From an uncultured Halanaerobiales bacterium (lineage in GTDB: Bacteria; Bacillota; Halanaerobiia; Halanaerobiales; M55B127), in NCBI GenBank assembly GCA_964642575.1, contig CAZXRH010000001.1, positions 1 to 51,875 of the forward strand: 51,875 bases of DNA, in the 5' to 3' direction. A program made the translations under genes and the position numbers. Positions within the stretch are counted from its first letter, which is position 1. The number at the start of each line of letters is the position of its first letter. A model generated the notes under the pieces. The model ran no database searches and was not told the DNA's origin. It worked only from the letters and a program-made list of their open reading frames with translations. Positions 1-51,875 of this stretch are shown piece by piece.

Positions 1-394
1 TACCACCAGTAGAATCAGCAATTACCCAATCACTTCTTGTTACTGGGGGTGGTTCATACTTTCCATCCCAACCTTCAAATGTTCCTTTGATGTTAATCTT
101 TTCCCCAAGATACATTTCTTTATTATCTAAAAGAAAATCAATTGATTTTATATAACCTTTATGTAAATCACATCTTGCTTTATCTGGTATTTCAAAAGGA
201 TCATTGGATAAATAATATTTAAATAATGCCCACTCAACCACTTCGATTTCACCATCTTTATATAGTCTCTCGATTTTTTCTCGACAGAGATTACAGTTTT
301 CAAATCCAACCTCACCAACTGCGCTAATGGGTACAGTAAAAATGGTTAACATTATAACTATAATAAGTAGATAATTAATTTTCTTTGCAGACAT
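1..394 (-). CDS. hypothetical exported protein (N-terminal part only; gene runs off the window start)
   Basis: Not in the ORF track because it is truncated by the window edge. Minus-strand ATG at 392-394 is preceded by AAAGGAGAA. The frame stays open to position 1. It starts MSAKKINYLLIIVIMLTIFTVPISAVGE, which looks like a signal peptide. No family recognised. Confidence 0.55.
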   Translation of the reverse strand, partial: MSAKKINYLLIIVIMLTIFTVPISAVGEVGFENCNLCREKIERLYKDGEIEVVEWALFKYYLSNDPFEIPDKARCDLHKGYIKSIDFLLDNKEMYLGEKINIKGTFEGWDGKYEPPPVTRSDWVIADSTGG

Positions 395-603
395 ATAAAA
401 TTCTCCTTTCTTTATAAAAAATATTTCTCAAATCTCATCTATTCTCGACAAGCAACAACTATACTTATTATATTGTACACTATTGTGGATATCCCCTTCA
501 TAAATAGCTAATCTTTGGAAAATATATTGCTATGATTAGAATTATTGTATATAATAAATATTAATTATTACTAATAATTATTCTTAGAAGTAGGGTGATA
601 AAG

Positions 604-2634
604 ATGAGCGAACAAAAAGTATTAGGTTTAATTACAATTTCAAAAGTTATTAGAGATGCTTTTGGTAAGCAGCTAGAAGAAATATTTGGCGAGAAAATTA
701 AAATCAAAAAATATCTCTTAAGTGATAATGATATTGATTTATCTAATTGTGATTTGGTTTTAAGCTCAAGTCGATATTTTTATAATAAGGTTCGTGATTT
801 GACACCTAAGGACAAGAAGGTAATTATTGTACGGAGAGCAATTAACCTTGAAAACATTTCAAAATTATTTCAGGTTAGTCCCAAAACAAAGACTTTAGTT
901 GTAAGTAATCACCATTATACAGCCAATGAAACCATTGAACTATTAAAAGAACTGGGTATTGATCATTTAAATTTTAGGGCATATACCCCGGAAGATAATT
1001 ATGAGAATGAAGAAGTAGCCATTACACCAGGAGCCAAATTTTTAGTTCCCAATAAAGTTGAGAAAGTAATAGATATCGGTGTAAAACTTATTGATATTTC
1101 TACAATAATTGAAATACTATTTTCTCTGGATTTTTCTTTGAAAAATAGTAACCTACTAATTGCCAATTATACTAAAAAACTAATTAATTTAAATAAATAT
1201 AGTACACAATTAAATATGGCTCTAGAAGGAATCTTAGCCACTTCACATGATGGTATTATTGCTGTTGATGCAGATAATAAGATATTGTTTATGAATAATA
1301 CCGCTGAAAATTTAGTGCAAATATCCAAAAGAACGAGTATAGGTAAAAAAATGGGTAATGTTGTAAAAAACGAAGCAATACTAAACATTTTAAAATCTGA
1401 CAGGAAAATCTTTAATGAATTAATTTCATATCAAAATAAAACATTTTTAGTGAATAAGGAACAAACAAAAAAATATAGTGATTTTAAAGTAAAGGTATTA
1501 AGTATAAAAGATATAACTGAAATACAAAAACAGGAAAGAACAATTAGGAAAAAGTTAGTAAAAAAAGGCTTTGTAACAAAATATACTTTCCAGGACATCA
1601 TAGGTATTAGTGATAAGTTAAAAAGAACAGTAAAGATAGCAAAAAAGATTGCTGATAATGATTATACAGTATTGATAAAAGGAGAAAGTGGAACCGGGAA
1701 AGAACTTTTTGCCCAGGCCATTCATAATAAATCTAGTCGGAAAAATAATCCATTTATTGCTGTCAACTTTGCAGCCCTTTCAGATAGTTTAATAGAAAGT
1801 GAACTTTTTGGTTATGAAGAAGGGGCTTTTACCGGGGCAAAAAAGGAAGGGAAACAGGGCTTATTTGAACAGGCCCATACTGGTACAATTTTTATTGATG
1901 AAATTGGAGATGCTTCTTCTACTTTACAAGCGCGGCTTTTAAGAGTATTACAGGAAAAAGAGATTATGCGGGTAGGAGGCAATAGTATAATCCCAGTTGA
2001 TGTTAGAGTTATAGCTGCCACCAATAAAGACCTCCAGGCATTAGTAGAAAGTGGTCATTTTAGAAAAGATCTTTATTACAGATTAAAAGTACTATATTTT
2101 ACTGTACCACCATTAAGAGAGAGACCTGAAGACATTTACTTTTTGGTCAACTACTTTCTAAACGAAAGAAAAGATAATAAGATAATAACAGATGAAGTAT
2201 ATAAAATATTTAAAGATCATAACTGGTATGGCAATGTTAGAGAATTAGAAAATATAATAAATTATATTAGTTCAGTAGTTGAAGAAAAGAGAGTTCAACC
2301 GAAACATCTGCCAGAAGAGTTTCAATTAAAAAAACCAGATAAAGATGATCTGAACGATGAAGTTATAGAAATTAAAGAAGAATTAAAAAAGAACGATGAT
2401 TTGATAGAATATTTTGCTGTACTGAGAGTGATTAAAGAAGCTAAAGACCAAGGTGTTAAAATTGGTAGAAGGAGGATAGCTCAAGAGGTAAGCAGCAGAG
2501 GTATCGACTTGAGTCCAGAAATGGTTAGAAACCGAATGAAAAAATTAAAAGAGTTAGAGTTAATAAAAGTGGGTAAAACACGACAGGGAAGTCGACTAAC
2601 GGATAAAGGTAAAAAGATAGTTGAAGATATTTAG
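604..2634 (+). CDS. sigma-54-dependent transcriptional activator (EBP), paralog A: N-terminal sensory domain + PAS-like + AAA+ + atypical C-terminal winged-helix-like domain
   Basis: AAA+ motifs [26 protein letters not shown] (the GAFTGA sigma-54 contact loop) and GNVRELEN. ATG 604 follows TAGGGTGA. The ORF-track start is GTG 595. About 40% of the sequence is visibly alignable to ORF 14654..16714. Confidence 0.9.
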   Translation: MSEQKVLGLITISKVIRDAFGKQLEEIFGEKIKIKKYLLSDNDIDLSNCDLVLSSSRYFYNKVRDLTPKDKKVIIVRRAINLENISKLFQVSPKTKTLVVSNHHYTANETIELLKELGIDHLNFRAYTPEDNYENEEVAITPGAKFLVPNKVEKVIDIGVKLIDISTIIEILFSLDFSLKNSNLLIANYTKKLINLNKYSTQLNMALEGILATSHDGIIAVDADNKILFMNNTAENLVQISKRTSIGKKMGNVVKNEAILNILKSDRKIFNELISYQNKTFLVNKEQTKKYSDFKVKVLSIKDITEIQKQERTIRKKLVKKGFVTKYTFQDIIGISDKLKRTVKIAKKIADNDYTVLIKGESGTGKELFAQAIHNKSSRKNNPFIAVNFAALSDSLIESELFGYEEGAFTGAKKEGKQGLFEQAHTGTIFIDEIGDASSTLQARLLRVLQEKEIMRVGGNSIIPVDVRVIAATNKDLQALVESGHFRKDLYYRLKVLYFTVPPLRERPEDIYFLVNYFLNERKDNKIITDEVYKIFKDHNWYGNVRELENIINYISSVVEEKRVQPKHLPEEFQLKKPDKDDLNDEVIEIKEELKKNDDLIEYFAVLRVIKEAKDQGVKIGRRRIAQEVSSRGIDLSPEMVRNRMKKLKELELIKVGKTRQGSRLTDKGKKIVEDI

Positions 2635-2641
2635 GTTGATT

Positions 2642-2693
2642 AATTGGGGTATATGGGTTTTTTAAAAAGAACCTATATACCCCAATTTCTTTT
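2642..2693 (+). terminator. intrinsic terminator after regulator A
   Basis: 18-bp stem AATTGGGGTATATGGGTT / AACCTATATACCCCAATT (2642-2659 / 2670-2687, one G-U pair), followed by TCTTTT. Confidence 0.75.
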
Positions 2694-2833
2694 ATCAATG
2701 AAAACATAAAACATCTTTATATTTATTATCAGATTAGCATAAATATTTAATATTTTCTGAATAAAATATTCTATGCTTGTTGTGACAGCGATTAAAAAAA
2801 TATTTTTTAAAAAACTATAAATATTGATAAACA

Positions 2834-2850
2834 TGGCACACTTAATGCAT
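2834..2850 (+). promoter_or_regulatory. sigma-54 (-24/-12) promoter for the racemase/dipeptidase operon
   Basis: TGGCAC-ACTTA-ATGCA matches TGGCAC-N5-TTGCW with the correct GG/GC spacing. It lies downstream of an EBP gene and about 200 nt upstream of the first operon gene. Confidence 0.8.
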
Positions 2851-3050
2851 CTATAAGGATGTATAGCTTCTAATACTAGCTTTAAACAGATATTTGAAAT
2901 TGAAAATATAGTCTGAATTGACAAGTGTTAATTGAATAAATATGCTGAGTTTAATTTTTTTAATTCAAATTATGATTGGTTAATAAAGGTCTATATTTTT
3001 AAAATGAAAGTTTTAAGAGACTAACAATATATAAAGGGGGAGAGATTAAA

Positions 3051-3809
3051 TTGCGGATTGCTTATGTAGTGCCGGGAATTATGGATGATGAGGAAATGAA
3101 ACGCAGAGAAAATCTCTTAAATAAATGGGCATTTGATGGAGTATTGGTAAAGGTTGCTGGTATAACCGAGGGGCCAGCTTCTGTAGAGTCTATGTATGAA
3201 GAATATCTTAGTATACCCGCAACTGCAAAATTAATTTATGAGTTAGAAAAGAAAGGATATGATGCAGCCATATTAGGTTGTGCAGGGGATCCAGGGCTTG
3301 ATGGTATGCGAGAAATAACAACTGAGATGTTGGTTGTCGGTCCTGGACAAAGCAGTATGCAGCTGGCAGTAATGCTGGGACATAAATTTTCAGTATTAAC
3401 CGTAACCGATAGTACTGTGGCTAGTTCCTATGAATTAGCATATAAAGCAGGGGTCAGGTCCAGTTTAGCTTCAGTTCGCCCCCTGAATATTCCTGTTTTA
3501 GAATTAGCCGAAAATAGAGATAAAACAGTTGAAAAGATTGTTTCCATTGGGAGAGAGGCTGTCCAGGAAGACCAGGCTGATGTATTAGTTTTAGGTTGTA
3601 TGACAATGGGCTTTTTAGATGTGGCCCAAGATATTCAAAATATCTTAAAAGTACCGGTAGTTAATCCAGCTAAAACTGGTTTAAAAACTGCCGAAGCATT
3701 GGTAGGTTCTAATTTAATGCATTCTAAAAAATCATTTATGACACCTCCTAAGATTGCTGAGGGAAAAGTAAATAGTTTAGACCAACTTTTTATAAGAAAG
3801 GGATCTTAA
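3051..3809 (+). CDS. Asp/Glu/hydantoin racemase family protein
   Basis: 252 aa. Two conserved Cys motifs, LGCAGDPGL and VLGCMTMG, are typical of hydantoin/aspartate racemase-type enzymes. TTG start follows GGGGGAGAG. Confidence 0.8.
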   Translation: MRIAYVVPGIMDDEEMKRRENLLNKWAFDGVLVKVAGITEGPASVESMYEEYLSIPATAKLIYELEKKGYDAAILGCAGDPGLDGMREITTEMLVVGPGQSSMQLAVMLGHKFSVLTVTDSTVASSYELAYKAGVRSSLASVRPLNIPVLELAENRDKTVEKIVSIGREAVQEDQADVLVLGCMTMGFLDVAQDIQNILKVPVVNPAKTGLKTAEALVGSNLMHSKKSFMTPPKIAEGKVNSLDQLFIRKGS

Positions 3810-3811
3810 TT

Positions 3812-4390
3812 ATGGAATTAGACCAGATATTAAATCAACGGAGAAGTATAAGAAAGTTTAAAGATCTACCGGTTGTTAAAGATGACATTATTGAAATATT
3901 AAAAGCGGGCGTAAAAGCCCCCAGTGCTGGTAATTTACAGCCATGGCACTTTATTATTACATCTAATCAAAAACAAATAGATAAAGCAGTTAATACCACT
4001 TATCTGGGAGCTGATATTGAGGGTGAAAGAAATCAAGATTGGATTCGTAAAGCAAAGTTTCTGATTATAGCCTGTATCGATTATAGAGATACTATAAAGA
4101 AGTACGGTAAAGATCATAAGAAATCAGCTGTTCAGGATGTGGCAGCGGCAGTTGAAAATATGGTGTTAAAGACAGTTGATTTAGGGCTTGCCACCTGTTG
4201 GATTTCCGGTTTTAGAGAAAACGAACTAAAAAATGTTTTTGATGTGCCTAATAATGTGGAAATATTAGCTTTTTTACCAATTGGATATAATGATGATTAC
4301 CAAAGTGACCCGAGTAAAAAAGATTTAAGCTCTGTTTTGTATGAAGATAGCTATGGAAAGAAGGCAAATTTTGATGAAACAGGGTTATAA
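3812..4390 (+). CDS. nitroreductase family (FMN-dependent) protein
   Basis: 192 aa. N-terminal RRSIRKF motif, and size and pattern are typical of the NfsA/NfnB-like fold. Only 2 nt separate it from the upstream gene. Confidence 0.8.
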   Translation: MELDQILNQRRSIRKFKDLPVVKDDIIEILKAGVKAPSAGNLQPWHFIITSNQKQIDKAVNTTYLGADIEGERNQDWIRKAKFLIIACIDYRDTIKKYGKDHKKSAVQDVAAAVENMVLKTVDLGLATCWISGFRENELKNVFDVPNNVEILAFLPIGYNDDYQSDPSKKDLSSVLYEDSYGKKANFDETGL

Positions 4391-5564
4391 AGGATATAAA
4401 TCATACCAATACTTAACAGAAGATGTTGATTATAAAAGCTTTGAATTATCCAAAGAAATCAATAGGGTTCAGCCTTATCAAATTAAGTTATCTGATGATC
4501 AGCTGAAGTTGTTTGATGAGATAGTAAATGAGAGCTTAATAATCGATTTACACGAACATCCTACTGTGATACCTAAAGATTTAGTTGACTTAAAAGATTA
4601 TGAAAGATCAGGTCGAGAAGTAACTGGTTTTGAGGCTTTATCAAAATCTATCACTGATGTGGTTTTTGATAATATGATGGATGGTACTTGTATTATTCAT
4701 TCTAAATCAGGCTGGAAATTCCAAGATGTAATCCATGATATTGGGATGAGAAACTGTGACATAGACCATCAAAATTTCTTCATTAAAGGTGAATCCTTAG
4801 ATGACTTTAATCGTGCTAAACAAGAAGAAAAAATTGCCTGGGTTAAAGTCTTAGAGAGTGCAGCAGTAATTGAAAATGAGTTAGATAGGATAGAACAATT
4901 ATATGGATTTGGTATTAGAATGATAGGGATAACTTATAGTGAGTCAAACAATTTAGGAAGTGGCTTAAAAGAAAAAGAAGATGGAGGATTGACTTCATTT
5001 GGGAAAAAAGCAGTTAGTAGAATGAATAAGGTGGGAATAGCTATTGATGTTTCTCATTGTGGTAACAAAACTGCTCTAGATATCATTAAAGAGAGTAAAC
5101 AACCTGTATTCATCTCTCATATTGGGGCAAAAGCCCTTTGGGATATTGACCGTTTAAAACCTGACGATGTTTTTAAGGCCTGTGCTGCTAAAGGAGGAGT
5201 TATAGGAATCGAAGCAGCACCTCATACAACAATCACTGAACAATATCCATATCATGATATGGATTCCTTTATGGAACATTTTGAATATATAAAAGATCTG
5301 GTAGGAATTGACCATTTAGCCTTTGGTCCAGATACCCTTTTTGGTGACCATGTTGGTTTACATGATTTATTTAGCAGTAATTTTTCTTTAGATCAGAAAA
5401 CAACAAGACATAAAAAAGTTGAATATGTTAAGGGATTAGAGAACCCGGCTGAAGTAACGGGCAACATATTAAAGTGGTTGATTAAACACAATTATTCTAA
5501 AGAAGATATTAAAAAGGTAATGGGAGAGAATATTATAAGAGTATTAAAACAAGTTTGGATTTAA
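4374..5564 (+). CDS. M19-like (renal-dipeptidase family) metallodipeptidase, paralog 1
   Basis: Motifs HEHP, IENELD, GITYSESN, IDVSHCG, ISHIGAKAL and FGPD follow the M19/amidohydrolase metal-ligand order. ATG 4374 gives MKQGYKGYKSYQYL, which aligns with the N-termini of the two paralogs. ORF-track start 4341 overlaps the upstream gene further. Confidence 0.85.
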   Translation: MKQGYKGYKSYQYLTEDVDYKSFELSKEINRVQPYQIKLSDDQLKLFDEIVNESLIIDLHEHPTVIPKDLVDLKDYERSGREVTGFEALSKSITDVVFDNMMDGTCIIHSKSGWKFQDVIHDIGMRNCDIDHQNFFIKGESLDDFNRAKQEEKIAWVKVLESAAVIENELDRIEQLYGFGIRMIGITYSESNNLGSGLKEKEDGGLTSFGKKAVSRMNKVGIAIDVSHCGNKTALDIIKESKQPVFISHIGAKALWDIDRLKPDDVFKACAAKGGVIGIEAAPHTTITEQYPYHDMDSFMEHFEYIKDLVGIDHLAFGPDTLFGDHVGLHDLFSSNFSLDQKTTRHKKVEYVKGLENPAEVTGNILKWLIKHNYSKEDIKKVMGENIIRVLKQVWI

Positions 5565-5623
5565 TAACAATAGTATTATAAAGCATGATAAGTGAGTAGT
5601 GAAAAAGCATAGGAGTTGATTTT

Positions 5624-6829
5624 ATGGGATTAAATAAAAAATATGATGGATATAAATCTTTTGGTTATCTAAAAGCCGGACAAGATTATCGCGAATTTGA
5701 ATTAGCCGAGCCCTTAGAAAGGGTAAAACCATATCGAATATCTTTAACAGAAACCCAAGAAAAGAAAGTTGAAAAAATTATGCAAGATTCAATAGTGATT
5801 TCCGTCCATGAACATCCAGTTCTATTTCCTAAAAATATGAACGAGGTTTTTGAATATAATCGGGAAGGTAGGCAGTTTACCCCTTTTGAAGCGTTAGCGA
5901 AATCTCCTTTAGATGCTGTTTTTGATAATTTGATGGACGGCACTTGTGCAATCACTTCAAAGCATGGTTGGAAATGGAATGATGTTTTATATGACCTCGG
6001 GATGAGATTAAGTGATATAGCACATCAAAATTATATAATTAAATGTGAAAAAGTTGAAGATATTATATCTGCTCATGAAAATGGTCAATTAGCATGGATT
6101 CCCACCATGGAGGGTGCAGCCATGATCGAAAACGAACTAGATAGAATAGACATCCTTTATGGTTTTGGCGTGAGATTAATGGGGATCACCTACAGTGAAG
6201 CGAATGCATTAGGTTCGGGATTAAAAGAAGAAAATGATGGTGGTTTGACTGTATTTGGTAAGCAAGCGGTAGAACGGATGAATAAAATTGGAATGGCTAT
6301 TGATATTTCACATGTGGGAGATCAAACAAGCTTAGATGTAATAAGAGAGAGCACAAAACCGGTTTTTATTTCTCATGCTGGAACACGTTCATTATGGAAC
6401 AGCCGTAGATTGAAACCCGATAATGTAATTAAAGCTTGTGCTGATAAGGGTGGTTTAATAGGAATTGAAGCTGCACCCCATACAACTTTAACTCAAAAGA
6501 ACAAAGAACATTCTATTGATTCCTTTATGGAACATTTTGAATATGTAAAAGATTTAGTGGGAATAGATCATGTAAGTTTTGGTCCTGATACTTTATATGG
6601 AGACCATGTTGGTCTACACCATGCCTATGCAGAACACCTATCTATAAAAGGAAGTCAGGCAGGTGGGGATCAATTTGAGGAAGTCGAATATGTTAAGGGG
6701 TTAGAGAATCCAACTGAAGCATCTATTAATATTATTCGCTGGTTAGTAGAACATGATTATGATGAAGAAGACATTAAAAAAGTAATTGGAGAAAATACCA
6801 TACGGGTATTAAAAGAAGTTTGGTATTAA
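5624..6829 (+). CDS. M19-like metallodipeptidase, paralog 2
   Basis: 401 aa, collinear with 4374..5564 and 11972..13174. Motifs HEHP, IENELDRIDILYGFG, IDISHVG, ISHAGTRSL. Confidence 0.85.
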   Translation: MGLNKKYDGYKSFGYLKAGQDYREFELAEPLERVKPYRISLTETQEKKVEKIMQDSIVISVHEHPVLFPKNMNEVFEYNREGRQFTPFEALAKSPLDAVFDNLMDGTCAITSKHGWKWNDVLYDLGMRLSDIAHQNYIIKCEKVEDIISAHENGQLAWIPTMEGAAMIENELDRIDILYGFGVRLMGITYSEANALGSGLKEENDGGLTVFGKQAVERMNKIGMAIDISHVGDQTSLDVIRESTKPVFISHAGTRSLWNSRRLKPDNVIKACADKGGLIGIEAAPHTTLTQKNKEHSIDSFMEHFEYVKDLVGIDHVSFGPDTLYGDHVGLHHAYAEHLSIKGSQAGGDQFEEVEYVKGLENPTEASINIIRWLVEHDYDEEDIKKVIGENTIRVLKEVWY

Positions 6830-6881
6830 AGATTTTTATTAATTGTTTATTATATGCACCGAAAGGAAAGGAGGGTGGGTT

Positions 6882-7832
6882 TTGAGTCAATATATACTAA
6901 GGCGTATTTTAATAATGATACCAGTTTTAATTGGGATCACTTTCATTAATTTTGGGATAGTCAATCTTGCTCCGGGTGATGCGGTGGATTTAATGATTGA
7001 TCCTAATATGAGTGAAGCTGATAAGGAAATTAGAAGAGAAAACTTAGGCTTAAATGATCCGTTTTTAGTTAGATATTTCAGATGGGTAACAGAGCTTTTC
7101 AGAGGCAACTTAGGATATTCTTTTACTACTTATAAACCGGTTACAGAAAGGGTAATAAGTAGAATAGGTCCTACCTTTTTATTAATGGGAACTGCTATTA
7201 TCATAGCATATTTAATTGCAATTCCCCTGGGAATCTTATCTGCTCTTAAACCATATTCCTGGCTGGATTACTTAACCAGCTTTATTGGGCTTTCAGGTGT
7301 TTCAATACCCACCTTTTTTTCAGGCTTAGTAGTTATTTATGTATTTAGTCTTAAGCTGGGCTGGCTCCCTTCGGGAGGAATTAGAAGCCTGGGGGCAGAA
7401 AGCTCATTTGTTGATAGCCTACGCCACTTGATATTACCTGCCGCTATTTTAGCGCTGGCCAATGTAGGGTTAGTTTTAAGACTAATGCGATCAAGCACTC
7501 TGGAAATTCTTCAACAGGACTATATTAGAACGGCCTGGGCAAAAGGACTTTCTCAGAGATTGGTGGTCTTACACCATGTTTTGAGAAATAGTTTAATACC
7601 GATCGTTACAATGGCCGGGATGCAGGTCCCAGTTTTGATTAGTGGAGCAGTGATAACCGAACAGGTATTTCAGTGGCCGGGTATGGGACTTTTAACAATT
7701 CAGGCAATTTTGAGTAGGGATTATCCAACTATCATGGCCCTGAACTTACTGGCCGCCATTTTGGTTTTAATTGGTACATTAACTGCTGATATTTTGTATG
7801 TAGTCATTGATCCACGCATCCAGTACAACTAA
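6882..7832 (+). CDS. ABC peptide/nickel-type transporter permease (DppB/OppB-like)
   Basis: Multi-TM protein with N-terminus xYILRRIL and C-terminus DPRI, typical of the family. TTG 6882 follows GGAAAGGAGGGTGG. The ORF-track start is 6843. Confidence 0.85.
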   Translation: MSQYILRRILIMIPVLIGITFINFGIVNLAPGDAVDLMIDPNMSEADKEIRRENLGLNDPFLVRYFRWVTELFRGNLGYSFTTYKPVTERVISRIGPTFLLMGTAIIIAYLIAIPLGILSALKPYSWLDYLTSFIGLSGVSIPTFFSGLVVIYVFSLKLGWLPSGGIRSLGAESSFVDSLRHLILPAAILALANVGLVLRLMRSSTLEILQQDYIRTAWAKGLSQRLVVLHHVLRNSLIPIVTMAGMQVPVLISGAVITEQVFQWPGMGLLTIQAILSRDYPTIMALNLLAAILVLIGTLTADILYVVIDPRIQYN

Positions 7833-7850
7833 AGTAGTGAGGAGTTGATT

Positions 7851-8771
7851 ATGATGAGTAGTAGAAAAGAAAAGTCTGGATGTGAAGATACAAAGAAACC
7901 TAATAGATTGCAGGATTTTTTGCGGGATAGCTATTGGGGTCCAATTTTAAAAAGATTTTTCAGACATAAATTAGCTTTAACAGGATTAATAGTACTTTCC
8001 ATATTAGTATTGATAGCTGTTTTTGCTCCTGCCCTTGCACCATATGATCCTTTTAAGATGGATGTAACTTCTTTTTCAGCCGGACCATCAGACAGCCATA
8101 TCCTGGGTACTGATTCAGTAGGTAGAGATATATTAAGTCGTTTAATTTATGCTTCCCGGGTTTCTTTGCTGGTTGGAATTGGCTCAGTTCTTTTAAATGT
8201 ATTAGTAGGAGTTAGCTTGGGAGGAATTGCCGGTTATATGGGTGGTTGGGTAGATTCAGTTGTAATGAGAATAACTGAAATGATACTTTCTTTTCCACCC
8301 TTGATGATTATTCTGGTCTTAGTTAGTTTTTTAGGACCCGGTTTATTTAATGTTATTTTGGTACTTGGGTTTTTGGGTTGGCCAAGGATCTGTCGTTTAA
8401 TTAGGGCTGAGATTATGAAAATTAAACAGAGTGAATATATCCTGGCAGCTCATGCTGTAGGAACACCGAACCATAGAATTTTAATTTTCCATCTCATACC
8501 GAATGCATTCCCCCCGGTTTTAGTTGCAGCTACCTTTGGGGCAGCCCGGGCAATTATTATTGAAGCTGCTTTAAGTTTTTTGGGAATGGGAGTACAACCC
8601 CCTACAGCAAGCTGGGGCAATTTACTAAGTGATGCCCAGTCCATGGGAGTATTGGGTTCAATGCCCTGGATTTGGATTCCACCAGGAGTAATGATTGTGA
8701 TAGCTGTATTATCTATTAACTTTGTTGGTGATGGACTTCGAGATGCGCTTGATCCTAAGATGAGAAATTGA
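7851..8771 (+). CDS. ABC peptide/nickel-type transporter permease (DppC/OppC-like)
   Basis: Motifs HILGTDSVGRDILSRLIYASR and EAALSFLGMGVQPP. ATG 7851 lies 6 nt after GTGAGGAG. The ORF-track start is 7845. Confidence 0.85.
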   Translation: MMSSRKEKSGCEDTKKPNRLQDFLRDSYWGPILKRFFRHKLALTGLIVLSILVLIAVFAPALAPYDPFKMDVTSFSAGPSDSHILGTDSVGRDILSRLIYASRVSLLVGIGSVLLNVLVGVSLGGIAGYMGGWVDSVVMRITEMILSFPPLMIILVLVSFLGPGLFNVILVLGFLGWPRICRLIRAEIMKIKQSEYILAAHAVGTPNHRILIFHLIPNAFPPVLVAATFGAARAIIIEAALSFLGMGVQPPTASWGNLLSDAQSMGVLGSMPWIWIPPGVMIVIAVLSINFVGDGLRDALDPKMRN

Positions 8772-8802
8772 GTATTTGAGTATAAAAGGAGGAAACAAAA
8801 AA

Positions 8803-10404
8803 ATGAAGAGAATATTTGTGTATCTATTGGTGGCCTTATTATTTATTAGTGTGGCGGGTATGGGTGTAATGGCACAGGAGGAGAAAGTAATTAGAGTAGG
8901 AATGTGGAGTTCACCCGGTAATATGAGTGCAATTAATGCAGATTCAAGTTATGGATATTTTGTAGTAACCTTTGTTTATGACACTTTAGCTGAAATGCGA
9001 CCCGACTTTTCTTTTGTAGGCAGATTAGCAGAAGACTGGACAGTTTCAGAAGATGGTAAAACATTTACCTTTAATCTTAGTCCAGATGCCACCTGGCATG
9101 ATGGCACTCCTCTTACTAGTGAGGATGTACTATTTTCCATTAAAACAGTTGCATCACCCGGTGTGGAGACAAATAGAGGTAGTGCGATTAGGGCAATAGA
9201 AGGTCTAGATGGAAACGGTAAACTACCGGAAGGTGAAGAAGAAATTAGCGGTGTTGAAGTATTAGGAGATCATCAGATTGCAATTACTACTAAAACAGCT
9301 TTAGATCCGGCCCGTTTTTTAGAACAGTTTGGCACAAATTTATATATTATTCCCCAACATCTATTAGAGGGAGTAGCAGCAGAAGATCTTGCAAGATCGG
9401 AAGTGTTATTAAGTCCCACAGTAGGTAGTGGTCCCTTTAAATTTGTCAGATATGAAACTGATCAATTTATAGAACTAGCTAAAAATGAAGATTATTATGG
9501 AGAACAAGCAAAAGTAGATAAAATATTTATTAGAATTGTTGATGCAACCTCTATTGCAGCACAGTTAGTTAGAGGTGAAATAGATGTAACAGCCGGTCCA
9601 GGTATTGGTGAAATACCACTTCAGGATTGGAATCTTGTGCAAGATGCTGAGAATTTAAATACTGTAGCAGAACCAGCCTTAGGTTATCAGTTTATGCCGA
9701 TTAATAATGAGCAACCATATTTCTCAGATGTTAGAGTGAGAAGAGCTTTGCTGAAAGGTATTAACCGTAATCTAATGGCAGATCAACTATACCAGGGTGA
9801 AGCAAGAATAGCAATTGGACCGTTTTCACCAGTCATCCCATATTATAATGAAGACCTTGATCCAGTTGCTTATGATCCCGAAGGTGCTAGAGCCTTGTTA
9901 GAAGAAGCTGGTTGGGACTTTAATAGAACAATTACTCTTTTAGTTCCTACCGGTAATCAGCAGAGAGAACTATCAGCAAATATAATACAGGCAAATCTAA
10001 ATGAAATTGGTCTAGATGTCCAGATTCAACAACAGGACTTCCCATCTGTATTAAGTAAGGTCTTTTCTAAAGAATTTGACCTCACATTATTAGGATGGAC
10101 AGATACCTTTGATCCTGACCATGTAAGTTCTACTTTTAAAACCGGTGGTCAATATAACTTAACTAATTTCTCAGATGAAGTAGTAGATAATTTAATTGAA
10201 GAAGCCGGGGCAGCCAGAAACCCAGAAGTTAGAAAACAACTCTATGACGAACTGCAAGTAAAATTACAGGAACAAGTACCAGCTATTTTCCTCTACTATC
10301 CAAATATGTTAGCAGCTGTAAACAAGAGATTAGTTAATGCAGAACCTTCTATCTTCCCCTTTGAAGATAGAGCTTATGAATGGGACATTAGGGAAGGTGA
10401 ATAA
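8803..10404 (+). CDS. ABC transporter substrate-binding protein, family 5 (peptide/nickel/opine type)
   Basis: Signal peptide MKRIFVYLLVALLFISVAGMGVMAQ, with size and pattern typical of family-5 SBPs. ATG 8803 follows AAGGAGG. The ORF-track start is 8776. Confidence 0.85.
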   Translation: MKRIFVYLLVALLFISVAGMGVMAQEEKVIRVGMWSSPGNMSAINADSSYGYFVVTFVYDTLAEMRPDFSFVGRLAEDWTVSEDGKTFTFNLSPDATWHDGTPLTSEDVLFSIKTVASPGVETNRGSAIRAIEGLDGNGKLPEGEEEISGVEVLGDHQIAITTKTALDPARFLEQFGTNLYIIPQHLLEGVAAEDLARSEVLLSPTVGSGPFKFVRYETDQFIELAKNEDYYGEQAKVDKIFIRIVDATSIAAQLVRGEIDVTAGPGIGEIPLQDWNLVQDAENLNTVAEPALGYQFMPINNEQPYFSDVRVRRALLKGINRNLMADQLYQGEARIAIGPFSPVIPYYNEDLDPVAYDPEGARALLEEAGWDFNRTITLLVPTGNQQRELSANIIQANLNEIGLDVQIQQQDFPSVLSKVFSKEFDLTLLGWTDTFDPDHVSSTFKTGGQYNLTNFSDEVVDNLIEEAGAARNPEVRKQLYDELQVKLQEQVPAIFLYYPNMLAAVNKRLVNAEPSIFPFEDRAYEWDIREGE

Positions 10405-10406
10405 AA

Positions 10407-11828
10407 GTGTCAGAAAATAAATCAGTAGATAACATTCAAAAAGTAGAACAGCATTTAATAGATCACTTTGATGACAACTTAGAAAAAGTGAGAGAGTTTT
10501 TAAGACATCCCAGTGTAAGTTATACCGGGGAAGGTATCAAAGAAACTGCTGAGCGAATAAAAGGAATGATTGAAGATCTCGGTGGGCAGGCTGAAGTAAT
10601 AAAAACAGAAGGTCACCCCATTGTTTTCGGAAGATTGGACCAAAAAGCAGATAAAACAGTCATGGTATATAGTATGTATGATGTAATGCCGGCTGATGAA
10701 CCTGATTGGTCTGTTGACCCTTGGGCAGCTGAAATCAAAGATCTACCCAAGTTAGGTAAATCAATTGTAGCCAGAGGTGCAGTTAATACAAAAGGCCCTC
10801 TGGCAGCCTTCTTTTGTTCAATTGAAGCTTATTTAAATTCAGTTGGTAAGTTACCAGTTAATTTAGTCTTTGCCATTGAAGGAGAAGAAGAGATGGGCAG
10901 CCGTAACTTTGTGCCTTTTGTGAAAGATAATTTAGATAAGTTAGAAGATGTAGATGTTGTATTATTTCCTTTCTTCAGTGAAAATGAAAAGGGTATACCT
11001 TACATGACTTTAGGTACCAAAGGAATTTTATACTTTGAATTAGAAGCTAGAGGTGGCAAATGGGGTGGACCAACTGAAAGAGGTATCCACGGTTCCTATA
11101 ATGCCTGGGTTAAAAATCCGATCTGGCGGCTTGTCCAGGCTGTCAGCACTTTTACGGACCAGGATGAAAATATTGAAGTTGAAGGTTTTTTTGAAAATGT
11201 AGATCCTTTACCAGAAGAAGAGTTACAGTTGATACGTAAACAGGTTAAATCAGGATTAATGGATGAAGCGACCTTTATGGAATATGACAATGTAGAAAAG
11301 TTCAAAGATGGATTAAGAGGTTTTCCACTCTGGAAGAGGTTGTTTAGTCAACCACAATTTAATATTGATGGAATTGTAGGTGGTTATACCGGTGAAGGTA
11401 CGAAAACACTTTTACCACATAAAGCTACAATAAAGATGGATGTTAGAATGGTTCCCTCAATGGAGCCGGACCGGGTTGTTGAAGTAATCAGAAATCATCT
11501 TGATAACCATGGTTTTGAAGATATCAAGATGAATGTTTTAAATAAGTATTACTGGTCTAAGTTAAGTTTACAAGAAGCTTCAGTCCAGGCTATGTTAAAA
11601 GTCTATGACACCATGGACAAAAAAGCAATCATATGGCCTGTAAATCCCGGTTCTGCTCCATATTACGTATTTGAAAGAATCATGGGAGTTCCTTATGTCA
11701 CTGGTGGCCTTGGTCATGGTAGTAGGCAGCATTCTAATGATGAATATTGTACAGTCCAGGGTTTACTTGACTTTGAAATATCAATTGCAAGATGGTTAAA
11801 TAACTATGTTGAACTCACAAAAGAATAA
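10407..11828 (+). CDS. M20 family metallopeptidase (dipeptidase-like)
   Basis: 473 aa. Motifs YSMYDVMPAD, RGAVNTKGP and IEGEEEMGS. GTG start follows GAAGGTGA. Confidence 0.8.
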   Translation: MSENKSVDNIQKVEQHLIDHFDDNLEKVREFLRHPSVSYTGEGIKETAERIKGMIEDLGGQAEVIKTEGHPIVFGRLDQKADKTVMVYSMYDVMPADEPDWSVDPWAAEIKDLPKLGKSIVARGAVNTKGPLAAFFCSIEAYLNSVGKLPVNLVFAIEGEEEMGSRNFVPFVKDNLDKLEDVDVVLFPFFSENEKGIPYMTLGTKGILYFELEARGGKWGGPTERGIHGSYNAWVKNPIWRLVQAVSTFTDQDENIEVEGFFENVDPLPEEELQLIRKQVKSGLMDEATFMEYDNVEKFKDGLRGFPLWKRLFSQPQFNIDGIVGGYTGEGTKTLLPHKATIKMDVRMVPSMEPDRVVEVIRNHLDNHGFEDIKMNVLNKYYWSKLSLQEASVQAMLKVYDTMDKKAIIWPVNPGSAPYYVFERIMGVPYVTGGLGHGSRQHSNDEYCTVQGLLDFEISIARWLNNYVELTKE

Positions 11829-11841
11829 TAAATCTTGATCT

Positions 11842-11923
11842 AAAGCCTCCTTTGTAAGGTTGTACTTTAATAATTTAAAGGTTGGAAATATCAATTTTTA
11901 AAGTACAACCCCAGGGAGGTTTT
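11842..11923 (+). terminator. long two-tier hairpin (probable terminator/attenuator) between the M20 gene and M19 paralog 3
   Basis: Inner 13-bp stem GGTTGTACTTTAA / TTAAAGTACAACC (11858-11870 / 11898-11910). Outer stem AAAGCCTCC / GGAGGTTT has one bulge and is followed by TTT. Confidence 0.5.
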
Positions 11924-11971
11924 AATCGTTATCATATTTTTAAAATTTATTAAAAAGAAAGGTGATTATTA

Positions 11972-13174
11972 ATGAATAAGAAAAAATATAATGGCTATAA
12001 ATCCTATCAGTATCTTGCAGCCGGTAAAGATTACAAAGCTTTTAATCTAGCCCAACAGATTAATAGAGTACCTTCTTACCAAATGGATTTAAGTAAAGAT
12101 GAAAAAGAACGGGTTGAAAACATTTTTAATAATAGCTTAATAATATCTGCTCATGAACACCCCCGTATTTTACCGGATGATATCGGTGAATTAACTGAAA
12201 TGAACTCGCTTGGCCGGGAATATACTGGATATGAGGGGCTAGCAGCTTCCGGTATGGACGCGGTCTTTGATAATTTTTTGGATGGTTCCTGTATAATTAC
12301 TTCAAAAAACGGCTGGAAGTGGAATGATATTTTATATAACCTGGGAATGAAGTACTGTGATATTGCGCATCAAGATATGTATGTAAGAGCCGAAACAGTA
12401 GAAGATATTAAAAAAGCAAAAGCCAATCAACAAATCGCTCTAGTACCTTCCTTAGAATCCTCTACTATGATTGAAAATGAACTGGATCGAATTGATATTC
12501 TTTATGGTTTTGGTATAAGGTGTATGGGCATTGTCTATAGTGAATCAAATAGCTTAGGAACTGGATTGCGAGAAGATAGAGATGGAGGACTTACCAAGTT
12601 TGGTAAAAAGGCAGTAGAGCGAATGAATAAAATTGGAATGGCTATTGATGTTTCACATGCCAGTGATCAAACCTGTCTTGATGTGATTGAAGCCAGTGAA
12701 TATCCTATTTTTATTAACCATGCAGGTGCTCGCAGTCTCTGGAATATAAATAGGCTTAAACCAGATGAAGTTATTAAAGCCTGTGCTAAAAAGGGAGGCG
12801 TAATTGCAGTAGAAGCTGCACCCCATACCACGATTACTGAAAAACATCCTAAACACAGTTTAGAATCAGTTATGGAACACTTTGAATATATTGTTGATTT
12901 AGTTGGAATAGATCATGTTACCTTTGGTCCTGATACTAATTTTGGTGATCATGTAGCTTTACATGATGAATTTAGAAAGTTTTTATCAATAGATGAGATG
13001 AAAAAAGATACTCCACCACATGAGAAAGTGGATTATGTGGCAGGTTTAGAAAACCCTTCTGAAAATTTCCATAATATAGTCAGTTGGTTGGTAAAACATA
13101 ATTATAGTAATCAGGAAATTGAAAAGGTAGTTGGTGGTAATACTATCAGGTTATTAGAAGAAGTGTGGATTTGA
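11972..13174 (+). CDS. M19-like metallodipeptidase, paralog 3
   Basis: 400 aa, collinear with the other two. Motifs HEHP, IENELDRIDILYGFG, IDVSHAS, INHAGARSL, FGPD. Confidence 0.85.
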   Translation: MNKKKYNGYKSYQYLAAGKDYKAFNLAQQINRVPSYQMDLSKDEKERVENIFNNSLIISAHEHPRILPDDIGELTEMNSLGREYTGYEGLAASGMDAVFDNFLDGSCIITSKNGWKWNDILYNLGMKYCDIAHQDMYVRAETVEDIKKAKANQQIALVPSLESSTMIENELDRIDILYGFGIRCMGIVYSESNSLGTGLREDRDGGLTKFGKKAVERMNKIGMAIDVSHASDQTCLDVIEASEYPIFINHAGARSLWNINRLKPDEVIKACAKKGGVIAVEAAPHTTITEKHPKHSLESVMEHFEYIVDLVGIDHVTFGPDTNFGDHVALHDEFRKFLSIDEMKKDTPPHEKVDYVAGLENPSENFHNIVSWLVKHNYSNQEIEKVVGGNTIRLLEEVWI

Positions 13175-13311
13175 AAATTTAAGGATAATAAATTGATATT
13201 TTACTTAAAAAATAGAAGGAACATGTAACAATACTCTTGAATTGAAACCTATATAATACACTTTATTTTTACATTTAATTATTGAGGATAGATAATTTTT
13301 AAAAGAAAGGG

Positions 13312-14496
13312 TTGTTTAATTTGCAGGCATATACAAATTTAAATCTTTTAGATGTCAAAAATGAAGTTTTAATTAATGATGCAGTCATTATAGTTCAAGA
13401 AGGCAGATTTAAAAATATTGGTCAAAGTATACAAATACCGAAAGATGCGGAAGTAACTGATTTACAAGGAAAAACTGTTATACCTGGTTTAATAGATGCT
13501 CATATCCATTCTATATTAGATGCTTCTGCTAACCCTGAAAAGAATTTAATAGAGGAAAATGATGCCCTGACAATAATCAAAGCCCAAAAAGCTCTAGAAA
13601 AAACATTAAAGGCAGGTATAACATATGTTAGAGATTTAGGTGGTGCCAAGTATTTGGACTTAGGTTTAAGAGATGCTGTAAAGAAAGGTCTAGTTAAAGG
13701 TCCAAGAATACAGGTGGCCGGCAAGATGATAACTATGACCGGTGGTCATGGCTATAAGATGGGCAGAGAAGTTGATGGAACTGCAGAAGCCAGAAAAGCA
13801 GCTAGAGAACAGCTAAAAGCAGGTGTTGATATTGTAAAAATTATGGCGACAGGGGGAGTAATGACAGAAGGGGTAGAACCGGGTTCACCCCAACTTTCCT
13901 TAGAAGAAATTAAAGCTGCAGTAGAAGAAGCTCATAAAGCCGGACGTAAGACAGCTTCACATGCACAGGGGACAATAGGTATTCAAAATGCAGTTAAAGC
14001 CGGCATAGATTCAATTGAACATGGTATTTTTCTTGATCAGGAAACAGTTGATCTAATGAGAACTCACGATACCTTTCTGGTAGCAACATTAACAGCCCCT
14101 TATTGGATTGTTGAAAAAGGTGTTGAAAACGGAGTTCCCGAATTTGCAGTTAAAAAGTCCGAACAGATTATAAAAAGCCATTGTGAAAGCTTTAAGTTAG
14201 CATTAGATAATAATATCAAAATTGCTATGGGGACAGATGCAGGTACTCCATTTAACGAACATGGGAAAAACACTTATGAACTTAAATTGATGGTTGAAGC
14301 TGGGATGAGTTCCATGCAGGCTATTAAAGCAGCGACTTTAGGTGGGGCCGAGCTCCTAGATATAACTGAAGACTTTGGATCGATTGAAAAAGGCAAAGTT
14401 GCTGATATGGTAGTAATTAATGGGAATCCTCTTGATAGAATTGAAGATGTTTTTAAAATTGCATCAGTAATTAAGGCGGGGGAAGTTGTAGTTTGA
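13312..14496 (+). CDS. amidohydrolase superfamily protein (imidazolonepropionase/prolidase-like subgroup)
   Basis: Motifs PGLIDAHIH (HxH), KIMATGGV, SHAQG, IEHG and GTDAG. The start is ambiguous between TTG 13312 and TTG 13321. Confidence 0.8.
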   Translation: MFNLQAYTNLNLLDVKNEVLINDAVIIVQEGRFKNIGQSIQIPKDAEVTDLQGKTVIPGLIDAHIHSILDASANPEKNLIEENDALTIIKAQKALEKTLKAGITYVRDLGGAKYLDLGLRDAVKKGLVKGPRIQVAGKMITMTGGHGYKMGREVDGTAEARKAAREQLKAGVDIVKIMATGGVMTEGVEPGSPQLSLEEIKAAVEEAHKAGRKTASHAQGTIGIQNAVKAGIDSIEHGIFLDQETVDLMRTHDTFLVATLTAPYWIVEKGVENGVPEFAVKKSEQIIKSHCESFKLALDNNIKIAMGTDAGTPFNEHGKNTYELKLMVEAGMSSMQAIKAATLGGAELLDITEDFGSIEKGKVADMVVINGNPLDRIEDVFKIASVIKAGEVVV

Positions 14497-14653
14497 TTTA
14501 TGTATGTAAAATTTCTGTTAATATCAATCTAATTTAAAGGGTTAACCCTAGACTTTGCGAATATAATAAATAATCATTAAGTTTGCTATACTTAAAAAAA
14601 TACTAAAATTTAAAACATAAAATAAAAAACATATAAATAATGGAGTGTTTAAA

Positions 14654-16714
14654 GTGTCCAAAAAAAGTTTAACAATAATATCAAAATCAGTTAATACAGC
14701 TGATTTTTTAATGTCTACATTAAAAGAACTCTTTGAAGATGATATCACTATCAGTAATTATGCTTTTGAAAGGGATAAACTTAAAAACCCACTCAAGGCT
14801 GATATGTTTTTAGTACCGGATAGGACAATTTTTGAAGAGGCCAATAAATATGTAAAGTCTGGTAAAGAAATTAGAGTTATTAAACGTACTTTAACTAAAA
14901 CCGGTTTTAATAAATTGATGGAGATTGAACCGGGGACCAAAGCCATGTTGGTTAATGTTAATGCCAATATGGCAATTGATACAATTTCTTTAATTAGTCA
15001 ATTAGGTGCTCGTAATTTAGATTTAAAACCTGTTTTTCCAGGTATTAATAATATTCCGGATTTGGATTTAGCAATAACCCCGGGGGAAGAAAAGTATGTA
15101 CCATCAAATGTAAAAAAGGTGATTAATATTGGTGATCGAGTACCTGGGATCAGTACTATCATGGATATTATCATCAAATTCCAATTAAATCATCTGATGT
15201 CTTCTCCTAAAATCATCAACTATTTTAACAATATTGTACCAATAAGTTTTGGTCTAGAAAAGATTCTAGGTAAGACCAATAGCTTAGAAGGGCAGCTTGA
15301 TATGATCTCTAAACTACTTGAGGTAGGGGTTTTAGGAATCAACAAAAAGGGAATTATTAATTCTGTTAATGAAAATGCTTTACAGATAATAAATAAAAGG
15401 GAAAATGAATTAATTGGCCGGCAAGCAGCTAAAATATTTAAAAATATACAATTTCCAAAAGTATTGCATTCTGCTGATTCTATAAAAGAAAAAATAGTTA
15501 AAGTTGATGGGACAGATATTGTGCTAAGTGTGAATCCTGTTAAAAATTTAGGTGAAGCATATGGGGCTGTCGCTATAATTAAAAAATTTAGTGATACTGA
15601 AAAGAGACAGCAAAAATTAAGGGCTCAGCTAATACATAAAGGCCATGTTGCTAAATATACTTTTGCTGATATAACCGGTAAAAGCAAAAAGTTAGAGAAA
15701 TGTAAAAAGATCGCTAAAAGGATGGCCAAATCAGAGTCTACCATTCTACTAACGGGTGAAAGTGGTACTGGTAAAGAGTTATTTGCTCAGGCTATTCATA
15801 ATACTTCAACTCGTAAAAACGCCCAGTTTGTAGCAGTCAACTGTGCAGCTTTACCGGAAAATCTTTTGGAAAGTGAGCTCTTTGGTTATGCAGAAGGTGC
15901 TTTTACCGGAGCAAAAAAAGACGGGAAACCGGGCTTATTTGAATTAGCCCATAAAGGGACATTGCTTTTAGATGAAATTGGCGAAATACCATTAGAATTA
16001 CAGGCTCGCCTTTTAAGGGTCTTAGAAGAGAGAGAAGTCATGCGGATTGGTGGAGAAAGAGTCATCAATGTTGATGTAAGAATCATTGCTGCCTCAAACC
16101 GCGACCTATATGAATTAATGCAGGAAAATGAATTTAGGGAAGATCTTTACTATCGCTTAAGTATTTTGCCTTTAAGAATTCCACCTTTAAGAGAAAGAAA
16201 AGAAGATATATTACCCTTAATTGAAGAATTTAAAAAAGAGTTTGAATCTGAATTTGTACTTTCAGATGCAATTAAAGATAGATTTTTAAAGCATCAATGG
16301 AACGGTAATGTGAGAGAACTAAGAAATTATATTGAATACCTATCAAACTTAAAAAAACATAATATAACTTTAGAAGACCTACCATTTACTATGAACAAAG
16401 AAAAAAATCGATATCAAAAAGGTGAAGATGAAATATTAGTTGAAAGATTAGCTAATACAACTGACAAATGTATAGAAGATTATACTTTTGTCCTTTCGGT
16501 TTTAAATGATAAGTATAATAATAATGAAAGATGTGGCCGGCGGAGTTTATCAGAAGCTGCTGCAAAAGAGGGAGTATTTTTAAGTGAACAGGAAATAAGG
16601 AGTATTTTGAAGACACTTAGTGCTCATAATTTAGTTAATATAAAAAGAGGACGGGCTGGTACCACAATAACTGAACGAGGCAAAAGAATATTAAAGATTC
16701 TTAAAATGGGTTAA
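14654..16714 (+). CDS. sigma-54-dependent transcriptional activator (EBP), paralog B
   Basis: Motifs [26 protein letters not shown] and GNVRELRN. Same domain order as 604..2634. GTG 14654 lies 8 nt after GGAG. The ORF-track start is 14645. Confidence 0.9.
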
Positions 16715-16883
16715 AAGGGATGTTTTAATAACCCCTTTTAACCCTTAAAGTATATAATAAGCTTTTTATCAGATATATTATTTGTTTTTATAAGTTATAG
16801 TTCAATTTAATTATTACTTATAATAACTGTTATAGCAATGATTTCAAAAAAATATTTTTAAAAATCATAAATATCCTCCTGTA

Positions 16884-16900
16884 TGGTATAGAAGTTGCAC
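16884..16900 (+). promoter_or_regulatory. sigma-54 (-24/-12) promoter for the module B operon
   Basis: TGGTAT-AGAAG-TTGCA has exact -24 GG / -12 GC spacing. It lies about 50 nt upstream of the 16948 start. Confidence 0.8.
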
Positions 16901-16947
16901 TATATTAAAGGTGTGCATCATATTATTAATGTAACAGGAGGAGACCG

Positions 16948-17691
16948 ATGACTGTAAAGATTGGCATATCGACATATTATGTAAAAAGTGAAGAAATAAA
17001 TAATCCGCAACTGAGAGGATTACCAGGGCAAAATTTAGTAGTATCTACCATGGATTACTCAACAGCGGTCAGTGAAGCCGGTGGCCTACCATTACCGATT
17101 CCCCTTATTGATAATAGTGATTATATTAGTGAGGTAGTAAAGGAGTCTGATGGATTTATTATTGCGGGTGGATCAGATGTAAATCCCATGCATTATGAGA
17201 GCCCTGTTTATCAGGGTTTAAAAACTGTCAATACAGAACGTGACAAATTTGAACTTAAACTTATTGATGAAATAGTTAAACAAAAGAAACCAATCTTAGG
17301 AATCTGTAGGGGCCTACATTTGCTTAATGTCTATTTCGGAGGTACACTATATCAGGATATAAATAGTAGTGGACTGACAAACCAGGAACACTTCTGTAAA
17401 ATGATGCCGAAATACAGTCCAGCCCATACAGTAGAAATCTCTAAAAAAAGTAAGCTGTATGGATTATTAAATAAAGAAAACCTAGTTGTAAACAGTTACC
17501 ATCATCAGGCGATAAATAAATTGGGTAATAATCTTGAGATCATGGGCAAAGCTAAAGATGGGATCATAGAATCATTTGAGCATAGAGCATATCCCTTTTT
17601 ATTAGCGGTCCAGTGGCATCCCGAGATGATGGCCGAGCATTATATAGAACAACTGAAAATATTTGAATTGTTAGTACAAGCATGTAATTAA
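16948..17691 (+). CDS. peptidase C26 / class-I glutamine amidotransferase-like gamma-glutamyl hydrolase (PuuD-like)
   Basis: Motifs GICRGLHLLNV (nucleophile Cys) and VQWHPE (His/Glu). 247 aa. AGGAGGAG RBS. Confidence 0.85.
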   Translation: MTVKIGISTYYVKSEEINNPQLRGLPGQNLVVSTMDYSTAVSEAGGLPLPIPLIDNSDYISEVVKESDGFIIAGGSDVNPMHYESPVYQGLKTVNTERDKFELKLIDEIVKQKKPILGICRGLHLLNVYFGGTLYQDINSSGLTNQEHFCKMMPKYSPAHTVEISKKSKLYGLLNKENLVVNSYHHQAINKLGNNLEIMGKAKDGIIESFEHRAYPFLLAVQWHPEMMAEHYIEQLKIFELLVQACN

Positions 17692-17782
17692 AAATTAAAT
17701 ATGATTTTTGAACAACAGGTCTGTTTTTAATCTTCTAATATGAATAGAAGATTGATATAAAATAAGAGGAGGAGAGAAGTAT

Positions 17783-19330
17783 ATGCACAAAAAAGTAGTA
17801 ATTTTATTGTCTGTTGTATTTTTATTTGTCTTTGTATTTAGTTCTTTAAGTCTGGCCCAAGAAGATGAGATAACGATTGGTATTGCTAATGATGCCCTTT
17901 ATTTAGACCCTCATCAACAAAATGAGACCACAACTAATATGCTGTGTGCTCATATCTTTGATTCTTTAGTTCATTATACCGAAGAGTTAGAAGTAATCCC
18001 CGGTTTGGCTAAAAATTGGGTAAGATATAATGACACAGAATGGGTTTTTCAACTGGAAGAGGGAGTCGAATTTCATAATGGTAATGCTTTTACAGCTGAA
18101 GATGTAGCTTATTCCATTGACCGAGTAAGAGGTACAATCATTGCGAACATAGTTTCAAATATTGATACAGTTGATGTTATTGATGATTATACGGTTAAAA
18201 TTGTAACCACAAAACCTTATGCTGTATTGTTACGTGATTTAGAAAAAGTAAAAATTGTAGATAAAGATTATGTAGAGGAAGTTGGAGACGAAACATTGAA
18301 TGTTAAACCGGTTGGTACTGGTCCATATAAATTAGTAGAATGGATAAAAGCTGACCATATTACATTAGAAGCCAACCAAGACTATTGGGGTGAAGTACCT
18401 GAAATAGAAAATGTTGAATTTAGACCAATTACTAACAATGCAACTAGAACAGCAGCCTTATTAAGTGGAGATGTTGACTTTATTAATGCGGTTCCGGTAA
18501 GAGATGCGGAAAGAATTGCAAATAATGATGACCTAGATTTAATTAAAAAGCCCAGCTTGAGATTAATTTATCTACATTTAGATGGTTGGAGAGATAAGTC
18601 TCCTACAATTGATTTACCTGAAAACCCATTACAGGATTTAAGAGTAAGACAGGCTATCTATTATGGTATTAATGTAGAGGCAATTGTTGAATTTACTATG
18701 AACGGGCATGCCTATCCAGCTGAACAGTATGTACAGTCCACACACTTAGGTTATGTAGAGGGAGTAGAAAGATATCCCTATGATCCAGAAAAAGCACGTG
18801 AACTCCTAGCTGAAGCTGGTTATCCTAATGGATTTACCGTTACTTTAGATTCACCTAATGATAGATATGTTAATGATGCTCAGGTTGCACAGGCTATTGC
18901 CAGTCAATTATCAAAAATAGGTATCAATATAGAATTAAATTTAATGCCTAAATCCCTATTCTTTGATTATGTAAGACCTGGAGATAAATCAAGTATTGTA
19001 ATGTCAGGTTGGTCAGCCACCTCTGGTGGAGCCGGACGGATGTATGAAGTATTCTTAGTCACTAGAGATGAATACGAAGGATTGGGCGGCTCAAATAGAG
19101 GCCATTATAATAATCCCGAATTTGATCAGGCTGTAATTAATGCCAGTTCAACTGCTAGTATAGAAGAAAGAGATGAGTATTTACAGAAAGCAACTCAAAT
19201 AGCTTTAGATGATCTAGCTTTGATACCTTTATACTATCAAGAAGATCTCTTAGCTAAAAAAGATTTTGTAAGCTATACTCCTCGCGTAGATAACTATATA
19301 CTTGCTTCTGAAATGAGTCTCAGCCAATAA
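17783..19330 (+). CDS. ABC transporter substrate-binding protein, family 5
   Basis: Signal peptide, 515 aa, family-5 SBP pattern. GAGGAGGAG RBS. Confidence 0.85.
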   Translation: MHKKVVILLSVVFLFVFVFSSLSLAQEDEITIGIANDALYLDPHQQNETTTNMLCAHIFDSLVHYTEELEVIPGLAKNWVRYNDTEWVFQLEEGVEFHNGNAFTAEDVAYSIDRVRGTIIANIVSNIDTVDVIDDYTVKIVTTKPYAVLLRDLEKVKIVDKDYVEEVGDETLNVKPVGTGPYKLVEWIKADHITLEANQDYWGEVPEIENVEFRPITNNATRTAALLSGDVDFINAVPVRDAERIANNDDLDLIKKPSLRLIYLHLDGWRDKSPTIDLPENPLQDLRVRQAIYYGINVEAIVEFTMNGHAYPAEQYVQSTHLGYVEGVERYPYDPEKARELLAEAGYPNGFTVTLDSPNDRYVNDAQVAQAIASQLSKIGINIELNLMPKSLFFDYVRPGDKSSIVMSGWSATSGGAGRMYEVFLVTRDEYEGLGGSNRGHYNNPEFDQAVINASSTASIEERDEYLQKATQIALDDLALIPLYYQEDLLAKKDFVSYTPRVDNYILASEMSLSQ

Positions 19331-19340
19331 GGAGATACTA

Positions 19341-19366
19341 AAGGGAGGGTAATACCTCCCTTTTCT
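19341..19366 (+). terminator. hairpin attenuator/terminator after the SBP gene
   Basis: AAGGGAGG-gtaata-CCTCCCTT followed by TTCT. This is the usual position for a partial terminator that raises SBP stoichiometry. Confidence 0.6.
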
Positions 19367-19397
19367 ATCTAGTTTTAGATGGGAGGATAGAAGATAA

Positions 19398-20363
19398 ATG
19401 TTTAAATATATTCTAAAACGATTATATCAAATGATAATTGTGCTGTTTGTAGTCTCAATTATTGTTTTTTTTATTATGAGTTTTACCGGTGATCCTGTAT
19501 TAATGCTTGTACCTCCTGATGCAACTCAGGCCCAAATTGATAATGCCCGGGCTGAATTGGGTTTAGATAAACCTTTGATTGTCCAGTATTTTATATTCCT
19601 ACAGAATATCATGCAGGGTGATTTTGGTATTTCTTATGTTTTTGGTCAGTCTGCTTTACAGTTAATTGTAGAAAGGATGCCGGCGACTTTTGAACTGGTC
19701 TTTGTTTCGGTCATCATTTCGATATTAGTTGCCATTCCCTTAGGGGTTTTTGCAGGAGCTTATCCGAATAAAAAAAGCAGTAAAACTATCATGCTCGGTT
19801 CTCTTATGGGAATATCCCTTCCCAATTTCTGGGTAGGTATGATGCTTATTTTTATTTTTGCTGTTCATTTTAGGGTAATGCCGTCTTCTGGACGGGGAGA
19901 TGTGGTTAACTTTTTAGGGATGAGGATTAGTATTTTTACCCCGGATGGGTTTAGACATATTATTTTACCGGCTATTATGCTTTCAGTACAGAGTATGGCC
20001 ATTTTATTACGTCTAACCAGAGCCGGGATGATGGAAGTCATGAAACAGGATTTTATTAAATTTGCAAGATCAAAGGGTGCTTTACAAAAGACAATTCTTT
20101 TTAGGCACGCTTTAAAAAATGCACTTATACCTGTTATTACAGTTTTTGGTATTCAGATTGGTAAAATAATTGCTTTTGCAACCGTTACAGAAACGATTTT
20201 TTCCTGGCCTGGGATGGGTAAACTTCTAATTGATTCTATTAACCGTTCAGACCGGCCGGTAATGGTTGCTTATTTGATGATTGTTTCCTTTATCTTTGTT
20301 CTTTTAAACTTTATTGTAGATATTTTATATTCCAGTATCGATCCACGGATAGATTTGAGGTGA
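19398..20363 (+). CDS. ABC peptide-type transporter permease (DppB/OppB-like)
   Basis: N-terminus MFKYILKRL and C-terminus DPRI, multi-TM. Confidence 0.88.
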   Translation: MFKYILKRLYQMIIVLFVVSIIVFFIMSFTGDPVLMLVPPDATQAQIDNARAELGLDKPLIVQYFIFLQNIMQGDFGISYVFGQSALQLIVERMPATFELVFVSVIISILVAIPLGVFAGAYPNKKSSKTIMLGSLMGISLPNFWVGMMLIFIFAVHFRVMPSSGRGDVVNFLGMRISIFTPDGFRHIILPAIMLSVQSMAILLRLTRAGMMEVMKQDFIKFARSKGALQKTILFRHALKNALIPVITVFGIQIGKIIAFATVTETIFSWPGMGKLLIDSINRSDRPVMVAYLMIVSFIFVLLNFIVDILYSSIDPRIDLR

Positions 20364-20367
20364 AAAA

Positions 20368-21294
20368 GTGGCTAATACTAAATCAACAGCGGTTGAAGTA
20401 AAAATTGAAGAACCCGGTATGATAGAAAGATTCTTAAATTCAGAGTTCTTTTTTAATTATAAAAGAAATATACCAGCTATTTTAGGTACGATTATAATAG
20501 TAGTATTTATTTTGATGACAACGATTGGACCCTTTATAGTAACGCAAAACCCTTATAATTTAAGGGAGATAAGCTTAATGGACGCCTATAAAGCACCAGC
20601 CTGGTCAGAGGGAGGAGAATGGAGATTCCCCCTGGGAACAGATGCTCAAGGCCGAGATATTTTAAGCAGTATTGTTTATGGAAGCAGGATTTCTTTATTT
20701 ATCGGCCTAACCGGTATGATTTTTTCAGCGGTGATAGGTACTGTTTTAGGGTTGGCAGCCGGTTATTATGGTGGTAAAATTGACGCCATTATTATGAGAA
20801 TAGCGGATATCCAGCTTTCCTTTCCCGCTACCCTAATTGCTCTATTTATTATGTCCATTTCGGGACGTGGTATCGGCAATCTTTTAATTGCACTGACCCT
20901 GGTGGGTTGGGTTATCTATGCCAGGACTGTACGGGGAGCTACTCTTTCAGAAAAGAAAAAAGAGTATGTAGAAGCCGGGAAAGTAATAGGTTTGCCTAAT
21001 ATAAAAATAATTATTAAACATATCTTGCCCAATGTGGTTACTTCCCTGATTGTTATTGCTACTATTCAGGTGGGGACCTTTATTTTAACAGAAGCTACTT
21101 TAAGTTTTCTGGGGGTAGGAGTTCCGGTAACTAGACCTTCCCTGGGACTTTTAGTTAAAAATGGTTATGATGTATTATTTAGCGGCCTGTGGTGGGCTTC
21201 GACATTTCCCGGTCTATTTATCATGCTTTTAGTTTTTGGAATTAATATGTTAGGTGATTTTCTAAGAGATGAGTTAAACCCGAGGTTGAAATAG
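20368..21294 (+). CDS. ABC peptide-type transporter permease (DppC/OppC-like)
   Basis: Motifs PLGTDAQGRDILSSIVYGSR and EATLSFLGVGVP. GTG follows GAGGTGA. Confidence 0.88.
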   Translation: MANTKSTAVEVKIEEPGMIERFLNSEFFFNYKRNIPAILGTIIIVVFILMTTIGPFIVTQNPYNLREISLMDAYKAPAWSEGGEWRFPLGTDAQGRDILSSIVYGSRISLFIGLTGMIFSAVIGTVLGLAAGYYGGKIDAIIMRIADIQLSFPATLIALFIMSISGRGIGNLLIALTLVGWVIYARTVRGATLSEKKKEYVEAGKVIGLPNIKIIIKHILPNVVTSLIVIATIQVGTFILTEATLSFLGVGVPVTRPSLGLLVKNGYDVLFSGLWWASTFPGLFIMLLVFGINMLGDFLRDELNPRLK

Positions 21295-21309
21295 AATGAG
21301 GTGTAAAAG

Positions 21310-22290
21310 ATGGAAGACAAGATATTAGATGTAAATAACTTAAAAACATATTTTCATACTTTTAAAGGTGTAGTCAAAGCTGTTGATGGAGTTAGCTTTG
21401 ATCTTGAAAAAGGTGAAATTTTAGGTATTGTTGGTGAATCTGGTGGTGGTAAATCGGTTACCGGTTTTTCACTTTTAAAATTAATTGAAGAACCAGGCCG
21501 GATTGAAGGTGGTCAGATTCTTTTTAAAGGAGAAGATATTGTAAAAAAGAATGAAAAAGAAATGAAAGATATTAGGGGAAGTGAGATATCAATGATTTTT
21601 CAGGATCCTATGACATCCTTAAACCCCCTTTATAACATAAAACAGCAGATGGAAGAAGTTTTAAAACTGCATACCGAGATGAATGCTAAAGAAAGAAAAG
21701 CAAGGTGTATCCAGCTGCTTAAAGATGTAGGTATTCCACAACCAGCTGAAAGGCTTAATTCCTATCCTCACCAGTTCAGTGGTGGAATGAGACAACGAGT
21801 TATTATAGCAACTGCTTTAGCGGCTGAACCTGAACTGATTATTGCAGATGAACCAACTACTGCTTTAGATGTGACCATTCAAAGTCAAATATTAAAATTA
21901 ATGGAACGTTTAGTAAAAGAAAAACAGACTTCTCTAATCTTAATTACCCATGACCTGGCAGTTGTATCAGAAATGGTGGATCGAGTAATTGTACTCTATT
22001 GTGGTAAAGTATTAGAGTCAGGCACTATTGATGATATTATTTATCAATCAGCTCATCCCTATACCAATGGACTTTTGGGTTCAATACCAAGGCTGCATGA
22101 TAACAAAAAAAGGTTAACTCAGATTCCCGGCATGGTTCCCAATATGTTTGAACTGCCGGTAGGTTGTAACTTTGCTCCGCGCTGTTCATTTGCAAAAGAG
22201 AAGTGTGCAAGTGTAGAACCTGAGATCAGAGAAATTTTTGAAGGGCATCAAGTATCCTGCCATTTTCCCTTAAAGGGGGCAGATAGTTAA
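21310..22290 (+). CDS. ABC peptide-type transporter ATP-binding protein (DppD/OppD-like)
   Basis: Walker A GESGGGKS, signature FSGGMRQR, Walker B IIADEPTT. The C-terminal extension carries four Cys (GCNFAPRCSFAKEKC..VSCH). Confidence 0.92.
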   Translation: MEDKILDVNNLKTYFHTFKGVVKAVDGVSFDLEKGEILGIVGESGGGKSVTGFSLLKLIEEPGRIEGGQILFKGEDIVKKNEKEMKDIRGSEISMIFQDPMTSLNPLYNIKQQMEEVLKLHTEMNAKERKARCIQLLKDVGIPQPAERLNSYPHQFSGGMRQRVIIATALAAEPELIIADEPTTALDVTIQSQILKLMERLVKEKQTSLILITHDLAVVSEMVDRVIVLYCGKVLESGTIDDIIYQSAHPYTNGLLGSIPRLHDNKKRLTQIPGMVPNMFELPVGCNFAPRCSFAKEKCASVEPEIREIFEGHQVSCHFPLKGADS

Positions 22291-23294
22291 TGGAAAACTT
22301 ACTTAAAGTTGAAAATCTGGTCCAGAAGTTTGATTTAAACACCGATTTTTTAGATAAATTTAAATTTAAAAACGGTAAAATAACGATTGAAAAGAAACTG
22401 GTCAATGCAGTAAATGATGTGAGCTTTGAAATTAAAAAAGGTGAAGTTTTTGGACTGGTCGGTGAAAGTGGTTGTGGTAAGTCAACTACTGCCAAAACAG
22501 TCATTAAAATCTATGATCCAAAAGACGGTAAGATTATCTTCAAGGGTGAAGATATCAGTGATTATAACTATAAAGAAATGCTGCCAGTTAGAAAAAACAT
22601 TCAGATGATTTTCCAGGATCCCTATGCTTCCTTAAATCCCAGACAGCGTCTCCAGGATATTATTATGGAACCAATGCTGTTTCATAACCTTGTGGCTGAT
22701 AAAAAGGAAGCTTATGAAAAGATGTTAGATATCATTGAACGGGTTGGCTTACGTAAAGAGCATGCTTACCGTTTTCCCCATCAATTTAGTGGTGGACAAC
22801 GGCAGAGAATTGGAATTGCCCGCGCTTTAGCAGTAGAACCGGAGTTTATTATCGCTGATGAACCGGTTTCAGCCCTGGATGTATCTATACAGGCTCAAAT
22901 CCTTAATATATTGATGGATTTAAAAGAAGAGTTTGGCTTTTCTTATCTGTTTATTGCCCATGACCTTTCGGTGGTCAAACATATCAGTGATCGTTTAGGT
23001 GTCATGTATTTAGGTTATATTGTGGAAAAAGGGGATAAAGCCAAGATATTTGACAACCCCTTACATCCTTATACTAAAGCTTTGTTTTCAGCAGTTCCAA
23101 CCATAGATGAAGCCAAAGTATCAGATCCAATTGAACTAAAAGGTGAAGTACCTAATCCTACACAATTACCGGCAGGTTGCTATTTCCACGGCAGATGTCC
23201 TTACAGTAAAAAGATTTGTAAGGAAGAAAGACCGGCCTTAATTGAAATTGAGGATAACCACCAAGTAGCCTGTCATTTAGTGGATTCTATATAA
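22290..23294 (+). CDS. ABC peptide-type transporter ATP-binding protein (DppF/OppF-like)
   Basis: Walker A GESGCGKS, signature FSGGQRQR, Walker B IIADEPVS. C-terminal GCYFHGRCPYSKKIC..VACH. The start overlaps the upstream stop. Confidence 0.92.
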   Translation: MENLLKVENLVQKFDLNTDFLDKFKFKNGKITIEKKLVNAVNDVSFEIKKGEVFGLVGESGCGKSTTAKTVIKIYDPKDGKIIFKGEDISDYNYKEMLPVRKNIQMIFQDPYASLNPRQRLQDIIMEPMLFHNLVADKKEAYEKMLDIIERVGLRKEHAYRFPHQFSGGQRQRIGIARALAVEPEFIIADEPVSALDVSIQAQILNILMDLKEEFGFSYLFIAHDLSVVKHISDRLGVMYLGYIVEKGDKAKIFDNPLHPYTKALFSAVPTIDEAKVSDPIELKGEVPNPTQLPAGCYFHGRCPYSKKICKEERPALIEIEDNHQVACHLVDSI

Positions 23295-23350
23295 ATAAAA
23301 TAATTATGATATATAAATAGGTATAAACATAAAAAAGTAAAGAGTAGGAA

Positions 23351-24538
23351 GTGGATATATTTATGGATAAATACAAATCAATAATTAATGACAGTATTGA
23401 AAATATTGAAAAAGGCTTAATTGAATTGAGTCAAAAGATACATGCTAATCCAGAACTTTGTTTTGAAGAATATAAAGCGGTAGGATGGTTGATGGAGCTT
23501 GCCGAAACTCATGGGTTTAATATAGAAAATCCAGTGGGTGGATTAGAGACCGCTTTTAAAGCCAGTTATAAAAGCAAAAAAGCAGGTCCAACGGTTGCTT
23601 TTTTAGCAGAATATGATGCCCTACGTGGTAAAGGTCATGCCTGTGGGCATAATATAATAGCCTCTTGTGCAGCTGGGGCCGCCTTAGGTTTAAGTAAAGT
23701 AGTAGATGAAATAGGTGGTGAAGTGATTTTACTGGGTACACCGGCTGAAGAAGGTGGAGGCGGTAAGATCATACTAATTGAAGAAGGAGTATTTAATGAC
23801 ATTGACTTTGCCTTAATGATTCACCCCGGCAGTCAAAATTTGATCGGGCGTGGTGGACTTGCCGCTATGCAGCTTGATATTGAATTTGCAGGAAAAGCAG
23901 CTCATTCCTCTGATCCTGCTAGTGGAATCAATGCACTGACAGCCCTTTTAGAAGTATTTAAAGGTATTGATACTTTACGGAATACTTTTGAAGATGGAAC
24001 AAGAGCAAATGGTATCATAACAGCCGGTGGGGAAGCTTCCAATATTATTCCTGACTTTGCAGCCGGTGAATTTACATTAAGGGCTAAAACCCGCCAAGAC
24101 TTAAAAGAAATGGCTGACCAAATTATTAAATTAACCGGAGCGGCTGAAATAATAATTGGTGCTAAACCTAATGTAAAAAAGAGTATGGTTTATGCGGAAC
24201 GTTATCCTAATTTAACTATGGGAGAACAGTTTAAAGAAAATATGAGTTTGTGGGGTGAAGATTTCAACTATCCTTCCCCTGATATGAAGTTGGGGTCTTC
24301 TGATATTGGTAATGTATCAATGGAACTTCCTACTATCCATTCCTATTTAAAGATAGTAAAACCAGGTGTAAGTGCCCATACTGAAGAATTCGCCGAAGCA
24401 TCAATCTCAAAAAGGGCAGAAGAGGTAATTATAAAAACATCAAAAGGCTTAGCAATGACCGGTTATGATATAATAACTGATGAGAAACTGCAGACTGAAA
24501 TTATCTCAGAGTTTAAAGAAAATGTTAAAGGGGGATAA
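23351..24538 (+). CDS. M20D-family amidohydrolase (aminoacylase / AbgA-B-like)
   Basis: Motifs HACGHN and GTPAEEGGGGK. The start is ambiguous between GTG 23351 and ATG 23363. Confidence 0.82.
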   Translation: MDIFMDKYKSIINDSIENIEKGLIELSQKIHANPELCFEEYKAVGWLMELAETHGFNIENPVGGLETAFKASYKSKKAGPTVAFLAEYDALRGKGHACGHNIIASCAAGAALGLSKVVDEIGGEVILLGTPAEEGGGGKIILIEEGVFNDIDFALMIHPGSQNLIGRGGLAAMQLDIEFAGKAAHSSDPASGINALTALLEVFKGIDTLRNTFEDGTRANGIITAGGEASNIIPDFAAGEFTLRAKTRQDLKEMADQIIKLTGAAEIIIGAKPNVKKSMVYAERYPNLTMGEQFKENMSLWGEDFNYPSPDMKLGSSDIGNVSMELPTIHSYLKIVKPGVSAHTEEFAEASISKRAEEVIIKTSKGLAMTGYDIITDEKLQTEIISEFKENVKGG

Positions 24539-24539
24539 A

Positions 24540-25664
24540 ATGAGTTTTAATTTAGAGAACTATTTATCAGATTTAGAAACGATCGTTAATATTGATAGTG
24601 GTAGCGAAGATATAGAGGGAGTTAATCGAGTAGCTCAATTTTTTAAACCTAAACTAAGCGAGTTAGGCTATCAAGTAAAAACTCATTATGAAGGTAGTGA
24701 AACAGGTGTCAGCCTGGAAGTAACTAACAAACAAGCTCCCTATGACATTATGCTGATTGGCCATATGGATACAGTTTTTCCGAATGGAACTGTAAACGAA
24801 AGGCCTTTCAAAATTGATAAAGGACGGGCTTATGGGCCTGGAGTAATCGATATGAAATCTGGCTTATTATTAATATATTATCTATTAAAGGAATTAAAAG
24901 AAGAAAAAAACGAACAGGCACCTTCTATATGTGCCATTTTCAATGGAGATGAAGAAATTGGTTCTAAAAATTCCAAAACTTTAATTAAAGAAAAAGCAAA
25001 AGATACGAAAATCGCTCTTGTCTTGGAACCTGCTCGTAAAAATGGCGAATGTGTATTAGAAAGAAAAGGAATTTCGGGCTATAACCTTAAGTTTAAAGGT
25101 AGAGCAGCTCATGCCGGTGTTGAACCACAAAAAGGAGCTAGCACTGTAGTGGAATTAGCTAATTGGATTCTTGAATTAGATAAATTAAATGATTATGAAG
25201 CAGGCTTCAGTGTAAATGTGGGGACCATTGAAGGAGGTACAGCTCCTAATGTGATTGCTGAAGAGGCAAAAGCTAAAATAGATGTAAGGTTTATAACCGA
25301 TGAGCAGCTAAATAGTATAGAAGATAAATTAACTGAACTAAATGATAATCCTTTTGTTAAGGGAGTAAAGGCGGAAGTTTTCCACCGTGGAATTCGTCCT
25401 CCCATGCGGCCTACAGAGAAAACTTTGCGGTTGTGGGAAAGGGTAGAAGAGATTGGTCAAAATCTTGGAATTGAGATGAATTGGATTGCGACCGGTGGTG
25501 GTTCTGATGCTAATTTTACTTCTGGAATGGGAGTATCTACCATTGACGGGTTAGGTCCAGCTGGAGGTAATCCACATAGTGTAGATGAATATCTTGATAT
25601 TAGTTCAGTAAAACCGCGCTTTAAGTTATTAAAAGAAGTTATTAAGATAAGTAAAGATTTCTAA
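24540..25664 (+). CDS. M20A-family peptidase, glutamate carboxypeptidase (CPG2)-like
   Basis: Motifs IGHMDTVF, GPGVIDMKSG and NGDEEIGS. ATG 24540 follows GGGGGA, directly after the upstream stop. ORF-track start 24480 lies inside the upstream gene. Confidence 0.82.
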   Translation: MSFNLENYLSDLETIVNIDSGSEDIEGVNRVAQFFKPKLSELGYQVKTHYEGSETGVSLEVTNKQAPYDIMLIGHMDTVFPNGTVNERPFKIDKGRAYGPGVIDMKSGLLLIYYLLKELKEEKNEQAPSICAIFNGDEEIGSKNSKTLIKEKAKDTKIALVLEPARKNGECVLERKGISGYNLKFKGRAAHAGVEPQKGASTVVELANWILELDKLNDYEAGFSVNVGTIEGGTAPNVIAEEAKAKIDVRFITDEQLNSIEDKLTELNDNPFVKGVKAEVFHRGIRPPMRPTEKTLRLWERVEEIGQNLGIEMNWIATGGGSDANFTSGMGVSTIDGLGPAGGNPHSVDEYLDISSVKPRFKLLKEVIKISKDF

Positions 25665-25685
25665 TTAAAATATTTTATGAAAAAA

Positions 25686-25711
25686 GGCCGGTTTTGTTTC
25701 GGCCTTTTTTT
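25686..25711 (+). terminator. intrinsic terminator/attenuator upstream of the CoA-transferase gene
   Basis: GGCCG-gttttgttt-CGGCC followed by TTTTTTT. It sits inside the 5' extension of ORF-track entry 25677. Confidence 0.7.
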
Positions 25712-25733
25712 ATCATCACTGGAGGTGTATAGG

Positions 25734-27230
25734 TTGGAAGATAGGATTAGAGATAAAGAGTTACATAAAAAAGTATGTTCTGCAGAAGAAGCTGCTGAAC
25801 TAATAAAAAATGAGATGGTGGTTGGATGTAGCGGTTTTACACCATCAGGTTATCCAAAGACAGTTCCACAAGCACTGATTAAAAGATTGGGAAAAAACAA
25901 AGAAAATTTCAAAATAGACCTTTTAACCGGAGCTTCAGTAGGCAGAGAGTTAGATGGAGAATTTGCCAAAGCTGGTATTATTAAAAGAAGATATCCTTAT
26001 TATTCAGATAATATAGTAAGAGAAGATATAAATAAGGGTGAAATATTTTATAAAGATGTCCACTTAAGTCACTTTCCTCAGCAAATAAGATATGGCTATT
26101 ATGGTGATATTGATTGTGCAATTATTGAAGCGGCTTCTCTTACAGAAGAAGGTAATATTGTTCCTACCACATCAGTGGGGGCAACTCCGGTATTAGCTTC
26201 TGAGGCCAAAGAGATAATTGTGGAGATTAATACTAATAAACCGCTTGCTCTGGAAGGTATTCATGATATTTATCAACCTTTAGATCCACCCTATCGTAAG
26301 CCAATCCCTTTAAAAAATGTAGAAGATAGAATAGGCAATAGTTATATAGAAATAGATCAAGATAAAATTAAGGCAATAGTATTTACCGACCAACCAGATG
26401 ACCTTAGATTAAAAGTATTGGAGGATGAAGCCTGTACCCGAATCGCTCACCATATCATTAAATTTTTAATAAATGAAGTTAGAGATCATAGATTACCGCA
26501 AGATCTTCTTCCCTTACAGTCTGGAGTTGGACAGGTTGCTAATGCAGTTTTAGCAGGGTTAAAACAATCAAACTTTGAAAATTTAACATTTTATTCAGAG
26601 GTTATTCAGGATTCGGTCTTTGATTTAATTGACAGTAGTAAGATAATCTTTGCCAGTGGAACTTCTATTACTACTTCCAAAAAAGGTTATCAAAGATTTG
26701 TTGATAATATAGATTATTATAAGAAAAAAATTATATTGAGGCCACAGGAAATTAGTAATAACCCAGAAATTATCCGCCGATTGGGTTCAATTGCAATCAA
26801 TACTGCTGTAGAAGTAGATATCTATGGGAATGTCAATTCAACCAATATCATGGGTACTAGAATGATGAATGGGATAGGCGGATCAGGTGACTTTGCACGT
26901 AATGCCTATTTAAGTATTTTTGTGACCTCTTCTACAGCTAAAAATGGTAATATTTCTACTATTGTACCCATGGTTTCACATGTGGACCACACCGAGCATG
27001 ATATAGATGTTATTGTTACTGAAAATGGGATAGCTGATTTAAGAGGTTTAGCTCCCCGGGAAAGGGCAGCTAAAATTATTGAAAATTGTGCTCATCCTGA
27101 TTATAAACACCAACTTAAAGACTATCTAAAAAGGGCGAAGTCTAAAGGTGGACATACACCGCACCTTTTAGATGAAGCTTTGCTCTGGCATCAAAGATAT
27201 ATTAATAACGGTACTATGTTTGATAAATAA
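25734..27230 (+). CDS. acetyl-CoA hydrolase/transferase family protein (succinate/4-hydroxybutyrate CoA-transferase-like)
   Basis: About 498 aa. The motif NGIGGSGDFARNA and the overall pattern fit the family. TTG 25734 lies 8 nt after GGAGG and downstream of the terminator. Confidence 0.8.
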   Translation: MEDRIRDKELHKKVCSAEEAAELIKNEMVVGCSGFTPSGYPKTVPQALIKRLGKNKENFKIDLLTGASVGRELDGEFAKAGIIKRRYPYYSDNIVREDINKGEIFYKDVHLSHFPQQIRYGYYGDIDCAIIEAASLTEEGNIVPTTSVGATPVLASEAKEIIVEINTNKPLALEGIHDIYQPLDPPYRKPIPLKNVEDRIGNSYIEIDQDKIKAIVFTDQPDDLRLKVLEDEACTRIAHHIIKFLINEVRDHRLPQDLLPLQSGVGQVANAVLAGLKQSNFENLTFYSEVIQDSVFDLIDSSKIIFASGTSITTSKKGYQRFVDNIDYYKKKIILRPQEISNNPEIIRRLGSIAINTAVEVDIYGNVNSTNIMGTRMMNGIGGSGDFARNAYLSIFVTSSTAKNGNISTIVPMVSHVDHTEHDIDVIVTENGIADLRGLAPRERAAKIIENCAHPDYKHQLKDYLKRAKSKGGHTPHLLDEALLWHQRYINNGTMFDK

Positions 27231-27242
27231 GTCAAAGGAGCG

Positions 27243-28568
27243 TTGATTAAATTGAAGATGATAGATGAATTAGTCAATTCAATAGAAAAAGAACTAATCG
27301 AGTTAAGAAGAAAGTTTCATAAACACCCTGAAGTAGGCTGGTTGGAATTTTATACTACTGTTGAAATCATTAATTATCTTAAAGATTTAGGTTATGAGAT
27401 AAAAAAGACAGAAGAGTTTTTAAAAAGAGAGGTTAGGCAGGGTTTACCTAGAAAAGAAGAATATGAAAAAAGTTATCAAAGAGCTCTTAACTGGGGAACA
27501 GATCCTGGACTATTGGATGAAATCAAAGATGGGATGACCGGTGCCGCAGCTCTTTTAGATACAAAAAAGCAAGGACCTACTATTGCTTTTAGGTTTGATA
27601 TCGATGCAATTGGTAGTCAAGAAAGCAAAGAAAAAAGCCACAAACCGTTTAAAGAAAATTTTAGTTCTACTAACCCTAATGCAGTTCATAGCTGTGGACA
27701 TGATGGTCATATTGCAATTGGATTAGGTTTAGCTAAAATATTAAAAGAACTAGCAGAACAAGATAAATTAAGTGGGAAAATTATTTTAATTTTCCAGCCA
27801 GCCGAAGAAGGAGTAAGGGGTGGAAAAGCTGTAGCTGAAAGTGATGTTTTAAATAATGTTGATTACTTATTATCCGGCCATATCGGGATGAATATTGATG
27901 ATTCTAACAGTATTATCTGTGGAATAACTGGTTCGCTTTTTACCAAAAAGATTGATATTGAAATTGCTGGTCAACCATCTCATGCAGGTGGTGCGCCTGA
28001 AAAAGGTAGTAATGCCTTATTGGCCGCAAATAATTTCATTACCTCACTTTATTCTTTAAATCAGCATGGTGGTGGGATGACCCGAATCAACGTAGGTAAA
28101 ATGACAGCAGGGACCTACCGGAATTTAATTCCTGCTCAAGCTGAACTTGAAATGGAAATACGGGGTGAAAATGAAGAAGTAATCTCCTATTTAGATAAAA
28201 GGGTAAAAAAAGCGGCTAATGGAATAGAAAGCATTTATGATGTTCAGGTTAAGTTAAAAACGGTTGGAGAAGCAATTTCAGTGGAAAGTGATCAAGAGTT
28301 AATTAATATAGTCAATGAAGCTGCTCAAGATATTGAAGACATTGATAAAATTATAGATAAAAAGAGTCTACAAGGTTCGGAAGATGCTAGCTTTTTAATG
28401 GAAAAGGTAAAAAAACAGGGGGGTAAGTCCTGTTATATCAATTTTGGAACAAATTTAGCAGCTGGTCATCATCAAAATGATTTCGACTTTGACGAACAAG
28501 TATTAACTAGAGCTGTAAAAGTATATTTAAACTGTTTACAACAGTTGGGTAATATTGTAGTTCTTTAG
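27243..28568 (+). CDS. M20D-family amidohydrolase, second copy
   Basis: Motifs HSCGHDGH and QPAEEGVRGGK. The start is ambiguous among TTG 27243, TTG 27252 and ATG 27258; the RBS AGGAG lies at 27236-27240. Confidence 0.82.
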   Translation: MIKLKMIDELVNSIEKELIELRRKFHKHPEVGWLEFYTTVEIINYLKDLGYEIKKTEEFLKREVRQGLPRKEEYEKSYQRALNWGTDPGLLDEIKDGMTGAAALLDTKKQGPTIAFRFDIDAIGSQESKEKSHKPFKENFSSTNPNAVHSCGHDGHIAIGLGLAKILKELAEQDKLSGKIILIFQPAEEGVRGGKAVAESDVLNNVDYLLSGHIGMNIDDSNSIICGITGSLFTKKIDIEIAGQPSHAGGAPEKGSNALLAANNFITSLYSLNQHGGGMTRINVGKMTAGTYRNLIPAQAELEMEIRGENEEVISYLDKRVKKAANGIESIYDVQVKLKTVGEAISVESDQELINIVNEAAQDIEDIDKIIDKKSLQGSEDASFLMEKVKKQGGKSCYINFGTNLAAGHHQNDFDFDEQVLTRAVKVYLNCLQQLGNIVVL

Positions 28569-28635
28569 ATATTAAGCTAAATTTAAACTTATTTGTCAAC
28601 TCGTAGTCAGATATATTTAAATAGAAAATAATTTT

Positions 28636-28677
28636 AAATGCATGTATTCTAGATGAAGGGATACATGCATTTTTTTA
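28636..28677 (+). terminator. intrinsic terminator ending module B
   Basis: AAATGCATGTAT ... ATACATGCATTT stem followed by TTTTTT. Confidence 0.8.
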
Positions 28678-28801
28678 TAAAACATCTAAAATCTTTTATA
28701 TTTACGCGCAAATATTACAGAATTATGAATTATATTTATAATTTAAAAATTCAAACACTCACTAGATATTAAATAATAATAATTAAATCTTTCTTTTCTA
28801 T

Positions 28802-28868
28802 ATGTTAAATGATATAATAATGTTAATAAAACTTAACATATATAATTAAATTATGTTATATAATGTTA
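28802..28868. promoter_or_regulatory. array of five ATGTTA/TAACAT hexamers (candidate XRE operator sites)
   Basis: ATGTTA at 28802, 28820, 28853 and 28863, and an inverted copy TAACAT at 28834. Copies 2 and 3 form ATGTTAA-N6-TTAACAT. The array lies directly upstream of the HTH gene. Confidence 0.45.
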
Positions 28869-28895
28869 AAAATTATTTATATGGAGGTGTTTGTT

Positions 28896-30035
28896 TTGAA
28901 TATTGCCGAAATTATTGGTAGGAACTTAAAAGAAATACAAAAAGAATATGATTATAACCAAAAAGAGTTAGGTGAAATTATAGGTGTGACTCGCCAAACC
29001 ATGGCTAAATATATCAATGGTGAAAGAATATTAGATAGTGATAAACTCTATAAATTGGCTAAGCATTTTAATAAATCATTTGATTACTTTTTATCGTTAA
29101 ATGAAAGTAAGCAAGTTGCTTTTATGTTTAGAGCAGATGACCCAGCTAATAATTTTAATAAAGGTCTTAAAAAACAGATAAGTGAGCGTTTTAATTTATA
29201 TCATGATATTATTGAATTAAGTGAATTACCAATAAAAGACTATATACCTGAGGAATATAATTTAGATATTAAAGGGAAAAAATTGTCTTTTAAGGAAAAA
29301 CACGCAATTGCAAAAATAGCTGAAAAACAGAGAAGGTATATGGGAATAAATGATGCAATAAGTACAAATATTTTTAGCCTTTTTGAAGAAAACAATATAA
29401 ATGTAATAGCAGAAAAAATGGATAAATTAACATTGGATGCAGTTTCTGCCTATTCTCAAAATAAAGGTGCCTATGTTTTTATAAATGATAATGAAAATAT
29501 TCCAGAAGAGAGAAAAATTTTTTCATTAGTACATGAGCTGGGGCATCTTTTGTTACACAGAGATGAGTATGGTAAAGATTGGGATAACTTAAAATATACA
29601 AATTCAAGAATTAAAGATATTAGAGAAAAAGCTGCCGATTATTTTGCGATGAATTTTCTAATCCCACCAAAAGTATTAGATAATTTTGCCTATTATTTTG
29701 ATGGTTATGTGGATTTGGATTTAATTATTGATAAGAAAAAGGAATTTGGAGTAAGTGCAAAATGTTTAATAATGGCATTAAATGAAAATGGAATGATTGA
29801 AAGATCAACTTTGGGTTTTTTATATAAAAAATTACGGGAAAATTGTTTTGAAAAACAGGAACCGGAACCGATAGCATATTTACAAAAAAATGAAAAATTA
29901 TTTGCTTTAACCAAAAAGCTTTTAATACAAGGAAAGCTTACTACAAATAAGGCTGCAGAAATATTAGACATATCACTAAAAGAGATGAGGGAGCTCTTAA
30001 AAAGGTGGAAAAATTTTGAATATAAAAAGAATTAA
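28896..30035 (+). CDS. XRE-family HTH + ImmA/IrrE (M78-like) zinc-peptidase fusion with a C-terminal UPF0175-like antitoxin-type segment
   Basis: N-terminal HTH NQKELGEIIGVTRQTMAKYINGE. HEXXH motif in SLVHELGHLLLH. C-terminal segment GKLTTNKAAEILDISLKEMRELLKRW. TTG 28896 lies 8 nt after GGAGG. The ORF-track start is 28863. Confidence 0.75.
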   Translation: MNIAEIIGRNLKEIQKEYDYNQKELGEIIGVTRQTMAKYINGERILDSDKLYKLAKHFNKSFDYFLSLNESKQVAFMFRADDPANNFNKGLKKQISERFNLYHDIIELSELPIKDYIPEEYNLDIKGKKLSFKEKHAIAKIAEKQRRYMGINDAISTNIFSLFEENNINVIAEKMDKLTLDAVSAYSQNKGAYVFINDNENIPEERKIFSLVHELGHLLLHRDEYGKDWDNLKYTNSRIKDIREKAADYFAMNFLIPPKVLDNFAYYFDGYVDLDLIIDKKKEFGVSAKCLIMALNENGMIERSTLGFLYKKLRENCFEKQEPEPIAYLQKNEKLFALTKKLLIQGKLTTNKAAEILDISLKEMRELLKRWKNFEYKKN

Positions 30036-30561
30036 GAGCTTGAATAATAAAAAAGTAGCAATTGACAACAATGTTTTAATAGATTTACAAGAAATGTCTG
30101 CTGCCTTAAACACTAATTTTATGAAATTATTAAATCACTTATTTAATGATATATTCATTCCTATTCCAATTTTAGAAGATGAAATTATCAGCTCGCGTAA
30201 TGGATTAAATTATATGGAAGGAATTTTTTCTACTGAAGAGGGATACCGATTATATAATAAAATAAGCAACCAGAAACATGCAAAGATGTTATCAGATTAT
30301 GATATACATTTAGTAGTTTTAGCTGAAGAGAAAAATTTATTGGTAATTAGTAATGATAAACCAATTAGAAATATTTGTAATGATTATAATATTGAAATAA
30401 CGGGAACTATTGGTATTATAGTTTCGCTTTTTGAAAATGATATAATAACTAATAAACTACTAGAAACAGCTTTTCAATTTCTATTTTCTTCAAAGTCGAG
30501 TTGTTATCTTGATAATGATTTAAAAGATAAAATAAAACAAGAATATTCTCTTGATTTGTAA
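30016..30561 (+). CDS. PIN-domain protein (DUF3368-like), putative toxin
   Basis: Motifs VAIDNNVLIDL (first acidic residue), LLVISNDKPIRN, and the GTIGIIVSLF tail typical of DUF3368-type PINs. TTG follows AGGTGGA. It overlaps the upstream gene by 20 nt. Confidence 0.6.
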   Translation: MNIKRIKSLNNKKVAIDNNVLIDLQEMSAALNTNFMKLLNHLFNDIFIPIPILEDEIISSRNGLNYMEGIFSTEEGYRLYNKISNQKHAKMLSDYDIHLVVLAEEKNLLVISNDKPIRNICNDYNIEITGTIGIIVSLFENDIITNKLLETAFQFLFSSKSSCYLDNDLKDKIKQEYSLDL

Positions 30562-30572
30562 ATATATTATTG

Positions 30573-30614
30573 ATAGTCCTCTTTTAACTTTGAAAAGAGG
30601 ACTATAATTTTTTT
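30573..30614 (+). terminator. intrinsic terminator after the PIN gene
   Basis: ATAGTCCTCTTTT / AAAAGAGGACTAT 13-bp stem, then TTTTTTT. Confidence 0.8.
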
Positions 30615-30692
30615 ATGTAAAAAAGGAGCATTTACGTCTTTGTATAAATATTTTAATATAAAGTCTTAAATAAAACATAAAGGAAGATATCA

Positions 30693-31952
30693 ATGCTTTT
30701 AAAATCCAAAAAGGATTTCATTATTATTATCTTGTTAATAATCCTTTCATTAACTTCATATTCCTATTCAGTCAGCAGCCAAGTTAGCGAAAAAGAAAAA
30801 GTAGCGGTAATTAATCGCTGGCATTATGTACTTTTAGGTTCACAAGATATGAAATTATTTCCTTCAATCATTACTGCTAATATGATCGACCCAGCCACAA
30901 GAGAAATATTAGATTTAATTAGTGTTAATCAATTAAACAATGATCGGCAAATATATCAGTTTAGTAAATGGGTCCATGATCATTTTACCCATACGCAGGG
31001 TTTATCAATCTTTAAAAATGAAGTTGGTAAAGATCCCTGGGGAGCTGTTAGAGGGACTCCGCTCTATAAGAAATTGATTGCTAGTGAGATGAGAGCAATG
31101 CACATTTATTCTAATAAAAGTATGACAGGCAAATGCGGTTCCTTAGTAAATGAGATTGTCAGTATGTTTAGATTATTAGGAGTACATTCTAATAATACTG
31201 CAATATTTAGAATAAAAGGACACAGTTTTGGCTTAGTAAAGATAGAAGAGAAACTTTATTTAATAAATAATAATAGGATTTATTCGGTAAACCAAAAAAT
31301 CTTAGACTGGATTTTAGAAAAAAATTATTTGGGCTTACATAATGATCGAGTTTCTGTCAAAAAAGAATTTAAATTAAAGGAAGAAACGCTTTATGAGCCT
31401 GGGTTTTTAATTGAGAATATTTTTAAAGAAGAGAAGTGGAATTTATCTAATTATACTCTGATTAAAACAGACATCACCAATTATGATATTAGTAATCCGG
31501 AAGAGTTATTTCAAAATGAAATATTTCAAGAAAATAAATATTTAAAACTAGCCCAATACGCCTATCAGAGTTTATATATTCCAGACCCCGAAATCTATTT
31601 AAAGGCATCAACTAAAGGACCGCATTTAAATAAATTAGCTGAGGATTTAAATGATTTAGAAGATATTTTCAACTGGCTGCAGGAGAATATAGAAAATAAG
31701 TCGATTTTTAAATTTGATGATGATAGAATAATGACAGCTGAGCAGGTGATTGTTTTTAAAAAAGGTGGCATCAACGACCAGGGATTATTAATTGCTTCCC
31801 TATTAAAACAATGGGGCTATAACCCCAAACTATTAATTACATTTGGAAATAGTTTTATTGAGTATGAAAATGGAATAATAGATGTTAAAAACAAAAAATT
31901 AATTGAAGAAATTGGTAATGTGGAGATACAATATAAACTTCAAGCAGATTAG
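30693..31952 (+). CDS. secreted transglutaminase-like (papain-fold) protein, apparent tandem module
   Basis: Signal peptide. YQFSKWVHDHFTH followed by MTGKCGSLVNEIVSMFRLLGV..IKGHSFGLV resembles the transglutaminase-like Cys/His core. A C-terminal repeat, IFNWLQENI..GINDQGLLIASLLKQWGY, lacks the Cys. Confidence 0.5.
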   Translation: MLLKSKKDFIIIILLIILSLTSYSYSVSSQVSEKEKVAVINRWHYVLLGSQDMKLFPSIITANMIDPATREILDLISVNQLNNDRQIYQFSKWVHDHFTHTQGLSIFKNEVGKDPWGAVRGTPLYKKLIASEMRAMHIYSNKSMTGKCGSLVNEIVSMFRLLGVHSNNTAIFRIKGHSFGLVKIEEKLYLINNNRIYSVNQKILDWILEKNYLGLHNDRVSVKKEFKLKEETLYEPGFLIENIFKEEKWNLSNYTLIKTDITNYDISNPEELFQNEIFQENKYLKLAQYAYQSLYIPDPEIYLKASTKGPHLNKLAEDLNDLEDIFNWLQENIENKSIFKFDDDRIMTAEQVIVFKKGGINDQGLLIASLLKQWGYNPKLLITFGNSFIEYENGIIDVKNKKLIEEIGNVEIQYKLQAD

Positions 31953-31982
31953 TAAATTATCAAATTAAAATGAGGTGAAATA

Positions 31983-33503
31983 ATGAGCTGTTTTAAAAAT
32001 AATAAATTGTTGTTGAATTTATCAATTATATTACTCATTTTATCTTTTAACAATGTTGAAGCTCTCACTATCAAAAATGAACTACCAGATGATATATTAA
32101 ATCAATTAACTCAAGAAAAAAGAAGCAAATTAAAGTCACTAACTGATCTAAAAGACAAATTTCAAAATAAATTATATAAGTTTAATAATTTAGATGAACA
32201 GCTTCCTAGAGATTCCATAAAGATCACGCGGGCTGAAAAAAAGCCCGGTCTGATATCTGTAAAAAAAGCAGTTGATGATGTAAACCATATGTTTAAACTG
32301 CTTAAATATGGTTATTCAGGTTATCAATACTTTGGTGGAGACGAAAAATTTATTCCTGTTAAAAAACAAATCATTAATACTTTAGATGACCGGGATATCT
32401 TTAATTATATTACGACAAAAAGATTTATAAAAATTTTAAAAAACGAACTATCTTTTATCCAAGACTTACACTTTTCAATAGATAATGAAAGTGTGGGTAA
32501 TAGATATCAATATTATATGTCATATGCTTATGAGTTTAGAAAAGATGAAAATGGCTTTTATACAAATTTAGATGAGGAAAAGGCTTATCTAAAGGAAATT
32601 AAAGGGTCAAAATTAGATAAATTAATTAAACCTTCCTTAAACGAAGAAGGTGAAATTATATATAGGTTAGGGACAGTCATTAATAACAAAGTTGGCAAAA
32701 CAGTGGAATTGAAGGCAAAATTACAAGTGGGAAATAAACTTATTGATAAAAGGATTATGCTGACTAGACCACAAAGAGAGTATTTCCAAAAGAAATCCCC
32801 TTATAATAAATATAAAAATGAGGGTTTTACCATTATTGAACACCGAACTGCCAGTGCTAATGAAGCTAATCGGGATCAATTAAAGCGATTAGCAGAAGAA
32901 GCTAAAGATTTAAAGGACAAAAAACATCTAATTATAGACTTACGAGGAAATTCAGGGGGAGCAGATACCTATGCTTCTGATTGGGTTGAAAATTTTACCG
33001 GAGTAGAACCTGGTGAAGGAATTATAGAAAGCAGCCTTGTGACTGATACAGCCAATAGATTATTACTAAACAGCTTTAATCAATATTATGGACTGTCATA
33101 TGATGAGCTTGAGCCTGAATATAAAAAGTTGTTTAAAAAAACCGAAAGTGGTTGGACTAATATCAAATATCATGAATATAAGGTAATAGAGAACAAAACA
33201 TTAATTATTGTCTTAATTGATAATGGAGTGGCATCAGCTGGTGAAAGTTTTGTAAATTATTTAAATCAAATGGAGAATGTGATATTAATCGGGACTAATA
33301 CAGCCGGACTTTTAGGGTTTGGAAACATGGGAATGTGCAATTTACCAAATTCAAATGTACAACTTTCTATAAGTAAAACTATTTCTCTACCACCTGATTT
33401 AACTTCAAGAGAAGGTAGAGGATATTATCCTGATTTTTGGATAGAACCCGATAAAGCATTAACAACTGTAGTGAGCTTTATCAATAATTATTTCAAAAAC
33501 TAA
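31983..33503 (+). CDS. secreted peptidase S41 family protein
   Basis: Signal peptide. The motif HLIIDLRGNSGG is typical of S41 (tail-specific protease-like) enzymes. GAGGTGA RBS. Confidence 0.7.
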   Translation: MSCFKNNKLLLNLSIILLILSFNNVEALTIKNELPDDILNQLTQEKRSKLKSLTDLKDKFQNKLYKFNNLDEQLPRDSIKITRAEKKPGLISVKKAVDDVNHMFKLLKYGYSGYQYFGGDEKFIPVKKQIINTLDDRDIFNYITTKRFIKILKNELSFIQDLHFSIDNESVGNRYQYYMSYAYEFRKDENGFYTNLDEEKAYLKEIKGSKLDKLIKPSLNEEGEIIYRLGTVINNKVGKTVELKAKLQVGNKLIDKRIMLTRPQREYFQKKSPYNKYKNEGFTIIEHRTASANEANRDQLKRLAEEAKDLKDKKHLIIDLRGNSGGADTYASDWVENFTGVEPGEGIIESSLVTDTANRLLLNSFNQYYGLSYDELEPEYKKLFKKTESGWTNIKYHEYKVIENKTLIIVLIDNGVASAGESFVNYLNQMENVILIGTNTAGLLGFGNMGMCNLPNSNVQLSISKTISLPPDLTSREGRGYYPDFWIEPDKALTTVVSFINNYFKN

Positions 33504-33596
33504 ATTATACTCATAAGATCCGATATCATTTTATTGTTAAAAAATTTACAATAAATTTAAGCTAAAGTAACTATATAAGAAATATAAATATAAAAT

Positions 33597-33625
33597 ACCC
33601 ACCTCAATTAAGAGGTGGGTTTTAT
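33597..33625. terminator. hairpin terminator, likely bidirectional (S41 gene on +, small ORF on -)
   Basis: ACCCACCTC-aattaa-GAGGTGGGT followed by TTTT on the + strand and flanked by an A/T run on the other side. Confidence 0.7.
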
Positions 33626-33651
33626 AATTAGTTCTATATTTTTTTAACTAG

Positions 33652-33798
33652 TTACCTGATAAAAAAGTCAAAGGGGTATGAATATTCTTCTTTTGTACAG
33701 AGACCTTTTTCTCGTTTATAATCTGGACACTTCTCTTTTTCTTTGCCATACGCTTCGGCTGTTGTCATAAAAGGACTGTAATATTCTCTATCTTTCAT
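33652..33798 (-). CDS. small ORF-1, 48 aa, Cys-containing basic protein of unknown function (paralog of 44063..44209)
   Basis: Below the ORF-track size cutoff. The minus strand reads AAGGAGGG-ttact-ATG. Translation: MKDREYYSPFMTTAEAYGKEKEKCPDYKREKGLCTKEEYSYPFDFFIR. A second copy of identical length lies 10 kb away. Confidence 0.6.
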   Translation of the reverse strand: MKDREYYSPFMTTAEAYGKEKEKCPDYKREKGLCTKEEYSYPFDFFIR

Positions 33799-33846
33799 AG
33801 TAACCCTCCTTATTCAGTACGGGTTTTCACTTAATTTCATTGTACA

Positions 33847-33875
33847 TTTATATAATAACTCATTTTAACAAACAA
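33847..33875 (-). promoter_or_regulatory. candidate sigma-A promoter for small ORF-1
   Basis: Minus strand reads TTGTTT-17 nt-TATAAA. The -35 element is weak. Confidence 0.3.
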
Positions 33876-34009
33876 TAATAGTAGGTATTTTACTAAATTC
33901 TTAAACTTCTATTTGGAGAGTTTAACTAATTGATAAATGACTAGATTATGTAGTTAATCTTTAAATAGAAAAAATATTAAGAAAATGAGCACAATTAACC
34001 ATTATTTTA

Positions 34010-34062
34010 TTGACAAATATTATTTGTTTTGATAATATTTAATTGTATAGACAACTAGTTGT
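34010..34062 (+). promoter_or_regulatory. sigma-A promoter plus operator for the GntR gene
   Basis: TTGACA (34010-15), 17 nt, TAATAT (34033-38) with an upstream TG (extended -10). Directly downstream lie GTATAGAC (34045-52, the GT-N-TA-N-AC core) and the perfect 12-bp palindrome ACAACTAGTTGT (34051-62). Confidence 0.65.
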
Positions 34063-34077
34063 GTAGGGGTGAAACAG

Positions 34078-34830
34078 ATGGAAAAAATTTTGAACAGTAT
34101 TAATATTAACAAGGAATCGGTTATTCCAATTTATCATCAGATTAAAGAACAATTACAAAATTTAATTGATAGGGGTATTATTGAAAATGGAGATCGCATT
34201 CCTTCCGAAAATGAACTAAGCTCACATTTTGACATTTCCAGAATGACAGCTCGTAATGCAGTGGAAGAACTGGTCAAACAAGGGATTGTTAAAAGAGAAA
34301 GAGGTAAAGGATCAATAGTTTTTCAACCAAAAATAGACCAATCTTTAATGAAAATTCAGAGTTTTACTAAAGCAATGAATGAAAAAGGATATACTATAAG
34401 AGCTGATTTATTAGACTTTGAAGTTGGAACAAGTAGTACAGAAATACAAAAACGGCTTAAATTAGAAGATAATGATAAGATAATAAGGTTATCCCGCATA
34501 CGTTGTATCGAAAATACTCCAGTTGGACTTCAATATTCTTATTTACCTTTTAAATTAACTGAACCACTTATCCAACACAAAAACAAATTAGAAAACACTT
34601 CTTTATATACCTTATTAAGAGAGTATTGTTCGATTAACCCTACTAAAACTCATGAGACCTTAGAAATTAAAAAGGCAACTGCTAAACAAAATAAACTTTT
34701 AAATATACCTCTCAATGAACCCTTGTTTTATGTCGAAGCGCTGGCAGAATGTGAAAAAGGACCAATGGAATATGTAGAATCATATTATCGATCAGATGTA
34801 TTTAAGTTCCATATTAAATCCGAATTATAA
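34078..34830 (+). CDS. GntR-family transcriptional regulator, HutC subfamily (wHTH + UTRA)
   Basis: Motifs PIYHQIKEQLQNLIDRGIIENGDRIPSENELSSHFDISRMTARNAVEELVKQGIVKRERGKGSIV, with a UTRA-sized C-terminal domain. ATG 34078 lies 6 nt after AGGGGTGA. The ORF-track start is 34069. Confidence 0.88.
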   Translation: MEKILNSININKESVIPIYHQIKEQLQNLIDRGIIENGDRIPSENELSSHFDISRMTARNAVEELVKQGIVKRERGKGSIVFQPKIDQSLMKIQSFTKAMNEKGYTIRADLLDFEVGTSSTEIQKRLKLEDNDKIIRLSRIRCIENTPVGLQYSYLPFKLTEPLIQHKNKLENTSLYTLLREYCSINPTKTHETLEIKKATAKQNKLLNIPLNEPLFYVEALAECEKGPMEYVESYYRSDVFKFHIKSEL

Positions 34831-34908
34831 TTTAAGGGGGTGGTGGCTCAAAAAGATAAGGCAGCTAGTATTTCTAGGTATTAATATAATAAGGAGGAGT
34901 AAATAATA

Positions 34909-36474
34909 ATGAAGAAGTATTCTTTATTAATTTTGGTTTTAGTTTTCACACTAATGCTTTCCACAGGTGTTGTAGCGCAAGAGTATGGCGGAGAATTTAC
35001 AGGCTTTTCATCAACTGATCCAAAGACCTTAGATCCGGCAGCAATTAGCTCCTGGGACCAGGCCGTAATGTGTATGAATGTTTTAGAAGGTTTGGTTAGA
35101 TTAACCCCTAAGGGTATGAGTATTGAACCCGGTATTGCTGAATCCTGGAGTGCCTCAGATGATGGTTTAGTATGGACATTTAACTTAAGAGAAGATGCCT
35201 ATTTCCATAATGGAGAAAATGTTACTGCCCAGGATGTAAAATATAGTTTTGAAAGAGTAATAAATCCTGAAACAAAGTCTCCAAGTGCCTGGATATTTAA
35301 TAAAGTCGTTGGCTATGATGCAATGAGAAATGGCGAAGCAGATAGTGTATCAGGTATCACAGTAGTTGATGATTATACTCTAGAAATAGAATTGGTAGAG
35401 CCTCTTACTCCATTTATTTCTATGTTGGCTGCACCAGGTGCCTCTGTAGTACCAGAATCTGCTGTAGATGAATATGGAGATCAATTTGGACAAAATGTTG
35501 TAAGTGCTGGTCCTTTTAAATTAGAAGAATGGGAGCAAAACTTACAGATTTCTATGACAGCCTTTGAAGATTACTGGGACGGCAGACCTTACTTAGATTC
35601 ATTAAACTTTAAATTTATACATGATGAAAATACAAGAGTAGTAGAACTTTTAACAGGTAACTTAGATTGGGCTTGGGTAACTCCTGCTCATCATAATGCT
35701 TTAACTACAAATGATAAATATAAAGACCACATTGGAAGAGTAAATACATTACACGCTGCTTACTTTATTATCAATATGGAAAGAGAACCGTTTGGTAGTA
35801 ATGAGAAACTACGCAAAGCAATGAGTTATGCCCTTGATACTCAAGCAGTTATTGATTCACTACAAGGCAGAGCAGATCCAGCTGTTGGTTTCTTCCCACC
35901 AGGATTTATGGGACAAAATGAGGATGCTCCAGCATATAAACATAATGTAGAAAGAGCGAAAGAATTAATGGCAGAGGCAGGCTATCCTGATGGTATGGAT
36001 GAAACATATACCTTAGTTAGTCTACCTTGGGAAAATCTAATTAACATATTATCTATTTACCAACAAAACCTCAAAGAAATTGGTATTAATATTGAATTGA
36101 ATCCAGTTCAATTTGGACAGTATACTTCAATTATTCAAGAAGGTGACTTTGACCTAGCATATGGATACAAAGTACCTGATTATGCAGATGCTGATGGATT
36201 TGCATATCCACTCCTATATTCTGAAGCAAGTGGAAATGCAGCAAATTATTCCAACCCTGAAGTGGATGAATTGATTGAAGAAGGTAGACAAGCAACCTCT
36301 GAAGAAGCAAGAACAGAAATTTATGAAGAAATCACATCCATTTTACAAGAAGAACTTCCATATATAACAACAACTCATAATATTTGGGTTGATGTAACAG
36401 ATCCAAGTGTTAGAAATTGGCAGCCAAGTGCTATGGACATTCATATGTTCCATAAAGTATGGATGGAACAGTAA
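34909..36474 (+). CDS. ABC transporter substrate-binding protein, family 5 (ligand unknown)
   Basis: Signal peptide MKKYSLLILVLVFTLMLSTGVVAQ. 521 aa, family-5 pattern. AAGGAGGAG RBS. Confidence 0.85.
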   Translation: MKKYSLLILVLVFTLMLSTGVVAQEYGGEFTGFSSTDPKTLDPAAISSWDQAVMCMNVLEGLVRLTPKGMSIEPGIAESWSASDDGLVWTFNLREDAYFHNGENVTAQDVKYSFERVINPETKSPSAWIFNKVVGYDAMRNGEADSVSGITVVDDYTLEIELVEPLTPFISMLAAPGASVVPESAVDEYGDQFGQNVVSAGPFKLEEWEQNLQISMTAFEDYWDGRPYLDSLNFKFIHDENTRVVELLTGNLDWAWVTPAHHNALTTNDKYKDHIGRVNTLHAAYFIINMEREPFGSNEKLRKAMSYALDTQAVIDSLQGRADPAVGFFPPGFMGQNEDAPAYKHNVERAKELMAEAGYPDGMDETYTLVSLPWENLINILSIYQQNLKEIGINIELNPVQFGQYTSIIQEGDFDLAYGYKVPDYADADGFAYPLLYSEASGNAANYSNPEVDELIEEGRQATSEEARTEIYEEITSILQEELPYITTTHNIWVDVTDPSVRNWQPSAMDIHMFHKVWMEQ

Positions 36475-36483
36475 GTTAAATTA

Positions 36484-36513
36484 ACCGGGTATGGGTCCCA
36501 TACCCGGTTTTTT
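36484..36513 (+). terminator. strong hairpin attenuator/terminator after the SBP gene
   Basis: ACCGGGTATGG-gtc-CCATACCCGGT followed by TTTTT. Confidence 0.7.
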
Positions 36514-36537
36514 AAAAAATGTTAAGGTAGCTAGGGG

Positions 36538-37476
36538 ATGATAAAGTTGTTTTCATACATAATTAAAAGACTGTTTTCACTAATTCCTATTATAATTGGA
36601 CTATCTATATTAATATTTGCCTTTTTATATCTAATTCCCGGTGATGTAGCCAGAATGATAGCGGGACCATCTGCTACTGATGAAGTGGTTAATAGTATTA
36701 GAATGGAAATGGGACTCAATCGGCCTTTATACATACAATATTTTGATTTTATTACTGATTTCCTTACCGGTGATTTTGGTAAATCTTATCAATCGGGTAA
36801 TTTGATTAAAAATGAGATACCACAGGTATTTATTAGAACCCTACAGCTTGCTATTACAGTTCAAATAATATCATTTTTTGTAGGGGGAGTTCTTGGAATA
36901 ATTTCAGCTATTTGGCGAAAAACTATTTGGGACCGAATAATTATGGCAATTTCAGTTTCGGGGTTATCCTTACCCTTATTTTGGTCTGCTTTAGTTATAC
37001 AATTGATCTTTAGTATTTATTTAGGTGTTTTACCTCCTTCCGGTTATGAAAGTGGTTTTGATCAGTTTATAATATTACCTGCGTTAACTTTAATGCTGCC
37101 TAACAGTGGTATGTTAGCGCGTGTTACTAGATCTGCAATTATAGATGTTATGAACTTTGATTATGTGAGAACTGCTAGGGCAAAAGGATTAAATAATTTT
37201 TGGGTAGTGACCAAACATATAGTTCGTAATGCTTTGATTCCGATGATAACTATGACCGGTACTAACTTGAGTCGCATGATGGGTGGAGTTATTATGATTG
37301 AAATCATATTTACCTGGCCGGGCATGGGTAAATATGTTTACGATGCTTTACTTTCAAAAGATTTACCTGCTTTGCAGACAGCCACAATGTTGATAGCTAT
37401 ATTGGTAATTCTGATAAATCTTTTAGTAGATTTATCCTATGCATTAATTGATCCCCGTATTAAATATGAAGAGTAG
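36538..37476 (+). CDS. ABC transporter permease (DppB/OppB-like)
   Basis: SYIIKRL N-terminus and DPRI C-terminus, multi-TM. The start may be TTG 36547, which is better spaced from GGGGA. Confidence 0.85.
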   Translation: MIKLFSYIIKRLFSLIPIIIGLSILIFAFLYLIPGDVARMIAGPSATDEVVNSIRMEMGLNRPLYIQYFDFITDFLTGDFGKSYQSGNLIKNEIPQVFIRTLQLAITVQIISFFVGGVLGIISAIWRKTIWDRIIMAISVSGLSLPLFWSALVIQLIFSIYLGVLPPSGYESGFDQFIILPALTLMLPNSGMLARVTRSAIIDVMNFDYVRTARAKGLNNFWVVTKHIVRNALIPMITMTGTNLSRMMGGVIMIEIIFTWPGMGKYVYDALLSKDLPALQTATMLIAILVILINLLVDLSYALIDPRIKYEE

Positions 37477-37490
37477 AGGAGGAAATCATC

Positions 37491-38345
37491 TTGAATGCCT
37501 TTTTAAATTTTTTCAAAAAAGAACCACTTGCCTTTTTGGCCTTAATAGTGGTTGTATTATATATACTTATTGCAATTTTTGCTCCTTTTATTGCTACCCA
37601 TGATCCCTTTGAAGTTAAAACCAGTATGGAAGTTGAGGGTGAAAAAGTTTATGCTCCCTATGCTCCCGGTGCCCGACATTGGTTTGGAACAGACCAGTTA
37701 GGGAGAGACCTTTTCAGTCGAATTGTTTATGGGATCCGGATTTCTATTTTTGTAGGTATTGTAGCCCGGGGTTTAAGTATGGTTGTGGGTGTACTGATTG
37801 GCTTATTTGCAGGTTTTTATGGAGGGGCACTTGATAATATTGTCATGCGGATAACAGATGTTTTTATTTCAATTCCAGCCATCTTATTGGCCATGATTGT
37901 TACTTTAATCTTAAGTCCCAGCTTAACTTCTGTTATAATAGCAATTGTAGTAGTAGGTTGGCCGAAAGTGGCTAGATTGGTCCGTGGTCAGGTCATGAGC
38001 ATTACTACCAATGATTATATAGAAGCCACAGAGGCTTTAGGGGCGAACAATTTAAGAATTATTTTTAAACATGTTTTGCCAAACTGTATTGGAATTATCA
38101 TAGTATCTTTCTCAATGGGGATTCCGGGTGCAGTTATGTATGAAGCCGGACTTTCTTTCTTTGGTCTTGGTATTCAACCTCCTAATCCTAGTTTAGGTTC
38201 AATTATCTCAAATGGGCGAGGTTACTTAATGTTTGCCCCCTGGTATAGTATTATACCTGGAATTGCTTTAGCCTTATTTGTACTTTCAGTCAATGTCTTA
38301 GGAGATACTTTAATAGATTATTATGATCCAACCTATAATAGATAA
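37491..38345 (+). CDS. ABC transporter permease (DppC/OppC-like)
   Basis: Motifs WFGTDQLGRDLFSRIVYGIR and EAGLSFFGLGIQPP. TTG follows GGAGGA. Confidence 0.85.
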   Translation: MNAFLNFFKKEPLAFLALIVVVLYILIAIFAPFIATHDPFEVKTSMEVEGEKVYAPYAPGARHWFGTDQLGRDLFSRIVYGIRISIFVGIVARGLSMVVGVLIGLFAGFYGGALDNIVMRITDVFISIPAILLAMIVTLILSPSLTSVIIAIVVVGWPKVARLVRGQVMSITTNDYIEATEALGANNLRIIFKHVLPNCIGIIIVSFSMGIPGAVMYEAGLSFFGLGIQPPNPSLGSIISNGRGYLMFAPWYSIIPGIALALFVLSVNVLGDTLIDYYDPTYNR

Positions 38346-38363
38346 AATATTGAGGTGATTTTT

Positions 38364-39173
38364 ATGAAATTAGGAGTTTCTACAAGTGTATATTTACATA
38401 ACAACTTATTTAAAGCAGTAGAAAAGATTAATGATTTGAATTTTAAATATATTGAATTATGGGGTGAACCACCTCATTTATGGTTTGATAAACCCGATTT
38501 TCAATATTTGAAGAAATTAAAAAAATACTTAAATGAAAATGATTTAATACCTACTTATCATGGGCCTGCCCATGATATTGATATTACAAGTGTCAATCCG
38601 GGTATTAGACAAGAGTCTTTAAAGCAAAGTAAAGATGCAATACAAATGGCTCAATTTTTAGGTTCAGAGATTATTGTAATTCATATGGGGAGTTATTACC
38701 CTGGTGATAAAAAAGGAACAGAAAATGGTAAAGATAGATTATATAAATCTTTGGAATATCTTCTTCCATATGCTGAAGAAAATAAAGTAACTATTGCTCT
38801 GGAGAATTATCCAGTGGGAGAAAATGCTATCTTTAAAACGCCAGAAGATGTATTGAATATTCTTAGAGATTTTGATTCTGAATATTTAAAGTTAACTTTA
38901 GATATAGGTCATGCAAATTTAACAAATATTTCTCCGATAGAGTATATTAAAATTTTAAAAGATGAAATTGTCCATCTTCATCTTAATGATAATTTTGGGA
39001 AAGAAGATAAGCATTTGGTACCTGGTGAAGGTGAAATAAATTATCCGGCCATATTTAATCAGTTAAAAAAGATTAATTTTGACCAAGTAGGCATCTTTGA
39101 AATTTGGGCACCTGATGAGACTGATCAGGCCCTTATAAACAGTAAAAACTATATTAAATCACTTTTAAGCTAG
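38364..39173 (+). CDS. sugar-phosphate isomerase/epimerase-like TIM-barrel protein (xylose isomerase-like / AP endonuclease 2 fold)
   Basis: MKLGVSTSVY start, then IALENYP, TLDIGHANL and HLHLNDN, the typical metal-ligand pattern. ATG 38364 lies 8 nt after GAGG. Confidence 0.75.
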   Translation: MKLGVSTSVYLHNNLFKAVEKINDLNFKYIELWGEPPHLWFDKPDFQYLKKLKKYLNENDLIPTYHGPAHDIDITSVNPGIRQESLKQSKDAIQMAQFLGSEIIVIHMGSYYPGDKKGTENGKDRLYKSLEYLLPYAEENKVTIALENYPVGENAIFKTPEDVLNILRDFDSEYLKLTLDIGHANLTNISPIEYIKILKDEIVHLHLNDNFGKEDKHLVPGEGEINYPAIFNQLKKINFDQVGIFEIWAPDETDQALINSKNYIKSLLS

Positions 39174-39190
39174 GAGAGGTTGATTAAATA

Positions 39191-39784
39191 ATGGAAAGGA
39201 TAATAGGGATAGATATTGATGGGGTCATAACAGATGAAACAGGCAGATACCAGCGAAATATCTGGCATCATTATTTATGTGAATATTTAGGAAAAGAAGT
39301 TAGTAAACAAGAAGATATCTATAATATATACCATGCTTATGATATTGATAAAAGTGTTATTGATAAATTTTTAAAAAATAATTTAACAAATATATATGAA
39401 GATTTAATTCCTTTAGAGGGTGTACAGGAAGTTTTAAGAGAACTAAAAAAGAAAAGTTTTAAGATTATTTTGATTACAGCTCGTGAAGAAAAATATAGGG
39501 AAGTTACTAAAAGATGGCTTTCTTATTACAATATAAGCTATGATAAATTAGTTCATCGCGAAGATAAAGTACCTTATGCTAAAAAAGAAGGAATAAAATT
39601 ATTTATAGAAGACGATCAAAGCAATGCAGAGGAATTTAAGAGAAATGGTATAGATGTAATTTTATTTGATAAAAAACATAATAGGGATACTGATATAATA
39701 AATGATGCATTTCGTGTAGAAAATTGGAAACAGGCAAAAGATATTATTTATAAACATTTTGACCTTAAAAAGAAATGTGGGTGA
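39191..39784 (+). CDS. HAD-superfamily hydrolase, 5'(3')-deoxyribonucleotidase-like
   Basis: Motifs IGIDIDGVITD (DxDG), ILITAR and LFIEDD. 197 aa. Confidence 0.65.
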   Translation: MERIIGIDIDGVITDETGRYQRNIWHHYLCEYLGKEVSKQEDIYNIYHAYDIDKSVIDKFLKNNLTNIYEDLIPLEGVQEVLRELKKKSFKIILITAREEKYREVTKRWLSYYNISYDKLVHREDKVPYAKKEGIKLFIEDDQSNAEEFKRNGIDVILFDKKHNRDTDIINDAFRVENWKQAKDIIYKHFDLKKKCG

Positions 39785-39788
39785 TTAT

Positions 39789-41159
39789 ATGGATAAGTAT
39801 AAAGGAGATTTTGATGAGCTAATAGATAAATGGGAACTAAAAGAAGAAAATTTGTGGATAGATTATCAGGTTTTAGGCCCGATGTTTGCTTCTTTAAGAA
39901 TGTTTCTAAGTATGGAAAATGTACTGCCAGTTATCGTAGGTTCTAAAGGCTGTTTAAATCACCTGCGCTTTACAATCATAGCCTGGGGGGAAGAAGACTT
40001 TCATCTGGGTAAAAAGCCGGTTACACTGCTTGAATATGACCAACAGGATATAGTTACAGGAGACTACAGTATAACTGATACCTGGTATCAGAATATGAAA
40101 AAGTTAGCAAAACAAGAAAATACAGAAATGATTGTTCTTTTACCCACAGATCCTATAAATATTTCTGGGGTAAATTTAGACCCGATTGCTGATGATATCG
40201 AACAAGAAATTGGTATTAACACAACCTATATACCCACCTCAGCTATATCAGGCGCTAATCAGTTTGAAGGTTATCAGGCGGCCCTTGAAGCATTATACAA
40301 ACCATTTTTAGAACAAGAATATGAGAAAAAAGATACAGTAAATTTAGTGGGTTGGATGTGGCCGTCACGTAAAAGAGAACACGAGATCGGAGCCTGTATT
40401 GAGATGCTTAAACAGATTGATATTGAAGTACAATCTGTTATCACTGGTGGTAGTTCAGTTAAAGATATTGAAGATAGTATGCAAGCAAAAGCTAATGCAA
40501 TGGTTTGTTCTGCAGTGGCTGGAGACTTGTTTTATAAATTAGAAGATAAAGGAATAAAACTGGCTGCAAAAAGATCACCATATGGTAATGAAGGAACTTT
40601 TGAATGGCTAAGCCATATTGCAAAAGCTTTAGGTAAAGATAAAACAGAAAAAATACGTAGATTGGAGAATCTATATAAGGATGATTTTGAAGAAATCAAA
40701 GAAACCTTAAAAGGGAAAAAAGTATTTGTAAGTGGTGGTCCAGGCCGGTTAATTGGACTACTTCATACTCTAAGTGATTATGAAGTTGACATACAATCAG
40801 CTGCCTTATTTTGGCCCCACCCTTGGTCACAGGAAGATTTACAGCATATGAAAGACAAGCACGGTATAAACATTAAAAATATAATAGTCTCACCTGGTTT
40901 AGATGATTTAGAAGAAGTTGCACAAAATCATGAGATTGATTTATGGTTAGGTGGATACCAGGAACAGCATGTGGCCAAAAAGTATGAGATACCTTTTGTA
41001 CCAATTACAGTCTATACTTCACCTCATGTTGGTTTTGAGGGAGTAGTTAATCTAGGTAATAAATTGAAACTGGCTTTAGAAGGTTATGACTTTACCGAAA
41101 ATATATTGAAAGCAAAGGAGATACAGCCATGTATTTATCGTCTAAACGAGAAAGAATAG
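39789..41159 (+). CDS. nitrogenase component-1-type oxidoreductase, alpha (NifD/NifE)-like subunit
   Basis: By-eye family pattern: PVIVGSKGCLNH (compare HGPxGC), KANAMVCSAVAGDLF and SPHVGFEGVVNLGNKL. ATG 39789 follows GGGTGA. ORF-track ATG 39759 would overlap the HAD gene. Confidence 0.7.
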   Translation: MDKYKGDFDELIDKWELKEENLWIDYQVLGPMFASLRMFLSMENVLPVIVGSKGCLNHLRFTIIAWGEEDFHLGKKPVTLLEYDQQDIVTGDYSITDTWYQNMKKLAKQENTEMIVLLPTDPINISGVNLDPIADDIEQEIGINTTYIPTSAISGANQFEGYQAALEALYKPFLEQEYEKKDTVNLVGWMWPSRKREHEIGACIEMLKQIDIEVQSVITGGSSVKDIEDSMQAKANAMVCSAVAGDLFYKLEDKGIKLAAKRSPYGNEGTFEWLSHIAKALGKDKTEKIRRLENLYKDDFEEIKETLKGKKVFVSGGPGRLIGLLHTLSDYEVDIQSAALFWPHPWSQEDLQHMKDKHGINIKNIIVSPGLDDLEEVAQNHEIDLWLGGYQEQHVAKKYEIPFVPITVYTSPHVGFEGVVNLGNKLKLALEGYDFTENILKAKEIQPCIYRLNEKE

Positions 41160-42313
41160 AACCATTAAAAGGTTGTTCAATGGTGGGCATTATTGAAGGA
41201 TTAATGGGCATAGAAGACGCAAGACCTGTAGTTCATGGTCCAATGAGCTGTTCTTCTGGTCACCGAATGGTGTATTTATTTGCAGATAAAGAGCCCATTT
41301 TACCAACAACAGCTTTAACAGAAGAGGAACTGGTTTTGGGTTCACAAGAAAAACTTAAAGCTGCTTTAAAAAAAGCCTATGATCTTTATGAACCAAAATA
41401 TATTAGTATAATCATAACCTGTGCGATTAGTTTATCAGGGGAAGAATATAATAATATAATAAAAGAATTTGAAAGAGAACATGATTGTAAAGTATCTGTT
41501 TTAGATGGCAGTGGATTATACGGTGAAGAAGTTGATGGTTTTAACCAATTATACGAAGATTTTTGGGAAAGATTTAGTATTTCAAATAATCATTCACAGC
41601 TTGTTAGTTTGGATGGGATGGCCCTAAGTGATGTAAATGCAAAAGGAAATTATAATGTAATCATAAATTTATTACAAAAGTATTTCAAAGTAGAAATAGG
41701 TCCTTCAATATTTTTAGATTTTAATATAAAAGAAGACCTTGACATTTATAAAAAGTCTGAAAAAATAAAAATCGGACACCTTTGGAATAATTATGAAATT
41801 GAGGATAATAGACCAGCCCCTTATGGAATAGAGGGTACCTATCAATGGTTAAAATGGTTTAAAAATAGATTTGATAAAAGAACAAGTGAAAACCTAAAAG
41901 ATGATTATGAAAATTATAAGGAACAGCTTAATAAGCTATTAGATGAAAATGATTTAAAAGATTTAAAAATAGTAATCGAAGGCGATTCCTGGACTGCGCT
42001 GGGATTGGCTAACTTCTTAAAATATGAGATAGGCTGTAAGGTAATGTTGAGCACTGATAATTATGGATTTAAATATAATAAAGAAAATATACAACTAGAA
42101 GATATTTATGATGATATGGGTGGTTATGAACTCTTTACTAAAGCAAAAGAATTCAAACCAGATATTGTATTTGGTTCATCATATATTCGATGTAAAAAAC
42201 AGTGGGATATCATTCCTTTTACTCAACCTATCTACCATTTATATGATAATGATATTGATTTAATGGGATATGAAGGAGCTTTTAATTTAGTAGACATTTT
42301 GTCTGAGATCTAA
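41129..42313 (+). CDS. nitrogenase component-1-type oxidoreductase, beta (NifK/NifN)-like subunit
   Basis: EPLKGCSMVG, VVHGPMSCSSGH and SIIITCAISLSGEE reproduce the three-Cys motif order of NifK/NifN. AAGGAG lies 8 nt upstream. It overlaps the D-like gene by 31 nt. Confidence 0.7.
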   Translation: MYLSSKRERIEPLKGCSMVGIIEGLMGIEDARPVVHGPMSCSSGHRMVYLFADKEPILPTTALTEEELVLGSQEKLKAALKKAYDLYEPKYISIIITCAISLSGEEYNNIIKEFEREHDCKVSVLDGSGLYGEEVDGFNQLYEDFWERFSISNNHSQLVSLDGMALSDVNAKGNYNVIINLLQKYFKVEIGPSIFLDFNIKEDLDIYKKSEKIKIGHLWNNYEIEDNRPAPYGIEGTYQWLKWFKNRFDKRTSENLKDDYENYKEQLNKLLDENDLKDLKIVIEGDSWTALGLANFLKYEIGCKVMLSTDNYGFKYNKENIQLEDIYDDMGGYELFTKAKEFKPDIVFGSSYIRCKKQWDIIPFTQPIYHLYDNDIDLMGYEGAFNLVDILSEI

Positions 42314-42356
42314 ATAATATATTAACAGAACTTAAAAGCACTATTGGAGGAATACT

Positions 42357-43169
42357 ATGAAAAAGATAGCGATGTATGGAAAAGGTGGAATAGGTAAATC
42401 AACTATAGCTGTAAATCTTGCCTTAACCTTTGCCAAAAAAGATTATAATATTGGTTTAATTGGTTGTGATCCCAAAGGAGATACCTGTAGGTTATTAGCT
42501 CCCCAAAGATTACCAACTATTTTAGATAATTATAGTGAAATCAAAAAGGATATTAATAATATCAAAGATCTAATATATGTTTATGAAGAAAGTATCTCAT
42601 GTATAGAAGTGGGTGGACCTAAACCCGGGGTAGGTTGTGCTGGTAAAGGGATTGTCTTAGGTCTTGATCTATTAGAAGAGTATGATTTCTATCAGGATAA
42701 AGATATTATCATTTACGATGTTTTAGGTGATGTAGTTTGTGGAGGTTTTGCCTCTCCAGTTTCAAAAGGTTATGCCGAAGAAGTGTATATAGTTACTTCC
42801 GGAGAACAGGCTTCCCTCTTTGCAGCAAATAATATTATCAAAGGCATGAGTCAAATTGGTGGTAATATTCAAGGATTGATCTATAACAGTAAAAACATTG
42901 ATAAAGAATTAGAGATAGTCAACGAATTTTCTAAAAGAATTCAAATACCTATTATTGGAAAAATAAAACATTCAAAAAGAATTCCTTTATTGGAGTTACA
43001 AAAAAAAGCAGTTGTGGATGTATATTCAGATGGGAAAGAAGCCAAGCAGTTTGCAGAACTAGCAGACCATATTATAAACAAAGATATTGATGTACAGACT
43101 GATAATATTGAAGATGAAGAAGTTCATGAAATAATAAAACAAATAAAGGGTGATAAATATGTCTATTAA
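42357..43169 (+). CDS. NifH/BchL/CfbC-family ATP-dependent reductase (Fe-protein-like)
   Basis: P-loop [10 protein letters not shown] and switch [25 protein letters not shown] and [14 protein letters not shown] carry the two [4Fe-4S] ligand Cys motifs. GGAGG RBS. Confidence 0.88.
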
Positions 43170-43989
43170 TCATCCCTGTTATACAGGTGGCTGTTATCAG
43201 AATATTGTTCGCATCCATTTACCGGTTGCAGATGTCTGTAACTTAGGTTGTGGTTTTTGTGAAAGATCAATTGAAAACAAAGATGGTATCAAATCAAGTA
43301 ACAATGCAGTCTCCCCCCAGACTGCATTATCTTGGCTAAAAAAACTCATTGAGGAAGATAAAGAGGATATAAAGGTTGTGGGTATTGCTGGACCTGGTGA
43401 ACCATTATTTAGTGAAAACACTTTTGAAACTTTGAAATTAGTTAAAGAAGCATATCCAGAAATTTCAACCTGTCTCTGTACCAATGGTGTAAACCTTGAT
43501 AAGGCTGTAGATAGAATTACTGGCCTGTTAGATTATCTGACAGTAACCATTAATGCCTATACTCCAGAAACAGCCAAAAAAATATATAAGTTTGTTGTTT
43601 TCAATGGTGAATATGAATATGGGCTAGACTCTTTTCAAAAGATGCTTGACAAGAAATGGGAAGGAGTCAAAAAGGCTCTAGCTTCTAATAGCTTTAATGC
43701 TCTAAAAATAAACAGCATTTTTATTCCTGATGTTAATGATGAAGAAATTGTGGATATAGCAAAAAAAGCAGGTGAGCTCGGTATTGATGAATTAAACATC
43801 AAAACTTTGATTCCTAAAGCATACTTTAAAGACCATAAAAAATTCAAAAAAGAGAATCTTAAAAAAGTAAGGGAAGAAGCAGGTAAATATATTACGGTAT
43901 TTAAAGAATGCAAAAACTGCAGCTATGATGCAGTAGGAGTACCTGGTAAAGATAGAAGATTAAATTTAATGTTTAAAGATGAAATATAA
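43159..43989 (+). CDS. NifB-like radical-SAM protein (core domain only)
   Basis: [25 protein letters not shown] (CX3CX2C), [14 protein letters not shown] and [12 protein letters not shown] follow the NifB core pattern. No NifX-like extension. ATG 43159 follows AAGGGTGA and overlaps the nifH-like stop. The ORF-track start is GTG 43150. Confidence 0.75.
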
Positions 43990-44006
43990 GATATTGTTAA
44001 ATATAT

Positions 44007-44035
44007 TTAGCCCCTTTGTAAAAAAAAGGGGCTAA
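44007..44035. terminator. hairpin between the convergent NifB-like gene and small ORF-2 (probable bidirectional terminator)
   Basis: TTAGCCCCTTT / AAAGGGGCTAA stem with an A-rich loop. The U-tail is poor on both strands. Confidence 0.5.
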
Positions 44036-44062
44036 AAATGTATTAATATCCAATTTTAATTA

Positions 44063-44209
44063 TTAATCTCTCATAAAAAAGTTCAATTTATAAAAAATGT
44101 TATTCGATTTACAATTTTGTCTTGATTGTTTGTTTTGATTTCTTTTTCCACAGCGGTTATAAGAATCAGCATTTGTCATATAAGGATAGATTGTATTTCT
44201 TTTTTTCAT
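44063..44209 (-). CDS. small ORF-2, 48 aa, Cys-containing basic protein of unknown function (paralog of 33652..33798)
   Basis: Below the ORF-track cutoff. The minus strand reads AGGAGTGG-tcatt-ATG. Translation: MKKRNTIYPYMTNADSYNRCGKRNQNKQSRQNCKSNNIFYKLNFFMRD. It shares MK.R....P[FY]MT.A[ED].Y and a [DN]FF[IM]R tail with small ORF-1. Confidence 0.6.
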   Translation of the reverse strand: MKKRNTIYPYMTNADSYNRCGKRNQNKQSRQNCKSNNIFYKLNFFMRD

Positions 44210-44259
44210 AATGACCACTCCTGTAATTAAGTAGTTTATATCTATTGTGTTATATTTAC

Positions 44260-44296
44260 ATTATACTATACTTGATAAAATTACTCAAGTATAGTA
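44260..44296 (-). promoter_or_regulatory. sigma-A promoter of small ORF-2 embedded in a perfect 12-bp inverted repeat (operator)
   Basis: Minus strand reads TTGAGT (44288-44283), 17 nt, TATAAT (44265-44260). The inverted repeat TACTATACTTGA (44264-75) / TCAAGTATAGTA (44285-96) covers both the -35 and -10 elements. Confidence 0.6.
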
Positions 44297-44508
44297 ACTG
44301 TTTTACTATTATAATATTAATGACTAAAAGTAGTTGAATATATTTTTTAAAAATATCTAAAATTTATTTATTTATCACATATTTATTACATAATTGGTTG
44401 TTAAAATGTAAATGTAACATGAAAGAAGTCTCAAAAAAAGTTAATTATTCTCCCCGAAGAAAATGCCAATACCAATACAAATGAAGAACCATCTATTTTC
44501 TACTCCTT

Positions 44509-44537
44509 AGCCCCGAGCGATCGGGGCTTTATGTTTC
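44509..44537 (+). terminator. orphan GC-rich hairpin with a GNRA tetraloop (terminator-like)
   Basis: AGCCCCGA-GCGA-TCGGGGCT followed by TTATGTTTC. There is no annotated + strand gene immediately upstream. Confidence 0.45.
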
Positions 44538-44701
44538 TAATTAGTCTTTTCTAACACCTAAAAAAAGATTCAGACTTATCAATTTAACTCTCTATATTTT
44601 TTTGAATAAAGATTGAGTAAATTACTCAAATTAATAGCAGGTAAATGAATAATTTTATAGAAGTTATTAAAGTACAAAAGGATTAAGAAAGGAGTGTTAT
44701 C

Positions 44702-44992
44702 ATGGTTAAAGTTTTTTGGAACGATAAGGAAATTGCAAGTTCTGATAAAACGAAAGTAGTTGAAGGTAATCACTATTTTCCACCCGAAAGTGTTAAAATG
44801 GAATACTTTAAAAAAAGTGATCACCATACAACCTGTCCTTGGAAAGGTGAGGCATATTATTATCACTTAAAAGATGGTGAACAACAAGAAAATAATGCCG
44901 CCTGGTATTATCCTGAACCAAAAGAAGAAGCAGAAAAAATAAGAGACCATGTAGCATTTTATACCAACAAAGTAGATGTTAAAGAACAATAA
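44702..44992 (+). CDS. DUF427 domain protein
   Basis: 96 aa. VVEGNHYFPPESV...TTCPWKGEAYYYHL matches the DUF427 pattern. AAAGGAG RBS. Confidence 0.75.
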   Translation: MVKVFWNDKEIASSDKTKVVEGNHYFPPESVKMEYFKKSDHHTTCPWKGEAYYYHLKDGEQQENNAAWYYPEPKEEAEKIRDHVAFYTNKVDVKEQ

Positions 44993-45026
44993 ATAAAAAA
45001 AGAAATTCAGCAGGAGGAAATAGGTA

Positions 45027-45917
45027 ATGAAGAAAAAGTTTATTTTGATTACACTCATAGCTTTAATGACAATATCTTTAGTGGGTACCGCTTTTGCCCA
45101 AGAAGGTAGTTTTAAGATACTGTATACTAATAAAATAGAAGATGAAAGTCAATTAAAGAAAAATGACGGTCTTGAATTTAATCAAATTAAAAAACGAATT
45201 GAAAAATATCAAAACAACTCAAATCTATTAATAGTTGATATAGGAGATACTCTTTATGACCAAACTATTATAAATAAAAATAGCGGCAAAGATGCTATTC
45301 AAAACATGAATGAAATAGGTTATGTTGGGATGGTTTTAGGAAATGATGAATTTAATTTTGGACAGACCCGAATAAAAGAGCTGGAAAAAATGGCAAAATT
45401 CAATTTCCTAGCAGCTAATCTTCAACCACAACTTGTCGATTCATATATAATAAAGGAAGTAGATGGAATTAAAGTAGGTATTTTCGGTTTAGTAACACCC
45501 ACTACTATTAAAAAAACACATGCAGACAATGTCAAAGGTTTAACCTTTAGGGACCCTTATCAGACAGCTGCAGAAATGGTCGCTGAATTAAGTCAGCAGA
45601 CTGATATTATAGTTGCTTTATCACATTTAGGAACTGATAAAGATAATGAATACAATAGCCAGACGTTGGCCAAAAGTGTTTCAGGTATTGATATTATAAT
45701 TGATGGACAAAGCCGGGCAGCTATTGAAAAAAGTATATTAATAGATGGAACCTTAATAGCGCAAGCCGGTCAATATGATAGGAATATAGGAATGATAGAA
45801 GTAACCTGTGCAGATGGAGAAACTACTGCCCGGGCGGCTTTAATAACTGAAGAACAAAAAGCTGAAGTTAAAGATAATGAGGAAGAGTCTGAAAATAAGA
45901 GATTAGCACCCACTTGA
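45027..45917 (+). CDS. secreted metallophosphoesterase-domain protein (5'-nucleotidase N-terminal-like) with degenerate active-site motifs
   Basis: Signal peptide. Motifs VDIGDTLYD, LGNDEFNFG and ALSHLGTDKD line up with the calcineurin-like phosphoesterase motifs, but several ligands are replaced. No C-terminal 5'-nucleotidase domain. Confidence 0.65.
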   Translation: MKKKFILITLIALMTISLVGTAFAQEGSFKILYTNKIEDESQLKKNDGLEFNQIKKRIEKYQNNSNLLIVDIGDTLYDQTIINKNSGKDAIQNMNEIGYVGMVLGNDEFNFGQTRIKELEKMAKFNFLAANLQPQLVDSYIIKEVDGIKVGIFGLVTPTTIKKTHADNVKGLTFRDPYQTAAEMVAELSQQTDIIVALSHLGTDKDNEYNSQTLAKSVSGIDIIIDGQSRAAIEKSILIDGTLIAQAGQYDRNIGMIEVTCADGETTARAALITEEQKAEVKDNEEESENKRLAPT

Positions 45918-46011
45918 ATGTAGTATATAATCTACAGTTGTAGATAAGAATAGAAGTATATTGATAATCTAAATTTAAAATAGTGATTGCACAATGTAAT
46001 ATAAAAAGTAA

Positions 46012-46045
46012 GGGGCAGCAAAATTGCTGCCCCGTTTACTTGTTT
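46012..46045 (+). terminator. terminator for the 45027 gene
   Basis: GGGGCAGC-aaaatt-GCTGCCCC followed by GTTTACTTGTTT. Confidence 0.65.
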
Positions 46046-46070
46046 AAAGATAAAAATATATTTTATTAAT

Positions 46071-46104
46071 AAAAAAACTCACCCCGTTATAATGAGGTGA
46101 GTTT
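46071..46104 (-). terminator. terminator for the minus-strand sucrose/glucan operon
   Basis: Minus strand reads AAACTCACC..GGTGAGTTT followed by TTTTTTT. Confidence 0.7.
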
Positions 46105-46113
46105 ATTAGTTTC

Positions 46114-47736
46114 TTATTTGATTTTTCTATACATCTTGAGGTAGTAATTTTCCAGCATTTTACGAGCAGAAAATTCTTCATAGGTACTTTCAATACTGTT
46201 ATTCATCATTTCTTCCCATTGTGGCTTGTTATCATAATAGGTGGGTAATACATCATTAAAGAGTACTCTATAAAGTGATTCCCTATCATGTTGATCCTGA
46301 TTTTCGCCTACATAACCGTCCCCAAATTGCCAACCGTTCATTCCGTGTTGACAGGCTTCTGGCCACCAGCCATCAAGAATACTTAAATTTAAAACTCCAT
46401 TCATGGCTGCTTTCATACCTGAAGTACCACTTGCTTCTTTAGGTCGGCGTGGATTGTTTAACCAGACATCTACCCCTCTAGTCATCATCATGGCAATTTC
46501 CATATTGTAATCTTCTAAAAAGACTACACTATTAGGATATTTTTCTGTCATTTTTACAATTCTTTGTACAAGGTCTTTACCCTTATCATCAAGTGGATGT
46601 GCCTTACCAGAGAAGATGATTTGGATTCTATTATCTTTTAAGTAAGGTTCTATAATATCCATTTTACTGAAAATGAGGTCAGCCCTTTTATAGGGGGCAG
46701 CTCTTCTGGCAAAGCCAATCAGTAATTTATTAGGATCTAGTTCAGTCTTTGTTTTATCTTTTACATAGTTAATTAATTCCGATTTTAATTGTTGGTGAAT
46801 CGGCATTAAATCATTACCATCTTCAAAGGCTTCATAAATTCTAGAATCTACCCATGTCTTTCGATGTACTCCGTTTGTAATAGCTTTAATGGGGGACTTG
46901 TCATCTACATGGTCCCACATTTTACGAGCGGTTACTCCATGTAGTTGAGCAACTCCATTTGAAATTTTAGCTAATCTTAATCCCGCTACAGTATTACTAA
47001 AGGGATCATTACCTATTCTTTTCATCTGTTCTTCGGTTAATCCATTATATGCACCAATGTCTTTTAACACATGGTGTTCATGTTCTTCATTACCCTTTTT
47101 AACAGGGGTATGAGTGGTAAAGACAGTTTGATTCCTAACTGCTTTAAGGGCTTGTTCAAAATTTAATCCTTCTTCCATCTTTTCTTGTATCATTTCTGTA
47201 CCAGCAAACACGGCATGACCTTCATTATAATGATAGACATCAATGTCTAAATCAAGAGCACGGATCGCTCTGATACCTCCGATTCCTAAGGCGATTTCCT
47301 GAGCAATTCTTTCTTCTTGACCCCAGGCATAAAGTCTTTTGGTTATCCAGTCATATTTACCGTTTTCTTCTAGATTAGAATCTAAAAGGTATAGGGTATT
47401 CATATAGTCTGTTTCCATTTTCCAAACTTTTAATTTTATATCATTTCCTTTAACTTCTACATTTACTGTAACTCCTGTGTCTTCTAAATGATCATAAATA
47501 TAATCATTAGTAGGATATTTATCATATGGTCTACCATTTTCATCGATTAACTGTTTTGTATAGCCTTCCAACCATAACATTCCTATTCCGGTTATTGGGT
47601 AATCATATTCATGAGCTGCTTTTAAAATATCACCGGCTAAGATTCCCAAACCACCAGCATAGATGCGAAAGTTATTATTTATGCCGTACTCCATACAGAA
47701 GTAGGCAACATTTTTCCTTTTTTCTTTTGCTATCAA
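46114..47736 (-). CDS. alpha-glucan (maltodextrin/glycogen) phosphorylase, short GT35 type
   Basis: 540 aa. PKEASGTSGMKAAMNG carries the PLP-lysine motif. The N-terminus YFCMEYG..GGLGILAGD is typical of the family. Confidence 0.9.
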   Translation of the reverse strand: MIAKEKRKNVAYFCMEYGINNNFRIYAGGLGILAGDILKAAHEYDYPITGIGMLWLEGYTKQLIDENGRPYDKYPTNDYIYDHLEDTGVTVNVEVKGNDIKLKVWKMETDYMNTLYLLDSNLEENGKYDWITKRLYAWGQEERIAQEIALGIGGIRAIRALDLDIDVYHYNEGHAVFAGTEMIQEKMEEGLNFEQALKAVRNQTVFTTHTPVKKGNEEHEHHVLKDIGAYNGLTEEQMKRIGNDPFSNTVAGLRLAKISNGVAQLHGVTARKMWDHVDDKSPIKAITNGVHRKTWVDSRIYEAFEDGNDLMPIHQQLKSELINYVKDKTKTELDPNKLLIGFARRAAPYKRADLIFSKMDIIEPYLKDNRIQIIFSGKAHPLDDKGKDLVQRIVKMTEKYPNSVVFLEDYNMEIAMMMTRGVDVWLNNPRRPKEASGTSGMKAAMNGVLNLSILDGWWPEACQHGMNGWQFGDGYVGENQDQHDRESLYRVLFNDVLPTYYDNKPQWEEMMNNSIESTYEEFSARKMLENYYLKMYRKIK

Positions 47737-47782
47737 ATCAAATCACACTCCCAAGTAAATTTATCCTAATTTTTAATTAAAA

Positions 47783-49273
47783 TTATCTTTTCCAGATTCT
47801 TAGAAATCTATCCAGCAGCCTGGAATCGTTTTTTGCATCAGGTTCAGTAAAATATTCTGGAATTTCTAACTTTTCTTTTTCTTCTTGTTCGGTACTTAAT
47901 ATATTCTGCATAAATTCTAAATATGATTTAGCAGTTTGTTCCCAGGTATATTGATTCATCACCCTTTTTTTACCTTTTTTATGGTAATTATCCCAAATTG
48001 CTTTATCAGATAGTACTTCTAATAGACCCCGGGCAATATCTTCCGGCTCTTCTGGATCAACTAATACACCGAATTCCCCATCATTCATAATCTCAACCGG
48101 TCCACCGTTTTCAGTCACTACCGCTGGTAGACCAGAAGCCATTGCTTCGACAGGTGCTAATCCAAATGGTTCATAAAATGAAGTTAAGGCAAATACAGAA
48201 TTTTTGCTAGCAAAGTAAGCATAAGTTTCAGCTAATTGCTTTTGGCTGTTTAAAGAAAACATGGTAACTTTATTAGAACAATTATTATTATAAATAATCT
48301 TCATGACCTGGTCAAGAATATTTTTTTCTTCTTTGTCAGCACTTGAATAATCTTCAAAAGGATTTTCGATTCCTCTTAAGGCTATAGCGAGATTTGCATG
48401 TTTTTGCAGTTTTTTATTTTCAGCAAAGGCTTTTACTAAGCCAAGATGATTTTTCTTTTGATCTAAACGACTTGAAGAGATTATTAAAGGTAAAGATTGT
48501 CTGTCTTCATCAATATCCCGCTCAATATATCCTTCTAATTTATCTTGTATTTGTTCTGTATACTCACCGTTAAAGATATCTGTATTGACACCCGGTGGAA
48601 TAACTTTAAATTTGTCATCATCTTCTGTATCAACAGCTTGTCGATATAAATTATGCGAATACTGTTCATATCTTTCTTGTGAGGTACTAACAATAATGCC
48701 ATCAGCATGACTCATCGCAAGTCTTTCAGCAATTATTCTTCTATGAAAATTAAACTTGGTATTATAGTCTGTAAAATTAACCTTATTTACATCAAGTTTA
48801 TCCATCTTTTGAGCACCCAGGGAATGTCCTGTAAAGGTAAAGGGAATTCCTTTTTTCTCTTTTAATAAAACGCCACTTAGCCCCCCATCCCCATAATGAG
48901 TGGTAACAAAGTCCGGCATACTGCCTTCATCTTCATAAAAATTGATAATACTCTCTACATAATCATCTATATAAGGCCAGAGGGCTTCTTTTTTAAGAAA
49001 TTCATCACCGCCAAAAGGAATTCTGACAATTCTAACCTTATCACTTTCGGGATATTTTTCAATTGGATCTGAAAATTCAGGCCAATCATCATCTTTAATT
49101 TGTCGGGTGATAATATCAACATTAATACCCAACTTTGCAAGTGCTAGTGAGACTTCCTTAACATAAACTAACTGACCACCAAAATCAGGATGTTCTGTCC
49201 AATAACTATCTTTTGGATCAAAGTTTCCTTGTGGATTTAAAAAAGCTACACGTTGTATCTCAGATATATCCAT
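47783..49273 (-). CDS. sucrose-phosphate synthase-like GT4 glycosyltransferase (no SPP domain)
   Basis: 496 aa. Motifs GGQLVYVKE and TSFYEPFGLAPVEAMASGLP (EX7E). Size and neighbourhood with a fructokinase resemble the bacterial SPS described in Halothermothrix orenii. Confidence 0.8.
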   Translation of the reverse strand: MDISEIQRVAFLNPQGNFDPKDSYWTEHPDFGGQLVYVKEVSLALAKLGINVDIITRQIKDDDWPEFSDPIEKYPESDKVRIVRIPFGGDEFLKKEALWPYIDDYVESIINFYEDEGSMPDFVTTHYGDGGLSGVLLKEKKGIPFTFTGHSLGAQKMDKLDVNKVNFTDYNTKFNFHRRIIAERLAMSHADGIIVSTSQERYEQYSHNLYRQAVDTEDDDKFKVIPPGVNTDIFNGEYTEQIQDKLEGYIERDIDEDRQSLPLIISSSRLDQKKNHLGLVKAFAENKKLQKHANLAIALRGIENPFEDYSSADKEEKNILDQVMKIIYNNNCSNKVTMFSLNSQKQLAETYAYFASKNSVFALTSFYEPFGLAPVEAMASGLPAVVTENGGPVEIMNDGEFGVLVDPEEPEDIARGLLEVLSDKAIWDNYHKKGKKRVMNQYTWEQTAKSYLEFMQNILSTEQEEKEKLEIPEYFTEPDAKNDSRLLDRFLRIWKR

Positions 49274-49274
49274 T

Positions 49275-50261
49275 CTATAATGCCTCCTGCTCTTTAATAA
49301 ATTTTAAAAGATAATCTTTTTCGGGCACCTGTGAAAGTGCACCAACACCTCGAATCTTGAAAGCTGCAGTTGCATTACCTAACTTAACAGCTTCTCTGAT
49401 ACTCATTTTGTCCAATATTCCGTTCATAAAACCAGACCAAAAAGAGTCTCCCGCTCCCGTTACATCTACAACTTTTTTAGAATAAACTTTTAGTCTGAAT
49501 TTCTCTATTCCATCAGATACTAAAACACCGTCTTTTCCCATGGTTAATATAACAATGTTTGCACCGACTTGCAAATATTTTTCAATATAATTTTCTGGTG
49601 TATCAGGGCCAAAAAGATATTCGGCATCATCTAATGAGGGTTTAATAAAATCAGCAGTTTGGATTATTTTTTTAACCAATTCGGCACCATCATCTTCCTT
49701 AGGCCAGAGGATAGGACGGTAACAGGGGTCATATGCTAATAATGTATTATCATCTCCGGCAATCATATCTAATACCGCAAGGGCTGTATCCCGAGATGGT
49801 TTTTGAGAAAGAATAAAAGTAGTGAGGTATACAATCTTAGTCTCCTTCACTAATTCTTTTACTTTATCACTAAATTGAATATGCTTATCAGCATCCCGAT
49901 AGGCAAGCCAGGCTGGGGTTCCACTAGTTTTATTCACAAAGACGAGAGGTGTTCTGCGCTTTTTATCAATTTGAATACCTTCAGTATTAATATTTTCTCT
50001 CTGTAACACATTTAATAGAAATTCACCGAAATCATCATCACCGATTCTGGTTAACATTCTGGTTTTAGCTCCCAAACGCTGAGAGTTAACAGCTACATTG
50101 GCAGCTGAACCACCGAAATAGCGGGAAAATTTTTCTGCCTCTGAAAGTAAAACATTTTCTTCTTCAGTGATGAGATCTACAAGAAGTTCTCCAAAGCTTA
50201 AGATATCAACCTTGGAAGTAGTAAATGTATATTTAGAATCCAGTAATGACATAGTTTTCAC
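49275..50261 (-). CDS. PfkB-family sugar kinase (fructokinase-like)
   Basis: Motifs GGSAANVA and VDVTGAGDSFWSG. 1 nt lies between its stop and the SPS start. Confidence 0.85.
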   Translation of the reverse strand: MKTMSLLDSKYTFTTSKVDILSFGELLVDLITEEENVLLSEAEKFSRYFGGSAANVAVNSQRLGAKTRMLTRIGDDDFGEFLLNVLQRENINTEGIQIDKKRRTPLVFVNKTSGTPAWLAYRDADKHIQFSDKVKELVKETKIVYLTTFILSQKPSRDTALAVLDMIAGDDNTLLAYDPCYRPILWPKEDDGAELVKKIIQTADFIKPSLDDAEYLFGPDTPENYIEKYLQVGANIVILTMGKDGVLVSDGIEKFRLKVYSKKVVDVTGAGDSFWSGFMNGILDKMSIREAVKLGNATAAFKIRGVGALSQVPEKDYLLKFIKEQEAL

Positions 50262-50392
50262 CTCTTTTACCTTCTTTATTGATTATTCTAGAAAAATTTT
50301 TGATTACCTGCTTGAAGGGATTATATAAGCTTTATAGAATTTATATAAAATAGTAGCGGAGTTTATGTGTACTACTATAACCATAAATTGGA

Positions 50393-51814
50393 ATGATATA
50401 TATGAAACTAACAGCAGAAGATAAGATTATTTTTATATATGTGCTAATTGGTGCAATGTGGATTTACTTTTCTGATGAAATAATTTCTTCTCTTTTTAAT
50501 GAAGAGGAAATATTAATGAGAATTCAAACCTATAAGGGACTGATATTTGTTTTAGTTACAGGTTCAGTATTTTATTTCCTTTTAAAAAATTACTTTAAAC
50601 AATTGAGAGATACTCAAAAAGAGTTAGAAAAGAGAAATGAAGAATTAAACAAATATACTTCCCAATTAGAATCCGGCCAAGAAGCTCTGCAGGAATCCTA
50701 TCGTGATTTATATGAACACACAGAGGACTTAAAGTTAATGGTTGATTTTATTAATAATATTAGTCAGGAAACCTTTAATGATTCTCATAAGTTTTTATCA
50801 AGATTATTAAGAACTTCTTTTCAGTTAGTACCGTTAAGTGATTATGGAAGTGTTTATAGAATTAAGAATGGAAAAGTACAATTTATAGATGCAATTGGTC
50901 ATGACTTGGATAAATTACAGAGATTAGATATTGACCAGGAAGTATTTGCTACTTATGAGCCGGAACCACAGATTATTGACGAGTTGCTAATGAAAAACAA
51001 AAATAAATTACCCAAAGAAGAATTCCAATTATTAGTAGATGGATCTAAGGATATCAAACAGTCTCTTTCCTTTTATTTAGAAGTGGAAGATGATATGATT
51101 GCTGGTATTTCACTTGATATAGACCGCAACTCAGAAGCTGAATTCTGTGAACATGGAGTCAAAACATTAAAGGCATTTCGCAATATTGCCGAATCATTTT
51201 ATACCTTTCAGCGGTATAATAAATTGCAGGGAGACTTCCAACGTGATATAATCTTATCAATGATTAAATTTTTAGAGATTCACGATAAATACACCGGTGG
51301 CCATTCTGAGGAGGTAGCGGAATTATCTAAAAAGATTGCAAAGGCTTTAGATTTAGATAAAGGCCAAGTTAATGATGCCTATTGGGCCGGACTGGTACAT
51401 GATATTGGTAAATTAATAGTACCGAGCGTAATTTTAAATAAAAAGAGCAATTTTCGTAAAGAAGACTATGAATACATAAAAAATCACCCGCGTTGGGCAT
51501 ATAAATCACTTTCAGAATCTGAAAGATTAAAGGATATTGCAGAATACGTTCTTTATCACCATGAAAGATGGGATGGGGAAGGTTATCCCAAGGGATTAAA
51601 AGGAAAAGAAATACCCTTGATTTCAAGAATAGTAGCTGTGGCTGATGTTTATTCAGCCATGACTTCAGACCGATCCTATCGCGATGCTTTATCAGAAGAA
51701 AAAGCATTACAAGAACTTAAAGAGAATAAAGGAAAACAGTTTGATCCTCAAATAGTAGATATATTTATTAAAATAATAGAAAATGATATTAGTAAAACTA
51801 TCCAGGTTAATTAA
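50393..51814 (+). CDS. membrane-anchored HD-GYP domain protein (cyclic-di-GMP phosphodiesterase-type)
   Basis: Two N-terminal TM segments, a coiled coil and a GAF-like middle region. HD-GYP motifs TGGHSEEV, HDIGKL and HHERWDGEGYP. An alternative start is ATG 50402. Confidence 0.85.
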   Translation: MIYMKLTAEDKIIFIYVLIGAMWIYFSDEIISSLFNEEEILMRIQTYKGLIFVLVTGSVFYFLLKNYFKQLRDTQKELEKRNEELNKYTSQLESGQEALQESYRDLYEHTEDLKLMVDFINNISQETFNDSHKFLSRLLRTSFQLVPLSDYGSVYRIKNGKVQFIDAIGHDLDKLQRLDIDQEVFATYEPEPQIIDELLMKNKNKLPKEEFQLLVDGSKDIKQSLSFYLEVEDDMIAGISLDIDRNSEAEFCEHGVKTLKAFRNIAESFYTFQRYNKLQGDFQRDIILSMIKFLEIHDKYTGGHSEEVAELSKKIAKALDLDKGQVNDAYWAGLVHDIGKLIVPSVILNKKSNFRKEDYEYIKNHPRWAYKSLSESERLKDIAEYVLYHHERWDGEGYPKGLKGKEIPLISRIVAVADVYSAMTSDRSYRDALSEEKALQELKENKGKQFDPQIVDIFIKIIENDISKTIQVN

Positions 51815-51845
51815 TATTATTAGATATATAAAGGTGATGTAATAA

Positions 51846-51875
51846 ATGGATATTATTGTACTACAGGAAGATATC
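51846..51875 (+). CDS. start of an unidentified gene (runs off the window end)
   Basis: AAAGGTGA-tgtaataa-ATG, then MDIIVLQEDI. Only 10 codons are visible. Confidence 0.3.
   Translation, partial: MDIIVLQEDI

What the first reader, a model, noticed from the sequence alone, without database searches (positions are those of the whole stretch)
28896..30561. XRE-HTH / ImmA-IrrE protease / UPF0175-like antitoxin fusion overlapping a DUF3368-type PIN gene
The 379-aa protein combines three parts: an N-terminal XRE HTH, an HEXXH metalloprotease core (VHELGHLLLH, ImmA/IrrE type), and a C-terminal segment GKLTTNKAAEILDISLKEMRELLKRW. That segment looks like the UPF0175 antitoxin motif, the usual partner of DUF3368 PIN toxins. 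The next gene overlaps by 20 nt and encodes exactly such a PIN (VAIDNNVLIDL ... GTIGIIVSLF). ImmA/IrrE proteases normally cleave their cognate repressor on a stress or phage signal. Fusing repressor, protease and antitoxin into one chain suggests a self-cleaving switch that could release a PIN RNase. That would be a compact stress-triggered or phage-triggered toxin module. The fusion is unusual compared with the separate two- or three-gene versions.
Basis: partly seen in the sequence, partly recalled or inferred. Interest (0 to 1): 0.6.

Follow-up and report, generated by a model that had tools for sequence, protein, structure and literature searches.

The report
Protease-antitoxin and PIN toxin pair
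This is a real two-gene toxin-antitoxin (probably anti-phage) cassette, in which a DNA-binding zinc-protease "antitoxin" sits just ahead of a PIN nuclease "toxin"; the kind has been described since 2009, so it is a well-preserved new member and not a new system.

Summary
Observation confirmed. Gene A (28896-30035, 379 aa) has three parts: an XRE helix-turn-helix (HTH), an intact M78 ImmA/IrrE peptidase core (H213, E214, H217, E244), and a C-terminal three-helix HTH tail. It overlaps gene B (30016-30561, 181 aa) by 20 nt.

Gene B has a confident PIN fold and keeps all four catalytic acidic residues. At family level it belongs to the COG2405/DUF3368 group.

The tail matches only the HTH core of UPF0175 and stays below Pfam's cut-off. 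The match is consistent and goes with the partner: 28 of 61 tails from PIN-linked relatives hit UPF0175, against 0 of 22 control tails.

The pair is a self-contained operon with repeated TGTTAA sites at its promoter and its own terminator. It lies in an AT-rich block and is absent from same-genus genomes.

The architecture is not unusual. Gene A matches PADLOC's models of RmrA, the antitoxin of the RosmerTA defence system, over its full length (2e-35). Fused Xre-COG2856 genes next to PIN genes were described in 2009, and the COG2405 pairing in 2017. Forty of the 80 best related loci, from many phyla, share the layout.

The best reading is a Rosmer-type type II toxin-antitoxin or abortive-infection module. 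Self-cleavage is untested. The only mildly new detail is the antitoxin-like tail.

The parts
28636..28672 (+). Intrinsic-terminator-like hairpin that ends the upstream (M20 peptidase) transcription unit and marks the left edge of the cassette
   Evidence: stem of 15 pairs followed by a T run. Two terminator-like sites were found in the region against 0.4 expected.
28796..28882 (+). Promoter and operator region. It holds an extended -10 (TGATATAAT, 28810-28818). It also holds four TGTTAA/TTAACA half-sites at 28803-28808, 28821-28826, 28833-28838 (inverted) and 28864-28869, including the palindrome ATGTTAA-N6-TTAACAT at 28820-28839. A fifth, variant copy (ATGTTAT) lies at 28853-28859.
   Evidence: ATGTTAA occurs 22 times in the 51.9-kb window, and 4 of those lie within 68 bp here. 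Inverted repeats I2 and I4. TGTTAA is found 20 times, against 1.0 expected, in the 130 bp upstream of 10 homologous genes. The -10 element was read directly from the sequence. The generic promoter scan was not above chance.
28896..30035 (+). Gene A: 379-aa RmrA-like repressor/antitoxin made of XRE HTH, M78 peptidase, a helical subdomain, a linker and an HTH tail
   Evidence: PADLOC RmrA 2e-35 over residues 5-350, and other RmrA models reach residue 370. NCBIfam spr1629-family repressor/antitoxin 3e-29 over residues 7-369, below its equivalog cut-off. PHROG 2439, 3e-49. AlphaFold2 pLDDT 85.5. Best folds are CapP, IrrE and PprI.
28926..29090 (+). XRE-type HTH domain of A (residues 11-65)
   Evidence: Pfam HTH_3, 7e-12. 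PDB sequence hits to the ICEBs1 ImmR-like Xre regulator and PezA. Foldseek hits to P22 c2, C.BclI and SinR.
29385..29777 (+). M78 (ImmA/IrrE, COG2856) metallopeptidase domain of A (residues 164-294). The HEXXH motif is at 29532-29546 and the third zinc ligand E244 at 29625-29627.
   Evidence: Pfam PF06114, 2.4e-16. H213, E214 and E244 are invariant and H217 is kept in 37 of 38 sequences in alignment A2.
29859..29864 (+). Invariant E322-P323 in the loop (residues 316-332) between the peptidase module and the tail
   Evidence: E in 38 of 38 and P in 37 of 38 sequences. The loop is modelled with pLDDT about 90. Its role is unknown.
29892..30026 (+). C-terminal three-helix HTH tail of A (residues 333-377), resembling the UPF0175 core
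   Evidence: Helices 333-344, 350-357 and 361-377 with pLDDT above 90. The isolated tail hits UPF0175 at 1.3e-4 and 22 bits; 28 of 61 tails hit UPF0175. hhalign 94%, P 1e-7. It is present in 40 of 40 PIN-partnered relatives and in 0 of 23 toxin-first relatives.
30016..30561 (+). Gene B: 181-aa PIN-fold nuclease of the COG2405/DUF3368 group (PADLOC PDC-S70-like), the presumed toxin. Catalytic positions are D17 (30064-30066), E56 (30181-30183), D96 (30301-30303) and D114 (30355-30357). The GTxG motif spans residues 130-133.
   Evidence: The four acidic positions are kept in 44-47 of the 47 family members.
30573..30605 (+). Intrinsic terminator of the bicistronic operon
   Evidence: stem of 13 pairs followed by AATTTTTTTA.

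Best explanation
A self-contained, horizontally acquired, Rosmer-type type II toxin-antitoxin cassette that probably serves abortive-infection phage defence or addiction.

Gene B is a metal-dependent PIN ribonuclease of the COG2405/DUF3368 group and acts as the toxin.

Gene A is a modular antitoxin and regulator with three proposed roles:
1. Its N-terminal XRE HTH binds the TGTTAA/TTAACA repeats that overlap the promoter and represses the operon. This is inferred from conserved sites.
2. Its C-terminal tail, which resembles the UPF0175 antitoxin core, is the partner-specific module that holds the PIN inactive by direct binding. This is inferred from homology and strict co-occurrence.
3. Its intact M78 peptidase domain is the trigger-responsive element. 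Its relatives ImmA, IrrE and CapP respond to DNA damage, ssDNA or zinc. On a signal it would inactivate the repressor or neutraliser function, in cis or in trans, and free the nuclease to arrest growth. This step is speculative and has not been shown for any fused member.

What is shown here: the domains, the folds, the conserved catalytic residues, the operon structure, conservation of the gene pair across phyla, patchy distribution, and repeated loss of the toxin gene. Toxicity, neutralisation, the trigger and any cleavage are all inferred.
For: - Domain and family matches.
- PIN fold with D17, E56, D96 and D/E114 conserved.
- Peptidase ligands invariant.
- 40 of the 80 best related loci, from many phyla, have the PIN directly downstream, mostly overlapping or within a few bases.
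- The profile of B's family detects canonical COG2405 PINs that sit downstream of true UPF0175 genes, at 1e-9 to 1e-18.
- The tail resembles UPF0175: hhalign 94%, P 1e-7, against 77%, P 2e-5 for the XRE control. 28 of 61 tails hit UPF0175, while the next family is hit by 4. 0 of 22 control tails from toxin-first RmrA-like proteins hit it.
- TGTTAA is found 20 times against 1.0 expected upstream of homologues.
- Terminators lie on both sides.
- GC is 22-28% against 34-38% in the upstream flank.
- No close copy exists in 12 same-genus genomes, but close copies exist in three other families of the order.
- A copy lies on a Niallia plasmid.
- The PIN gene was deleted three times independently with gene A left intact, and further truncated remnants exist.
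- Literature: RmrA antitoxins neutralise diverse toxins and defend against phage (10.1101/2022.05.11.491447; PMC10440598). The spr1629 homologue is a proven antitoxin (PMC12795458). A PDC-S70 PIN protected E. coli B against T4, T5 and T7 (10.1101/2024.09.26.614923).
Against: - There is no experimental evidence on this family's toxicity, binding or cleavage.
- The tail covers only positions 22-56 of the 75-position UPF0175 profile. It lacks UPF0175's N-terminal strand and acidic C-terminal segment, and it is not known which part of UPF0175 binds PIN.
- No tail reaches Pfam's cut-off. The same UPF0175 model gives 20-22-bit hits to unrelated sigma-70-region-4-like HTH proteins.
- Co-occurrence of tail and PIN is confounded by phylogeny, because the two groups of A proteins are different clades.
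- Gene A stays intact after PIN loss in several genomes, so it may have a role apart from neutralisation.
- The cassette is not in a recognisable defence island, and no phage in the collection carries the PIN.
Confidence: 0.75

Rival explanations
1. Regulator-only model (the 2009 'three-component' idea). A is a stress-responsive repressor-protease that controls only transcription of the PIN gene. It cleaves its own or another Xre domain to derepress the operon. There is no protein-protein neutralisation, and the C-terminal HTH is a second DNA-binding or dimerisation element.
For: Conserved operator-like repeats at the promoter. The LexA analogy and the ImmA/ImmR, IrrE/DdrO and CapP/CapH precedents (PMC2701414; fold hits). 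The tail is an HTH, and UPF0175 itself was predicted to bind DNA (PMC2701414). A survives as an intact gene after PIN loss.
Against: The tail type tracks the toxin type: 28 of 61 against 0 of 22. RmrA and spr1629 relatives neutralise toxins expressed in trans from foreign promoters (PMC10440598; PMC12795458), which transcriptional control alone does not explain. Translational coupling by a 20-nt overlap makes toxin together with A at all times.
Confidence: 0.12
2. Enzymatic antitoxin model. The M78 peptidase of A keeps the cell safe by degrading B continuously, or it cleaves a phage protein. The tail only recruits the substrate.
For: The catalytic residues are strictly conserved. One antitoxin family is paired with many unrelated toxins in Rosmer systems (PMC10440598). 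The spr1629 antitoxin depends on ClpX, which hints at proteolysis-linked control (PMC12795458).
Against: No cleavage of any toxin by an RmrA-like protein has been reported in the papers read. Known M78 relatives cleave Xre-type repressors, not effectors. A toxin-specific tail fits stoichiometric binding at least as well.
Confidence: 0.08
3. Not a toxin-antitoxin pair. B is a benign, regulated RNA-processing PIN nuclease (like HARP or Nob1) and A is an ordinary stress regulator.
For: The best structural matches include the RNA-free RNase P HARP and Nob1. Toxicity has not been tested.
Against: Distribution is patchy, with no close copy in same-genus genomes. The composition is AT-rich and foreign-looking. 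A copy lies on a plasmid. The B gene was deleted repeatedly and independently. The layout is the classic overlapping antitoxin-then-toxin order. The sister clade of B is partnered with the UPF0175 antitoxin.
Confidence: 0.05

Closest known systems
RosmerTA (RmrT/RmrA; Millman et al. 2022; Gordonia phage Kita RmrTA, Ernits et al. 2023) and RipAB (spr1630/spr1629 of S. pneumoniae, PMC12795458)
   Same: The antitoxin is an XRE HTH fused to an ImmA-type Zn-peptidase of about 370-400 aa. A matches PADLOC RmrA models over its full length (2e-35) and the NCBIfam spr1629 family (3e-29). It is a two-gene operon with TA-like, patchy distribution.
   Different: The toxin here is a PIN nuclease, unrelated to the membrane-depolarising RmrT or the DnaN-targeting RipA. 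The gene order is antitoxin first. The C-terminal tail differs from that of toxin-first relatives. A scores far below the spr1629 equivalog cut-off (102 against 335 bits).
Xre-COG2856 (DUF955) fusion plus PIN 'three-component' TA systems (Makarova 2009, PMC2701414; Matelska 2017, PMC5499597, e.g. Geobacillus sp. Y412MC61 GYMC61_2169)
   Same: Exactly this layout: an HTH-DUF955 fusion gene directly upstream of a COG2405 (DUF3368) PIN gene.
   Different: In the passages I read, those papers do not report that the fusion protein ends in a UPF0175-like module. They remain computational predictions.
UPF0175 (COG2886) / COG2405 PIN two-gene VapBC-like TA pairs
   Same: B's family profile detects these PINs at 1e-9 to 1e-18. 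The tail of A aligns with the HTH core of UPF0175, sharing the motif hS-x-G/N-K/R-A-A-E-h-L.
   Different: The antitoxin here is not a free 85-95-aa protein. It is a roughly 45-residue core appended to a repressor-protease, without UPF0175's N-terminal strand and acidic C-terminus. The two PIN groups are separated by a branch with 100/98 support.
ImmR/ImmA (ICEBs1), DdrO/IrrE (Deinococcus), CapH/CapP (CBASS)
   Same: The same M78 fold and catalytic motif. CapP, IrrE and PprI are the best structural matches. Each system pairs an XRE repressor with a peptidase.
   Different: In those systems the repressor and the peptidase are separate proteins, and the output is gene induction, not release of an adjacent toxin.
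PanA (Panacea) modular antitoxins with exchangeable neutralising domains (Ernits 2023)
   Same: The same proposed logic: a portable sensor/regulator core plus a toxin-specific neutralising module attached at one end.
   Different: The core domain is unrelated. Neutralisation by the tail has not been shown here.
PADLOC candidate defence system PDC-S70 (single PIN gene)
   Same: B matches three PDC-S70 models (best 5.5e-8). One PDC-S70 representative reduced plating of T4, T5 and T7 100- to 1000-fold (10.1101/2024.09.26.614923).
   Different: PDC-S70 is defined as a single gene and is mostly archaeal (PMC12988326). Here the PIN is always paired with the A gene.

Membership tests
RosmerTA | Antitoxin with an M78/ImmA Zn-peptidase domain (HEXXH), usually with an N-terminal XRE HTH | tested here: met
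   Pfam HTH_3 plus Peptidase_M78. Fourteen PADLOC RmrA models hit, the best at 2e-35. Catalytic residues are invariant.
RosmerTA | Adjacent toxin gene RmrT in the same operon | tested here: inconclusive
   An adjacent co-directional gene exists, but it matches PDC-S70 (PIN) and no RmrT model. The literature treats RmrT as a diverse set and notes PIN-like partners of the ImmA node (PMC10440598).
RosmerTA | Toxicity of the toxin, neutralisation by the antitoxin, and anti-phage activity | not testable with these tools
   These need expression and phage assays.
Xre-COG2856 + PIN TA (Makarova 2009 / Matelska 2017) | Fused HTH-COG2856 protein encoded next to, and on the same strand as, a PIN-like gene | tested here: met
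   The same holds in 40 of 80 related loci.
PIN domain-like superfamily, COG2405/DUF3368 cluster | PIN fold | tested here: met
   AlphaFold2 pLDDT 94. Foldseek top hits are HARP, VapC4, VapC21, FitB and Nob1, with probability 1.0 and target-normalised TM-scores of 0.45-0.59 among the VapC-type hits.
PIN domain-like superfamily, COG2405/DUF3368 cluster | Conserved acidic active-site residues | tested here: met
   D17 in 46/47 (the remaining row has a gap), E56 in 44/47, D96 in 47/47 and D/E114 in 47/47 sequences.
PIN domain-like superfamily, COG2405/DUF3368 cluster | Match to Pfam PF11848 (DUF3368) | tested here: inconclusive
   The window's own protein gives no hit at E <= 1, although the precomputed table lists PF11848 for it. 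19 of 47 relatives hit it, the best at 8e-9. The family HMM finds UPF0175-linked COG2405 PINs at 1e-9 to 1e-18.
UPF0175 (PF03683, COG2886) antitoxin | Score at or above Pfam's gathering threshold (27.9 bits) over the 75-position profile | tested here: not met
   18.2 bits in the full protein and 22 bits for the isolated tail. Only profile positions 22-56 are covered.
UPF0175 (PF03683, COG2886) antitoxin | Remote homology of the HTH core, and genomic pairing with a COG2405 PIN | tested here: met
   hhalign 94%, P 1e-7, 41-46 columns. UPF0175 is the top Pfam family for 28 of 61 tails, while the next family is hit by 4. 0 of 22 control tails hit it. A PIN lies immediately downstream.
ImmA/IrrE (M78) anti-repressor proteases | HEXXH plus a downstream Glu zinc ligand, and the M78 fold | tested here: met
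ImmA/IrrE (M78) anti-repressor proteases | Signal-dependent cleavage of a cognate XRE repressor | not testable with these tools
   No data. Self-cleavage of fused members is not reported in the papers read.

The most novel reading that the evidence does not exclude
The HTH-peptidase core is a portable sensor/regulator, and toxin specificity in this superfamily is written in an exchangeable C-terminal module. Here that module is a captured UPF0175 antitoxin core that binds the COG2405 PIN. The peptidase fires the system by cutting its own chain at or near the invariant E322-P323 linker, which separates neutraliser, sensor and repressor in one event.
Probability: 0.25. Interest if true: 0.55.

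Novelty: new member of a known kind. Interest (0 to 1): 0.3.

Why it matters
The mechanism of Rosmer-type systems is unknown. It is not known how one peptidase-containing antitoxin family controls many unrelated toxins, or what the peptidase is for. This PIN-linked subfamily gives a tractable case. The toxin has a predictable activity. The putative neutralising tail has a free-standing relative (UPF0175). The operator can be recognised in the sequence. Simple truncation and point-mutant experiments could therefore separate the repressor, sensor and neutraliser roles. As an annotation matter, the pair should be labelled an RmrA-like antitoxin with a COG2405 PIN toxin, not 'XRE family regulator' and 'hypothetical protein'.

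Tried and rejected
- **DUF3368 for the window's PIN.** A direct Pfam scan gave no hit. The assignment rests on family-level evidence.
- **Sequence search of the PDB with B alone.** Only noise was returned. The profile search and the fold search were needed.
- **Solved UPF0175 structure or UPF0175-PIN complex.** None was found with the tail profile, so the binding surface of UPF0175 remains unknown.
- **Three-gene intermediates** (peptidase gene, free UPF0175 gene, then PIN). No RmrA-like gene lies within 700 bp of the 15 strongest UPF0175 loci.
- **Generic sigma-70 promoter scan.** Not above chance, 20 sites against 18.4 expected. I read the -10 element by eye.
- **Rfam.** No RNA family in 28400-30800.
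- **Phage collection.** No homologue of B.
- **AlphaFold2 model coordinates.** Not available to scripts. I could not check whether the E322-P323 linker lies in the peptidase cleft or how the tail packs.
- **Specificity caution.** I considered that the UPF0175 hit is generic HTH noise. The same Pfam model gives 20-22-bit hits to sigma-70-region-4-like proteins encoded just upstream of long ORFs (about 370-440 aa) that I did not identify. That is why I ran the family-wide and control scans.
Full report
**What is there.** The window is the whole of contig 1 of a 2.5-Mb, 297-contig Halanaerobiales genome (homologue names). Between two terminator-like hairpins (28636-28672 and 30573-30605) lie two co-directional ORFs. 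Gene A runs 28896-30035, starts with TTG after a GGAGG, and encodes 379 aa. Gene B runs 30016-30561, starts with TTG after a GGTGG, and encodes 181 aa. They overlap by 20 nt.

**Gene A.** Pfam finds HTH_3 (residues 11-65, 7e-12) and Peptidase_M78 (residues 164-294, 2.4e-16). Whole-length models exist for this architecture:
- PADLOC RmrA, the antitoxin of RosmerTA: 14 models hit, the best at 2e-35.
- NCBIfam 'spr1629 family repressor/antitoxin': 3e-29 over residues 7-369, well below its equivalog cut-off.
- PHROG 2439: 3e-49.

In 38 homologues, H213, E214 and E244 are invariant and H217 is kept in 37 of 38, so the zinc site is intact. The AlphaFold2 model has pLDDT 85.5. It shows the HTH, the peptidase, a helical subdomain, a well-ordered loop with an invariant E322-P323, and a final three-helix bundle (residues 333-377, pLDDT above 90). 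The closest solved folds are CapP, IrrE and PprI, and phage or controller-protein HTHs for the N-terminus.

**Gene B.** On its own it gives only weak PIN hits and no DUF3368 hit in my scan. The precomputed table does list PF11848 for it and its relatives. An exhaustive HMMER search found 70 representative clusters. In an alignment of 47 of them, the four canonical PIN acidic positions are kept: D17 in 46/47 (the other row has a gap), E56 in 44/47, D96 in 47/47 and D/E114 in 47/47. An S-N-D/E motif and G-T-x-G are also conserved. Nineteen members hit DUF3368 and eight hit PIN. The family profile finds PIN structures in the PDB, including 2mdt, the COG2405 representative. The AlphaFold2 model has pLDDT 94. 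All its top PDB matches are PIN nucleases: HARP, VapC4, VapC21, FitB and Nob1. B also matches PADLOC's candidate defence gene PDC-S70 (5.5e-8).

Among the 80 best loci, 40 have a homologue of B immediately downstream, usually overlapping or a few bases away. They come from Bacillota, Cyanobacteriota, Patescibacteria, Spirochaetota, Acidobacteriota, Planctomycetota, Myxococcota, Pseudomonadota and other phyla. A second group of 23 loci has the other Rosmer-like layout, with an ORF of about 200 aa (180-290 aa by my size filter) just upstream of the A-like gene.

**Is the C-terminus UPF0175-like?** In the full protein the hit is weak: 0.002, 18 bits, against a cut-off of 27.9. The same Pfam model also gives 20-22-bit hits to unrelated sigma-70-region-4-like HTH proteins. 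I therefore tested the question at family level.
1. I collected true UPF0175 genes from the phylum. Their downstream PINs are detected by B's family profile at 1e-9 to 1e-18, so B belongs with the PINs that normally pair with UPF0175.
2. Profile-profile comparison of the tail against UPF0175 gave 72% with close homologues only. With 86 diverse tails it gave 94% (P 1e-7, 41-46 columns). The XRE-HTH control gave 77% (P 2e-5). The shared motif is h-S/T-x-G/N-K/R-A-A-E-h-L, preceded by a helix L..L...hY/F.
3. I scanned 61 isolated tails against all of Pfam. Twenty-eight hit UPF0175 (best 5e-5; the window's own tail 1.3e-4). The next family, Fis-type HTH_8, was hit by four.
4. Of 22 tails from the toxin-first relatives, none hit UPF0175. 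The tail HMM is present in 40 of 40 PIN-partnered relatives and 0 of 23 toxin-first relatives.
5. A tree of the PINs separates the 33 RmrA-partnered from the 10 UPF0175-partnered sequences by a single branch with 100/98 support.

I conclude that the tail is a remote relative of the UPF0175 HTH core (profile positions 22-56 of 75). It is not a member by Pfam's threshold, and it lacks UPF0175's N-terminal strand and acidic C-terminus. The link between tail type and toxin type is real but confounded by phylogeny.

**Regulation.** Four TGTTAA/TTAACA copies lie within 68 bp just upstream of the ribosome-binding site, including the palindrome ATGTTAA-N6-TTAACAT right after an extended -10 (TGATATAAT). 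The 7-mer ATGTTAA occurs only 22 times in the 51.9-kb window. The same hexamer is enriched upstream of homologues in Halanaerobium, Geobacillus and others: 20 copies against 1.0 expected in ten loci, two of which are near-identical. This fits autorepression by an HTH of A. Which of the two HTHs binds is not known.

**Evolutionary behaviour.** The cassette has 22-28% GC, against 34-38% in the upstream flank, and sits in an AT-rich block that runs to about 34.5 kb. None of 12 same-genus genomes has a close copy. Close copies occur in three other families of the order, and a more distant copy lies on a 232-kb Niallia plasmid. In three of the closest relatives the PIN gene has been deleted. The breakpoints differ, leaving stubs of about 15, 33 and 35 codons, and gene A remains intact. 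Further truncated or missing PINs occur among more distant loci. Loss of the toxin gene with retention of the antitoxin is what toxin-antitoxin biology predicts.

**What is known.**
- Makarova et al. 2009 (PMC2701414) reported that over half of COG2856 domains are fused to Xre and that many fusions sit in operons with PIN or RelE toxins. They proposed a LexA-like protease-repressor.
- Matelska et al. 2017 (PMC5499597) listed COG2405 among PIN groups co-transcribed with HTH and DUF955. They cited a Geobacillus HTH-DUF955 gene upstream of a COG2405 gene, and noted that UPF0175 occurs only with COG2405.
- Millman et al. 2022 named RosmerTA.
- Ernits et al. 2023 (PMC10440598) confirmed an RmrA antitoxin, noted PIN-like partners of the ImmA node, and showed for Panacea antitoxins that appended domains can be the true neutralisers.
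- RipAB (spr1630/spr1629) is a validated Rosmer pair (PMC12795458).
- A PDC-S70 PIN gave 100- to 1000-fold protection against T4, T5 and T7 (10.1101/2024.09.26.614923).

Earlier notes of this scan on other genomes reached the same classification. I treated them as leads only.

**Most likely mechanism.** A represses its own promoter, holds the PIN inactive through the UPF0175-like tail, and uses the peptidase as the trigger-sensitive element. Release of the PIN arrests growth, which would serve abortive infection or addiction.
- Shown here: the domains, the folds, the catalytic residues, the operon structure, conservation of the pair, and its mobility and decay pattern.
- Inferred: toxicity, direct binding through the tail (about even odds), the trigger, and any self-cleavage (about one in four).
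- Rivals: transcription-only control, proteolytic removal of the toxin, or a benign RNase.

**Verdict.** The feature is real and well preserved, and it is a new member of a known kind. The antitoxin-like tail is a modest added detail that makes the family a convenient model for working out what the peptidase does in Rosmer-type systems.

Noticed in passing
L002 (4100-4200), L118, L120 compared with L003 and window 30016-30561: In three of the closest relatives the PIN gene was deleted independently. The breakpoints differ and leave stubs of about 15, 33 and 35 codons, while the upstream RmrA-like gene stays intact. These are 'orphan antitoxin' alleles.
   Followed up: yes
L025, L028-L030, L035, L036, L038, L040, L049, L051-L053, L055, L059, L063, L066, L068-L072, L074, L078: A second group of RmrA-like genes has a partner ORF of about 200 aa (180-290 aa by my filter) ending at or overlapping their start (toxin-first layout). 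Their C-terminal tails are different and also look HTH-like (for example DIAKDLGIPLGEIEALIF), and none hits UPF0175.
   Followed up: partly
L101, L102, L104, L107, L108: The Pfam UPF0175 model gives 20-22-bit hits to sigma-70-region-4-like HTH proteins encoded just upstream of long ORFs (about 370-440 aa) that I did not identify. Sub-threshold UPF0175 hits are therefore not specific on their own.
   Followed up: partly
L027 (759-2356 and 2980-4425): A Nitrospirales chromosome carries two tandem copies of the cassette. The first has an intact PIN and the second a truncated one.
   Followed up: no
window 28200-34500: An AT-rich block (22-30% GC against 34-38% on either side) extends beyond the cassette over the next two genes (30693-31952 and 31983-33503). 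The whole block may have been acquired together.
   Followed up: no
L121 (NZ_CP095746.1 177302-178973): A plasmid-borne copy of the same pair in Niallia sp. Man26 is annotated only as 'XRE family transcriptional regulator' and 'hypothetical protein', with a 26-nt overlap.
   Followed up: partly
window 29859-29864 (A residues 322-323): An invariant Glu-Pro lies in an otherwise variable linker just before the tail and is modelled with high confidence. It could be a docking or cleavage site. I could not examine it without the model coordinates.
   Followed up: no
L018 (2928-5402): In a high-GC Acidobacteriota genome my ORF caller returned an 824-aa frame that ends in the same tail. This is probably an over-extended ORF and not a larger fusion.
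   Followed up: no

Follow-up and report, generated by a model that had tools for sequence, protein, structure and literature searches.

The locus described here raises the question of why two short open reading frames of identical length lie on either side of a nitrogenase-like (Nfl) operon in an uncultured Halanaerobiales bacterium, and whether they belong to that operon at all. Within the window, by which we mean the whole 51,875-nt stretch of DNA that was analysed, ORF-1 occupies positions 33652..33798 and ORF-2 positions 44063..44209, both on the minus strand, and each consists of 147 nt, that is, 48 codons and a stop, as the preliminary description had reported. The Shine-Dalgarno (SD) sequences read from the DNA, AAGGAGGG for ORF-1 (33804..33811, minus strand) and AGGAGTGG for ORF-2 (44215..44222, minus strand), are strong and precede the ATG by 5 nt in both cases. 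The translations also agree with the earlier observations that eight of 17 N-terminal residues are identical, that each product carries two Cys and that the tails read DFFIR and NFFMR. The statement that the ORFs are unannotated stands only in part: relatives are deposited as hypothetical proteins (HKL12865.1, MCF8002404.1), and both exact sequences are present in the protein collection.

The proposed homology of the two products was upheld by several comparisons, all placing their similarity well above chance. The BLOSUM62 alignment of ORF-1 with ORF-2 scores 62, against 21.5±4.3 for local and 11.9±5.2 for global alignments of shuffled sequences (n=5000), and this score was attained by 1 of 5000 local and 0 of 5000 global shuffles. 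In a tblastn search of the six-frame window, the two ORFs are reciprocal best non-self matches (E 3e-4); among 1293 six-frame segments, a profile built from the ORF-2-like (type B) sequences only finds ORF-1 at E 8e-8, and one built from the ORF-1-like (type A) sequences only finds ORF-2 at E 3e-5. Comparison of the two profiles with hhalign gave a probability of 95.8% (E 8e-9). Default BLASTP of ORF-1 against ORF-2 returned no alignment, likely because of the composition correction applied to 48-residue, low-complexity queries, and this result is superseded by the shuffle tests and profile comparisons. At the nucleotide level, ungapped identity is 65/147 (44%), none of the codon positions being enriched in matches, and the similarity is therefore not that of a DNA repeat. 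ORF-1 and ORF-2 are ancient paralogs of ~30% protein identity, each with its own orthologs, and not the outcome of a recent duplication at the borders of the operon.

Homologs with a conserved reading frame were found in several species, with frame and length retained in 12 distinct protein variants, and ORF-2 is orthologous at the DNA level to the small-ORF region of locus L031 (67% over 325 nt). ORF-1 differs from its ortholog in L001 by 9 synonymous and 2 non-synonymous changes (dN/dS 0.04, binomial P 7e-6), ORF-2 differs from its ortholog in L029 by 10 and 3 (dN/dS 0.04, P 1.8e-6), and L015 compared with L030 and with L035 gave dN/dS of 0.12 and 0.08; purifying selection is thus strong, with dN/dS from 0.04 to 0.12 in three independent ortholog pairs. 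The last two comparisons carry 8 synonymous versus 7 non-synonymous and 8 versus 5 changes, and over the pairs the binomial test, which takes ~18% of sites to be synonymous, returned P values from 1.8e-6 to 8e-4. The pair L007 and L034 is uninformative, with a dN/dS of 0.47 on few changes. These substitution patterns confirm, at the level of sequence, ORF-1 and ORF-2 as real protein-coding genes. The opposing view, that neither ORF codes for a protein and that both arose by chance or are what is left of a decayed repeat at the edges of an inserted block, can draw on their being short, AT-rich, intergenic and placed at synteny breakpoints, but it is refuted by the substitution pattern in the three independent pairs and keeps hardly any probability: the ORFs agree at only 44% of their nucleotides, and several species preserve the frame and length together with the SD, promoter block and terminator. 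The earlier suggestion that the ORFs delimit an acquired block, whether as remnants or as border repeats of a mobile element, is likewise not supported, as the genes are ancient paralogs with 65 of 147 nucleotides identical, dN/dS of 0.04 and only an 18-nt promoter block in common, and the alternative of a DNA-level repeat devoid of codon constraint fails on the same identity and dN/dS values.

As we group it, the family is made up of two old subfamilies, a near-neutral type A to which ORF-1 belongs (48 aa, pI 6.2, GRAVY -1.27) and a basic type B represented by ORF-2 (48 aa, pI 10.2, net charge +8.5). Its members are 47-48 aa long and have been seen so far only in Halanaerobiales metagenome-assembled genomes (MAGs) and hypersaline metagenomes, the named ones all coming from Halanaerobiales MAGs; among 5.8 billion proteins they form only five clusters at 90% identity. 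Scans of genome contigs with the family alignment and then with the NflD-like protein, both based on exact-word patterns, gave no match, a metagenome scan with a seven-sequence alignment recovered just one contig type that was already known, and tblastn against viral contigs, phages and plasmids gave no match for the small ORFs. No further paralogs were found in the window or in the examined loci (28 at the last scan). The family was collected mostly through called proteins, with DNA-level scans relying on narrow patterns, so that where the family occurs, and whether it accompanies Nfl loci in unsampled genomes, is under-sampled.

The preliminary description recognised no family for either product, and the searches bear this out: profiles from Pfam-A and NCBIfam matched zero families even at E<=10, those from PADLOC and PHROGs gave zero matches at E<=0.01, and the best match in the PDB, an occludin coiled coil at E 0.12, is at chance level. 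The family shares a conserved N-terminal segment, MK.R..YP[YF]M..[DE][AS]Y, and a conserved C-terminal tail, [YF]...FF, separated by a variable middle; one Cys is invariant and the second is movable. The products are very hydrophilic, Lys-rich and aromatic-rich, with GRAVY between -0.95 and -1.50 across the family, and computation of their properties showed no hydrophobic stretch, with neither a signal peptide nor a membrane segment apparent. These GRAVY values and the lack of a hydrophobic transmembrane helix speak against a small membrane protein or a toxin of type I. AlphaFold2 run on the family alignment produced a low-confidence model (pLDDT 55, pTM 0.24) in which only the middle is helical, and at this pLDDT the model supports no particular fold, nor the idea of a Cys pair.

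The two genes also share a promoter architecture. An 18-nt block, TWGTWAAAYANNTACTAT, lies 78-86 nt ahead of the ATG in every family member, and its pattern, T[A/T]GT[A/T]AAA[T/C]A-NN-TACTAT, often containing the perfect dyad TAGTA-N7-TACTA, precedes each small ORF of the 16 small-ORF loci examined with zero mismatches; neither the 28 loci nor the window has a zero-mismatch match elsewhere. In every distinct upstream region matching the pattern, a TATNNT hexamer follows at +21..+26 past the block, an exact gap of 20 nt. The block is invariant across paralogs only ~30% identical in protein, and between L015 and L030 the sequence just 5' of it has diverged, with the block and the part downstream conserved. 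For ORF-1, the block is TAGTAAAATACCTACTAT (33878..33895, minus strand), which has the TAGTA-N7-TACTA dyad and is a probable transcription-factor site, and the -10-like hexamer TATTAT, whose role as a -10 is assumed, lies exactly 20 nt 3' of it (33852..33857, minus strand). For ORF-2, the block is TAGTAAAACAGTTACTAT (44291..44308, minus strand) and the putative -10 region spans 44260..44270 on the same strand, where TATAGT (44265-44270) holds the family-conserved position and overlaps the TATAAT (44260-44265) of a sigma-70-like match, TTGAGT-17-TATAAT. A perfect 11-bp inverted repeat read from the sequence, TACTATACTTG-N11-CAAGTATAGTA (44264..44296), reaches from the block's end as far as the putative -10 and was seen in the lineage of ORF-2 and its relative P0002.

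An SD of the AGGAG type is found in every family member, and both genes of the window end in intrinsic terminators. That of ORF-1 is bidirectional (33597..33620, both strands; a 9-bp stem with 6 GC pairs and T-runs on both strands) and is shared between ORF-1 and the S41 peptidase gene that converges on it, while ORF-2 is followed by a 12-bp stem (44006..44036, minus strand) about 17 nt past the stop codon (43989) of the convergent radical-SAM gene, and hairpins homologous to it follow the orthologs. With block, TATNNT hexamer, strong SD and intrinsic terminator, each small ORF is, as far as such signals can be read, its own transcription unit. A search of both intergenic regions against Rfam, at the gathering threshold and at a permissive E-value, gave only sub-threshold chance matches. 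A candidate anti-SD hairpin (AAACCC / GGGTT just 3' of the SD) was not established, with RNAalifold energies of -3.7 and then -1.0 kcal/mol and modest covariation.

If the TATNNT hexamer acts as the -10 element, as we infer, transcription would start ~45 nt ahead of the ATG, a position deduced from conservation and geometry alone, and the block would be centred near -42. In class II activator-dependent promoters of the CRP, FNR and NtcA type, the activator site is centred near -41.5. The small-ORF promoters resemble these in the imperfect dyad TAGTA-N7-TACTA (with GTA-N7-TAC), its fixed distance to the putative -10, the predicted centre and the lack of a conserved -35 element, a layout expected of a promoter that depends on, or is occluded by, a dimeric transcription factor; the block might just as well serve as the operator of a repressor. 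Since the block is common to both paralogs, both would be switched together by one putative regulator. The half-sites and 7-nt spacer differ from those of CRP (TGTGA-N6-TCACA), FNR (TTGAT-N4-ATCAA), NtcA (GTA-N8-TAC) and Rex, and inspection by eye against the operators of Rex, TnrA, Fur/PerR/Zur, CRP/FNR and NtcA, as well as those of B. subtilis GntR and PadR and the sporulation sigma factors, gave no convincing match. Type B proteins are reminiscent of the Fur-regulated FbpA/B/C and similar small basic Firmicutes proteins in being ~48 aa long and strongly basic with a pI of ~10, and in standing alone with a dedicated putative operator; NCBIfam and Pfam detected no sequence similarity to these proteins, type A is near neutral and the block is no Fur box.

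Alternatively, the block could be part of an alternative-sigma promoter. Some members of the Halanaerobiales form endospores, and the Bacillus minor small acid-soluble spore protein (SASP) genes (sspH-sspP, tlp) encode very hydrophilic products of ~35-70 aa, with several paralogs per genome. The small ORFs resemble these genes in having hydrophilic small products, mono- or bicistronic organisation and a strong SD and terminator, and also in occurring as lineage-restricted paralogs under one promoter type, each of obscure individual function. Sporulation-specific proteins, either minor SASP-like or Lys/Tyr-rich coat proteins expressed from a sporulation-sigma promoter, would account for monocistronic genes with a strong SD, a terminator and fixed promoter geometry, encoding very hydrophilic products of 47-48 aa rich in K, E and Y. 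We nevertheless consider this unlikely, because none of the SASP, Tlp or Cot models gave a match and no sequence or HMM similarity to the minor SASPs was seen, and the block and hexamer fit the sigma-F, G, E and K consensus sequences poorly by eye: the block differs from that of sigma-G, and CATA/CATnnTA is missing its C, with a 20-nt spacing from TACTAT.

The position of the genes around the Nfl operon invites a functional reading, in which the small proteins are nitrogenase-like accessory factors (chaperones, metal- or cluster-handling proteins, or regulators of the operon) and frame it for that reason. The small ORFs do flank the operon in the window and in close relatives, each product has two Cys and lies beside Fe-S enzymes, and, like proteins of the NifT, NifW, NifZ and NafY type, they are small and adjoin nitrogenase-superfamily genes in the window; no relevant literature on nitrogenase-like loci in Halanaerobiales was found. 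Against this stands a sister Halanaerobiales lineage, which has the same operon (identities of 70% for GntR, 78% for SBP, 84% for the radical-SAM protein and 92% for the NifH-like protein) and at whose Nfl loci (L017-L028) no family member, relic or promoter block was found on either flank, the gap between the radical-SAM and S41 genes likewise holding no relic of a small ORF or block. The type-A gene of this lineage, probably in the same MAG as its Nfl operon to judge from the accession series, sits at an unrelated locus, where its neighbour is another GntR/UTRA regulator (31% identity), the first gene of a sugar-type ABC operon. Type-B orthologs are similarly found in non-Nfl contexts, either with an IlvD-like gene on one side and an S41 peptidase gene on the other or next to tRNA-Arg. 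Moreover, both small ORFs are on the strand opposite to the operon with their own promoter and terminator, and, unlike the NifT, NifW, NifZ and NafY group, they match no family. An accessory role is thus improbable, and these comparisons support neither the notion that the ORFs frame the operon in a functional sense nor a conserved co-occurrence with nfl-like loci. The regulatory, chaperone or metal-handling roles put forward in the preliminary description gained no specific backing.

The radical-SAM gene next to ORF-2 and P0002, together with the Cys residues, might also suggest precursors of ribosomally synthesised and modified peptides (RiPPs) processed by that enzyme. This reading is largely refuted and we regard it as very improbable: the radical-SAM protein is NifB-like (best match NifB at 192 bits, below the cut-off), lacks a peptide-maturase signature and belongs to the Nfl operon, and its gene is convergent with ORF-2 and is kept in the sister species without a small ORF. 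No radical-SAM gene adjoins the rest of the family, and conserved termini around a variable middle are unlike a leader-plus-core layout.

Two other kinds of neighbour recur. GntR-family genes lie beside small ORFs in the window, in L007/L034 and, at a distance, in L013, and in two lineages type A points away from GntR/UTRA genes that are not orthologs of each other; an S41 peptidase gene adjoins type A in the window and L001 and type B in L015, L030 and L035. Pure accident does not explain this repetition, which counts against our preferred explanation. The small proteins could accordingly work with these neighbours, modulating GntR-type regulators, for example, or serving the S41 peptidase as substrate or adaptor through recognition of the FF-x-x tail, in keeping with the conserved C-terminus of the family. 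However, the adjacencies are not independent events because all fall in one rearrangement-prone syntenic region. The orientation relative to the S41 gene changes from convergent in the window to divergent at the other loci, neither a GntR nor an S41 gene adjoins ORF-2 and P0002, and the S41 protein of L030 has a hydrophobic, by eye signal-peptide-like N-terminus, of which the small proteins have no counterpart. The gntR promoter and operator are self-contained, distinct from the small-ORF block and conserved in the sister species without a small ORF. On balance, cooperation with the neighbours appears doubtful. Somewhat more doubtful still is a private regulon, comprising the family and an 18-bp operator, in which a dimeric regulator would switch on a neutral and a basic protein that act on GntR-type repressors or the S41 peptidase. 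If it existed, the small proteins would modulate repressors that gate peptide or sugar uptake operons, the Nfl operon included, or the peptidase would use them as adaptors or cleave them as substrates, and the bracket would be a real but evolutionarily labile functional neighbourhood.

We favour, with a probability of roughly 0.7, the explanation that ORF-1 and ORF-2 are two independently transcribed, co-regulated genes of a Halanaerobiales-restricted family, and that local rearrangements, and no functional coupling, brought about their bracketing of the Nfl operon. Their products would be a pair of soluble small proteins under one putative transcription factor; more speculatively, these proteins would act by binding either a partner or, by way of the two Cys, a metal, and would not be enzymes; their placement on both sides of the operon would have come about by rearrangements in the operon-junction region.

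The immediate impact of this small-protein family is modest. The tempting link to the Nfl operon is unsupported, and studies of that operon need not count ORF-1 and ORF-2 among its parts. Small-protein genes in Halanaerobiales are usually missed or labelled 'hypothetical', and the present analysis adds a family supported by selection to this poorly studied order of halophilic anaerobes, along with a cis-element, TWGTWAAAYANNTACTAT followed after 20 nt by a putative -10, that may be used to find the regulator and further members of its regulon.

ORF-1 (33652-33798) and ORF-2 (44063-44209) were re-read from the window as minus-strand small ORFs of 147 nt including the stop codon. Their positions, strand and length were as the preliminary description had reported them, and so were both translations, the eight identities within the first 17 residues, the two cysteines of each product and the [DN]FF[IM]R tails. 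Each ORF is preceded, also on the minus strand, by an AGGAG-type Shine-Dalgarno sequence (33804-33811 for ORF-1, 44215-44222 for ORF-2) that ends 5 nt 5' of the ATG. The window has a G+C content of 33%, and since all function-assigned ORFs of at least 90 aa between 595 and 45917 lie on the plus strand, the two small ORFs form minus-strand units within a 45-kb plus-strand run. Peptidase and peptide-uptake operons dominate the window. In the related contig L038, the gene that matches the position of the window's first ORF (595-2634) encodes a PAS + sigma-54 activator, and downstream of it comes a cluster of racemase, nitroreductase, M19 dipeptidase and ABC genes.

The homology proposed for the two products was borne out by a shuffle test, reciprocal tblastn, subfamily HMMs and hhalign. 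Their BLOSUM62 alignment scored 62 against 21.5±4.3 in shuffles, a value attained by 1 of 5000 shuffles (0 of 5000 with global alignment), and within the window each ORF was the other's best non-self tblastn match. An HMM restricted to ORF-2-like sequences retrieved ORF-1 with an E-value of 8e-8, and one restricted to ORF-1-like sequences retrieved ORF-2 with an E-value of 3e-5, each among 1293 six-frame segments, while hhalign of the ORF-1-like subfamily (type A) against the ORF-2-like subfamily (type B) gave a probability of 95.8%. Default BLASTP of the pair returned no match, for which composition correction on 48-residue queries likely accounts. A nucleotide-repeat origin of the similarity, a possibility that the preliminary description had raised against its own reading, was checked and is excluded, because the two ORFs share a DNA identity of only 44%.

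Purifying selection among orthologs, the check suggested at the outset, proved to be strong, with dN/dS values of 0.04-0.12 from Nei-Gojobori counts on orthologous pairs and binomial P values. The comparison of ORF-1 with its ortholog in L001, a close relative, gave 9 synonymous and 2 non-synonymous differences (dN/dS 0.04, P = 7e-6), and that of ORF-2 with L029 gave 10 and 3 (dN/dS 0.04, P = 1.8e-6). Among the other homologous loci, the respective counts were 8 and 7 for L015 against L030 (dN/dS 0.12, P = 8e-4), and 8 and 5 for L015 against L035 (dN/dS 0.08, P = 2e-4). All variants keep the frame, the start, the stop and the length of 47-48 codons. ORF-1 and ORF-2 thus withstand the refuting condition that the preliminary description had set for itself, and are protein-coding genes.

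The family they belong to is undescribed, having no curated model and entries solely as 'hypothetical protein': Pfam, NCBIfam, PADLOC, PHROGs and PDB sequences did not recognise either product. Five 90%-identity clusters were all that emerged from word-indexed searches of 5.8 billion proteins together with a complete HMMER pass over 1.84 billion cluster representatives, namely P0001 (96% identity to ORF-1), P0002 (94% identity to ORF-2), P0005 (ORF-1-like, 57% identical, 47 aa), and P0003 and P0004 (both ORF-2-like, 47 aa), with additional sequence variants coming from members of the family's clusters. The two named members, HKL12865.1 and MCF8002404.1, are hypothetical proteins of Halanaerobiales MAGs, and the NifH-like protein of the window, which makes up an entire NCBI contig of 51,875 nt, likewise clusters with proteins from Halanaerobiales MAGs. 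No family member was found in the plasmids, phages and viral contigs searched. The family is made up of two old subfamilies: type A, comprising ORF-1, P0001, P0005 and P0035, with a pI of 6-9 and the tail FFIR, and type B, comprising ORF-2, P0002-P0004 and P0056-P0058, with a pI of 9-10 and the tail FF[MIL]xD. Strongly hydrophilic (GRAVY -1.0 to -1.5) and rich in lysine and in aromatic residues (15-21%), the products show no signal peptide or membrane segment. Conservation is seen in the N-terminal segment MK.R..YP[YF]M..[DE][AS]Y, in one invariant cysteine (C34 in ORF-1), the second being displaced by four residues between the subfamilies, and in the aromatic C-terminal tail [YF]...FF. AlphaFold2 predicted only a helical middle, with low confidence.

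These paralogs are only ~30% identical in protein, yet their aligned upstream regions have an invariant block of 18 nt in common, T[A/T]GT[A/T]AAA[T/C]A-NN-TACTAT. Exact matches on the minus strand lie upstream of ORF-1 (33878-33895) and ORF-2 (44291-44308), and upstream of the small ORF in all of the 16 small-ORF loci compared; elsewhere in the window or in the 28 loci scanned the pattern had no exact match. The distance from the end of the block to the ATG is 78-86 nt, and a TATNNT hexamer lies exactly 20 nt after the block in every distinct upstream region matching the pattern, giving the layout TWGTWAAAYANNTACTAT-N20-TATNNT with the hexamer versions TATTAT, TATAGT, TATAAT, TATACT and TACTAT; L034, whose block differs by one base, was left out of this count. 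Although L015 and L030 are close orthologs, the sequence just 5' of their blocks has diverged, while that from the block onward is conserved. The blocks of ORF-1, ORF-2 and P0003 are perfect TAGTA-N7-TACTA dyads.

If the hexamer is taken as the -10 element, transcription would start near 33845 for ORF-1 and 44258 for ORF-2, giving a ~46-nt leader and a dyad centred near -42, with no conserved -35. Such a geometry would be typical of a promoter that requires, or is blocked by, a dimeric regulator, so that the two paralogs would be co-regulated. Comparison of the block by eye with a set of known operators yielded no convincing counterpart. An anti-Shine-Dalgarno hairpin in the leader was also considered, but the signal is too weak to support one. 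The distance from the block's end to the predicted -10 of ORF-2 is covered by a perfect 11-bp inverted repeat, TACTATACTTG-N11-CAAGTATAGTA (44264-44296), which could be an additional operator; in P0002 one arm of the ORF-2-type repeat is altered from CAAG to CGAG. At the other end of the genes, a G+C-rich hairpin terminator is found 3' of every family member. The ORF-1 hairpin has a terminator score in either direction, and so can also end transcription of the S41 peptidase gene that converges on ORF-1. The ORF-2 hairpin sits just past the stop codon of the radical-SAM gene, which is convergent with ORF-2.

The nitrogenase-like (Nfl) operon between the small ORFs (34069-43989) encodes a GntR/UTRA regulator, a family-5 solute-binding protein together with two permeases, a sugar-epimerase-like TIM barrel, an NT5C-like nucleotidase and four Nif-like products (two of NifD/K type, one of NifH type and a NifB-like radical-SAM protein); it contains no ATPase genes. 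None of its proteins reaches an NCBIfam equivalog cut-off, the best matches being CfbC for the NifH-like protein (291 bits, cut-off 402) and NifB for the radical-SAM protein (192 bits, cut-off 344), and the system is therefore uncharacterised. The region 34010-34054 contains a gntR promoter (TTGACA-17-TGATAATAT) and, after it, the near-palindrome TTGTATAGACAA (34043-34054). L001 and the sister species (L017) have kept both, which suggests that TTGTATAGACAA is a probable GntR auto-operator. The promoter and putative operator are separated from the block of ORF-1 by over 110 nt. A perfect palindrome, TTGTTATAACAA, occurs at the unrelated GntR gene adjoining P0005.

The preliminary description had regarded the small ORFs as framing this operon, and a functional framing was not borne out. 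The sister lineage shares the operon (identities of 70% for GntR, 78% for the solute-binding protein, 84% for the radical-SAM protein and 92% for the NifH-like protein), and there the M20 peptidase gene is followed after 60 nt by the gntR promoter, and the radical-SAM gene after 288 nt by an S41 peptidase gene. The family HMM found no match over all 12 sister-lineage Nfl loci, and the 288-nt gap holds no relic of an ORF or of a block. P0005 (HKL12865.1) and the sister NifH-like protein (HKL13429.1) carry accessions of one series, both named 'MAG TPA ... Halanaerobiales bacterium', and hence probably come from one MAG. In the P0005 genome and in a further relative, L034, the type-A gene is transcribed divergently from another GntR/UTRA regulator, only 31% identical, that heads a SIS/HAD/SBP_bac_1 sugar-type operon. 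Type-B orthologs lie between an IlvD-like dehydratase gene and an S41 peptidase gene in three lineages and adjoin a tRNA-Arg gene in one; in L013, this tRNA-Arg(ACG) (9591-9667) has a GntR/FCD gene on one side and the type-B small ORF P0003 on the other, and a called 45-aa gene is its spurious translation. The window's own arrangement recurs only in its close relatives. S41 genes adjoin family members in the window (31983-33503), L015 (4005-5525), L030 (8173-9693) and L035 (3037-4557). The pairing is convergent in the window, where the neighbour is type A, and divergent in the other three loci, where it is type B. GntR-family genes likewise recur near family members.

DNA comparison further indicated that the region is rearranged between the window and its relatives. 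Unlike them, the window does not carry the S41-231aa-mgtC genes between ORF-2 and the DUF427 gene, and retains there a non-coding stretch (44366-44530) that is found 3' of mgtC elsewhere, with 72-73% identity to what directly follows mgtC in L025 and L031, no Rfam match and a plus-strand terminator-like hairpin at its end (44509-44528). With mgtC and S41 missing at this point, the stretch is a deletion or rearrangement scar beside ORF-2. At the other junction, the M20 and gntR genes are separated by the insertion of S41 with ORF-1, and of a three-gene cassette (28863-31952). The cassette encodes a 390-aa HTH_3 and ImmA/IrrE (Peptidase_M78) protein with a PADLOC RmrA match (1.8e-35), a 181-aa PDC-S70-like protein (5.5e-8) and a 419-aa protein without a family assignment. 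It is missing from the equivalent M20-S41 junction of L001 and from the sister species, and probably represents an insertion, a defence or toxin-antitoxin-like islet. The earlier suggestion that the small ORFs are remnants marking the borders of an acquired block found no support, as they do not form a border-repeat pair at their level of DNA identity. Given the sister operon without small ORFs, the varied contexts and the rearranged region, the bracket is best explained as a lineage-specific result of shuffling at operon junctions, and not as a conserved frame.

In the reading that we favour, the small proteins are soluble factors that may bind a partner or a metal and would be made on demand from a regulator-controlled promoter; the role of the proteins in this reading is put forward only tentatively. 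With lower probability, they could be sporulation-type small proteins or modulators aimed at their neighbours (GntR, S41), while a RiPP precursor, a type I toxin, an Nfl accessory factor and a non-coding remnant were all rejected on the features tested. The family is one more lineage-restricted small-protein family and no new kind of system. What the analysis most usefully provides is proof that the ORFs are coding, the division of the family into two subfamilies, the 18-nt promoter block private to it and the separation of the small ORFs from the Nfl operon; the family would matter more if the block turned out to mark a regulon, or the GntR and S41 neighbourhoods that recur to be functional.

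Follow-up and report, generated by a model that had tools for sequence, protein, structure and literature searches.

MarBHDK, a Group IV-C nitrogenase-like (NFL) system from Rhodospirillum rubrum, does not fix nitrogen; it is an anaerobic answer to the bond cleavage that aerobes carry out with oxygenases. It and IsrBHDK, a Group IV-F system from Rhodobacter capsulatus, are the two NFL C-S lyases characterised so far. Both are encoded alongside a radical-SAM enzyme, which is a NifB homologue in MAR only (IsrB is NifB-like in its radical-SAM motif only), and a sulfonate ABC transporter is induced together with ISR; the tetrapyrrole-reducing NFL enzymes work without a NifB partner (PMC13474568). 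Among the latter, DPOR (BchNB/ChlNB, Group V) holds an asymmetric interface cluster with three Cys from the alpha-like N subunit and, where nitrogenase has Cys, an Asp from B. The frl/fra (fructosamine) and acc (opine/agrocinopine) operons are of another kind, with a HutC-type GntR regulator, a binding-protein-dependent importer and an FrlC-like TIM barrel; the acc system has a family-5 binding protein followed by a phosphodiesterase and a phosphatase. We know of no frl or acc system that includes a nitrogenase-like enzyme. The operon described here places a rare nitrogenase relative (Nfl), together with its own cofactor-building enzyme, inside an import operon, and no description of such an nfl-import cluster was found in the literature searched.

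The operon lies in a window of 51,875 nucleotides (the whole stretch of DNA analysed; contig CAZXRH010000001.1) from an uncultured Halanaerobiales bacterium (GCA_964642575.1). A preliminary description had reported ten co-directional genes with short or overlapping junctions, from a GntR gene to a NifB-like gene, and a hairpin after the binding-protein gene at 36484. All ten ORFs were recovered on the + strand (34069–43989) with Pfam and NCBIfam domains that agreed with the earlier labels, in the order GntR/HutC, SBP_bac_5, two Opp-type permeases, TIM barrel, NT5C-like HAD, NflD, NflK, NflH and NifB, and the nine junctions ranged from −31 to +78 nt (5' to 3': +78, +63, +14, +9, +17, +4, −31, +43 and −11 to −20 nt). 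These junctions, a single putative operator and the terminators suggest that the ten genes are transcribed as one unit, although the hairpin behind the binding-protein gene, a partial terminator/attenuator on the + strand at 36483–36515, could in principle stop transcription. The hairpin itself was confirmed (stem 36483–36509, −21.3 kcal/mol, z −3.6, followed by U6). Of the 11 other nfl loci compared, 10 likewise had a strong hairpin at this junction, with unrelated sequences there and with compensatory changes inside the Halanaerobiales group, and it was conserved in loci with and without ATPase genes. At the far end, a strongly palindromic hairpin with no strand assigned (44006–44036, −22.2 kcal/mol, z −7.2), 17 nt past the nifB-like stop, probably marks the end of the operon. 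The consensus scan picked up this hairpin too, along with a few weaker terminator-like matches that fall in coding sequence.

A sigma-70-like promoter precedes the first gene on the + strand (34010–34038), where the consensus scan and the sequence gave TTGACA (34010), a 17 nt spacer and TAATAT (34033) with a TG upstream of it. Overlapping the transcription start region is a probable GntR/HutC operator, TTGTATAGACAA (34043–34054, + strand; core GT-N-TA-N-AC), which occurs once in the window. Five Halanaerobiales-type loci (L005, L009, L026, L031 and L033) show the same layout 5' of their GntR gene, although the spacer has otherwise diverged, and the operator is kept there as TTGTATA(G/T)ACAA right behind the −10 box, as a perfect palindrome in three of the five. 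We infer that this site is bound by the operon's own regulator (34069–34830, likely start ATG at 34078), a HutC-subfamily protein with a winged HTH (PF00392, E 5.5e-17) and a UTRA domain (PF07702, E 4.9e-28), whose best NCBIfam models (NF041547 and PRK11402) were both under cut-off.

The importer consists of a family-5 (Opp/Dpp/Nik-type) binding protein with a Sec signal peptide (34909–36474; PF00496, E 7e-99), an OppB/DppB/NikB-type permease (36538–37476; PF00528, PF19300) and an OppC/DppC/NikC-type permease (37491–38345; PF00528, PF12911). The binding protein reached no NCBIfam equivalog cut-off; it shares 47–68% identity with orthologues encoded elsewhere in nfl or oxygenase clusters, compared with 27% for its two paralogues within the window, and the Asp with which OppA holds the peptide amino terminus is kept in some orthologues, not in the clostridial ones. 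A family-5 ABC importer had been proposed, which holds for these three components, but no ABC ATPase gene was found in the ten-gene block, so uptake would rely on a putative partner. The only ABC ATPases found in the window are an OppD/OppF-type pair (21310–23294, + strand; PF00005 and PF08352 in both proteins), which are candidates to serve the importer in trans.

Two putative processing enzymes follow. The xylose-isomerase-like TIM barrel (AP_endonuc_2; 38355–39173; PF01261, E 1.4e-47) had fructoselysine 3-epimerase as its best NCBIfam model (93.7 bits, under cut-off) and MJ1311, a protein of unknown function, as its best PDB match (3wqo, E 2e-34); it may be a sugar epimerase/isomerase or a phosphodiesterase. 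The most divergent cluster to retain it is L036, at 61% NflD identity; in L058, a copy 43% identical to it lies 3' of SBP5-OppBC. The HAD phosphatase (39191–39784) is of the NT5C (5'(3')-deoxyribonucleotidase) type (PF06941, 55.9 bits, above cut-off), carries a DxDGV motif and has the Pnkp1 phosphatase domain as its best PDB match; every Halanaerobiales-type locus encodes it, even L036 with its altered gene order. The operon resembles frl/fra and acc systems, and orthologues of its binding protein adjoin FrlD-like kinase and FrlB-like SIS genes; however, the kinase and SIS deglycase are absent from nfl operons, and all matches of the nfl operon to Frl models were under cut-off.

The catalytic component is formed by the alpha-like NflD (39759/39789–41159; PF00148, E 4.7e-55; 456 aa from 39789, in line with its homologues) and the beta-like NflK (41129–42313; PF00148, E 4.7e-41), whose genes overlap by 31 nt. 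Invariant residues in NflD are C55 (NifD C88 position), D121 (C154 position), C203, C240 (C275 position), H58, H344 and H394, whereas the C62 position lacks a Cys and the H442 position a His, and those in NflK are C16, C41 (NifK C70 position) and C98 (C153 position), with no Cys at the C95 position. NflDK keeps only three of the six P-cluster cysteines. NflD belongs to a small, sharply bounded clade that has lost two P-cluster cysteines kept in all of its nearest relatives and has retained the cofactor Cys, C240, at the position where both NifD and MarD anchor their cofactor. The Fe-protein-type reductase NflH (42357–43169; PF00142, E 7e-75) has an intact Walker A motif (GKGGIGKS) and both cluster cysteines, C94 (GVGCAGKG) and C128 (GDVVCGGF). 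The stand-alone NifB-type radical-SAM enzyme (43150–43989, likely start ATG at 43159) matches archaeal NifB over its full length (PDB 7bi7, E 2e-53) and, unlike IsrB, is not NifB-like in one motif only; it keeps the HPC, CxxxCxxC and CxxCxxDA motifs, is missing one Cys immediately behind the radical-SAM motif, and has no NifX-like domain.

Like Nfl, Isr has fewer interface-cluster cysteines, its alpha subunit keeping the NifD Cys88 equivalent only; IsrK keeps C70, C95 and C153, while in NflK the extra N-terminal Cys16 accompanies C70 and C153, and the cofactor Cys is absent in IsrD. As in DPOR, the interface cluster of NflDK would be asymmetric with an Asp in place of a nitrogenase Cys, here with three Cys from K and one Cys and the Asp from D; DPOR, however, has neither NifB nor a cofactor Cys and acts on a tetrapyrrole.

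The synteny comparison took in about 45 related loci: those of Halanaerobiales, of Oscillospiraceae (among them the cultured Anaerotruncus colihominis), of Erysipelotrichaceae and of Anaerolineales. With the exception of L028/L047 and L029, which represent the two most distant lineages (37–40% NflD identity; NifB-NflDKH with no transporter within 10 kb), nflDKH and nifB lay in one block with an ABC importer, drawn from three different families. About 14 Halanaerobiales-type loci carry the same block, with identical ten-gene order in relatives at 75–100% NflD identity, and L036 (61%) keeps all ten genes with the HAD gene alone relocated, to the end; more than 10 ATPase-less loci (61–100%) have intact ORFs. 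In lineages at 41–57% identity, the nfl genes and the importer still form one same-strand block with variable gene order, regulator and even transporter family: clostridial lineages (48–57%) have a YhfZ or Crp regulator, NflDKH, OppDF, SBP5, OppBC and NifB with or without the HAD; Erysipelotrichaceae-type loci (47–48%) have a Bmp/PnrA-type ABC system directly 5' of NflDKH-NifB; and a 42% lineage has GntR, a UgpB-like CUT1 system, SurE, NflDK, NifB, a PHP-type hydrolase and NflH. Anaerolineales-type loci read SBP5-OppBC-NflDK...NflH-GntR-OppDF. This recurrence across lineages and rearrangements supports the earlier proposal that the nitrogenase-like cassette is wired into an uptake-and-processing operon, and because the pairing recurs in distant anaerobes, it offers a practical route to the role of an uncharacterised enzyme class.

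Neighbouring genes gave two lines of evidence on the substrate. A nucleotidase-like phosphatase is usually present in nfl loci, whether an NT5C-type HAD, a YqeG-type HAD (above cut-off) or SurE (above cut-off), and the operon is closed by a uridine phosphorylase in four lineages and by a pyrimidine-nucleoside phosphorylase in a fifth, each above equivalog cut-off. In all but one of these five lineages it starts 4–50 nt past the gene before it; the phosphorylase is missing from half of the clostridial loci that reach beyond the operon end. Orthologues of the binding protein (52–68% identical) also occur without nfl, beside an FrlR-like GntR, a PfkB kinase, a GlmS/FrlB-like SIS protein, PhyH dioxygenases, and an Amidohydro_2 protein with a small Rieske ferredoxin. 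The Amidohydro_2 protein matches a dinuclear monooxygenase family (PDB 8sm7, E 4e-45), whose members AibH1H2 and SfbO catalyse C-H hydroxylation leading to dealkylation (PMC10811679). Oxygenases of this type, O2-dependent and unrelated to Nfl in fold and cofactor, hold the place of nfl by an orthologous transporter in presumably aerobic hosts, the shared transporter being their only link to nfl. The nucleoside and the ketosamine/opine-like lines do not obviously point to the same compound, and as accessory enzymes vary by lineage, these enzymes may not all share one substrate.

On balance, we lean towards reading the locus as one substrate-inducible catabolic or salvage operon for the anaerobic, ATP-driven reduction of an imported N-linked sugar- or nucleoside-type compound, in place of oxygenases. 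Without effector, the HutC-type regulator would occupy the operator at the promoter. Upon induction, the periplasmic binding protein and the two permeases, powered by ATPases encoded elsewhere, would bring in an organic compound, most probably an N-linked sugar conjugate, which the TIM-barrel enzyme and the nucleotidase-like phosphatase would convert or trim. The nitrogenase-like enzyme would then perform a reduction requiring very low-potential electrons, with NflH coupling ATP hydrolysis to electron transfer into NflDK, which would hold an Fe-S cluster at its interface and, on Cys240, a carbide-type cluster made by NifB. Most probably an inert C-N, C-S or C-O bond would be cleaved reductively, and aerobes with the orthologous transporter seem to use O2-dependent hydroxylases against that compound. 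In the related gut clostridial clusters, the product may pass to the uridine or pyrimidine-nucleoside phosphorylase.

A Mar/Isr-type role in sulfur assimilation, in which an imported organosulfur compound (perhaps a sugar or nucleoside with a thio or methylthio group) has its C-S bond cut by NflHDK to supply sulfur, appears unlikely. In its favour, both MAR and ISR have a radical-SAM enzyme encoded with them, ISR is tied to an importer of its own substrate (PMC13474568), the cluster has the same B/H/D/K content, and the MarD Cys270 equivalent is kept in NflD. However, the match to MarD is remote (E 2.6e-13 with a single sequence, 3e-25 with a profile) and true archaeal NifD matches equally well or better; the MarDK P-cluster ligand set is not retained, the Mar alpha cysteines at the C62 and C154 positions being Met/Ser/Asn and Asp in NflD; and MarD His429 aligns four residues off the invariant His394, which leaves their equivalence unproven. 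Sulfur-assimilation genes and sulfur-type regulators were absent from all of the about 45 loci, whose regulators belong to the GntR/HutC, YhfZ and Crp types. Phosphatases and pyrimidine-nucleoside phosphorylases are the neighbours instead, and in this operon nfl is joined to importer and phosphatase genes under GntR-type control, although C-S chemistry on a thiolated nucleoside would still fit. The analogy to Mar drawn in the preliminary description is fair in logic (a NifB-type maturase, an Fe protein and a D/K pair, here beside other accessory genes, and proposed here too as an anaerobic counterpart of oxygenase cleavage rather than for nitrogen fixation), but membership of Mar is not supported.

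We consider a CfbCD- or DPOR-like route improbable, in which a Ni/Co chelate or tetrapyrrole-like molecule would enter through the family-5 system and be reduced by Nfl for cofactor use. Family-5 binding proteins include NikA and CntA, and nickel-type models scored nearly as high as OppA; the best model for NflH is CfbC (under cut-off), the TIM barrel shows a weak match to the model for CbiR, which acts in cobamide remodelling, and in one Chloroflexi locus a URO-D-fold gene separates nflK from nifB. The URO-D-fold protein, however, matches MtaA/CmuA methyltransferases, not uroporphyrinogen decarboxylase, no tetrapyrrole or metallophore genes were found at nfl loci, other lineages use UgpB-like or Bmp-type binding proteins, and the NifB partner sets Nfl apart from tetrapyrrole-reducing enzymes. 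The metal-chelate ligand suggested earlier is disfavoured because orthologous binding proteins adjoin sugar-kinase, SIS and oxygenase genes.

That the transporter, TIM-barrel and HAD genes and the nfl genes are separate units, adjacent by chance, is very improbable. The hairpin 3' of the binding-protein gene would fit such a boundary and the ATPase-less transporter might be a remnant, but the adjacency spans phyla, rearrangements and three transporter families, only 4 nt separate the HAD gene from nflD, the hairpin is shared by ATPase-containing versions, and the ATPase-less loci keep intact ORFs. Least credible of all is a role in nitrogen fixation, be it as an Nfa-like minimal alternative nitrogenase or as a cofactor scaffold of the NifEN kind, for which the grouping of NifB, H, D-like and K-like genes and the best matches of NflD (NifE in NCBIfam, true archaeal NifD in PDB) would speak, but all scores were far under model cut-offs, half of the P-cluster cysteines and the His442 equivalent are missing, no nitrogen-regulatory or other nif genes occur in the window, and the genes form part of an uptake operon under GntR control.

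Ten consecutive ORFs on the + strand were identified between 34010 and 44036 in the ORF map of the window, and their Pfam and NCBIfam assignments agreed with the ten-gene block, and the gene labels, of the preliminary description. The block opened with a predicted GntR/HutC-type regulator (34069–34830), which carried an N-terminal winged HTH and a C-terminal UTRA domain, followed by a family-5 substrate-binding protein with a signal peptide (SBP5; 34909–36474), two Opp-type permeases with BPD_transp_1 domains (36538–37476 and 37491–38345), an AP_endonuc_2/xylose-isomerase-like TIM barrel (38355–39173) and an NT5C-type HAD phosphatase with an intact DxDGV motif (39191–39784). It continued with genes for the nitrogenase-like (NFL) proteins NflD (39789–41159; PF00148, E = 4.7e-55), NflK (41129–42313; PF00148, E = 4.7e-41) and NflH (42357–43169; NifH-type ATPase, PF00142, E = 7e-75), and with a NifB-like radical-SAM protein (43150–43989). 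Neighbouring genes overlapped by up to 31 nt or lay up to 78 nt apart, with 4 nt separating HAD and nflD when the nflD ATG that fits 456-aa homologues was used. Ahead of the regulator gene, a + strand promoter (TTGACA-17-TAATAT, upstream of 34043) preceded a putative HutC-type operator on the same strand, the palindrome TTGTATAGACAA at 34043–34054, which fits the GT-N-TA-N-AC pattern and occurred only once in the window. The predicted operator TTGTATA(G/T)ACAA was kept directly 3' of the -10 box in relatives, while the surrounding spacer had diverged. The hairpin after the SBP5 gene, also noted earlier, was recovered at 36483–36509 (-21.3 kcal/mol, then U6) and was kept as a structure, with compensatory changes in Halanaerobiales loci and unrelated sequences in other loci; a strong closing hairpin (44006–44036) marked the end of the unit. 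Scanning the entire window with Rfam at gathering thresholds gave zero matches, so riboswitches offer no hint of the ligand. In one Halanaerobiales MAG (L026, 4275–5028) the GntR gene was broken into two ORFs, possibly through a frameshift or a misassembly.

A homology search with NflD returned 67 relatives, and ~45 loci, drawn from collections of genomes and metagenomes or located by exact matching, were compared with their genes labelled by window-derived seed sequences plus Pfam/NCBIfam. Halanaerobiales-type loci (61–100% NflD identity) repeated the ten genes, and did so in the same order at 75–100%; at 61% (locus L036) the HAD gene was relocated 3' of nifB but was still there. Clostridial loci (48–57%), from two Anaerotruncus colihominis genomes, Oscillospiraceae and Candidatus Pullichristensenella, had the order [NPP-type phosphodiesterase]-YhfZ-type (or Crp) regulator-NflD-NflK-NflH-OppD-OppF-SBP5-OppB-OppC-NifB-like-YqeG-type HAD. 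An Erysipelotrichaceae genome and a related metagenome contig (47–48%) carried a Bmp/PnrA-type ABC system, a family that takes in purine-nucleoside receptors, immediately 5' of NflDKH-NifB. One lineage at 42% had GntR/UTRA, a CUT1 system with a UgpB-like binding protein, a SurE nucleotidase, then NflD, NflK and NifB, followed by a PHP-type metallohydrolase and a tandem-fused NflH, and Anaerolineales-type loci (41–44%) were arranged SBP5-OppBC-NflDK-(NifB)-NflH-GntR-OppDF. Only the two most distant lineages (37–40%) had NifB-NflDKH without a transporter nearby. Adjacency of nfl and importer genes has therefore outlasted changes of order, regulator and transporter family, which is a signature of functional coupling. 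The preliminary description had proposed a nitrogenase-like cassette wired into an import-and-process operon, and had named synteny across genomes as the check; the outcome that would speak against it, nfl-like cassettes never beside these neighbours in other genomes, was not seen.

Several variants were observed among the compared loci. Tandem NflH-NflH fusions of 584–609 aa, corresponding to a covalently linked Fe-protein dimer, occurred in three distant lineages (L006/L007, 14177–15931; L027, 13399–15228; L046, 7253–9031). On a freshwater Chloroflexi-type contig (L045, 3420–4577), the gene for a URO-D-fold protein with MtaA/CmuA methyltransferases as its best match separated nflK from a long NifB-like gene (473 aa). 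The transporter-less lineage encoded a NifB-like protein with a C-terminal NifX-like domain (PF02579; L028, 8512–9975, also L047), and its neighbours included a B12-binding radical-SAM enzyme and sugar-nucleotide enzymes.

The SBP_bac_5 protein and two BPD_transp_1 permeases identify the importer as Opp/Dpp/Nik type. Neither the block nor any Halanaerobiales-type locus encoded a pair of oligo_HPY-type ATPases, so the ABC importer of the preliminary description stood for its binding protein and permeases but not for ATPases within the block; OppD and OppF accompanied the clostridial and Anaerolineales versions. The sole OppD/OppF pair of the window (21310–23294, + strand) lay 13 kb upstream, inside another family-5 peptide operon, and with three permease pairs to one OppD/OppF pair, importers of this genome may generally share their ATPases. 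The two further family-5 peptide-type operons of the window (595–14496 and 14645–28568) were each headed by a sigma-54 activator and carried M19 dipeptidases, M20 peptidases, a C26 peptidase, a racemase and an acetyl-CoA hydrolase/transferase. SBP5 itself formed a tight orthogroup, in which nfl-cluster members of different phyla were 47–57% identical to each other, compared to 27% for the two other SBP5 paralogues of the window. The OppA Asp that binds the peptide amino terminus gave a mixed pattern, being kept in Halanaerobiales, Anaerolineales and oxygenase-cluster SBP5 proteins but absent from clostridial ones.

A phosphatase and nucleoside theme ran through the accessory enzymes. Three unrelated nucleotidase-like phosphatases were used, depending on lineage, namely the NT5C-type HAD, a YqeG-type HAD-IIIA (111–119 bits, cut-off 89) and SurE (172 bits, cut-off 135), frequently beside a second hydrolase that was a TIM barrel, an NPP/PhnA-like protein of the alkaline-phosphatase superfamily or a PHP-type metallohydrolase. 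MJ1311 was the closest solved relative of the TIM barrel and gave no lead to its function. The final gene of the block was of the pyrimidine-nucleoside phosphorylase activity type in five separate lineages, starting 4–50 nt past the preceding gene in four of them, and came in two non-homologous forms: uridine phosphorylase (303–317 bits, equivalog cut-off 280) and pyrimidine-nucleoside phosphorylase (601 bits, cut-off 559). That the same slot is filled by non-homologous enzymes argues for a uridine-like nucleoside as the end point of the pathway in these hosts. Two other candidates were dropped as evidence: the TIM barrel and FGGY kinase upstream in the Anaerolineales locus are ordinary XylA/XylB, and the PNP-family gene 6 kb upstream in A. 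colihominis is MtnN on the other strand.

Members of the SBP5 orthogroup also occurred without nfl genes (up to 68% identical to an nfl-linked member), next to an FrlR-like GntR/UTRA regulator, a PfkB sugar kinase, a GlmS/FrlB-like double-SIS protein, up to three PhyH-type dioxygenases, and an Amidohydro_2 protein with a 130-aa Rieske ferredoxin. This Amidohydro_2 protein matched amidohydrolase-related dinuclear monooxygenases (PDB 8sm7, E = 4e-45), which rely on Rieske partners of this kind to hydroxylate C-H bonds and dealkylate in an O2-dependent manner (PMC10811679; PMC13154177). The characterised oxygenases nearest to it do not name the ligand. At one more locus, SBP5-OppB-OppC was followed by a TIM barrel 43% identical to that of the window. 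These shared transporters are most simply read as serving one type of imported compound, which oxygenases would process in the presence of O2 and the nitrogenase-like enzyme would process in strict anaerobes. A dichotomy of the same sort is known for methylthio-alkane reductase (Mar) and isethionate reductase (Isr) as against oxygen-dependent organosulfur enzymes. Three of the nfl-free loci (L053, L056 and L057) represented a conserved and apparently undescribed aerobic cluster of GntR/UTRA, PfkB kinase, SBP5-OppBC, Amidohydro_2 plus Rieske ferredoxin, double-SIS protein and several PhyH dioxygenases, the nearest relative of its dinuclear-oxygenase-type Amidohydro_2 protein being the orphan D3EI84 (PDB 8sm7). 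Of the frl operon markers, an FrlD-type kinase and an FrlB-type SIS deglycase were both absent from the window block; genes of both types adjoin orthologous binding proteins elsewhere. Together, these settings suggest an N-linked sugar conjugate: part of the evidence favours a pyrimidine nucleoside or nucleotide derivative, and part a ketosamine or opine-like compound.

The nfl genes are predicted to encode a two-component NFL system of the nitrogenase superfamily. NflH had the Walker A motif GKGGIGKS and, in conserved contexts, the cluster cysteines C94 and C128 (equivalent to NifH C97/C132), and two PF00148 subunits, with PDB matches to NifD, MarD, NifE and NifK, were encoded together. Searching 1.84 billion representative proteins with an NflD profile gave only ~4 full-length clusters above 470 bits, all others scoring 165 bits or less, and thus the NflD clade is small and sharply bounded; a set of 185,579 species-representative genomes contained 21 loci of this clade. 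Its closest solved relatives were all remote (9spz, profile E = 4.7e-30; MarD, E = 3e-25; NifEN), and the placement of the clade rests on PDB matches and the representative search, with Group IV-D and IV-E reference sequences outside the comparison. The best PDB match, 9spz, was rejected as an NFL protein, being a true NifD from Methanocaldococcus infernus.

True nitrogenase holds its P-cluster on six cysteines (alpha 62, 88 and 154; beta 70, 95 and 153) and its cofactor on Cys275 and His442. NflD kept C55 at the NifD-88 position and C240 at the cofactor position (275, or MarD 270). Position 62 was Met, Ser or Asn, position 154 was an invariant Asp, and position 442 had no His (Val/Thr/Tyr in the profile alignment to true NifD). 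All 23 of the next-nearest relatives examined had Cys at 62, 88, 154 and 275, which makes the loss of both Cys 62 and Cys 154 a hallmark of the clade. Other NflD residues were invariant in a clade-specific manner (C203, H344 and the motif GGYQEQH). NflK retained the beta-70 and beta-153 cysteines, lacked beta-95, and had an extra invariant Cys16 at a position corresponding to alpha-62. From these patterns we infer an interface [4Fe-4S]-type cluster held by three NflK cysteines and NflD Cys55, with Asp121 nearby, and a NifB-derived cluster bound on NflD Cys240. The NifB-like protein, assigned as a NifB from similarity and motifs, aligned over its full length with archaeal NifB (E = 2e-53; residues 6–268 against 7bi7) and had the CxxxCxxC radical-SAM motif, an N-terminal HPC and a C-terminal CxxCxxDA, with one Cys after the radical-SAM motif missing. 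Its NCBIfam nifB score of 192 was below the cut-off of 344 because that model includes the NifX domain, and no NifX-like domain was present in the window's protein.

Among known systems, Mar (Group IV-C) and Isr (Group IV-F) follow a like logic, in which a NifB/H/D/K reductase would allow a nutrient to be used without oxygen. The substrate could conceivably be a thiolated nucleoside, and the chemistry would then be Mar-like C-S cleavage. MarD holds its L-like cluster with the pair Cys270/His429; NflD has the Cys270 equivalent, while His429 aligned, by sequence alignment only, to NflD Tyr390, four residues before the invariant His394 of GGYQEQH. No sulfur-metabolism genes were found in the window or in the ~45 related loci. 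Membership of Mar itself was not supported by this neighbourhood or by the remote sequence relation, as NflD did not cluster with MarD (single-sequence E = 2.6e-13), and MarDK, like nitrogenase, has a full P-cluster whereas NflDK does not. Isr combines NifD C88 with NifK C70/C95/C153, lacks the cofactor Cys and has a radical-SAM partner unlike NifB (PMC13474568); both ligand pattern and partner type disagree here, since NflK has no C95 equivalent, NflD has the cofactor Cys and the homology of the partner to NifB spans its full length. Group VI NFL proteins (Elusimicrobia type) have neither a NifB partner nor a cofactor Cys (PMC13474568), and were contradicted by the NifB-like gene inside the operon and the invariant Cys240. 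True nitrogenase (Groups I-III, Nfa) failed on both P-cluster and cofactor ligands, with only alpha 88, beta 70 and beta 153 of the six cysteines in NflDK and a cofactor Cys (C240) without a His442 equivalent.

The proposed sequence of events would begin when an effector frees the predicted HutC-type repressor from its operator. The binding protein, made in excess via the attenuator hairpin, would then bring the compound in together with the permeases, and the TIM-barrel enzyme and the phosphatase would convert it or its product. NflH, using ATP, would drive low-potential electrons via the interface cluster to the carbide-type cluster, at which an inert bond would be reductively cleaved. The enzyme probably acts on the organic compound that is imported, and the best explanation as a whole has somewhat better than even prospects; any particular substrate class is, by comparison, an unlikely choice. 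It is conceivable, if rather doubtful, that the joint reading holds in full, namely that this is the first nitrogenase-family enzyme for carbon/nucleoside catabolism, as opposed to nitrogen fixation, pigment or cofactor synthesis and sulfur assimilation. It would then be an ATP-driven reductive dealkylase, the strict-anaerobe counterpart of dealkylation by dinuclear and 2-oxoglutarate oxygenases. Its substrate would be an imported conjugate of the N-substituted sugar or pyrimidine-nucleoside type, for instance an alkylated uridine released by RNA turnover or a compound resembling ketosamines or opines. An inert C-N (or C-O) bond of this substrate would be cut on a NifB-made carbide cluster fed by a novel Cys/Asp-ligated interface cluster.

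A 2026 review described the remaining Group IV clades as functionally unknown, placed the unknown functions of the remaining NFL clades among the greatest challenges of the field, and found genomic context so far to be of little help (PMC13474568). This clade, for which no paper describing it or its gene context was found in the literature searched, is an exception, as its context is rich and conserved: it offers an importer with a screenable binding protein, a regulator with a predicted, defined operator, trimming enzymes, downstream nucleoside phosphorylases and an oxygenase-based sister pathway that shares the transporter. The clade is also present in the cultured type strain A. colihominis DSM 17241, and the combination of screenable binding protein, defined operator and cultured host makes it unusually tractable. 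If true, the proposal would bring a new reaction type within the range of NifB-type carbide clusters, add a new interface-cluster ligation to the nitrogenase superfamily, and show how gut and hypersaline anaerobes degrade a compound that otherwise needs oxygen.

The surroundings of the operon gave some further observations. A 96-aa ORF (44702–44992) and then a 296-aa ORF (45027–45917) with no Pfam match lay 3' of the operon, followed on the opposite strand to these ORFs by phosphorylase-like, sucrose-synthase/GT4-like and PfkB genes (46114–50261). On the - strand, the operon was flanked by a pair of paralogous 48-aa ORFs (33652–33798 and 44063–44209), both preceded by a ribosome-binding site of their own, which had in common the pattern MK.R...P(F/Y)MT.A(E/D).Y at the N terminus and FF(I/M)R at the C terminus. 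Among the other loci, these ORFs were found beside the cluster only in L030 (JGI contig Ga0102934_1007422), which is from the same genome as the window and was 100% identical to it over nflD and the downstream small ORF, so the organism of the window, or a very close relative, was sampled in that metagenome.

Follow-up and report, generated by a model that had tools for sequence, protein, structure and literature searches.

The cassette described here probably specifies a nitrogenase-like (NFL) reductase of three components together with its own cofactor maturase. The enzyme would not act as a nitrogenase but would catalyse the reductive step in an inducible pathway that handles an imported compound derived from nucleotides or nucleosides; we assign this reading a probability of roughly 0.55. 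The four genes lie in a 51,875-nucleotide stretch of DNA from an uncultured Halanaerobiales bacterium, which was analysed as a whole and is referred to below as the window.

Organization of the locus

Open reading frames for D-like, K-like, NifH-like and NifB-like proteins were all present on the plus strand (Table 1). The preliminary description had regarded this cassette as standing alone, a view that has to be abandoned, since it forms the distal end of a ten-gene import and hydrolase operon (34069-43989) in which six same-strand genes precede it at spacings of 4-78 nt, with a promoter-like site ahead and a hairpin behind. Upstream of the cassette, the unit encodes a GntR regulator of HutC type, a binding protein of Opp/Nik type, two permeases, a TIM barrel resembling MJ1311 and a nucleotidase of NT5C type. 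The promoter-like site, located downstream of a bidirectional terminator at 33597-33620, is suggestive as the promoter of the unit, being a consensus match in a region whose count of such matches is not above the shuffled expectation. The hairpin beyond the NifB-like gene probably ends the unit as a bidirectional terminator; another terminator-like site, on the plus strand, is found at 44509-44528. The hairpin within the unit possibly functions as an intra-operon attenuator or mRNA stabiliser. A secreted protein with a UshA-type 5'-nucleotidase domain is encoded further on in the window, 1 kb downstream.

Other parts of the preliminary description were borne out. The D-like and K-like genes overlap by 31 nt, and an overlap of 4-31 nt was kept in all 19 related loci checked; the NifH-like and NifB-like genes overlap by the reported 11 nt if the ATG start is used and by 20 nt with GTG. 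The D-like and K-like proteins are indeed shorter than their reference counterparts (456 and 394 aa vs 504 aa for NifD and 513 aa for NifK). Pfam scans of the larger ORFs of the window (595-51814, minus two minus-strand ORFs at 46114-49273) revealed no homocitrate synthase gene and, as had been claimed, no nifE/N/V/X/S/U, P-II or molybdate/vanadate transport genes.

Table 1. Features of the ten-gene unit and its flanks.
Feature	Coordinates	Strand	Basis or remarks
Promoter-like site	34010..34038	+	TTGACA, 17 nt, TAATAT with TG extension; ahead of regulator gene; consensus match only
GntR/HutC-family regulator with UTRA effector domain	34069..34830	+	Pfam GntR and UTRA
Opp/Nik-type substrate-binding protein (SBP_bac_5) of ABC importer	34909..36474	+	Pfam, 331.8 bits
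Strong hairpin, 12 bp	36483..36509		Between binding-protein gene and first permease gene
Two ABC permease genes	36538-37476 and 37491-38345	+	Homology to permeases of related loci; counterparts in L001 are BPD_transp_1
Xylose-isomerase-like (AP_endonuc_2) TIM-barrel protein	38355..39173	+	Pfam, 162.9 bits
HAD-superfamily phosphatase, NT5C type (5'(3')-deoxyribonucleotidase family)	39191..39784	+	Pfam NT5C, 55.9 bits vs cut-off 24.8
D-like catalytic subunit, 456 aa	39789..41159	+	Pfam Oxidored_nitro, 187.6 bits
K-like subunit, 394 aa	41129..42313	+	Pfam Oxidored_nitro, 141.4 bits
NifH-like ATP-dependent reductase component, 270 aa	42357..43169	+	Pfam Fer4_NifH, 252.4 bits
Minimal NifB-like radical-SAM enzyme	43150 (GTG, 279 aa) or 43159 (ATG, 276 aa)..43989	+	Radical_SAM, 54.5 bits
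GC-containing hairpin, 12 bp	44006..44036		17 nt past stop codon of NifB-like gene; T-run on minus-strand side

For the regulator, the best NCBIfam models were GntR subfamilies, PhnF, HutC and TreR, all under cut-off. Orthologues occupy the same position in loci L004, L008 and L022, the distant loci L030, L031 and L033 likewise begin with GntR/UTRA genes, and the protein is likely a substrate-responsive repressor of the unit. The binding protein is 48-54% identical to those of Oscillospiraceae-type loci, and its solved-structure matches (OppA, HbpA, AgaA, GsiB, NikA and AccA) pinpointed no ligand; the unit contains no gene for an importer ATPase. The TIM barrel, which is conserved in Halanaerobiales-type loci, has the uncharacterised M. 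jannaschii protein MJ1311 (3wqo, E=2e-34) as its closest solved structure and matched NCBIfam models for fructoselysine/psicose epimerases and the cobamide phosphodiesterase CbiR, all below cut-off, so that it could be either a sugar-phosphate isomerase/epimerase or a phosphodiesterase. The NT5C-type phosphatase is conserved in L004-L008 and L022.

Cluster ligands and family membership of the cassette proteins

Profile searches against Pfam, NCBIfam and PDB backed the assignments first made for the cassette, namely Oxidored_nitro for the D-like and K-like subunits, Fer4_NifH for the NifH-like protein and NifB/radical SAM for the fourth. Invariant residues of the D-like subunit are Cys55 (position of NifD C88), Asp121 (C154 position), Cys203 and Cys240 (equivalent to NifD Cys275 and MarD Cys270), while Gly and Thr are found at the positions of C62 and H442. 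The K-like subunit has invariant Cys16, Cys41 and Cys98 at the positions of NifK C70, C95 and C153. Because the family keeps four of the six P-cluster cysteine positions and has an invariant Asp at one of the others, the predicted electron-relay cluster cannot be a canonical P-cluster. Moreover, since the D-like subunit is without two of its three P-cluster cysteines (one being the invariant Asp) and without an equivalent of His442, the enzyme is not a nitrogenase. An AlphaFold2 model of the D-like subunit (pLDDT 88.5) gave TM scores of 0.7-0.76 to NifK, VnfK, MarD and NifD.

In the NifH-like protein the P-loop reads GKGGIGKS, and Cys94 and Cys128, the equivalents of NifH C97/C132, are invariant. 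Its best solved match is a NifH (E=8e-59; MarH, E=4e-50), and its NCBIfam scores were 291 bits for CfbC, 268 for NifH, 173 for BchX and 171 for BchL, all below cut-off. The NifB-like protein scored 192 bits against NCBIfam nifB over model positions 10-283 of 441, a stretch that comprises the radical-SAM core and leaves out the NifX domain, and matched the solved minimal NifB 7bi7 over its full length (E=1.9e-53; 7jma likewise, E=2e-53). The CxxxCxxC motif is invariant, as are Cys10, Cys108, Cys254 and Cys257. Most relatives have two more K-cluster cysteines that are missing here, with Cys15 and Cys110 found instead, and given this absence the product might differ from NifB-co. Wherever a related locus is long enough for it to be seen, a NifB homologue adjoins the core; the L023 and L034 versions are full-length and include a NifX domain. 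The earlier idea that a NifB partner implies a complex cluster was strengthened by this constancy together with the invariant Cys240; the kept Cys275 ligand and the constant NifB companion suggest an L-cluster-like cofactor plus an asymmetric interface cluster.

Identity of the D-like and K-like subunits to any reference (NifD/E, VnfD, MarD, BchN/Y/B) did not exceed 23%, and NCBIfam equivalog scores were all 4- to 20-fold under the cut-offs. An exhaustive profile search placed full-length family members at 482 bits or more (411 for the truncated P0066) and everything else at 175 or less. In a distance tree with 200 bootstraps, in which references for groups IV-A, IV-B, IV-D, IV-E, IV-F and VI were not included, the family was monophyletic in 76% of replicates for the D-like and 95% for the K-like subunit. 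The nearest outgroups are unnamed MAG proteins, most similar to NifE/VnfE-like references. To judge from these comparisons, the pair is an isolated, small and uncharacterised clade of the nitrogenase family that nests in none of groups I-III, Mar or Bch. The profiles, the low identity, the isolation and the cysteine count together agree with the original proposal of an uncharacterised nitrogenase-like reductase rather than a true nitrogenase. We found no published description of this D-K-H-B system.

Neighbourhoods of related loci

We compared the neighbourhoods of approximately 30 related loci from five lineages. The core is accompanied by four unrelated importer families (Opp-type, Bmp-type, SBP_bac_1-type and ECF), so that an organic nutrient fits better than a metal, and the regulators are of small-molecule types (GntR/UTRA, YhfZ and Crp). 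The core also occurs together with nucleotide and nucleoside enzymes that are not homologous to one another: NT5C, SurE, a phosphodiesterase of NPP type, PfkB kinases, five nucleoside hydrolases, and phosphorylases for uridine and for pyrimidine nucleosides. In the window and the Halanaerobiales loci, the NT5C-type nucleotidase and the TIM barrel share the same-strand cluster. Oscillospiraceae/Christensenellales loci, including that of Anaerotruncus colihominis DSM 17241, carry a PF01663 phosphodiesterase of NPP type, for which no curated family was matched, and a HAD protein; in Anaerotruncus the latter is of the housekeeping YqeG type and its linkage may be incidental. A. colihominis is a culturable human-gut species. 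A Bmp/PnrA nucleoside-type ABC importer occurs at L021 and L029, the latter also having five tandem IU-type nucleoside hydrolases (best matches UriH, RihC and RihA). At L019 a uridine phosphorylase above its equivalog cut-off directly follows the NifB-like gene. SurE, above cut-off, and a PHP-type metallohydrolase are present at L030, L031, L033 and L035, with a pyrimidine-nucleoside phosphorylase at L031 and L033 (score 542 vs cut-off 409 at L033) and PfkB kinase genes 3-5 kb from the cluster at L030 and L035; a LOG-like gene lies on the opposite strand near L035. L024 has an OTCase-like carbamoyltransferase, several amidohydrolases and PfkB, and L034 an ECF importer of the vitamin/heterocycle type. 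The available sequence of L023, L032 and L036 contains no nucleoside genes.

Comparison with known nitrogenase-like systems

An organosulfur reductase of the MAR/ISR type, which would scavenge sulfur by C-S cleavage of an imported thioether, sulfonate or thio-nucleoside (e.g. 5'-methylthioadenosine or methylthioribose), appears unlikely. MAR is the sole characterised non-nitrogenase NFL with both a NifB homologue and a Cys-anchored [Fe8S9C], the anchoring Cys corresponds in the alignment to D-like C240, ABC importers are likewise found beside MAR and ISR loci, and a thio-nucleoside would be compatible with the nucleoside context. However, although MarD is nominally the closest reference (23% identity), the D-like subunit grouped with it in 0/200 bootstraps, and clear MarD-clade representatives reached at most 101 bits against the family profile, whereas unnamed NifE-like proteins reached 175. 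MAR also keeps all six P-cluster cysteines as opposed to four, no sulfur-assimilation genes (cysK, cysE, ssu, tau, metY) were found in any of the approximately 30 loci, the regulators are GntR/HutC, YhfZ and Crp types rather than a SalR-like LysR, and a search of the window and eight related loci gave no S-box or T-box riboswitch.

Reduction or remodelling of a tetrapyrrole or cobamide-type cofactor, as by DPOR, COR, CfbCD and, as proposed, Group VI, is rather improbable. Here a corrinoid, haem or similar compound would be imported and its nucleotide loop processed by the phosphodiesterase and phosphatase. The proposed interface cluster, with three Cys from one subunit and Cys/Asp from the other, resembles the 3Cys+Asp NB cluster of DPOR. 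Also consistent with this reading are the top NCBIfam rank of CfbC, the sub-threshold match of the TIM barrel to CbiR, the presence of haem-binding HbpA among the SBP_bac_5 relatives, cbiD, cbiG and a precorrin methylase gene near L032, and the ECF importer beside L034. Yet NifB and the Cys275 ligand, both invariant in this family, are absent from all characterised tetrapyrrole NFLs and from Group VI; the BchN, BchB, BchY and CfbD models scored 27-64 bits vs cut-offs of 268-490; none of the loci has tetrapyrrole biosynthesis genes on the strand of the core; and a cobalamin riboswitch was not found in the window or eight related loci. The five nucleoside hydrolases, the uridine/pyrimidine phosphorylases and SurE play no part in corrinoid chemistry.

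It is very unlikely that the D/K pair serves as a scaffold or maturase in the manner of NifEN, which would take the NifB product and complete a cofactor for an enzyme encoded elsewhere rather than being the terminal catalyst. NifEN likewise pairs an interface cluster of 3+1 Cys ligation with a Cys-bound L-cluster, NifE was the top NCBIfam match for both subunits (94.7 bits for the D-like and 70.4 for the K-like), and the nearest outgroups point the same way. These scores are nevertheless approximately five-fold below the NifE cut-off, no candidate Oxidored_nitro recipient was found in the scanned ORFs of the window or in related loci, and importers, substrate-type regulators and catabolic hydrolases recur in tight linkage with the pair, which is not how a cofactor-assembly operon looks. 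A cryptic or minimal N2-fixing nitrogenase, like Group IV-A Nfa enzymes or NifEN-less nifHBDK systems, is hardly credible, even though H, D, K and B genes occur here in the absence of NifEN, much as they do in Roseiflexus-type systems, given the missing Cys62, Cys154 and His442 equivalents, scores of 38-69 bits for nifD, alt_nitrog_alph (Vnf/Anf alpha-subunit subfamily), vnfD and anfD vs cut-offs of 513-874, the P-II, Mo-transport and homocitrate synthase genes missing from the scanned ORFs, and the catabolic and import-related surroundings.

Proposed role of the reductase

For the nucleoside-directed reductase, we infer the following electron path. A NifH-like homodimer, with a [4Fe-4S] cluster on Cys94/Cys128 and a Walker A motif, would hydrolyse ATP and deliver low-potential electrons to a D2K2-type core. 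These would enter an interface cluster held by the three K-like cysteines and D-like Cys55, possibly with Asp121, an asymmetric arrangement that would mirror those of the NifEN and DPOR clusters and give a [4Fe-4S] or non-canonical P-like cluster, and pass to an active-site cofactor anchored by Cys240. The latter would be L-cluster/[Fe8S9C]-like, most likely made by the co-encoded NifB homologue, as in methylthio-alkane reductase. Substrate release would fall to phosphoesterases (in the window, the TIM barrel and the HAD of NT5C type; at other loci, SurE and enzymes of NPP and PHP type) and, at other loci, to nucleoside-cleaving enzymes. The substrate, most probably a pyrimidine base or nucleoside, would then be dearomatised by the NFL enzyme or have a bond cleaved reductively.

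Against a nucleoside role, the operon in the window has no nucleoside-cleaving enzyme of its own, and the family of its binding protein usually binds peptides, opines or metals rather than nucleosides. In addition, the reductive route of pyrimidine catabolism that is known relies on an NAD(P)H-dependent dehydrogenase, without any requirement for ATP or a complex cluster, so that the need for so costly an enzyme is left unexplained. Guilt by association nonetheless favours, as the best reading, a reductase driven by ATP that serves the anaerobic catabolism or salvage of nucleosides, probably those of pyrimidines, with a substrate that is probably nucleoside-derived rather than N2. The system represents a genuine, rare branch of the nitrogenase family that has not been described before and has a NifB of its own.

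Organization of the reductase operon

Four consecutive ORFs on the plus strand encode the nitrogenase-like (NFL) products D-like, K-like, H-like and B-like, as the preliminary description had proposed, and profile searches assigned Oxidored_nitro to D-like and K-like and Fer4_NifH to H-like, all far above the Pfam gathering cut-offs. The 31-nt overlap reported between the D-like and K-like genes was confirmed, and in all 19 relatives that we checked an overlap of 4-31 nt is kept. The 11-nt overlap given for the H-like and B-like genes holds if B-like begins at the ATG codon and becomes 20 nt if it begins at the GTG codon. Also in keeping with that description, Pfam detected no other nif gene, P-II gene or Mo/V transporter among the larger ORFs of the window, of which all but two minus-strand ORFs at 46114-49273 were covered. 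The window carries no tRNA genes, and a search for a riboswitch clue returned no Rfam matches at gathering thresholds in the window or in eight related loci.

Features of the reductase operon and its boundaries
Feature	Coordinates	Strand	Description
Bidirectional terminator	33597-33620		5' of the regulator gene
−35/−10 match	34010-34038		5' of the regulator gene
Regulator	34069-34830	+	GntR/HutC type with UTRA domain
Binding protein	34909-36474	+	SBP_bac_5
Two permeases	36538-38345	+	
TIM barrel	38355-39173	+	AP_endonuc_2
HAD phosphatase	39191-39784	+	NT5C type
D-like	39789-41159	+	456 aa; Oxidored_nitro (PF00148), 187.6 bits
K-like	41129-42313	+	394 aa; Oxidored_nitro (PF00148), 141.4 bits
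H-like	42357-43169	+	270 aa; Fer4_NifH (PF00142), 252.4 bits
B-like	43150 (GTG) or 43159 (ATG) to 43989	+	279 or 276 aa; Radical_SAM
Hairpin, 12 bp	44006-44036		3' of the B-like stop codon

The cassette had been regarded as stand-alone, which proved incorrect, as six genes on the same strand precede D-like with intergenic gaps of 4-78 nt. Since a terminator and a promoter-like match lie on the 5' side and a hairpin on the 3' side, we take the functional unit to span approximately 34069-43989. This unit contains no ABC ATPase genes, its importer (34909-38345) being made up of a binding protein and two permeases. Orthologous operons of Oscillospiraceae carry two oligo_HPY-type ATPases, and the related Halanaerobiales loci L004 and L022 carry none; in Halanaerobiales the ATPases must therefore be borrowed from another Opp-type system. 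An Opp-type ATPase pair that could serve is encoded at 21310-23294 of the window. The TIM barrel is much closer to the uncharacterised MJ1311 of Methanocaldococcus jannaschii (E=2e-34) than to sugar epimerases (E=1e-8 at best), and for several parts of the operon (the TIM barrel, the archaeal-type minimal NifB and the NifH/CfbC-like Fe protein) the nearest solved relatives come from methanogens.

Several features flanking the unit were also recorded. Most of the upstream half of the window (595-28568) consists of dense amide- and peptide-catabolic operons, with two sigma-54 activators, three M19 dipeptidases, five M20 peptidase-family genes, Amidohydro_1, an Asp/Glu/hydantoin racemase, a nitroreductase, a C26 gamma-glutamyl hydrolase, an acetyl-CoA hydrolase/transferase and two more Opp-type transporters. 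The racemase, the cyclic amidohydrolase and the M20 genes together resemble hydantoin/dihydropyrimidine-utilisation sets. The segment at 28001-34000, directly 5' of the reductase operon, has a GC content of 27-29% as against 32-39% elsewhere and may be a mobile-element remnant; it encodes an HTH plus M78 (ImmA/IrrE-type) protein (28863-30035), an S41 peptidase and two ORFs without a Pfam match (30016-30561 and 30693-31952). On the 3' side, a DUF427 gene (44702-44992) precedes a gene for a 296-residue protein (45027-45917) with a signal-peptide-like N-terminus, which is encoded 1 kb from the reductase operon in a separate unit. This presumably secreted protein is homologous to the metallophosphatase domain of UshA/CD73-type 5'-nucleotidases (E=3e-15 to 2z1a), lacks their C-terminal substrate-binding domain, and has metal-binding motifs that by eye look partly altered (GNDEF for GNHEF).

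The D-like and K-like proteins form isolated clades

A word-indexed search of 5.8 billion proteins found only 68 clusters, with identities of 76-98% in Halanaerobiales, 52-57% in Anaerotruncus colihominis and other Oscillospirales/Christensenellales, 48% in Erysipelotrichaceae and 37-43% in Chloroflexota. When 1.84 billion representatives were searched exhaustively with a profile, four full-length family representatives scored at least 482 bits and a truncated member of 326 residues (P0066) scored 411 bits, while all non-family proteins scored at most 175 bits. The nearest outsiders were "nitrogenase component 1" proteins of Theionarchaea, Dehalococcoidia and Anaerolineae MAGs, which share 25-32% identity with any reference, and the annotations of the nearest outgroups are generic only ("nitrogenase component 1" or "NifE"). 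Among 185,579 species-representative genomes, scanning for the pattern recovered 21 loci, and the system is therefore rare. Several MAGs with related loci (L007, L013, L019 and L023) are labelled Nitriliruptoraceae, Bacteroides sp. or Rhodospirillaceae, and their loci are Bacillota-like in sequence and gene order, which suggests that contigs were mis-binned or that the module as a whole was transferred horizontally.

A bootstrapped neighbour-joining distance tree (Kimura-type correction, 75 taxa, 417 columns, 200 replicates) was built with NifD/K/E/N, VnfD/K, BchN/B/Y/Z, MarD and M. infernus NifD fragments as references, along with an adjacent unnamed "nitrogenase component 1" gene pair presumed to be VnfE/N. 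MarD was represented by a 336-residue fragment. The tree reaches as far as these references, and groups IV-D, IV-E, IV-F (Isr) and VI lie outside it. Groups IV-D and IV-E are reportedly uncharacterised clades of North et al. 2020. Each subunit formed its own long-branch clade (monophyly 76% for D-like and 95% for K-like), with identities of at most 23% to any reference, the value for D-like and MarD being 23%. The view that D-like stands apart from the Mar clade was upheld, as none of the 200 bootstrap trees united it with MarD and the MarD-like clade itself was recovered at 95.5%. An apparent nearness to Bch sequences had 22% support, and the deep branching order of this distance tree is untrustworthy.

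D-like, K-like and H-like all missed the NCBIfam equivalog cut-offs widely. B-like scored 192 bits against the NCBIfam nifB model, for which the cut-off of 344 bits is set for NifB with a NifX domain; the match covers model positions 10-283 of 441, corresponding to the core without the NifX-like domain. Over its full length B-like matches the solved minimal NifB of Methanothermobacter (7bi7, 7jma; E=2e-53). The best solved relatives of D-like are remote, namely Methanocaldococcus infernus NifD (9spz, E=3e-15) and MarD (9fmg, 9d9u; E=3e-13). An AlphaFold2 model of D-like was confident (pLDDT 88.5), and Foldseek confirmed the component-1 fold; NifK, VnfK, MarD, NifD and NifE/N matched about equally (TM 0.7-0.76), so that the comparison is non-discriminating.

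Scores of the core proteins against NCBIfam equivalog models
Protein	Model	Score (bits)	Cut-off (bits)
D-like	NifE	95	505
D-like	NifD	56	654
	vnfD	40	823
	anfD	38	874
D-like	BchY	64	425
	BchB	51	490
	BchN	36-51	324-420
K-like	NifK	57	427
K-like (only protein matched)	CfbD (methan_mark_13)	48.8	268
H-like	CfbC	291	402
H-like	NifH	268	394
H-like	BchX	173	331
H-like	BchL	171	345

Predicted cofactor sites

Ligand positions were read from family alignments and from a joint alignment with the references. K-like retains NifK C70, C95 and C153 as C16, C41 and C98, all invariant. In D-like, NifD C88 is retained as the invariant C55, C62 is replaced by Gly and C154 by an invariant Asp121; four of the six P-cluster cysteine positions are thus kept, three in K-like and one in D-like, rather than the six-Cys nitrogenase set. 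Since D-like keeps only the C88 position of its three cysteines, a canonical [8Fe-7S] P-cluster is unlikely. Most plausibly, the alignments point to an interface [4Fe-4S] cluster ligated 3+1, which would be a mirror image of the NifEN and DPOR NB cluster; alternatively, the site may hold a P-like cluster with carboxylate ligation. NifD C275 (MarD C270) corresponds to the invariant D-like C240, NifD H442 is replaced by an invariant Thr, and C203 is an additional invariant cysteine of D-like. In methylthio-alkane reductase (MAR), the cysteine equivalent to C240 anchors an [Fe8S9C] cluster, and activity requires MarB/NifB. Every related locus with enough sequence encodes a NifB homologue alongside D and K; in L023 and L034 the homologue is full length with a NifX domain.

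H-like has the P-loop GKGGIGKS at residue 8, and its Cys94 and Cys128, equivalent to the [4Fe-4S] cysteines C97 and C132 of NifH, are invariant in 19/19 family members. The CxxxCxxC radical-SAM motif and four more cysteines are invariant in the B-like family. Of 17 B-like relatives, 9-12 also have two further canonical K-cluster cysteines that the window's protein lacks; the first follows the radical-SAM motif, and the second precedes the C-terminal CxxC by about 10 residues. Most of L001 and L009-L021 keep this canonical pair, and the Halanaerobiales subgroup, including the window, has Cys15 and Cys110 instead; this co-variation looks like a relocation of ligands.

Group VI NflHDK (Elusimicrobia, Myxococcales, Gracilibacteria) is likewise uncharacterised, with highly divergent D/K proteins (about 22-25% identical to NifD/K) and at most four of the six P-cluster cysteine positions kept. 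However, NifB and the Cys275 ligand, both invariant here, are missing from Group VI genomes; the Group VI NifH is sister to BchL/X, whereas H-like is NifH/CfbC-like; and many B12-dependent and HemN-type radical-SAM genes surround the Group VI core. The hosts here are Bacillota and Chloroflexota. This separation from Group VI is made on its published description. According to a 2026 Chem Rev review, only groups IV-A, IV-B, IV-C, IV-F and V have assigned functions, and the uncharacterised NFL clades count among the field's greatest challenges. Only six reaction types have been assigned: N2 fixation, DPOR, COR, F430 cyclisation, thioether cleavage and isethionate cleavage. Our literature search found nothing relevant on the clade, its gene context, NFLs of Anaerotruncus or Halanaerobiales, MJ1311, or a link between NFLs and nucleosides.

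Gene neighbourhoods of related loci

Across the related loci in other genomes (labelled L plus a number), the core behaves as a module that occurs with importers and hydrolases, and its partners differ among lineages. The Halanaerobiales type (the window, L004-L008 and L022) has GntR, SBP_bac_5, two permeases, the TIM barrel and the NT5C-type HAD, followed by D-K-H-B. The Oscillospiraceae/Christensenellales type (L001, L009-L018 and L020, among them the locus in the completely sequenced A. colihominis DSM 17241) has a divergently transcribed PF01663 NPP-type phosphodiesterase, a YhfZ regulator, D-K-H, two ATPases, SBP_bac_5, two permeases, B and HAD.

A third clade, at 47-50% identity, comprises L019, L021, L029, L032 and L036. 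In L021 a Bmp/PnrA nucleoside-type ABC importer lies immediately 5' of the core, and L029 carries a Bmp/PnrA importer together with five tandem IU-type nucleoside hydrolases (best matches UriH, RihC and RihA) and a NIF3 gene. L019 and L036 share a Crp regulator and an Opp-type importer, and in L019 a uridine phosphorylase gene directly follows B (TIGR01718, 317 vs a cut-off of 280). L032 has a Crp regulator and a YjjI-family glycyl-radical enzyme with its activase. These two genes (6464-8802 of L032) lie directly 5' of D and K, the YjjI match being over its cut-off (TIGR04040, 618 bits); that two oxygen-sensitive radical/low-potential systems occur side by side may be significant. To our knowledge, YjjI has no known function.

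In the Chloroflexi-type clade (L030, L031, L033 and L035), the core has the order D-K-B followed by a tandem-fused NifH-NifH, and occurs with GntR/UTRA, a UgpB-like SBP_bac_1 importer, a CehA/McbA PHP-type metallohydrolase and a SurE 5'/3'-nucleotidase (168 vs a cut-off of 135). L031 and L033 also encode a pyrimidine-nucleoside phosphorylase (542 in L033 vs a cut-off of 409). In L030 and L035 the core has PfkB genes at a distance of 3-5 kb, and 3' of L035 a LOG-like gene is encoded on the opposite strand. The tandem NifH proteins are 568-584 residues long (L030:13864-15618, L031:12435-14189, L033:12438-14171 and L035:5758-7464), and both halves keep the P-loop and both [4Fe-4S] cysteines. The first P-loop reads GKGGxGK[ST], and the second reads GKAGIGKS in three proteins and GKGGSGKS in L035. 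A covalently linked Fe-protein "dimer" would be unusual for the superfamily. Among the deepest members, L024 carries an OTCase-like carbamoyltransferase, four amidohydrolase-type genes, a creatininase-family gene and PfkB, L034 carries an ECF importer, and no diagnostic neighbour gene was seen in L023.

Non-homologous nucleotide or nucleoside genes therefore lie in the same-strand cluster in four independent lineages, and the ring-opening gene set of L024 adds a fifth. Since nucleotide and nucleoside catabolic genes make up a very small fraction of a genome, we judge, qualitatively, such recurrence by chance to be very unlikely. The enzymes past curated cut-offs, namely the uridine phosphorylase, the pyrimidine-nucleoside phosphorylase and the NT5C family, point to pyrimidines specifically.

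A candidate reductase for nucleoside-derived compounds

The locus thus combines a three-component NFL system and an adjacent NifB homologue, with a conserved Cys275-type site and non-canonical interface ligands, with an inducible-operon architecture that includes importers and with a recurrent linkage to nucleotide and nucleoside enzymes. We tentatively propose, at a probability of roughly three in ten, an ATP-driven nitrogenase-family reductase with a NifB-made carbide-type cluster, of which the natural substrate would be a pyrimidine base or nucleoside (uracil, thymine, uridine or thymidine); the pyrimidine ring would be dearomatised or reductively cleaved. In the broader pathway that we propose for a nucleoside-derived compound, phosphorylated precursors (nucleotides, possibly dinucleotides or other phosphodiesters) or nucleosides would be imported, and phosphoesterases together with nucleoside hydrolases or phosphorylases would free the heterocyclic base or nucleoside. 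The H2 component would use ATP to deliver low-potential electrons through the interface cluster to an L-cluster-like cofactor on D-like C240. There the substrate would be reduced, either by dearomatisation, the mode of DPOR and COR with tetrapyrroles, or by reductive cleavage of a bond, the mode of MAR and isethionate reductase (ISR) at C-S bonds. The product would then be opened or processed by hydrolases, for which the candidates are the L024 amidohydrolases and carbamoyltransferase, the PHP/CehA-type hydrolase of the Chloroflexi type and possibly the window's TIM barrel. Two points weaken this proposal: the binding-protein family of the window is an atypical nucleoside binder, and known pyrimidine reduction requires neither ATP nor a complex cluster.

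We weighed four other functions, all of which match the ligand pattern and the neighbourhoods less well than a reductase of nucleoside-derived compounds. Organosulfur reduction and tetrapyrrole or cobamide chemistry retain a low probability. An organosulfur function of the MAR or ISR kind would fit the likeness to MarBHDK (NFL Group IV-C; PDB 9fmg, 9d9u), which also joins an ATP-dependent NifH-like reductase and a D/K core to a NifB homologue, does without NifEN, acts as a non-nitrogenase on an organic compound obtained by scavenging, and has linked importers. However, MAR has a canonical six-Cys P-cluster, whereas here four cysteines are accompanied by an invariant Asp replacing one; the MarD-specific His429 loop has no counterpart in our alignment; the MAR gene order is B-H-D-K instead of the D-K-H-B seen here; and MAR is controlled by sulfur limitation, whereas the present loci combine nucleotide/nucleoside genes with GntR, YhfZ or Crp regulators. 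IsrBHDK (Group IV-F), compared here by its description, is also an NFL with a radical-SAM gene beside ABC importers; its P-cluster ligands diverge, and a [4Fe-4S] relay is predicted for it. Its context is sulfonate/sulfur-regulated, and IsrB is no NifB homologue, unlike B-like, which is a full-length homologue of the NifB core.

Tetrapyrrole or cobamide chemistry would draw on the resemblance to DPOR and COR (BchLNB and BchXYZ; NFL Group V). These share the three-component ATP-driven architecture and an interface cluster with a carboxylate (Asp) where nitrogenase has Cys, and the reaction they catalyse, reduction of a C=C bond within an aromatic N-heterocycle, is of the type that we propose. 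They differ in having neither NifB nor a Cys275-type cofactor site, in an identity of 16-20%, and in drawing the three cysteines from the N/Y subunit, whereas here K-like supplies them; moreover, H-like scores far better with NifH/CfbC (268-291 bits) than with BchL/BchX (171-173 bits), and no pigment-synthesis context is present. CfbCD (Group IV-B, F430 synthesis) uses a single CfbD homodimer, unlike the two distinct subunits here, and no cfbA, cfbB or cfbE was found near the core in the Pfam-scanned larger ORFs of the window.

A scaffold role like that of NifEN, the FeMo-cofactor maturase, would agree with NifEN being the best curated model for D-like and K-like, with its asymmetric 3+1 Cys interface cluster, with its C275-position cysteine that binds the NifB-derived L-cluster, and with its lack of His442. 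In NifEN, however, NifE supplies the three interface cysteines, mirrored here by K-like; the score is about five-fold under the cut-off, and the catabolic operon contains no nitrogenase recipient. Cryptic N2 fixation is very unlikely; sequence comparison places the enzyme neither in the nitrogenases (Groups I-III) nor in any of the characterised NFL clades compared.

Three further ideas were rejected. A phosphonate (C-P) function had been prompted by the PhnF-like GntR, by PF01663, which contains PhnA, and by the HAD family, which contains PhnX; it was abandoned because NCBIfam gave no PhnA or PhnX match, PhnF fell under its cut-off, and PDB PhnA was remote (E=7e-8) and no better than NPP enzymes. 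Amadori or opine catabolism as the main idea, prompted by the FrlC-like TIM barrel, the FrlR-like regulator and AgaA/AccA-like binding proteins, was discarded because all scores were far under cut-off and the TIM barrel is much nearer MJ1311. Import of nickel or another metal for a heterometal cofactor was dropped because in other loci the core occurs with importers of the Bmp, SBP_bac_1 and ECF types. Solved homologues of the binding protein gave no diagnostic ligand.

Significance

The architecture of the enzyme is known, its combination of cofactor ligands is undescribed, and the metabolic role inferred for it is new. A NifB partner and a Cys275-type site together with an asymmetric interface of four Cys and one Asp bear on the evolution of the P-cluster and the L-cluster. 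The proposed substrate class, nucleotides and nucleosides and especially pyrimidines, is concrete and testable; five independent gene neighbourhoods indicate it, and no NFL enzyme is known to have been connected with such compounds. The complete locus in a cultured, sequenced human-gut type strain, A. colihominis DSM 17241 (L011), offers an experimental route. If the proposal is true, it would reveal a new anaerobic route of nucleobase degradation or salvage in hypersaline Halanaerobiales, Chloroflexota and human-gut A. colihominis, and the first link of nitrogenase-type cofactors to nucleic-acid metabolism. Carbide-type clusters would then serve ordinary heterotrophic catabolism, with relevance to gut and hypersaline ecosystems.
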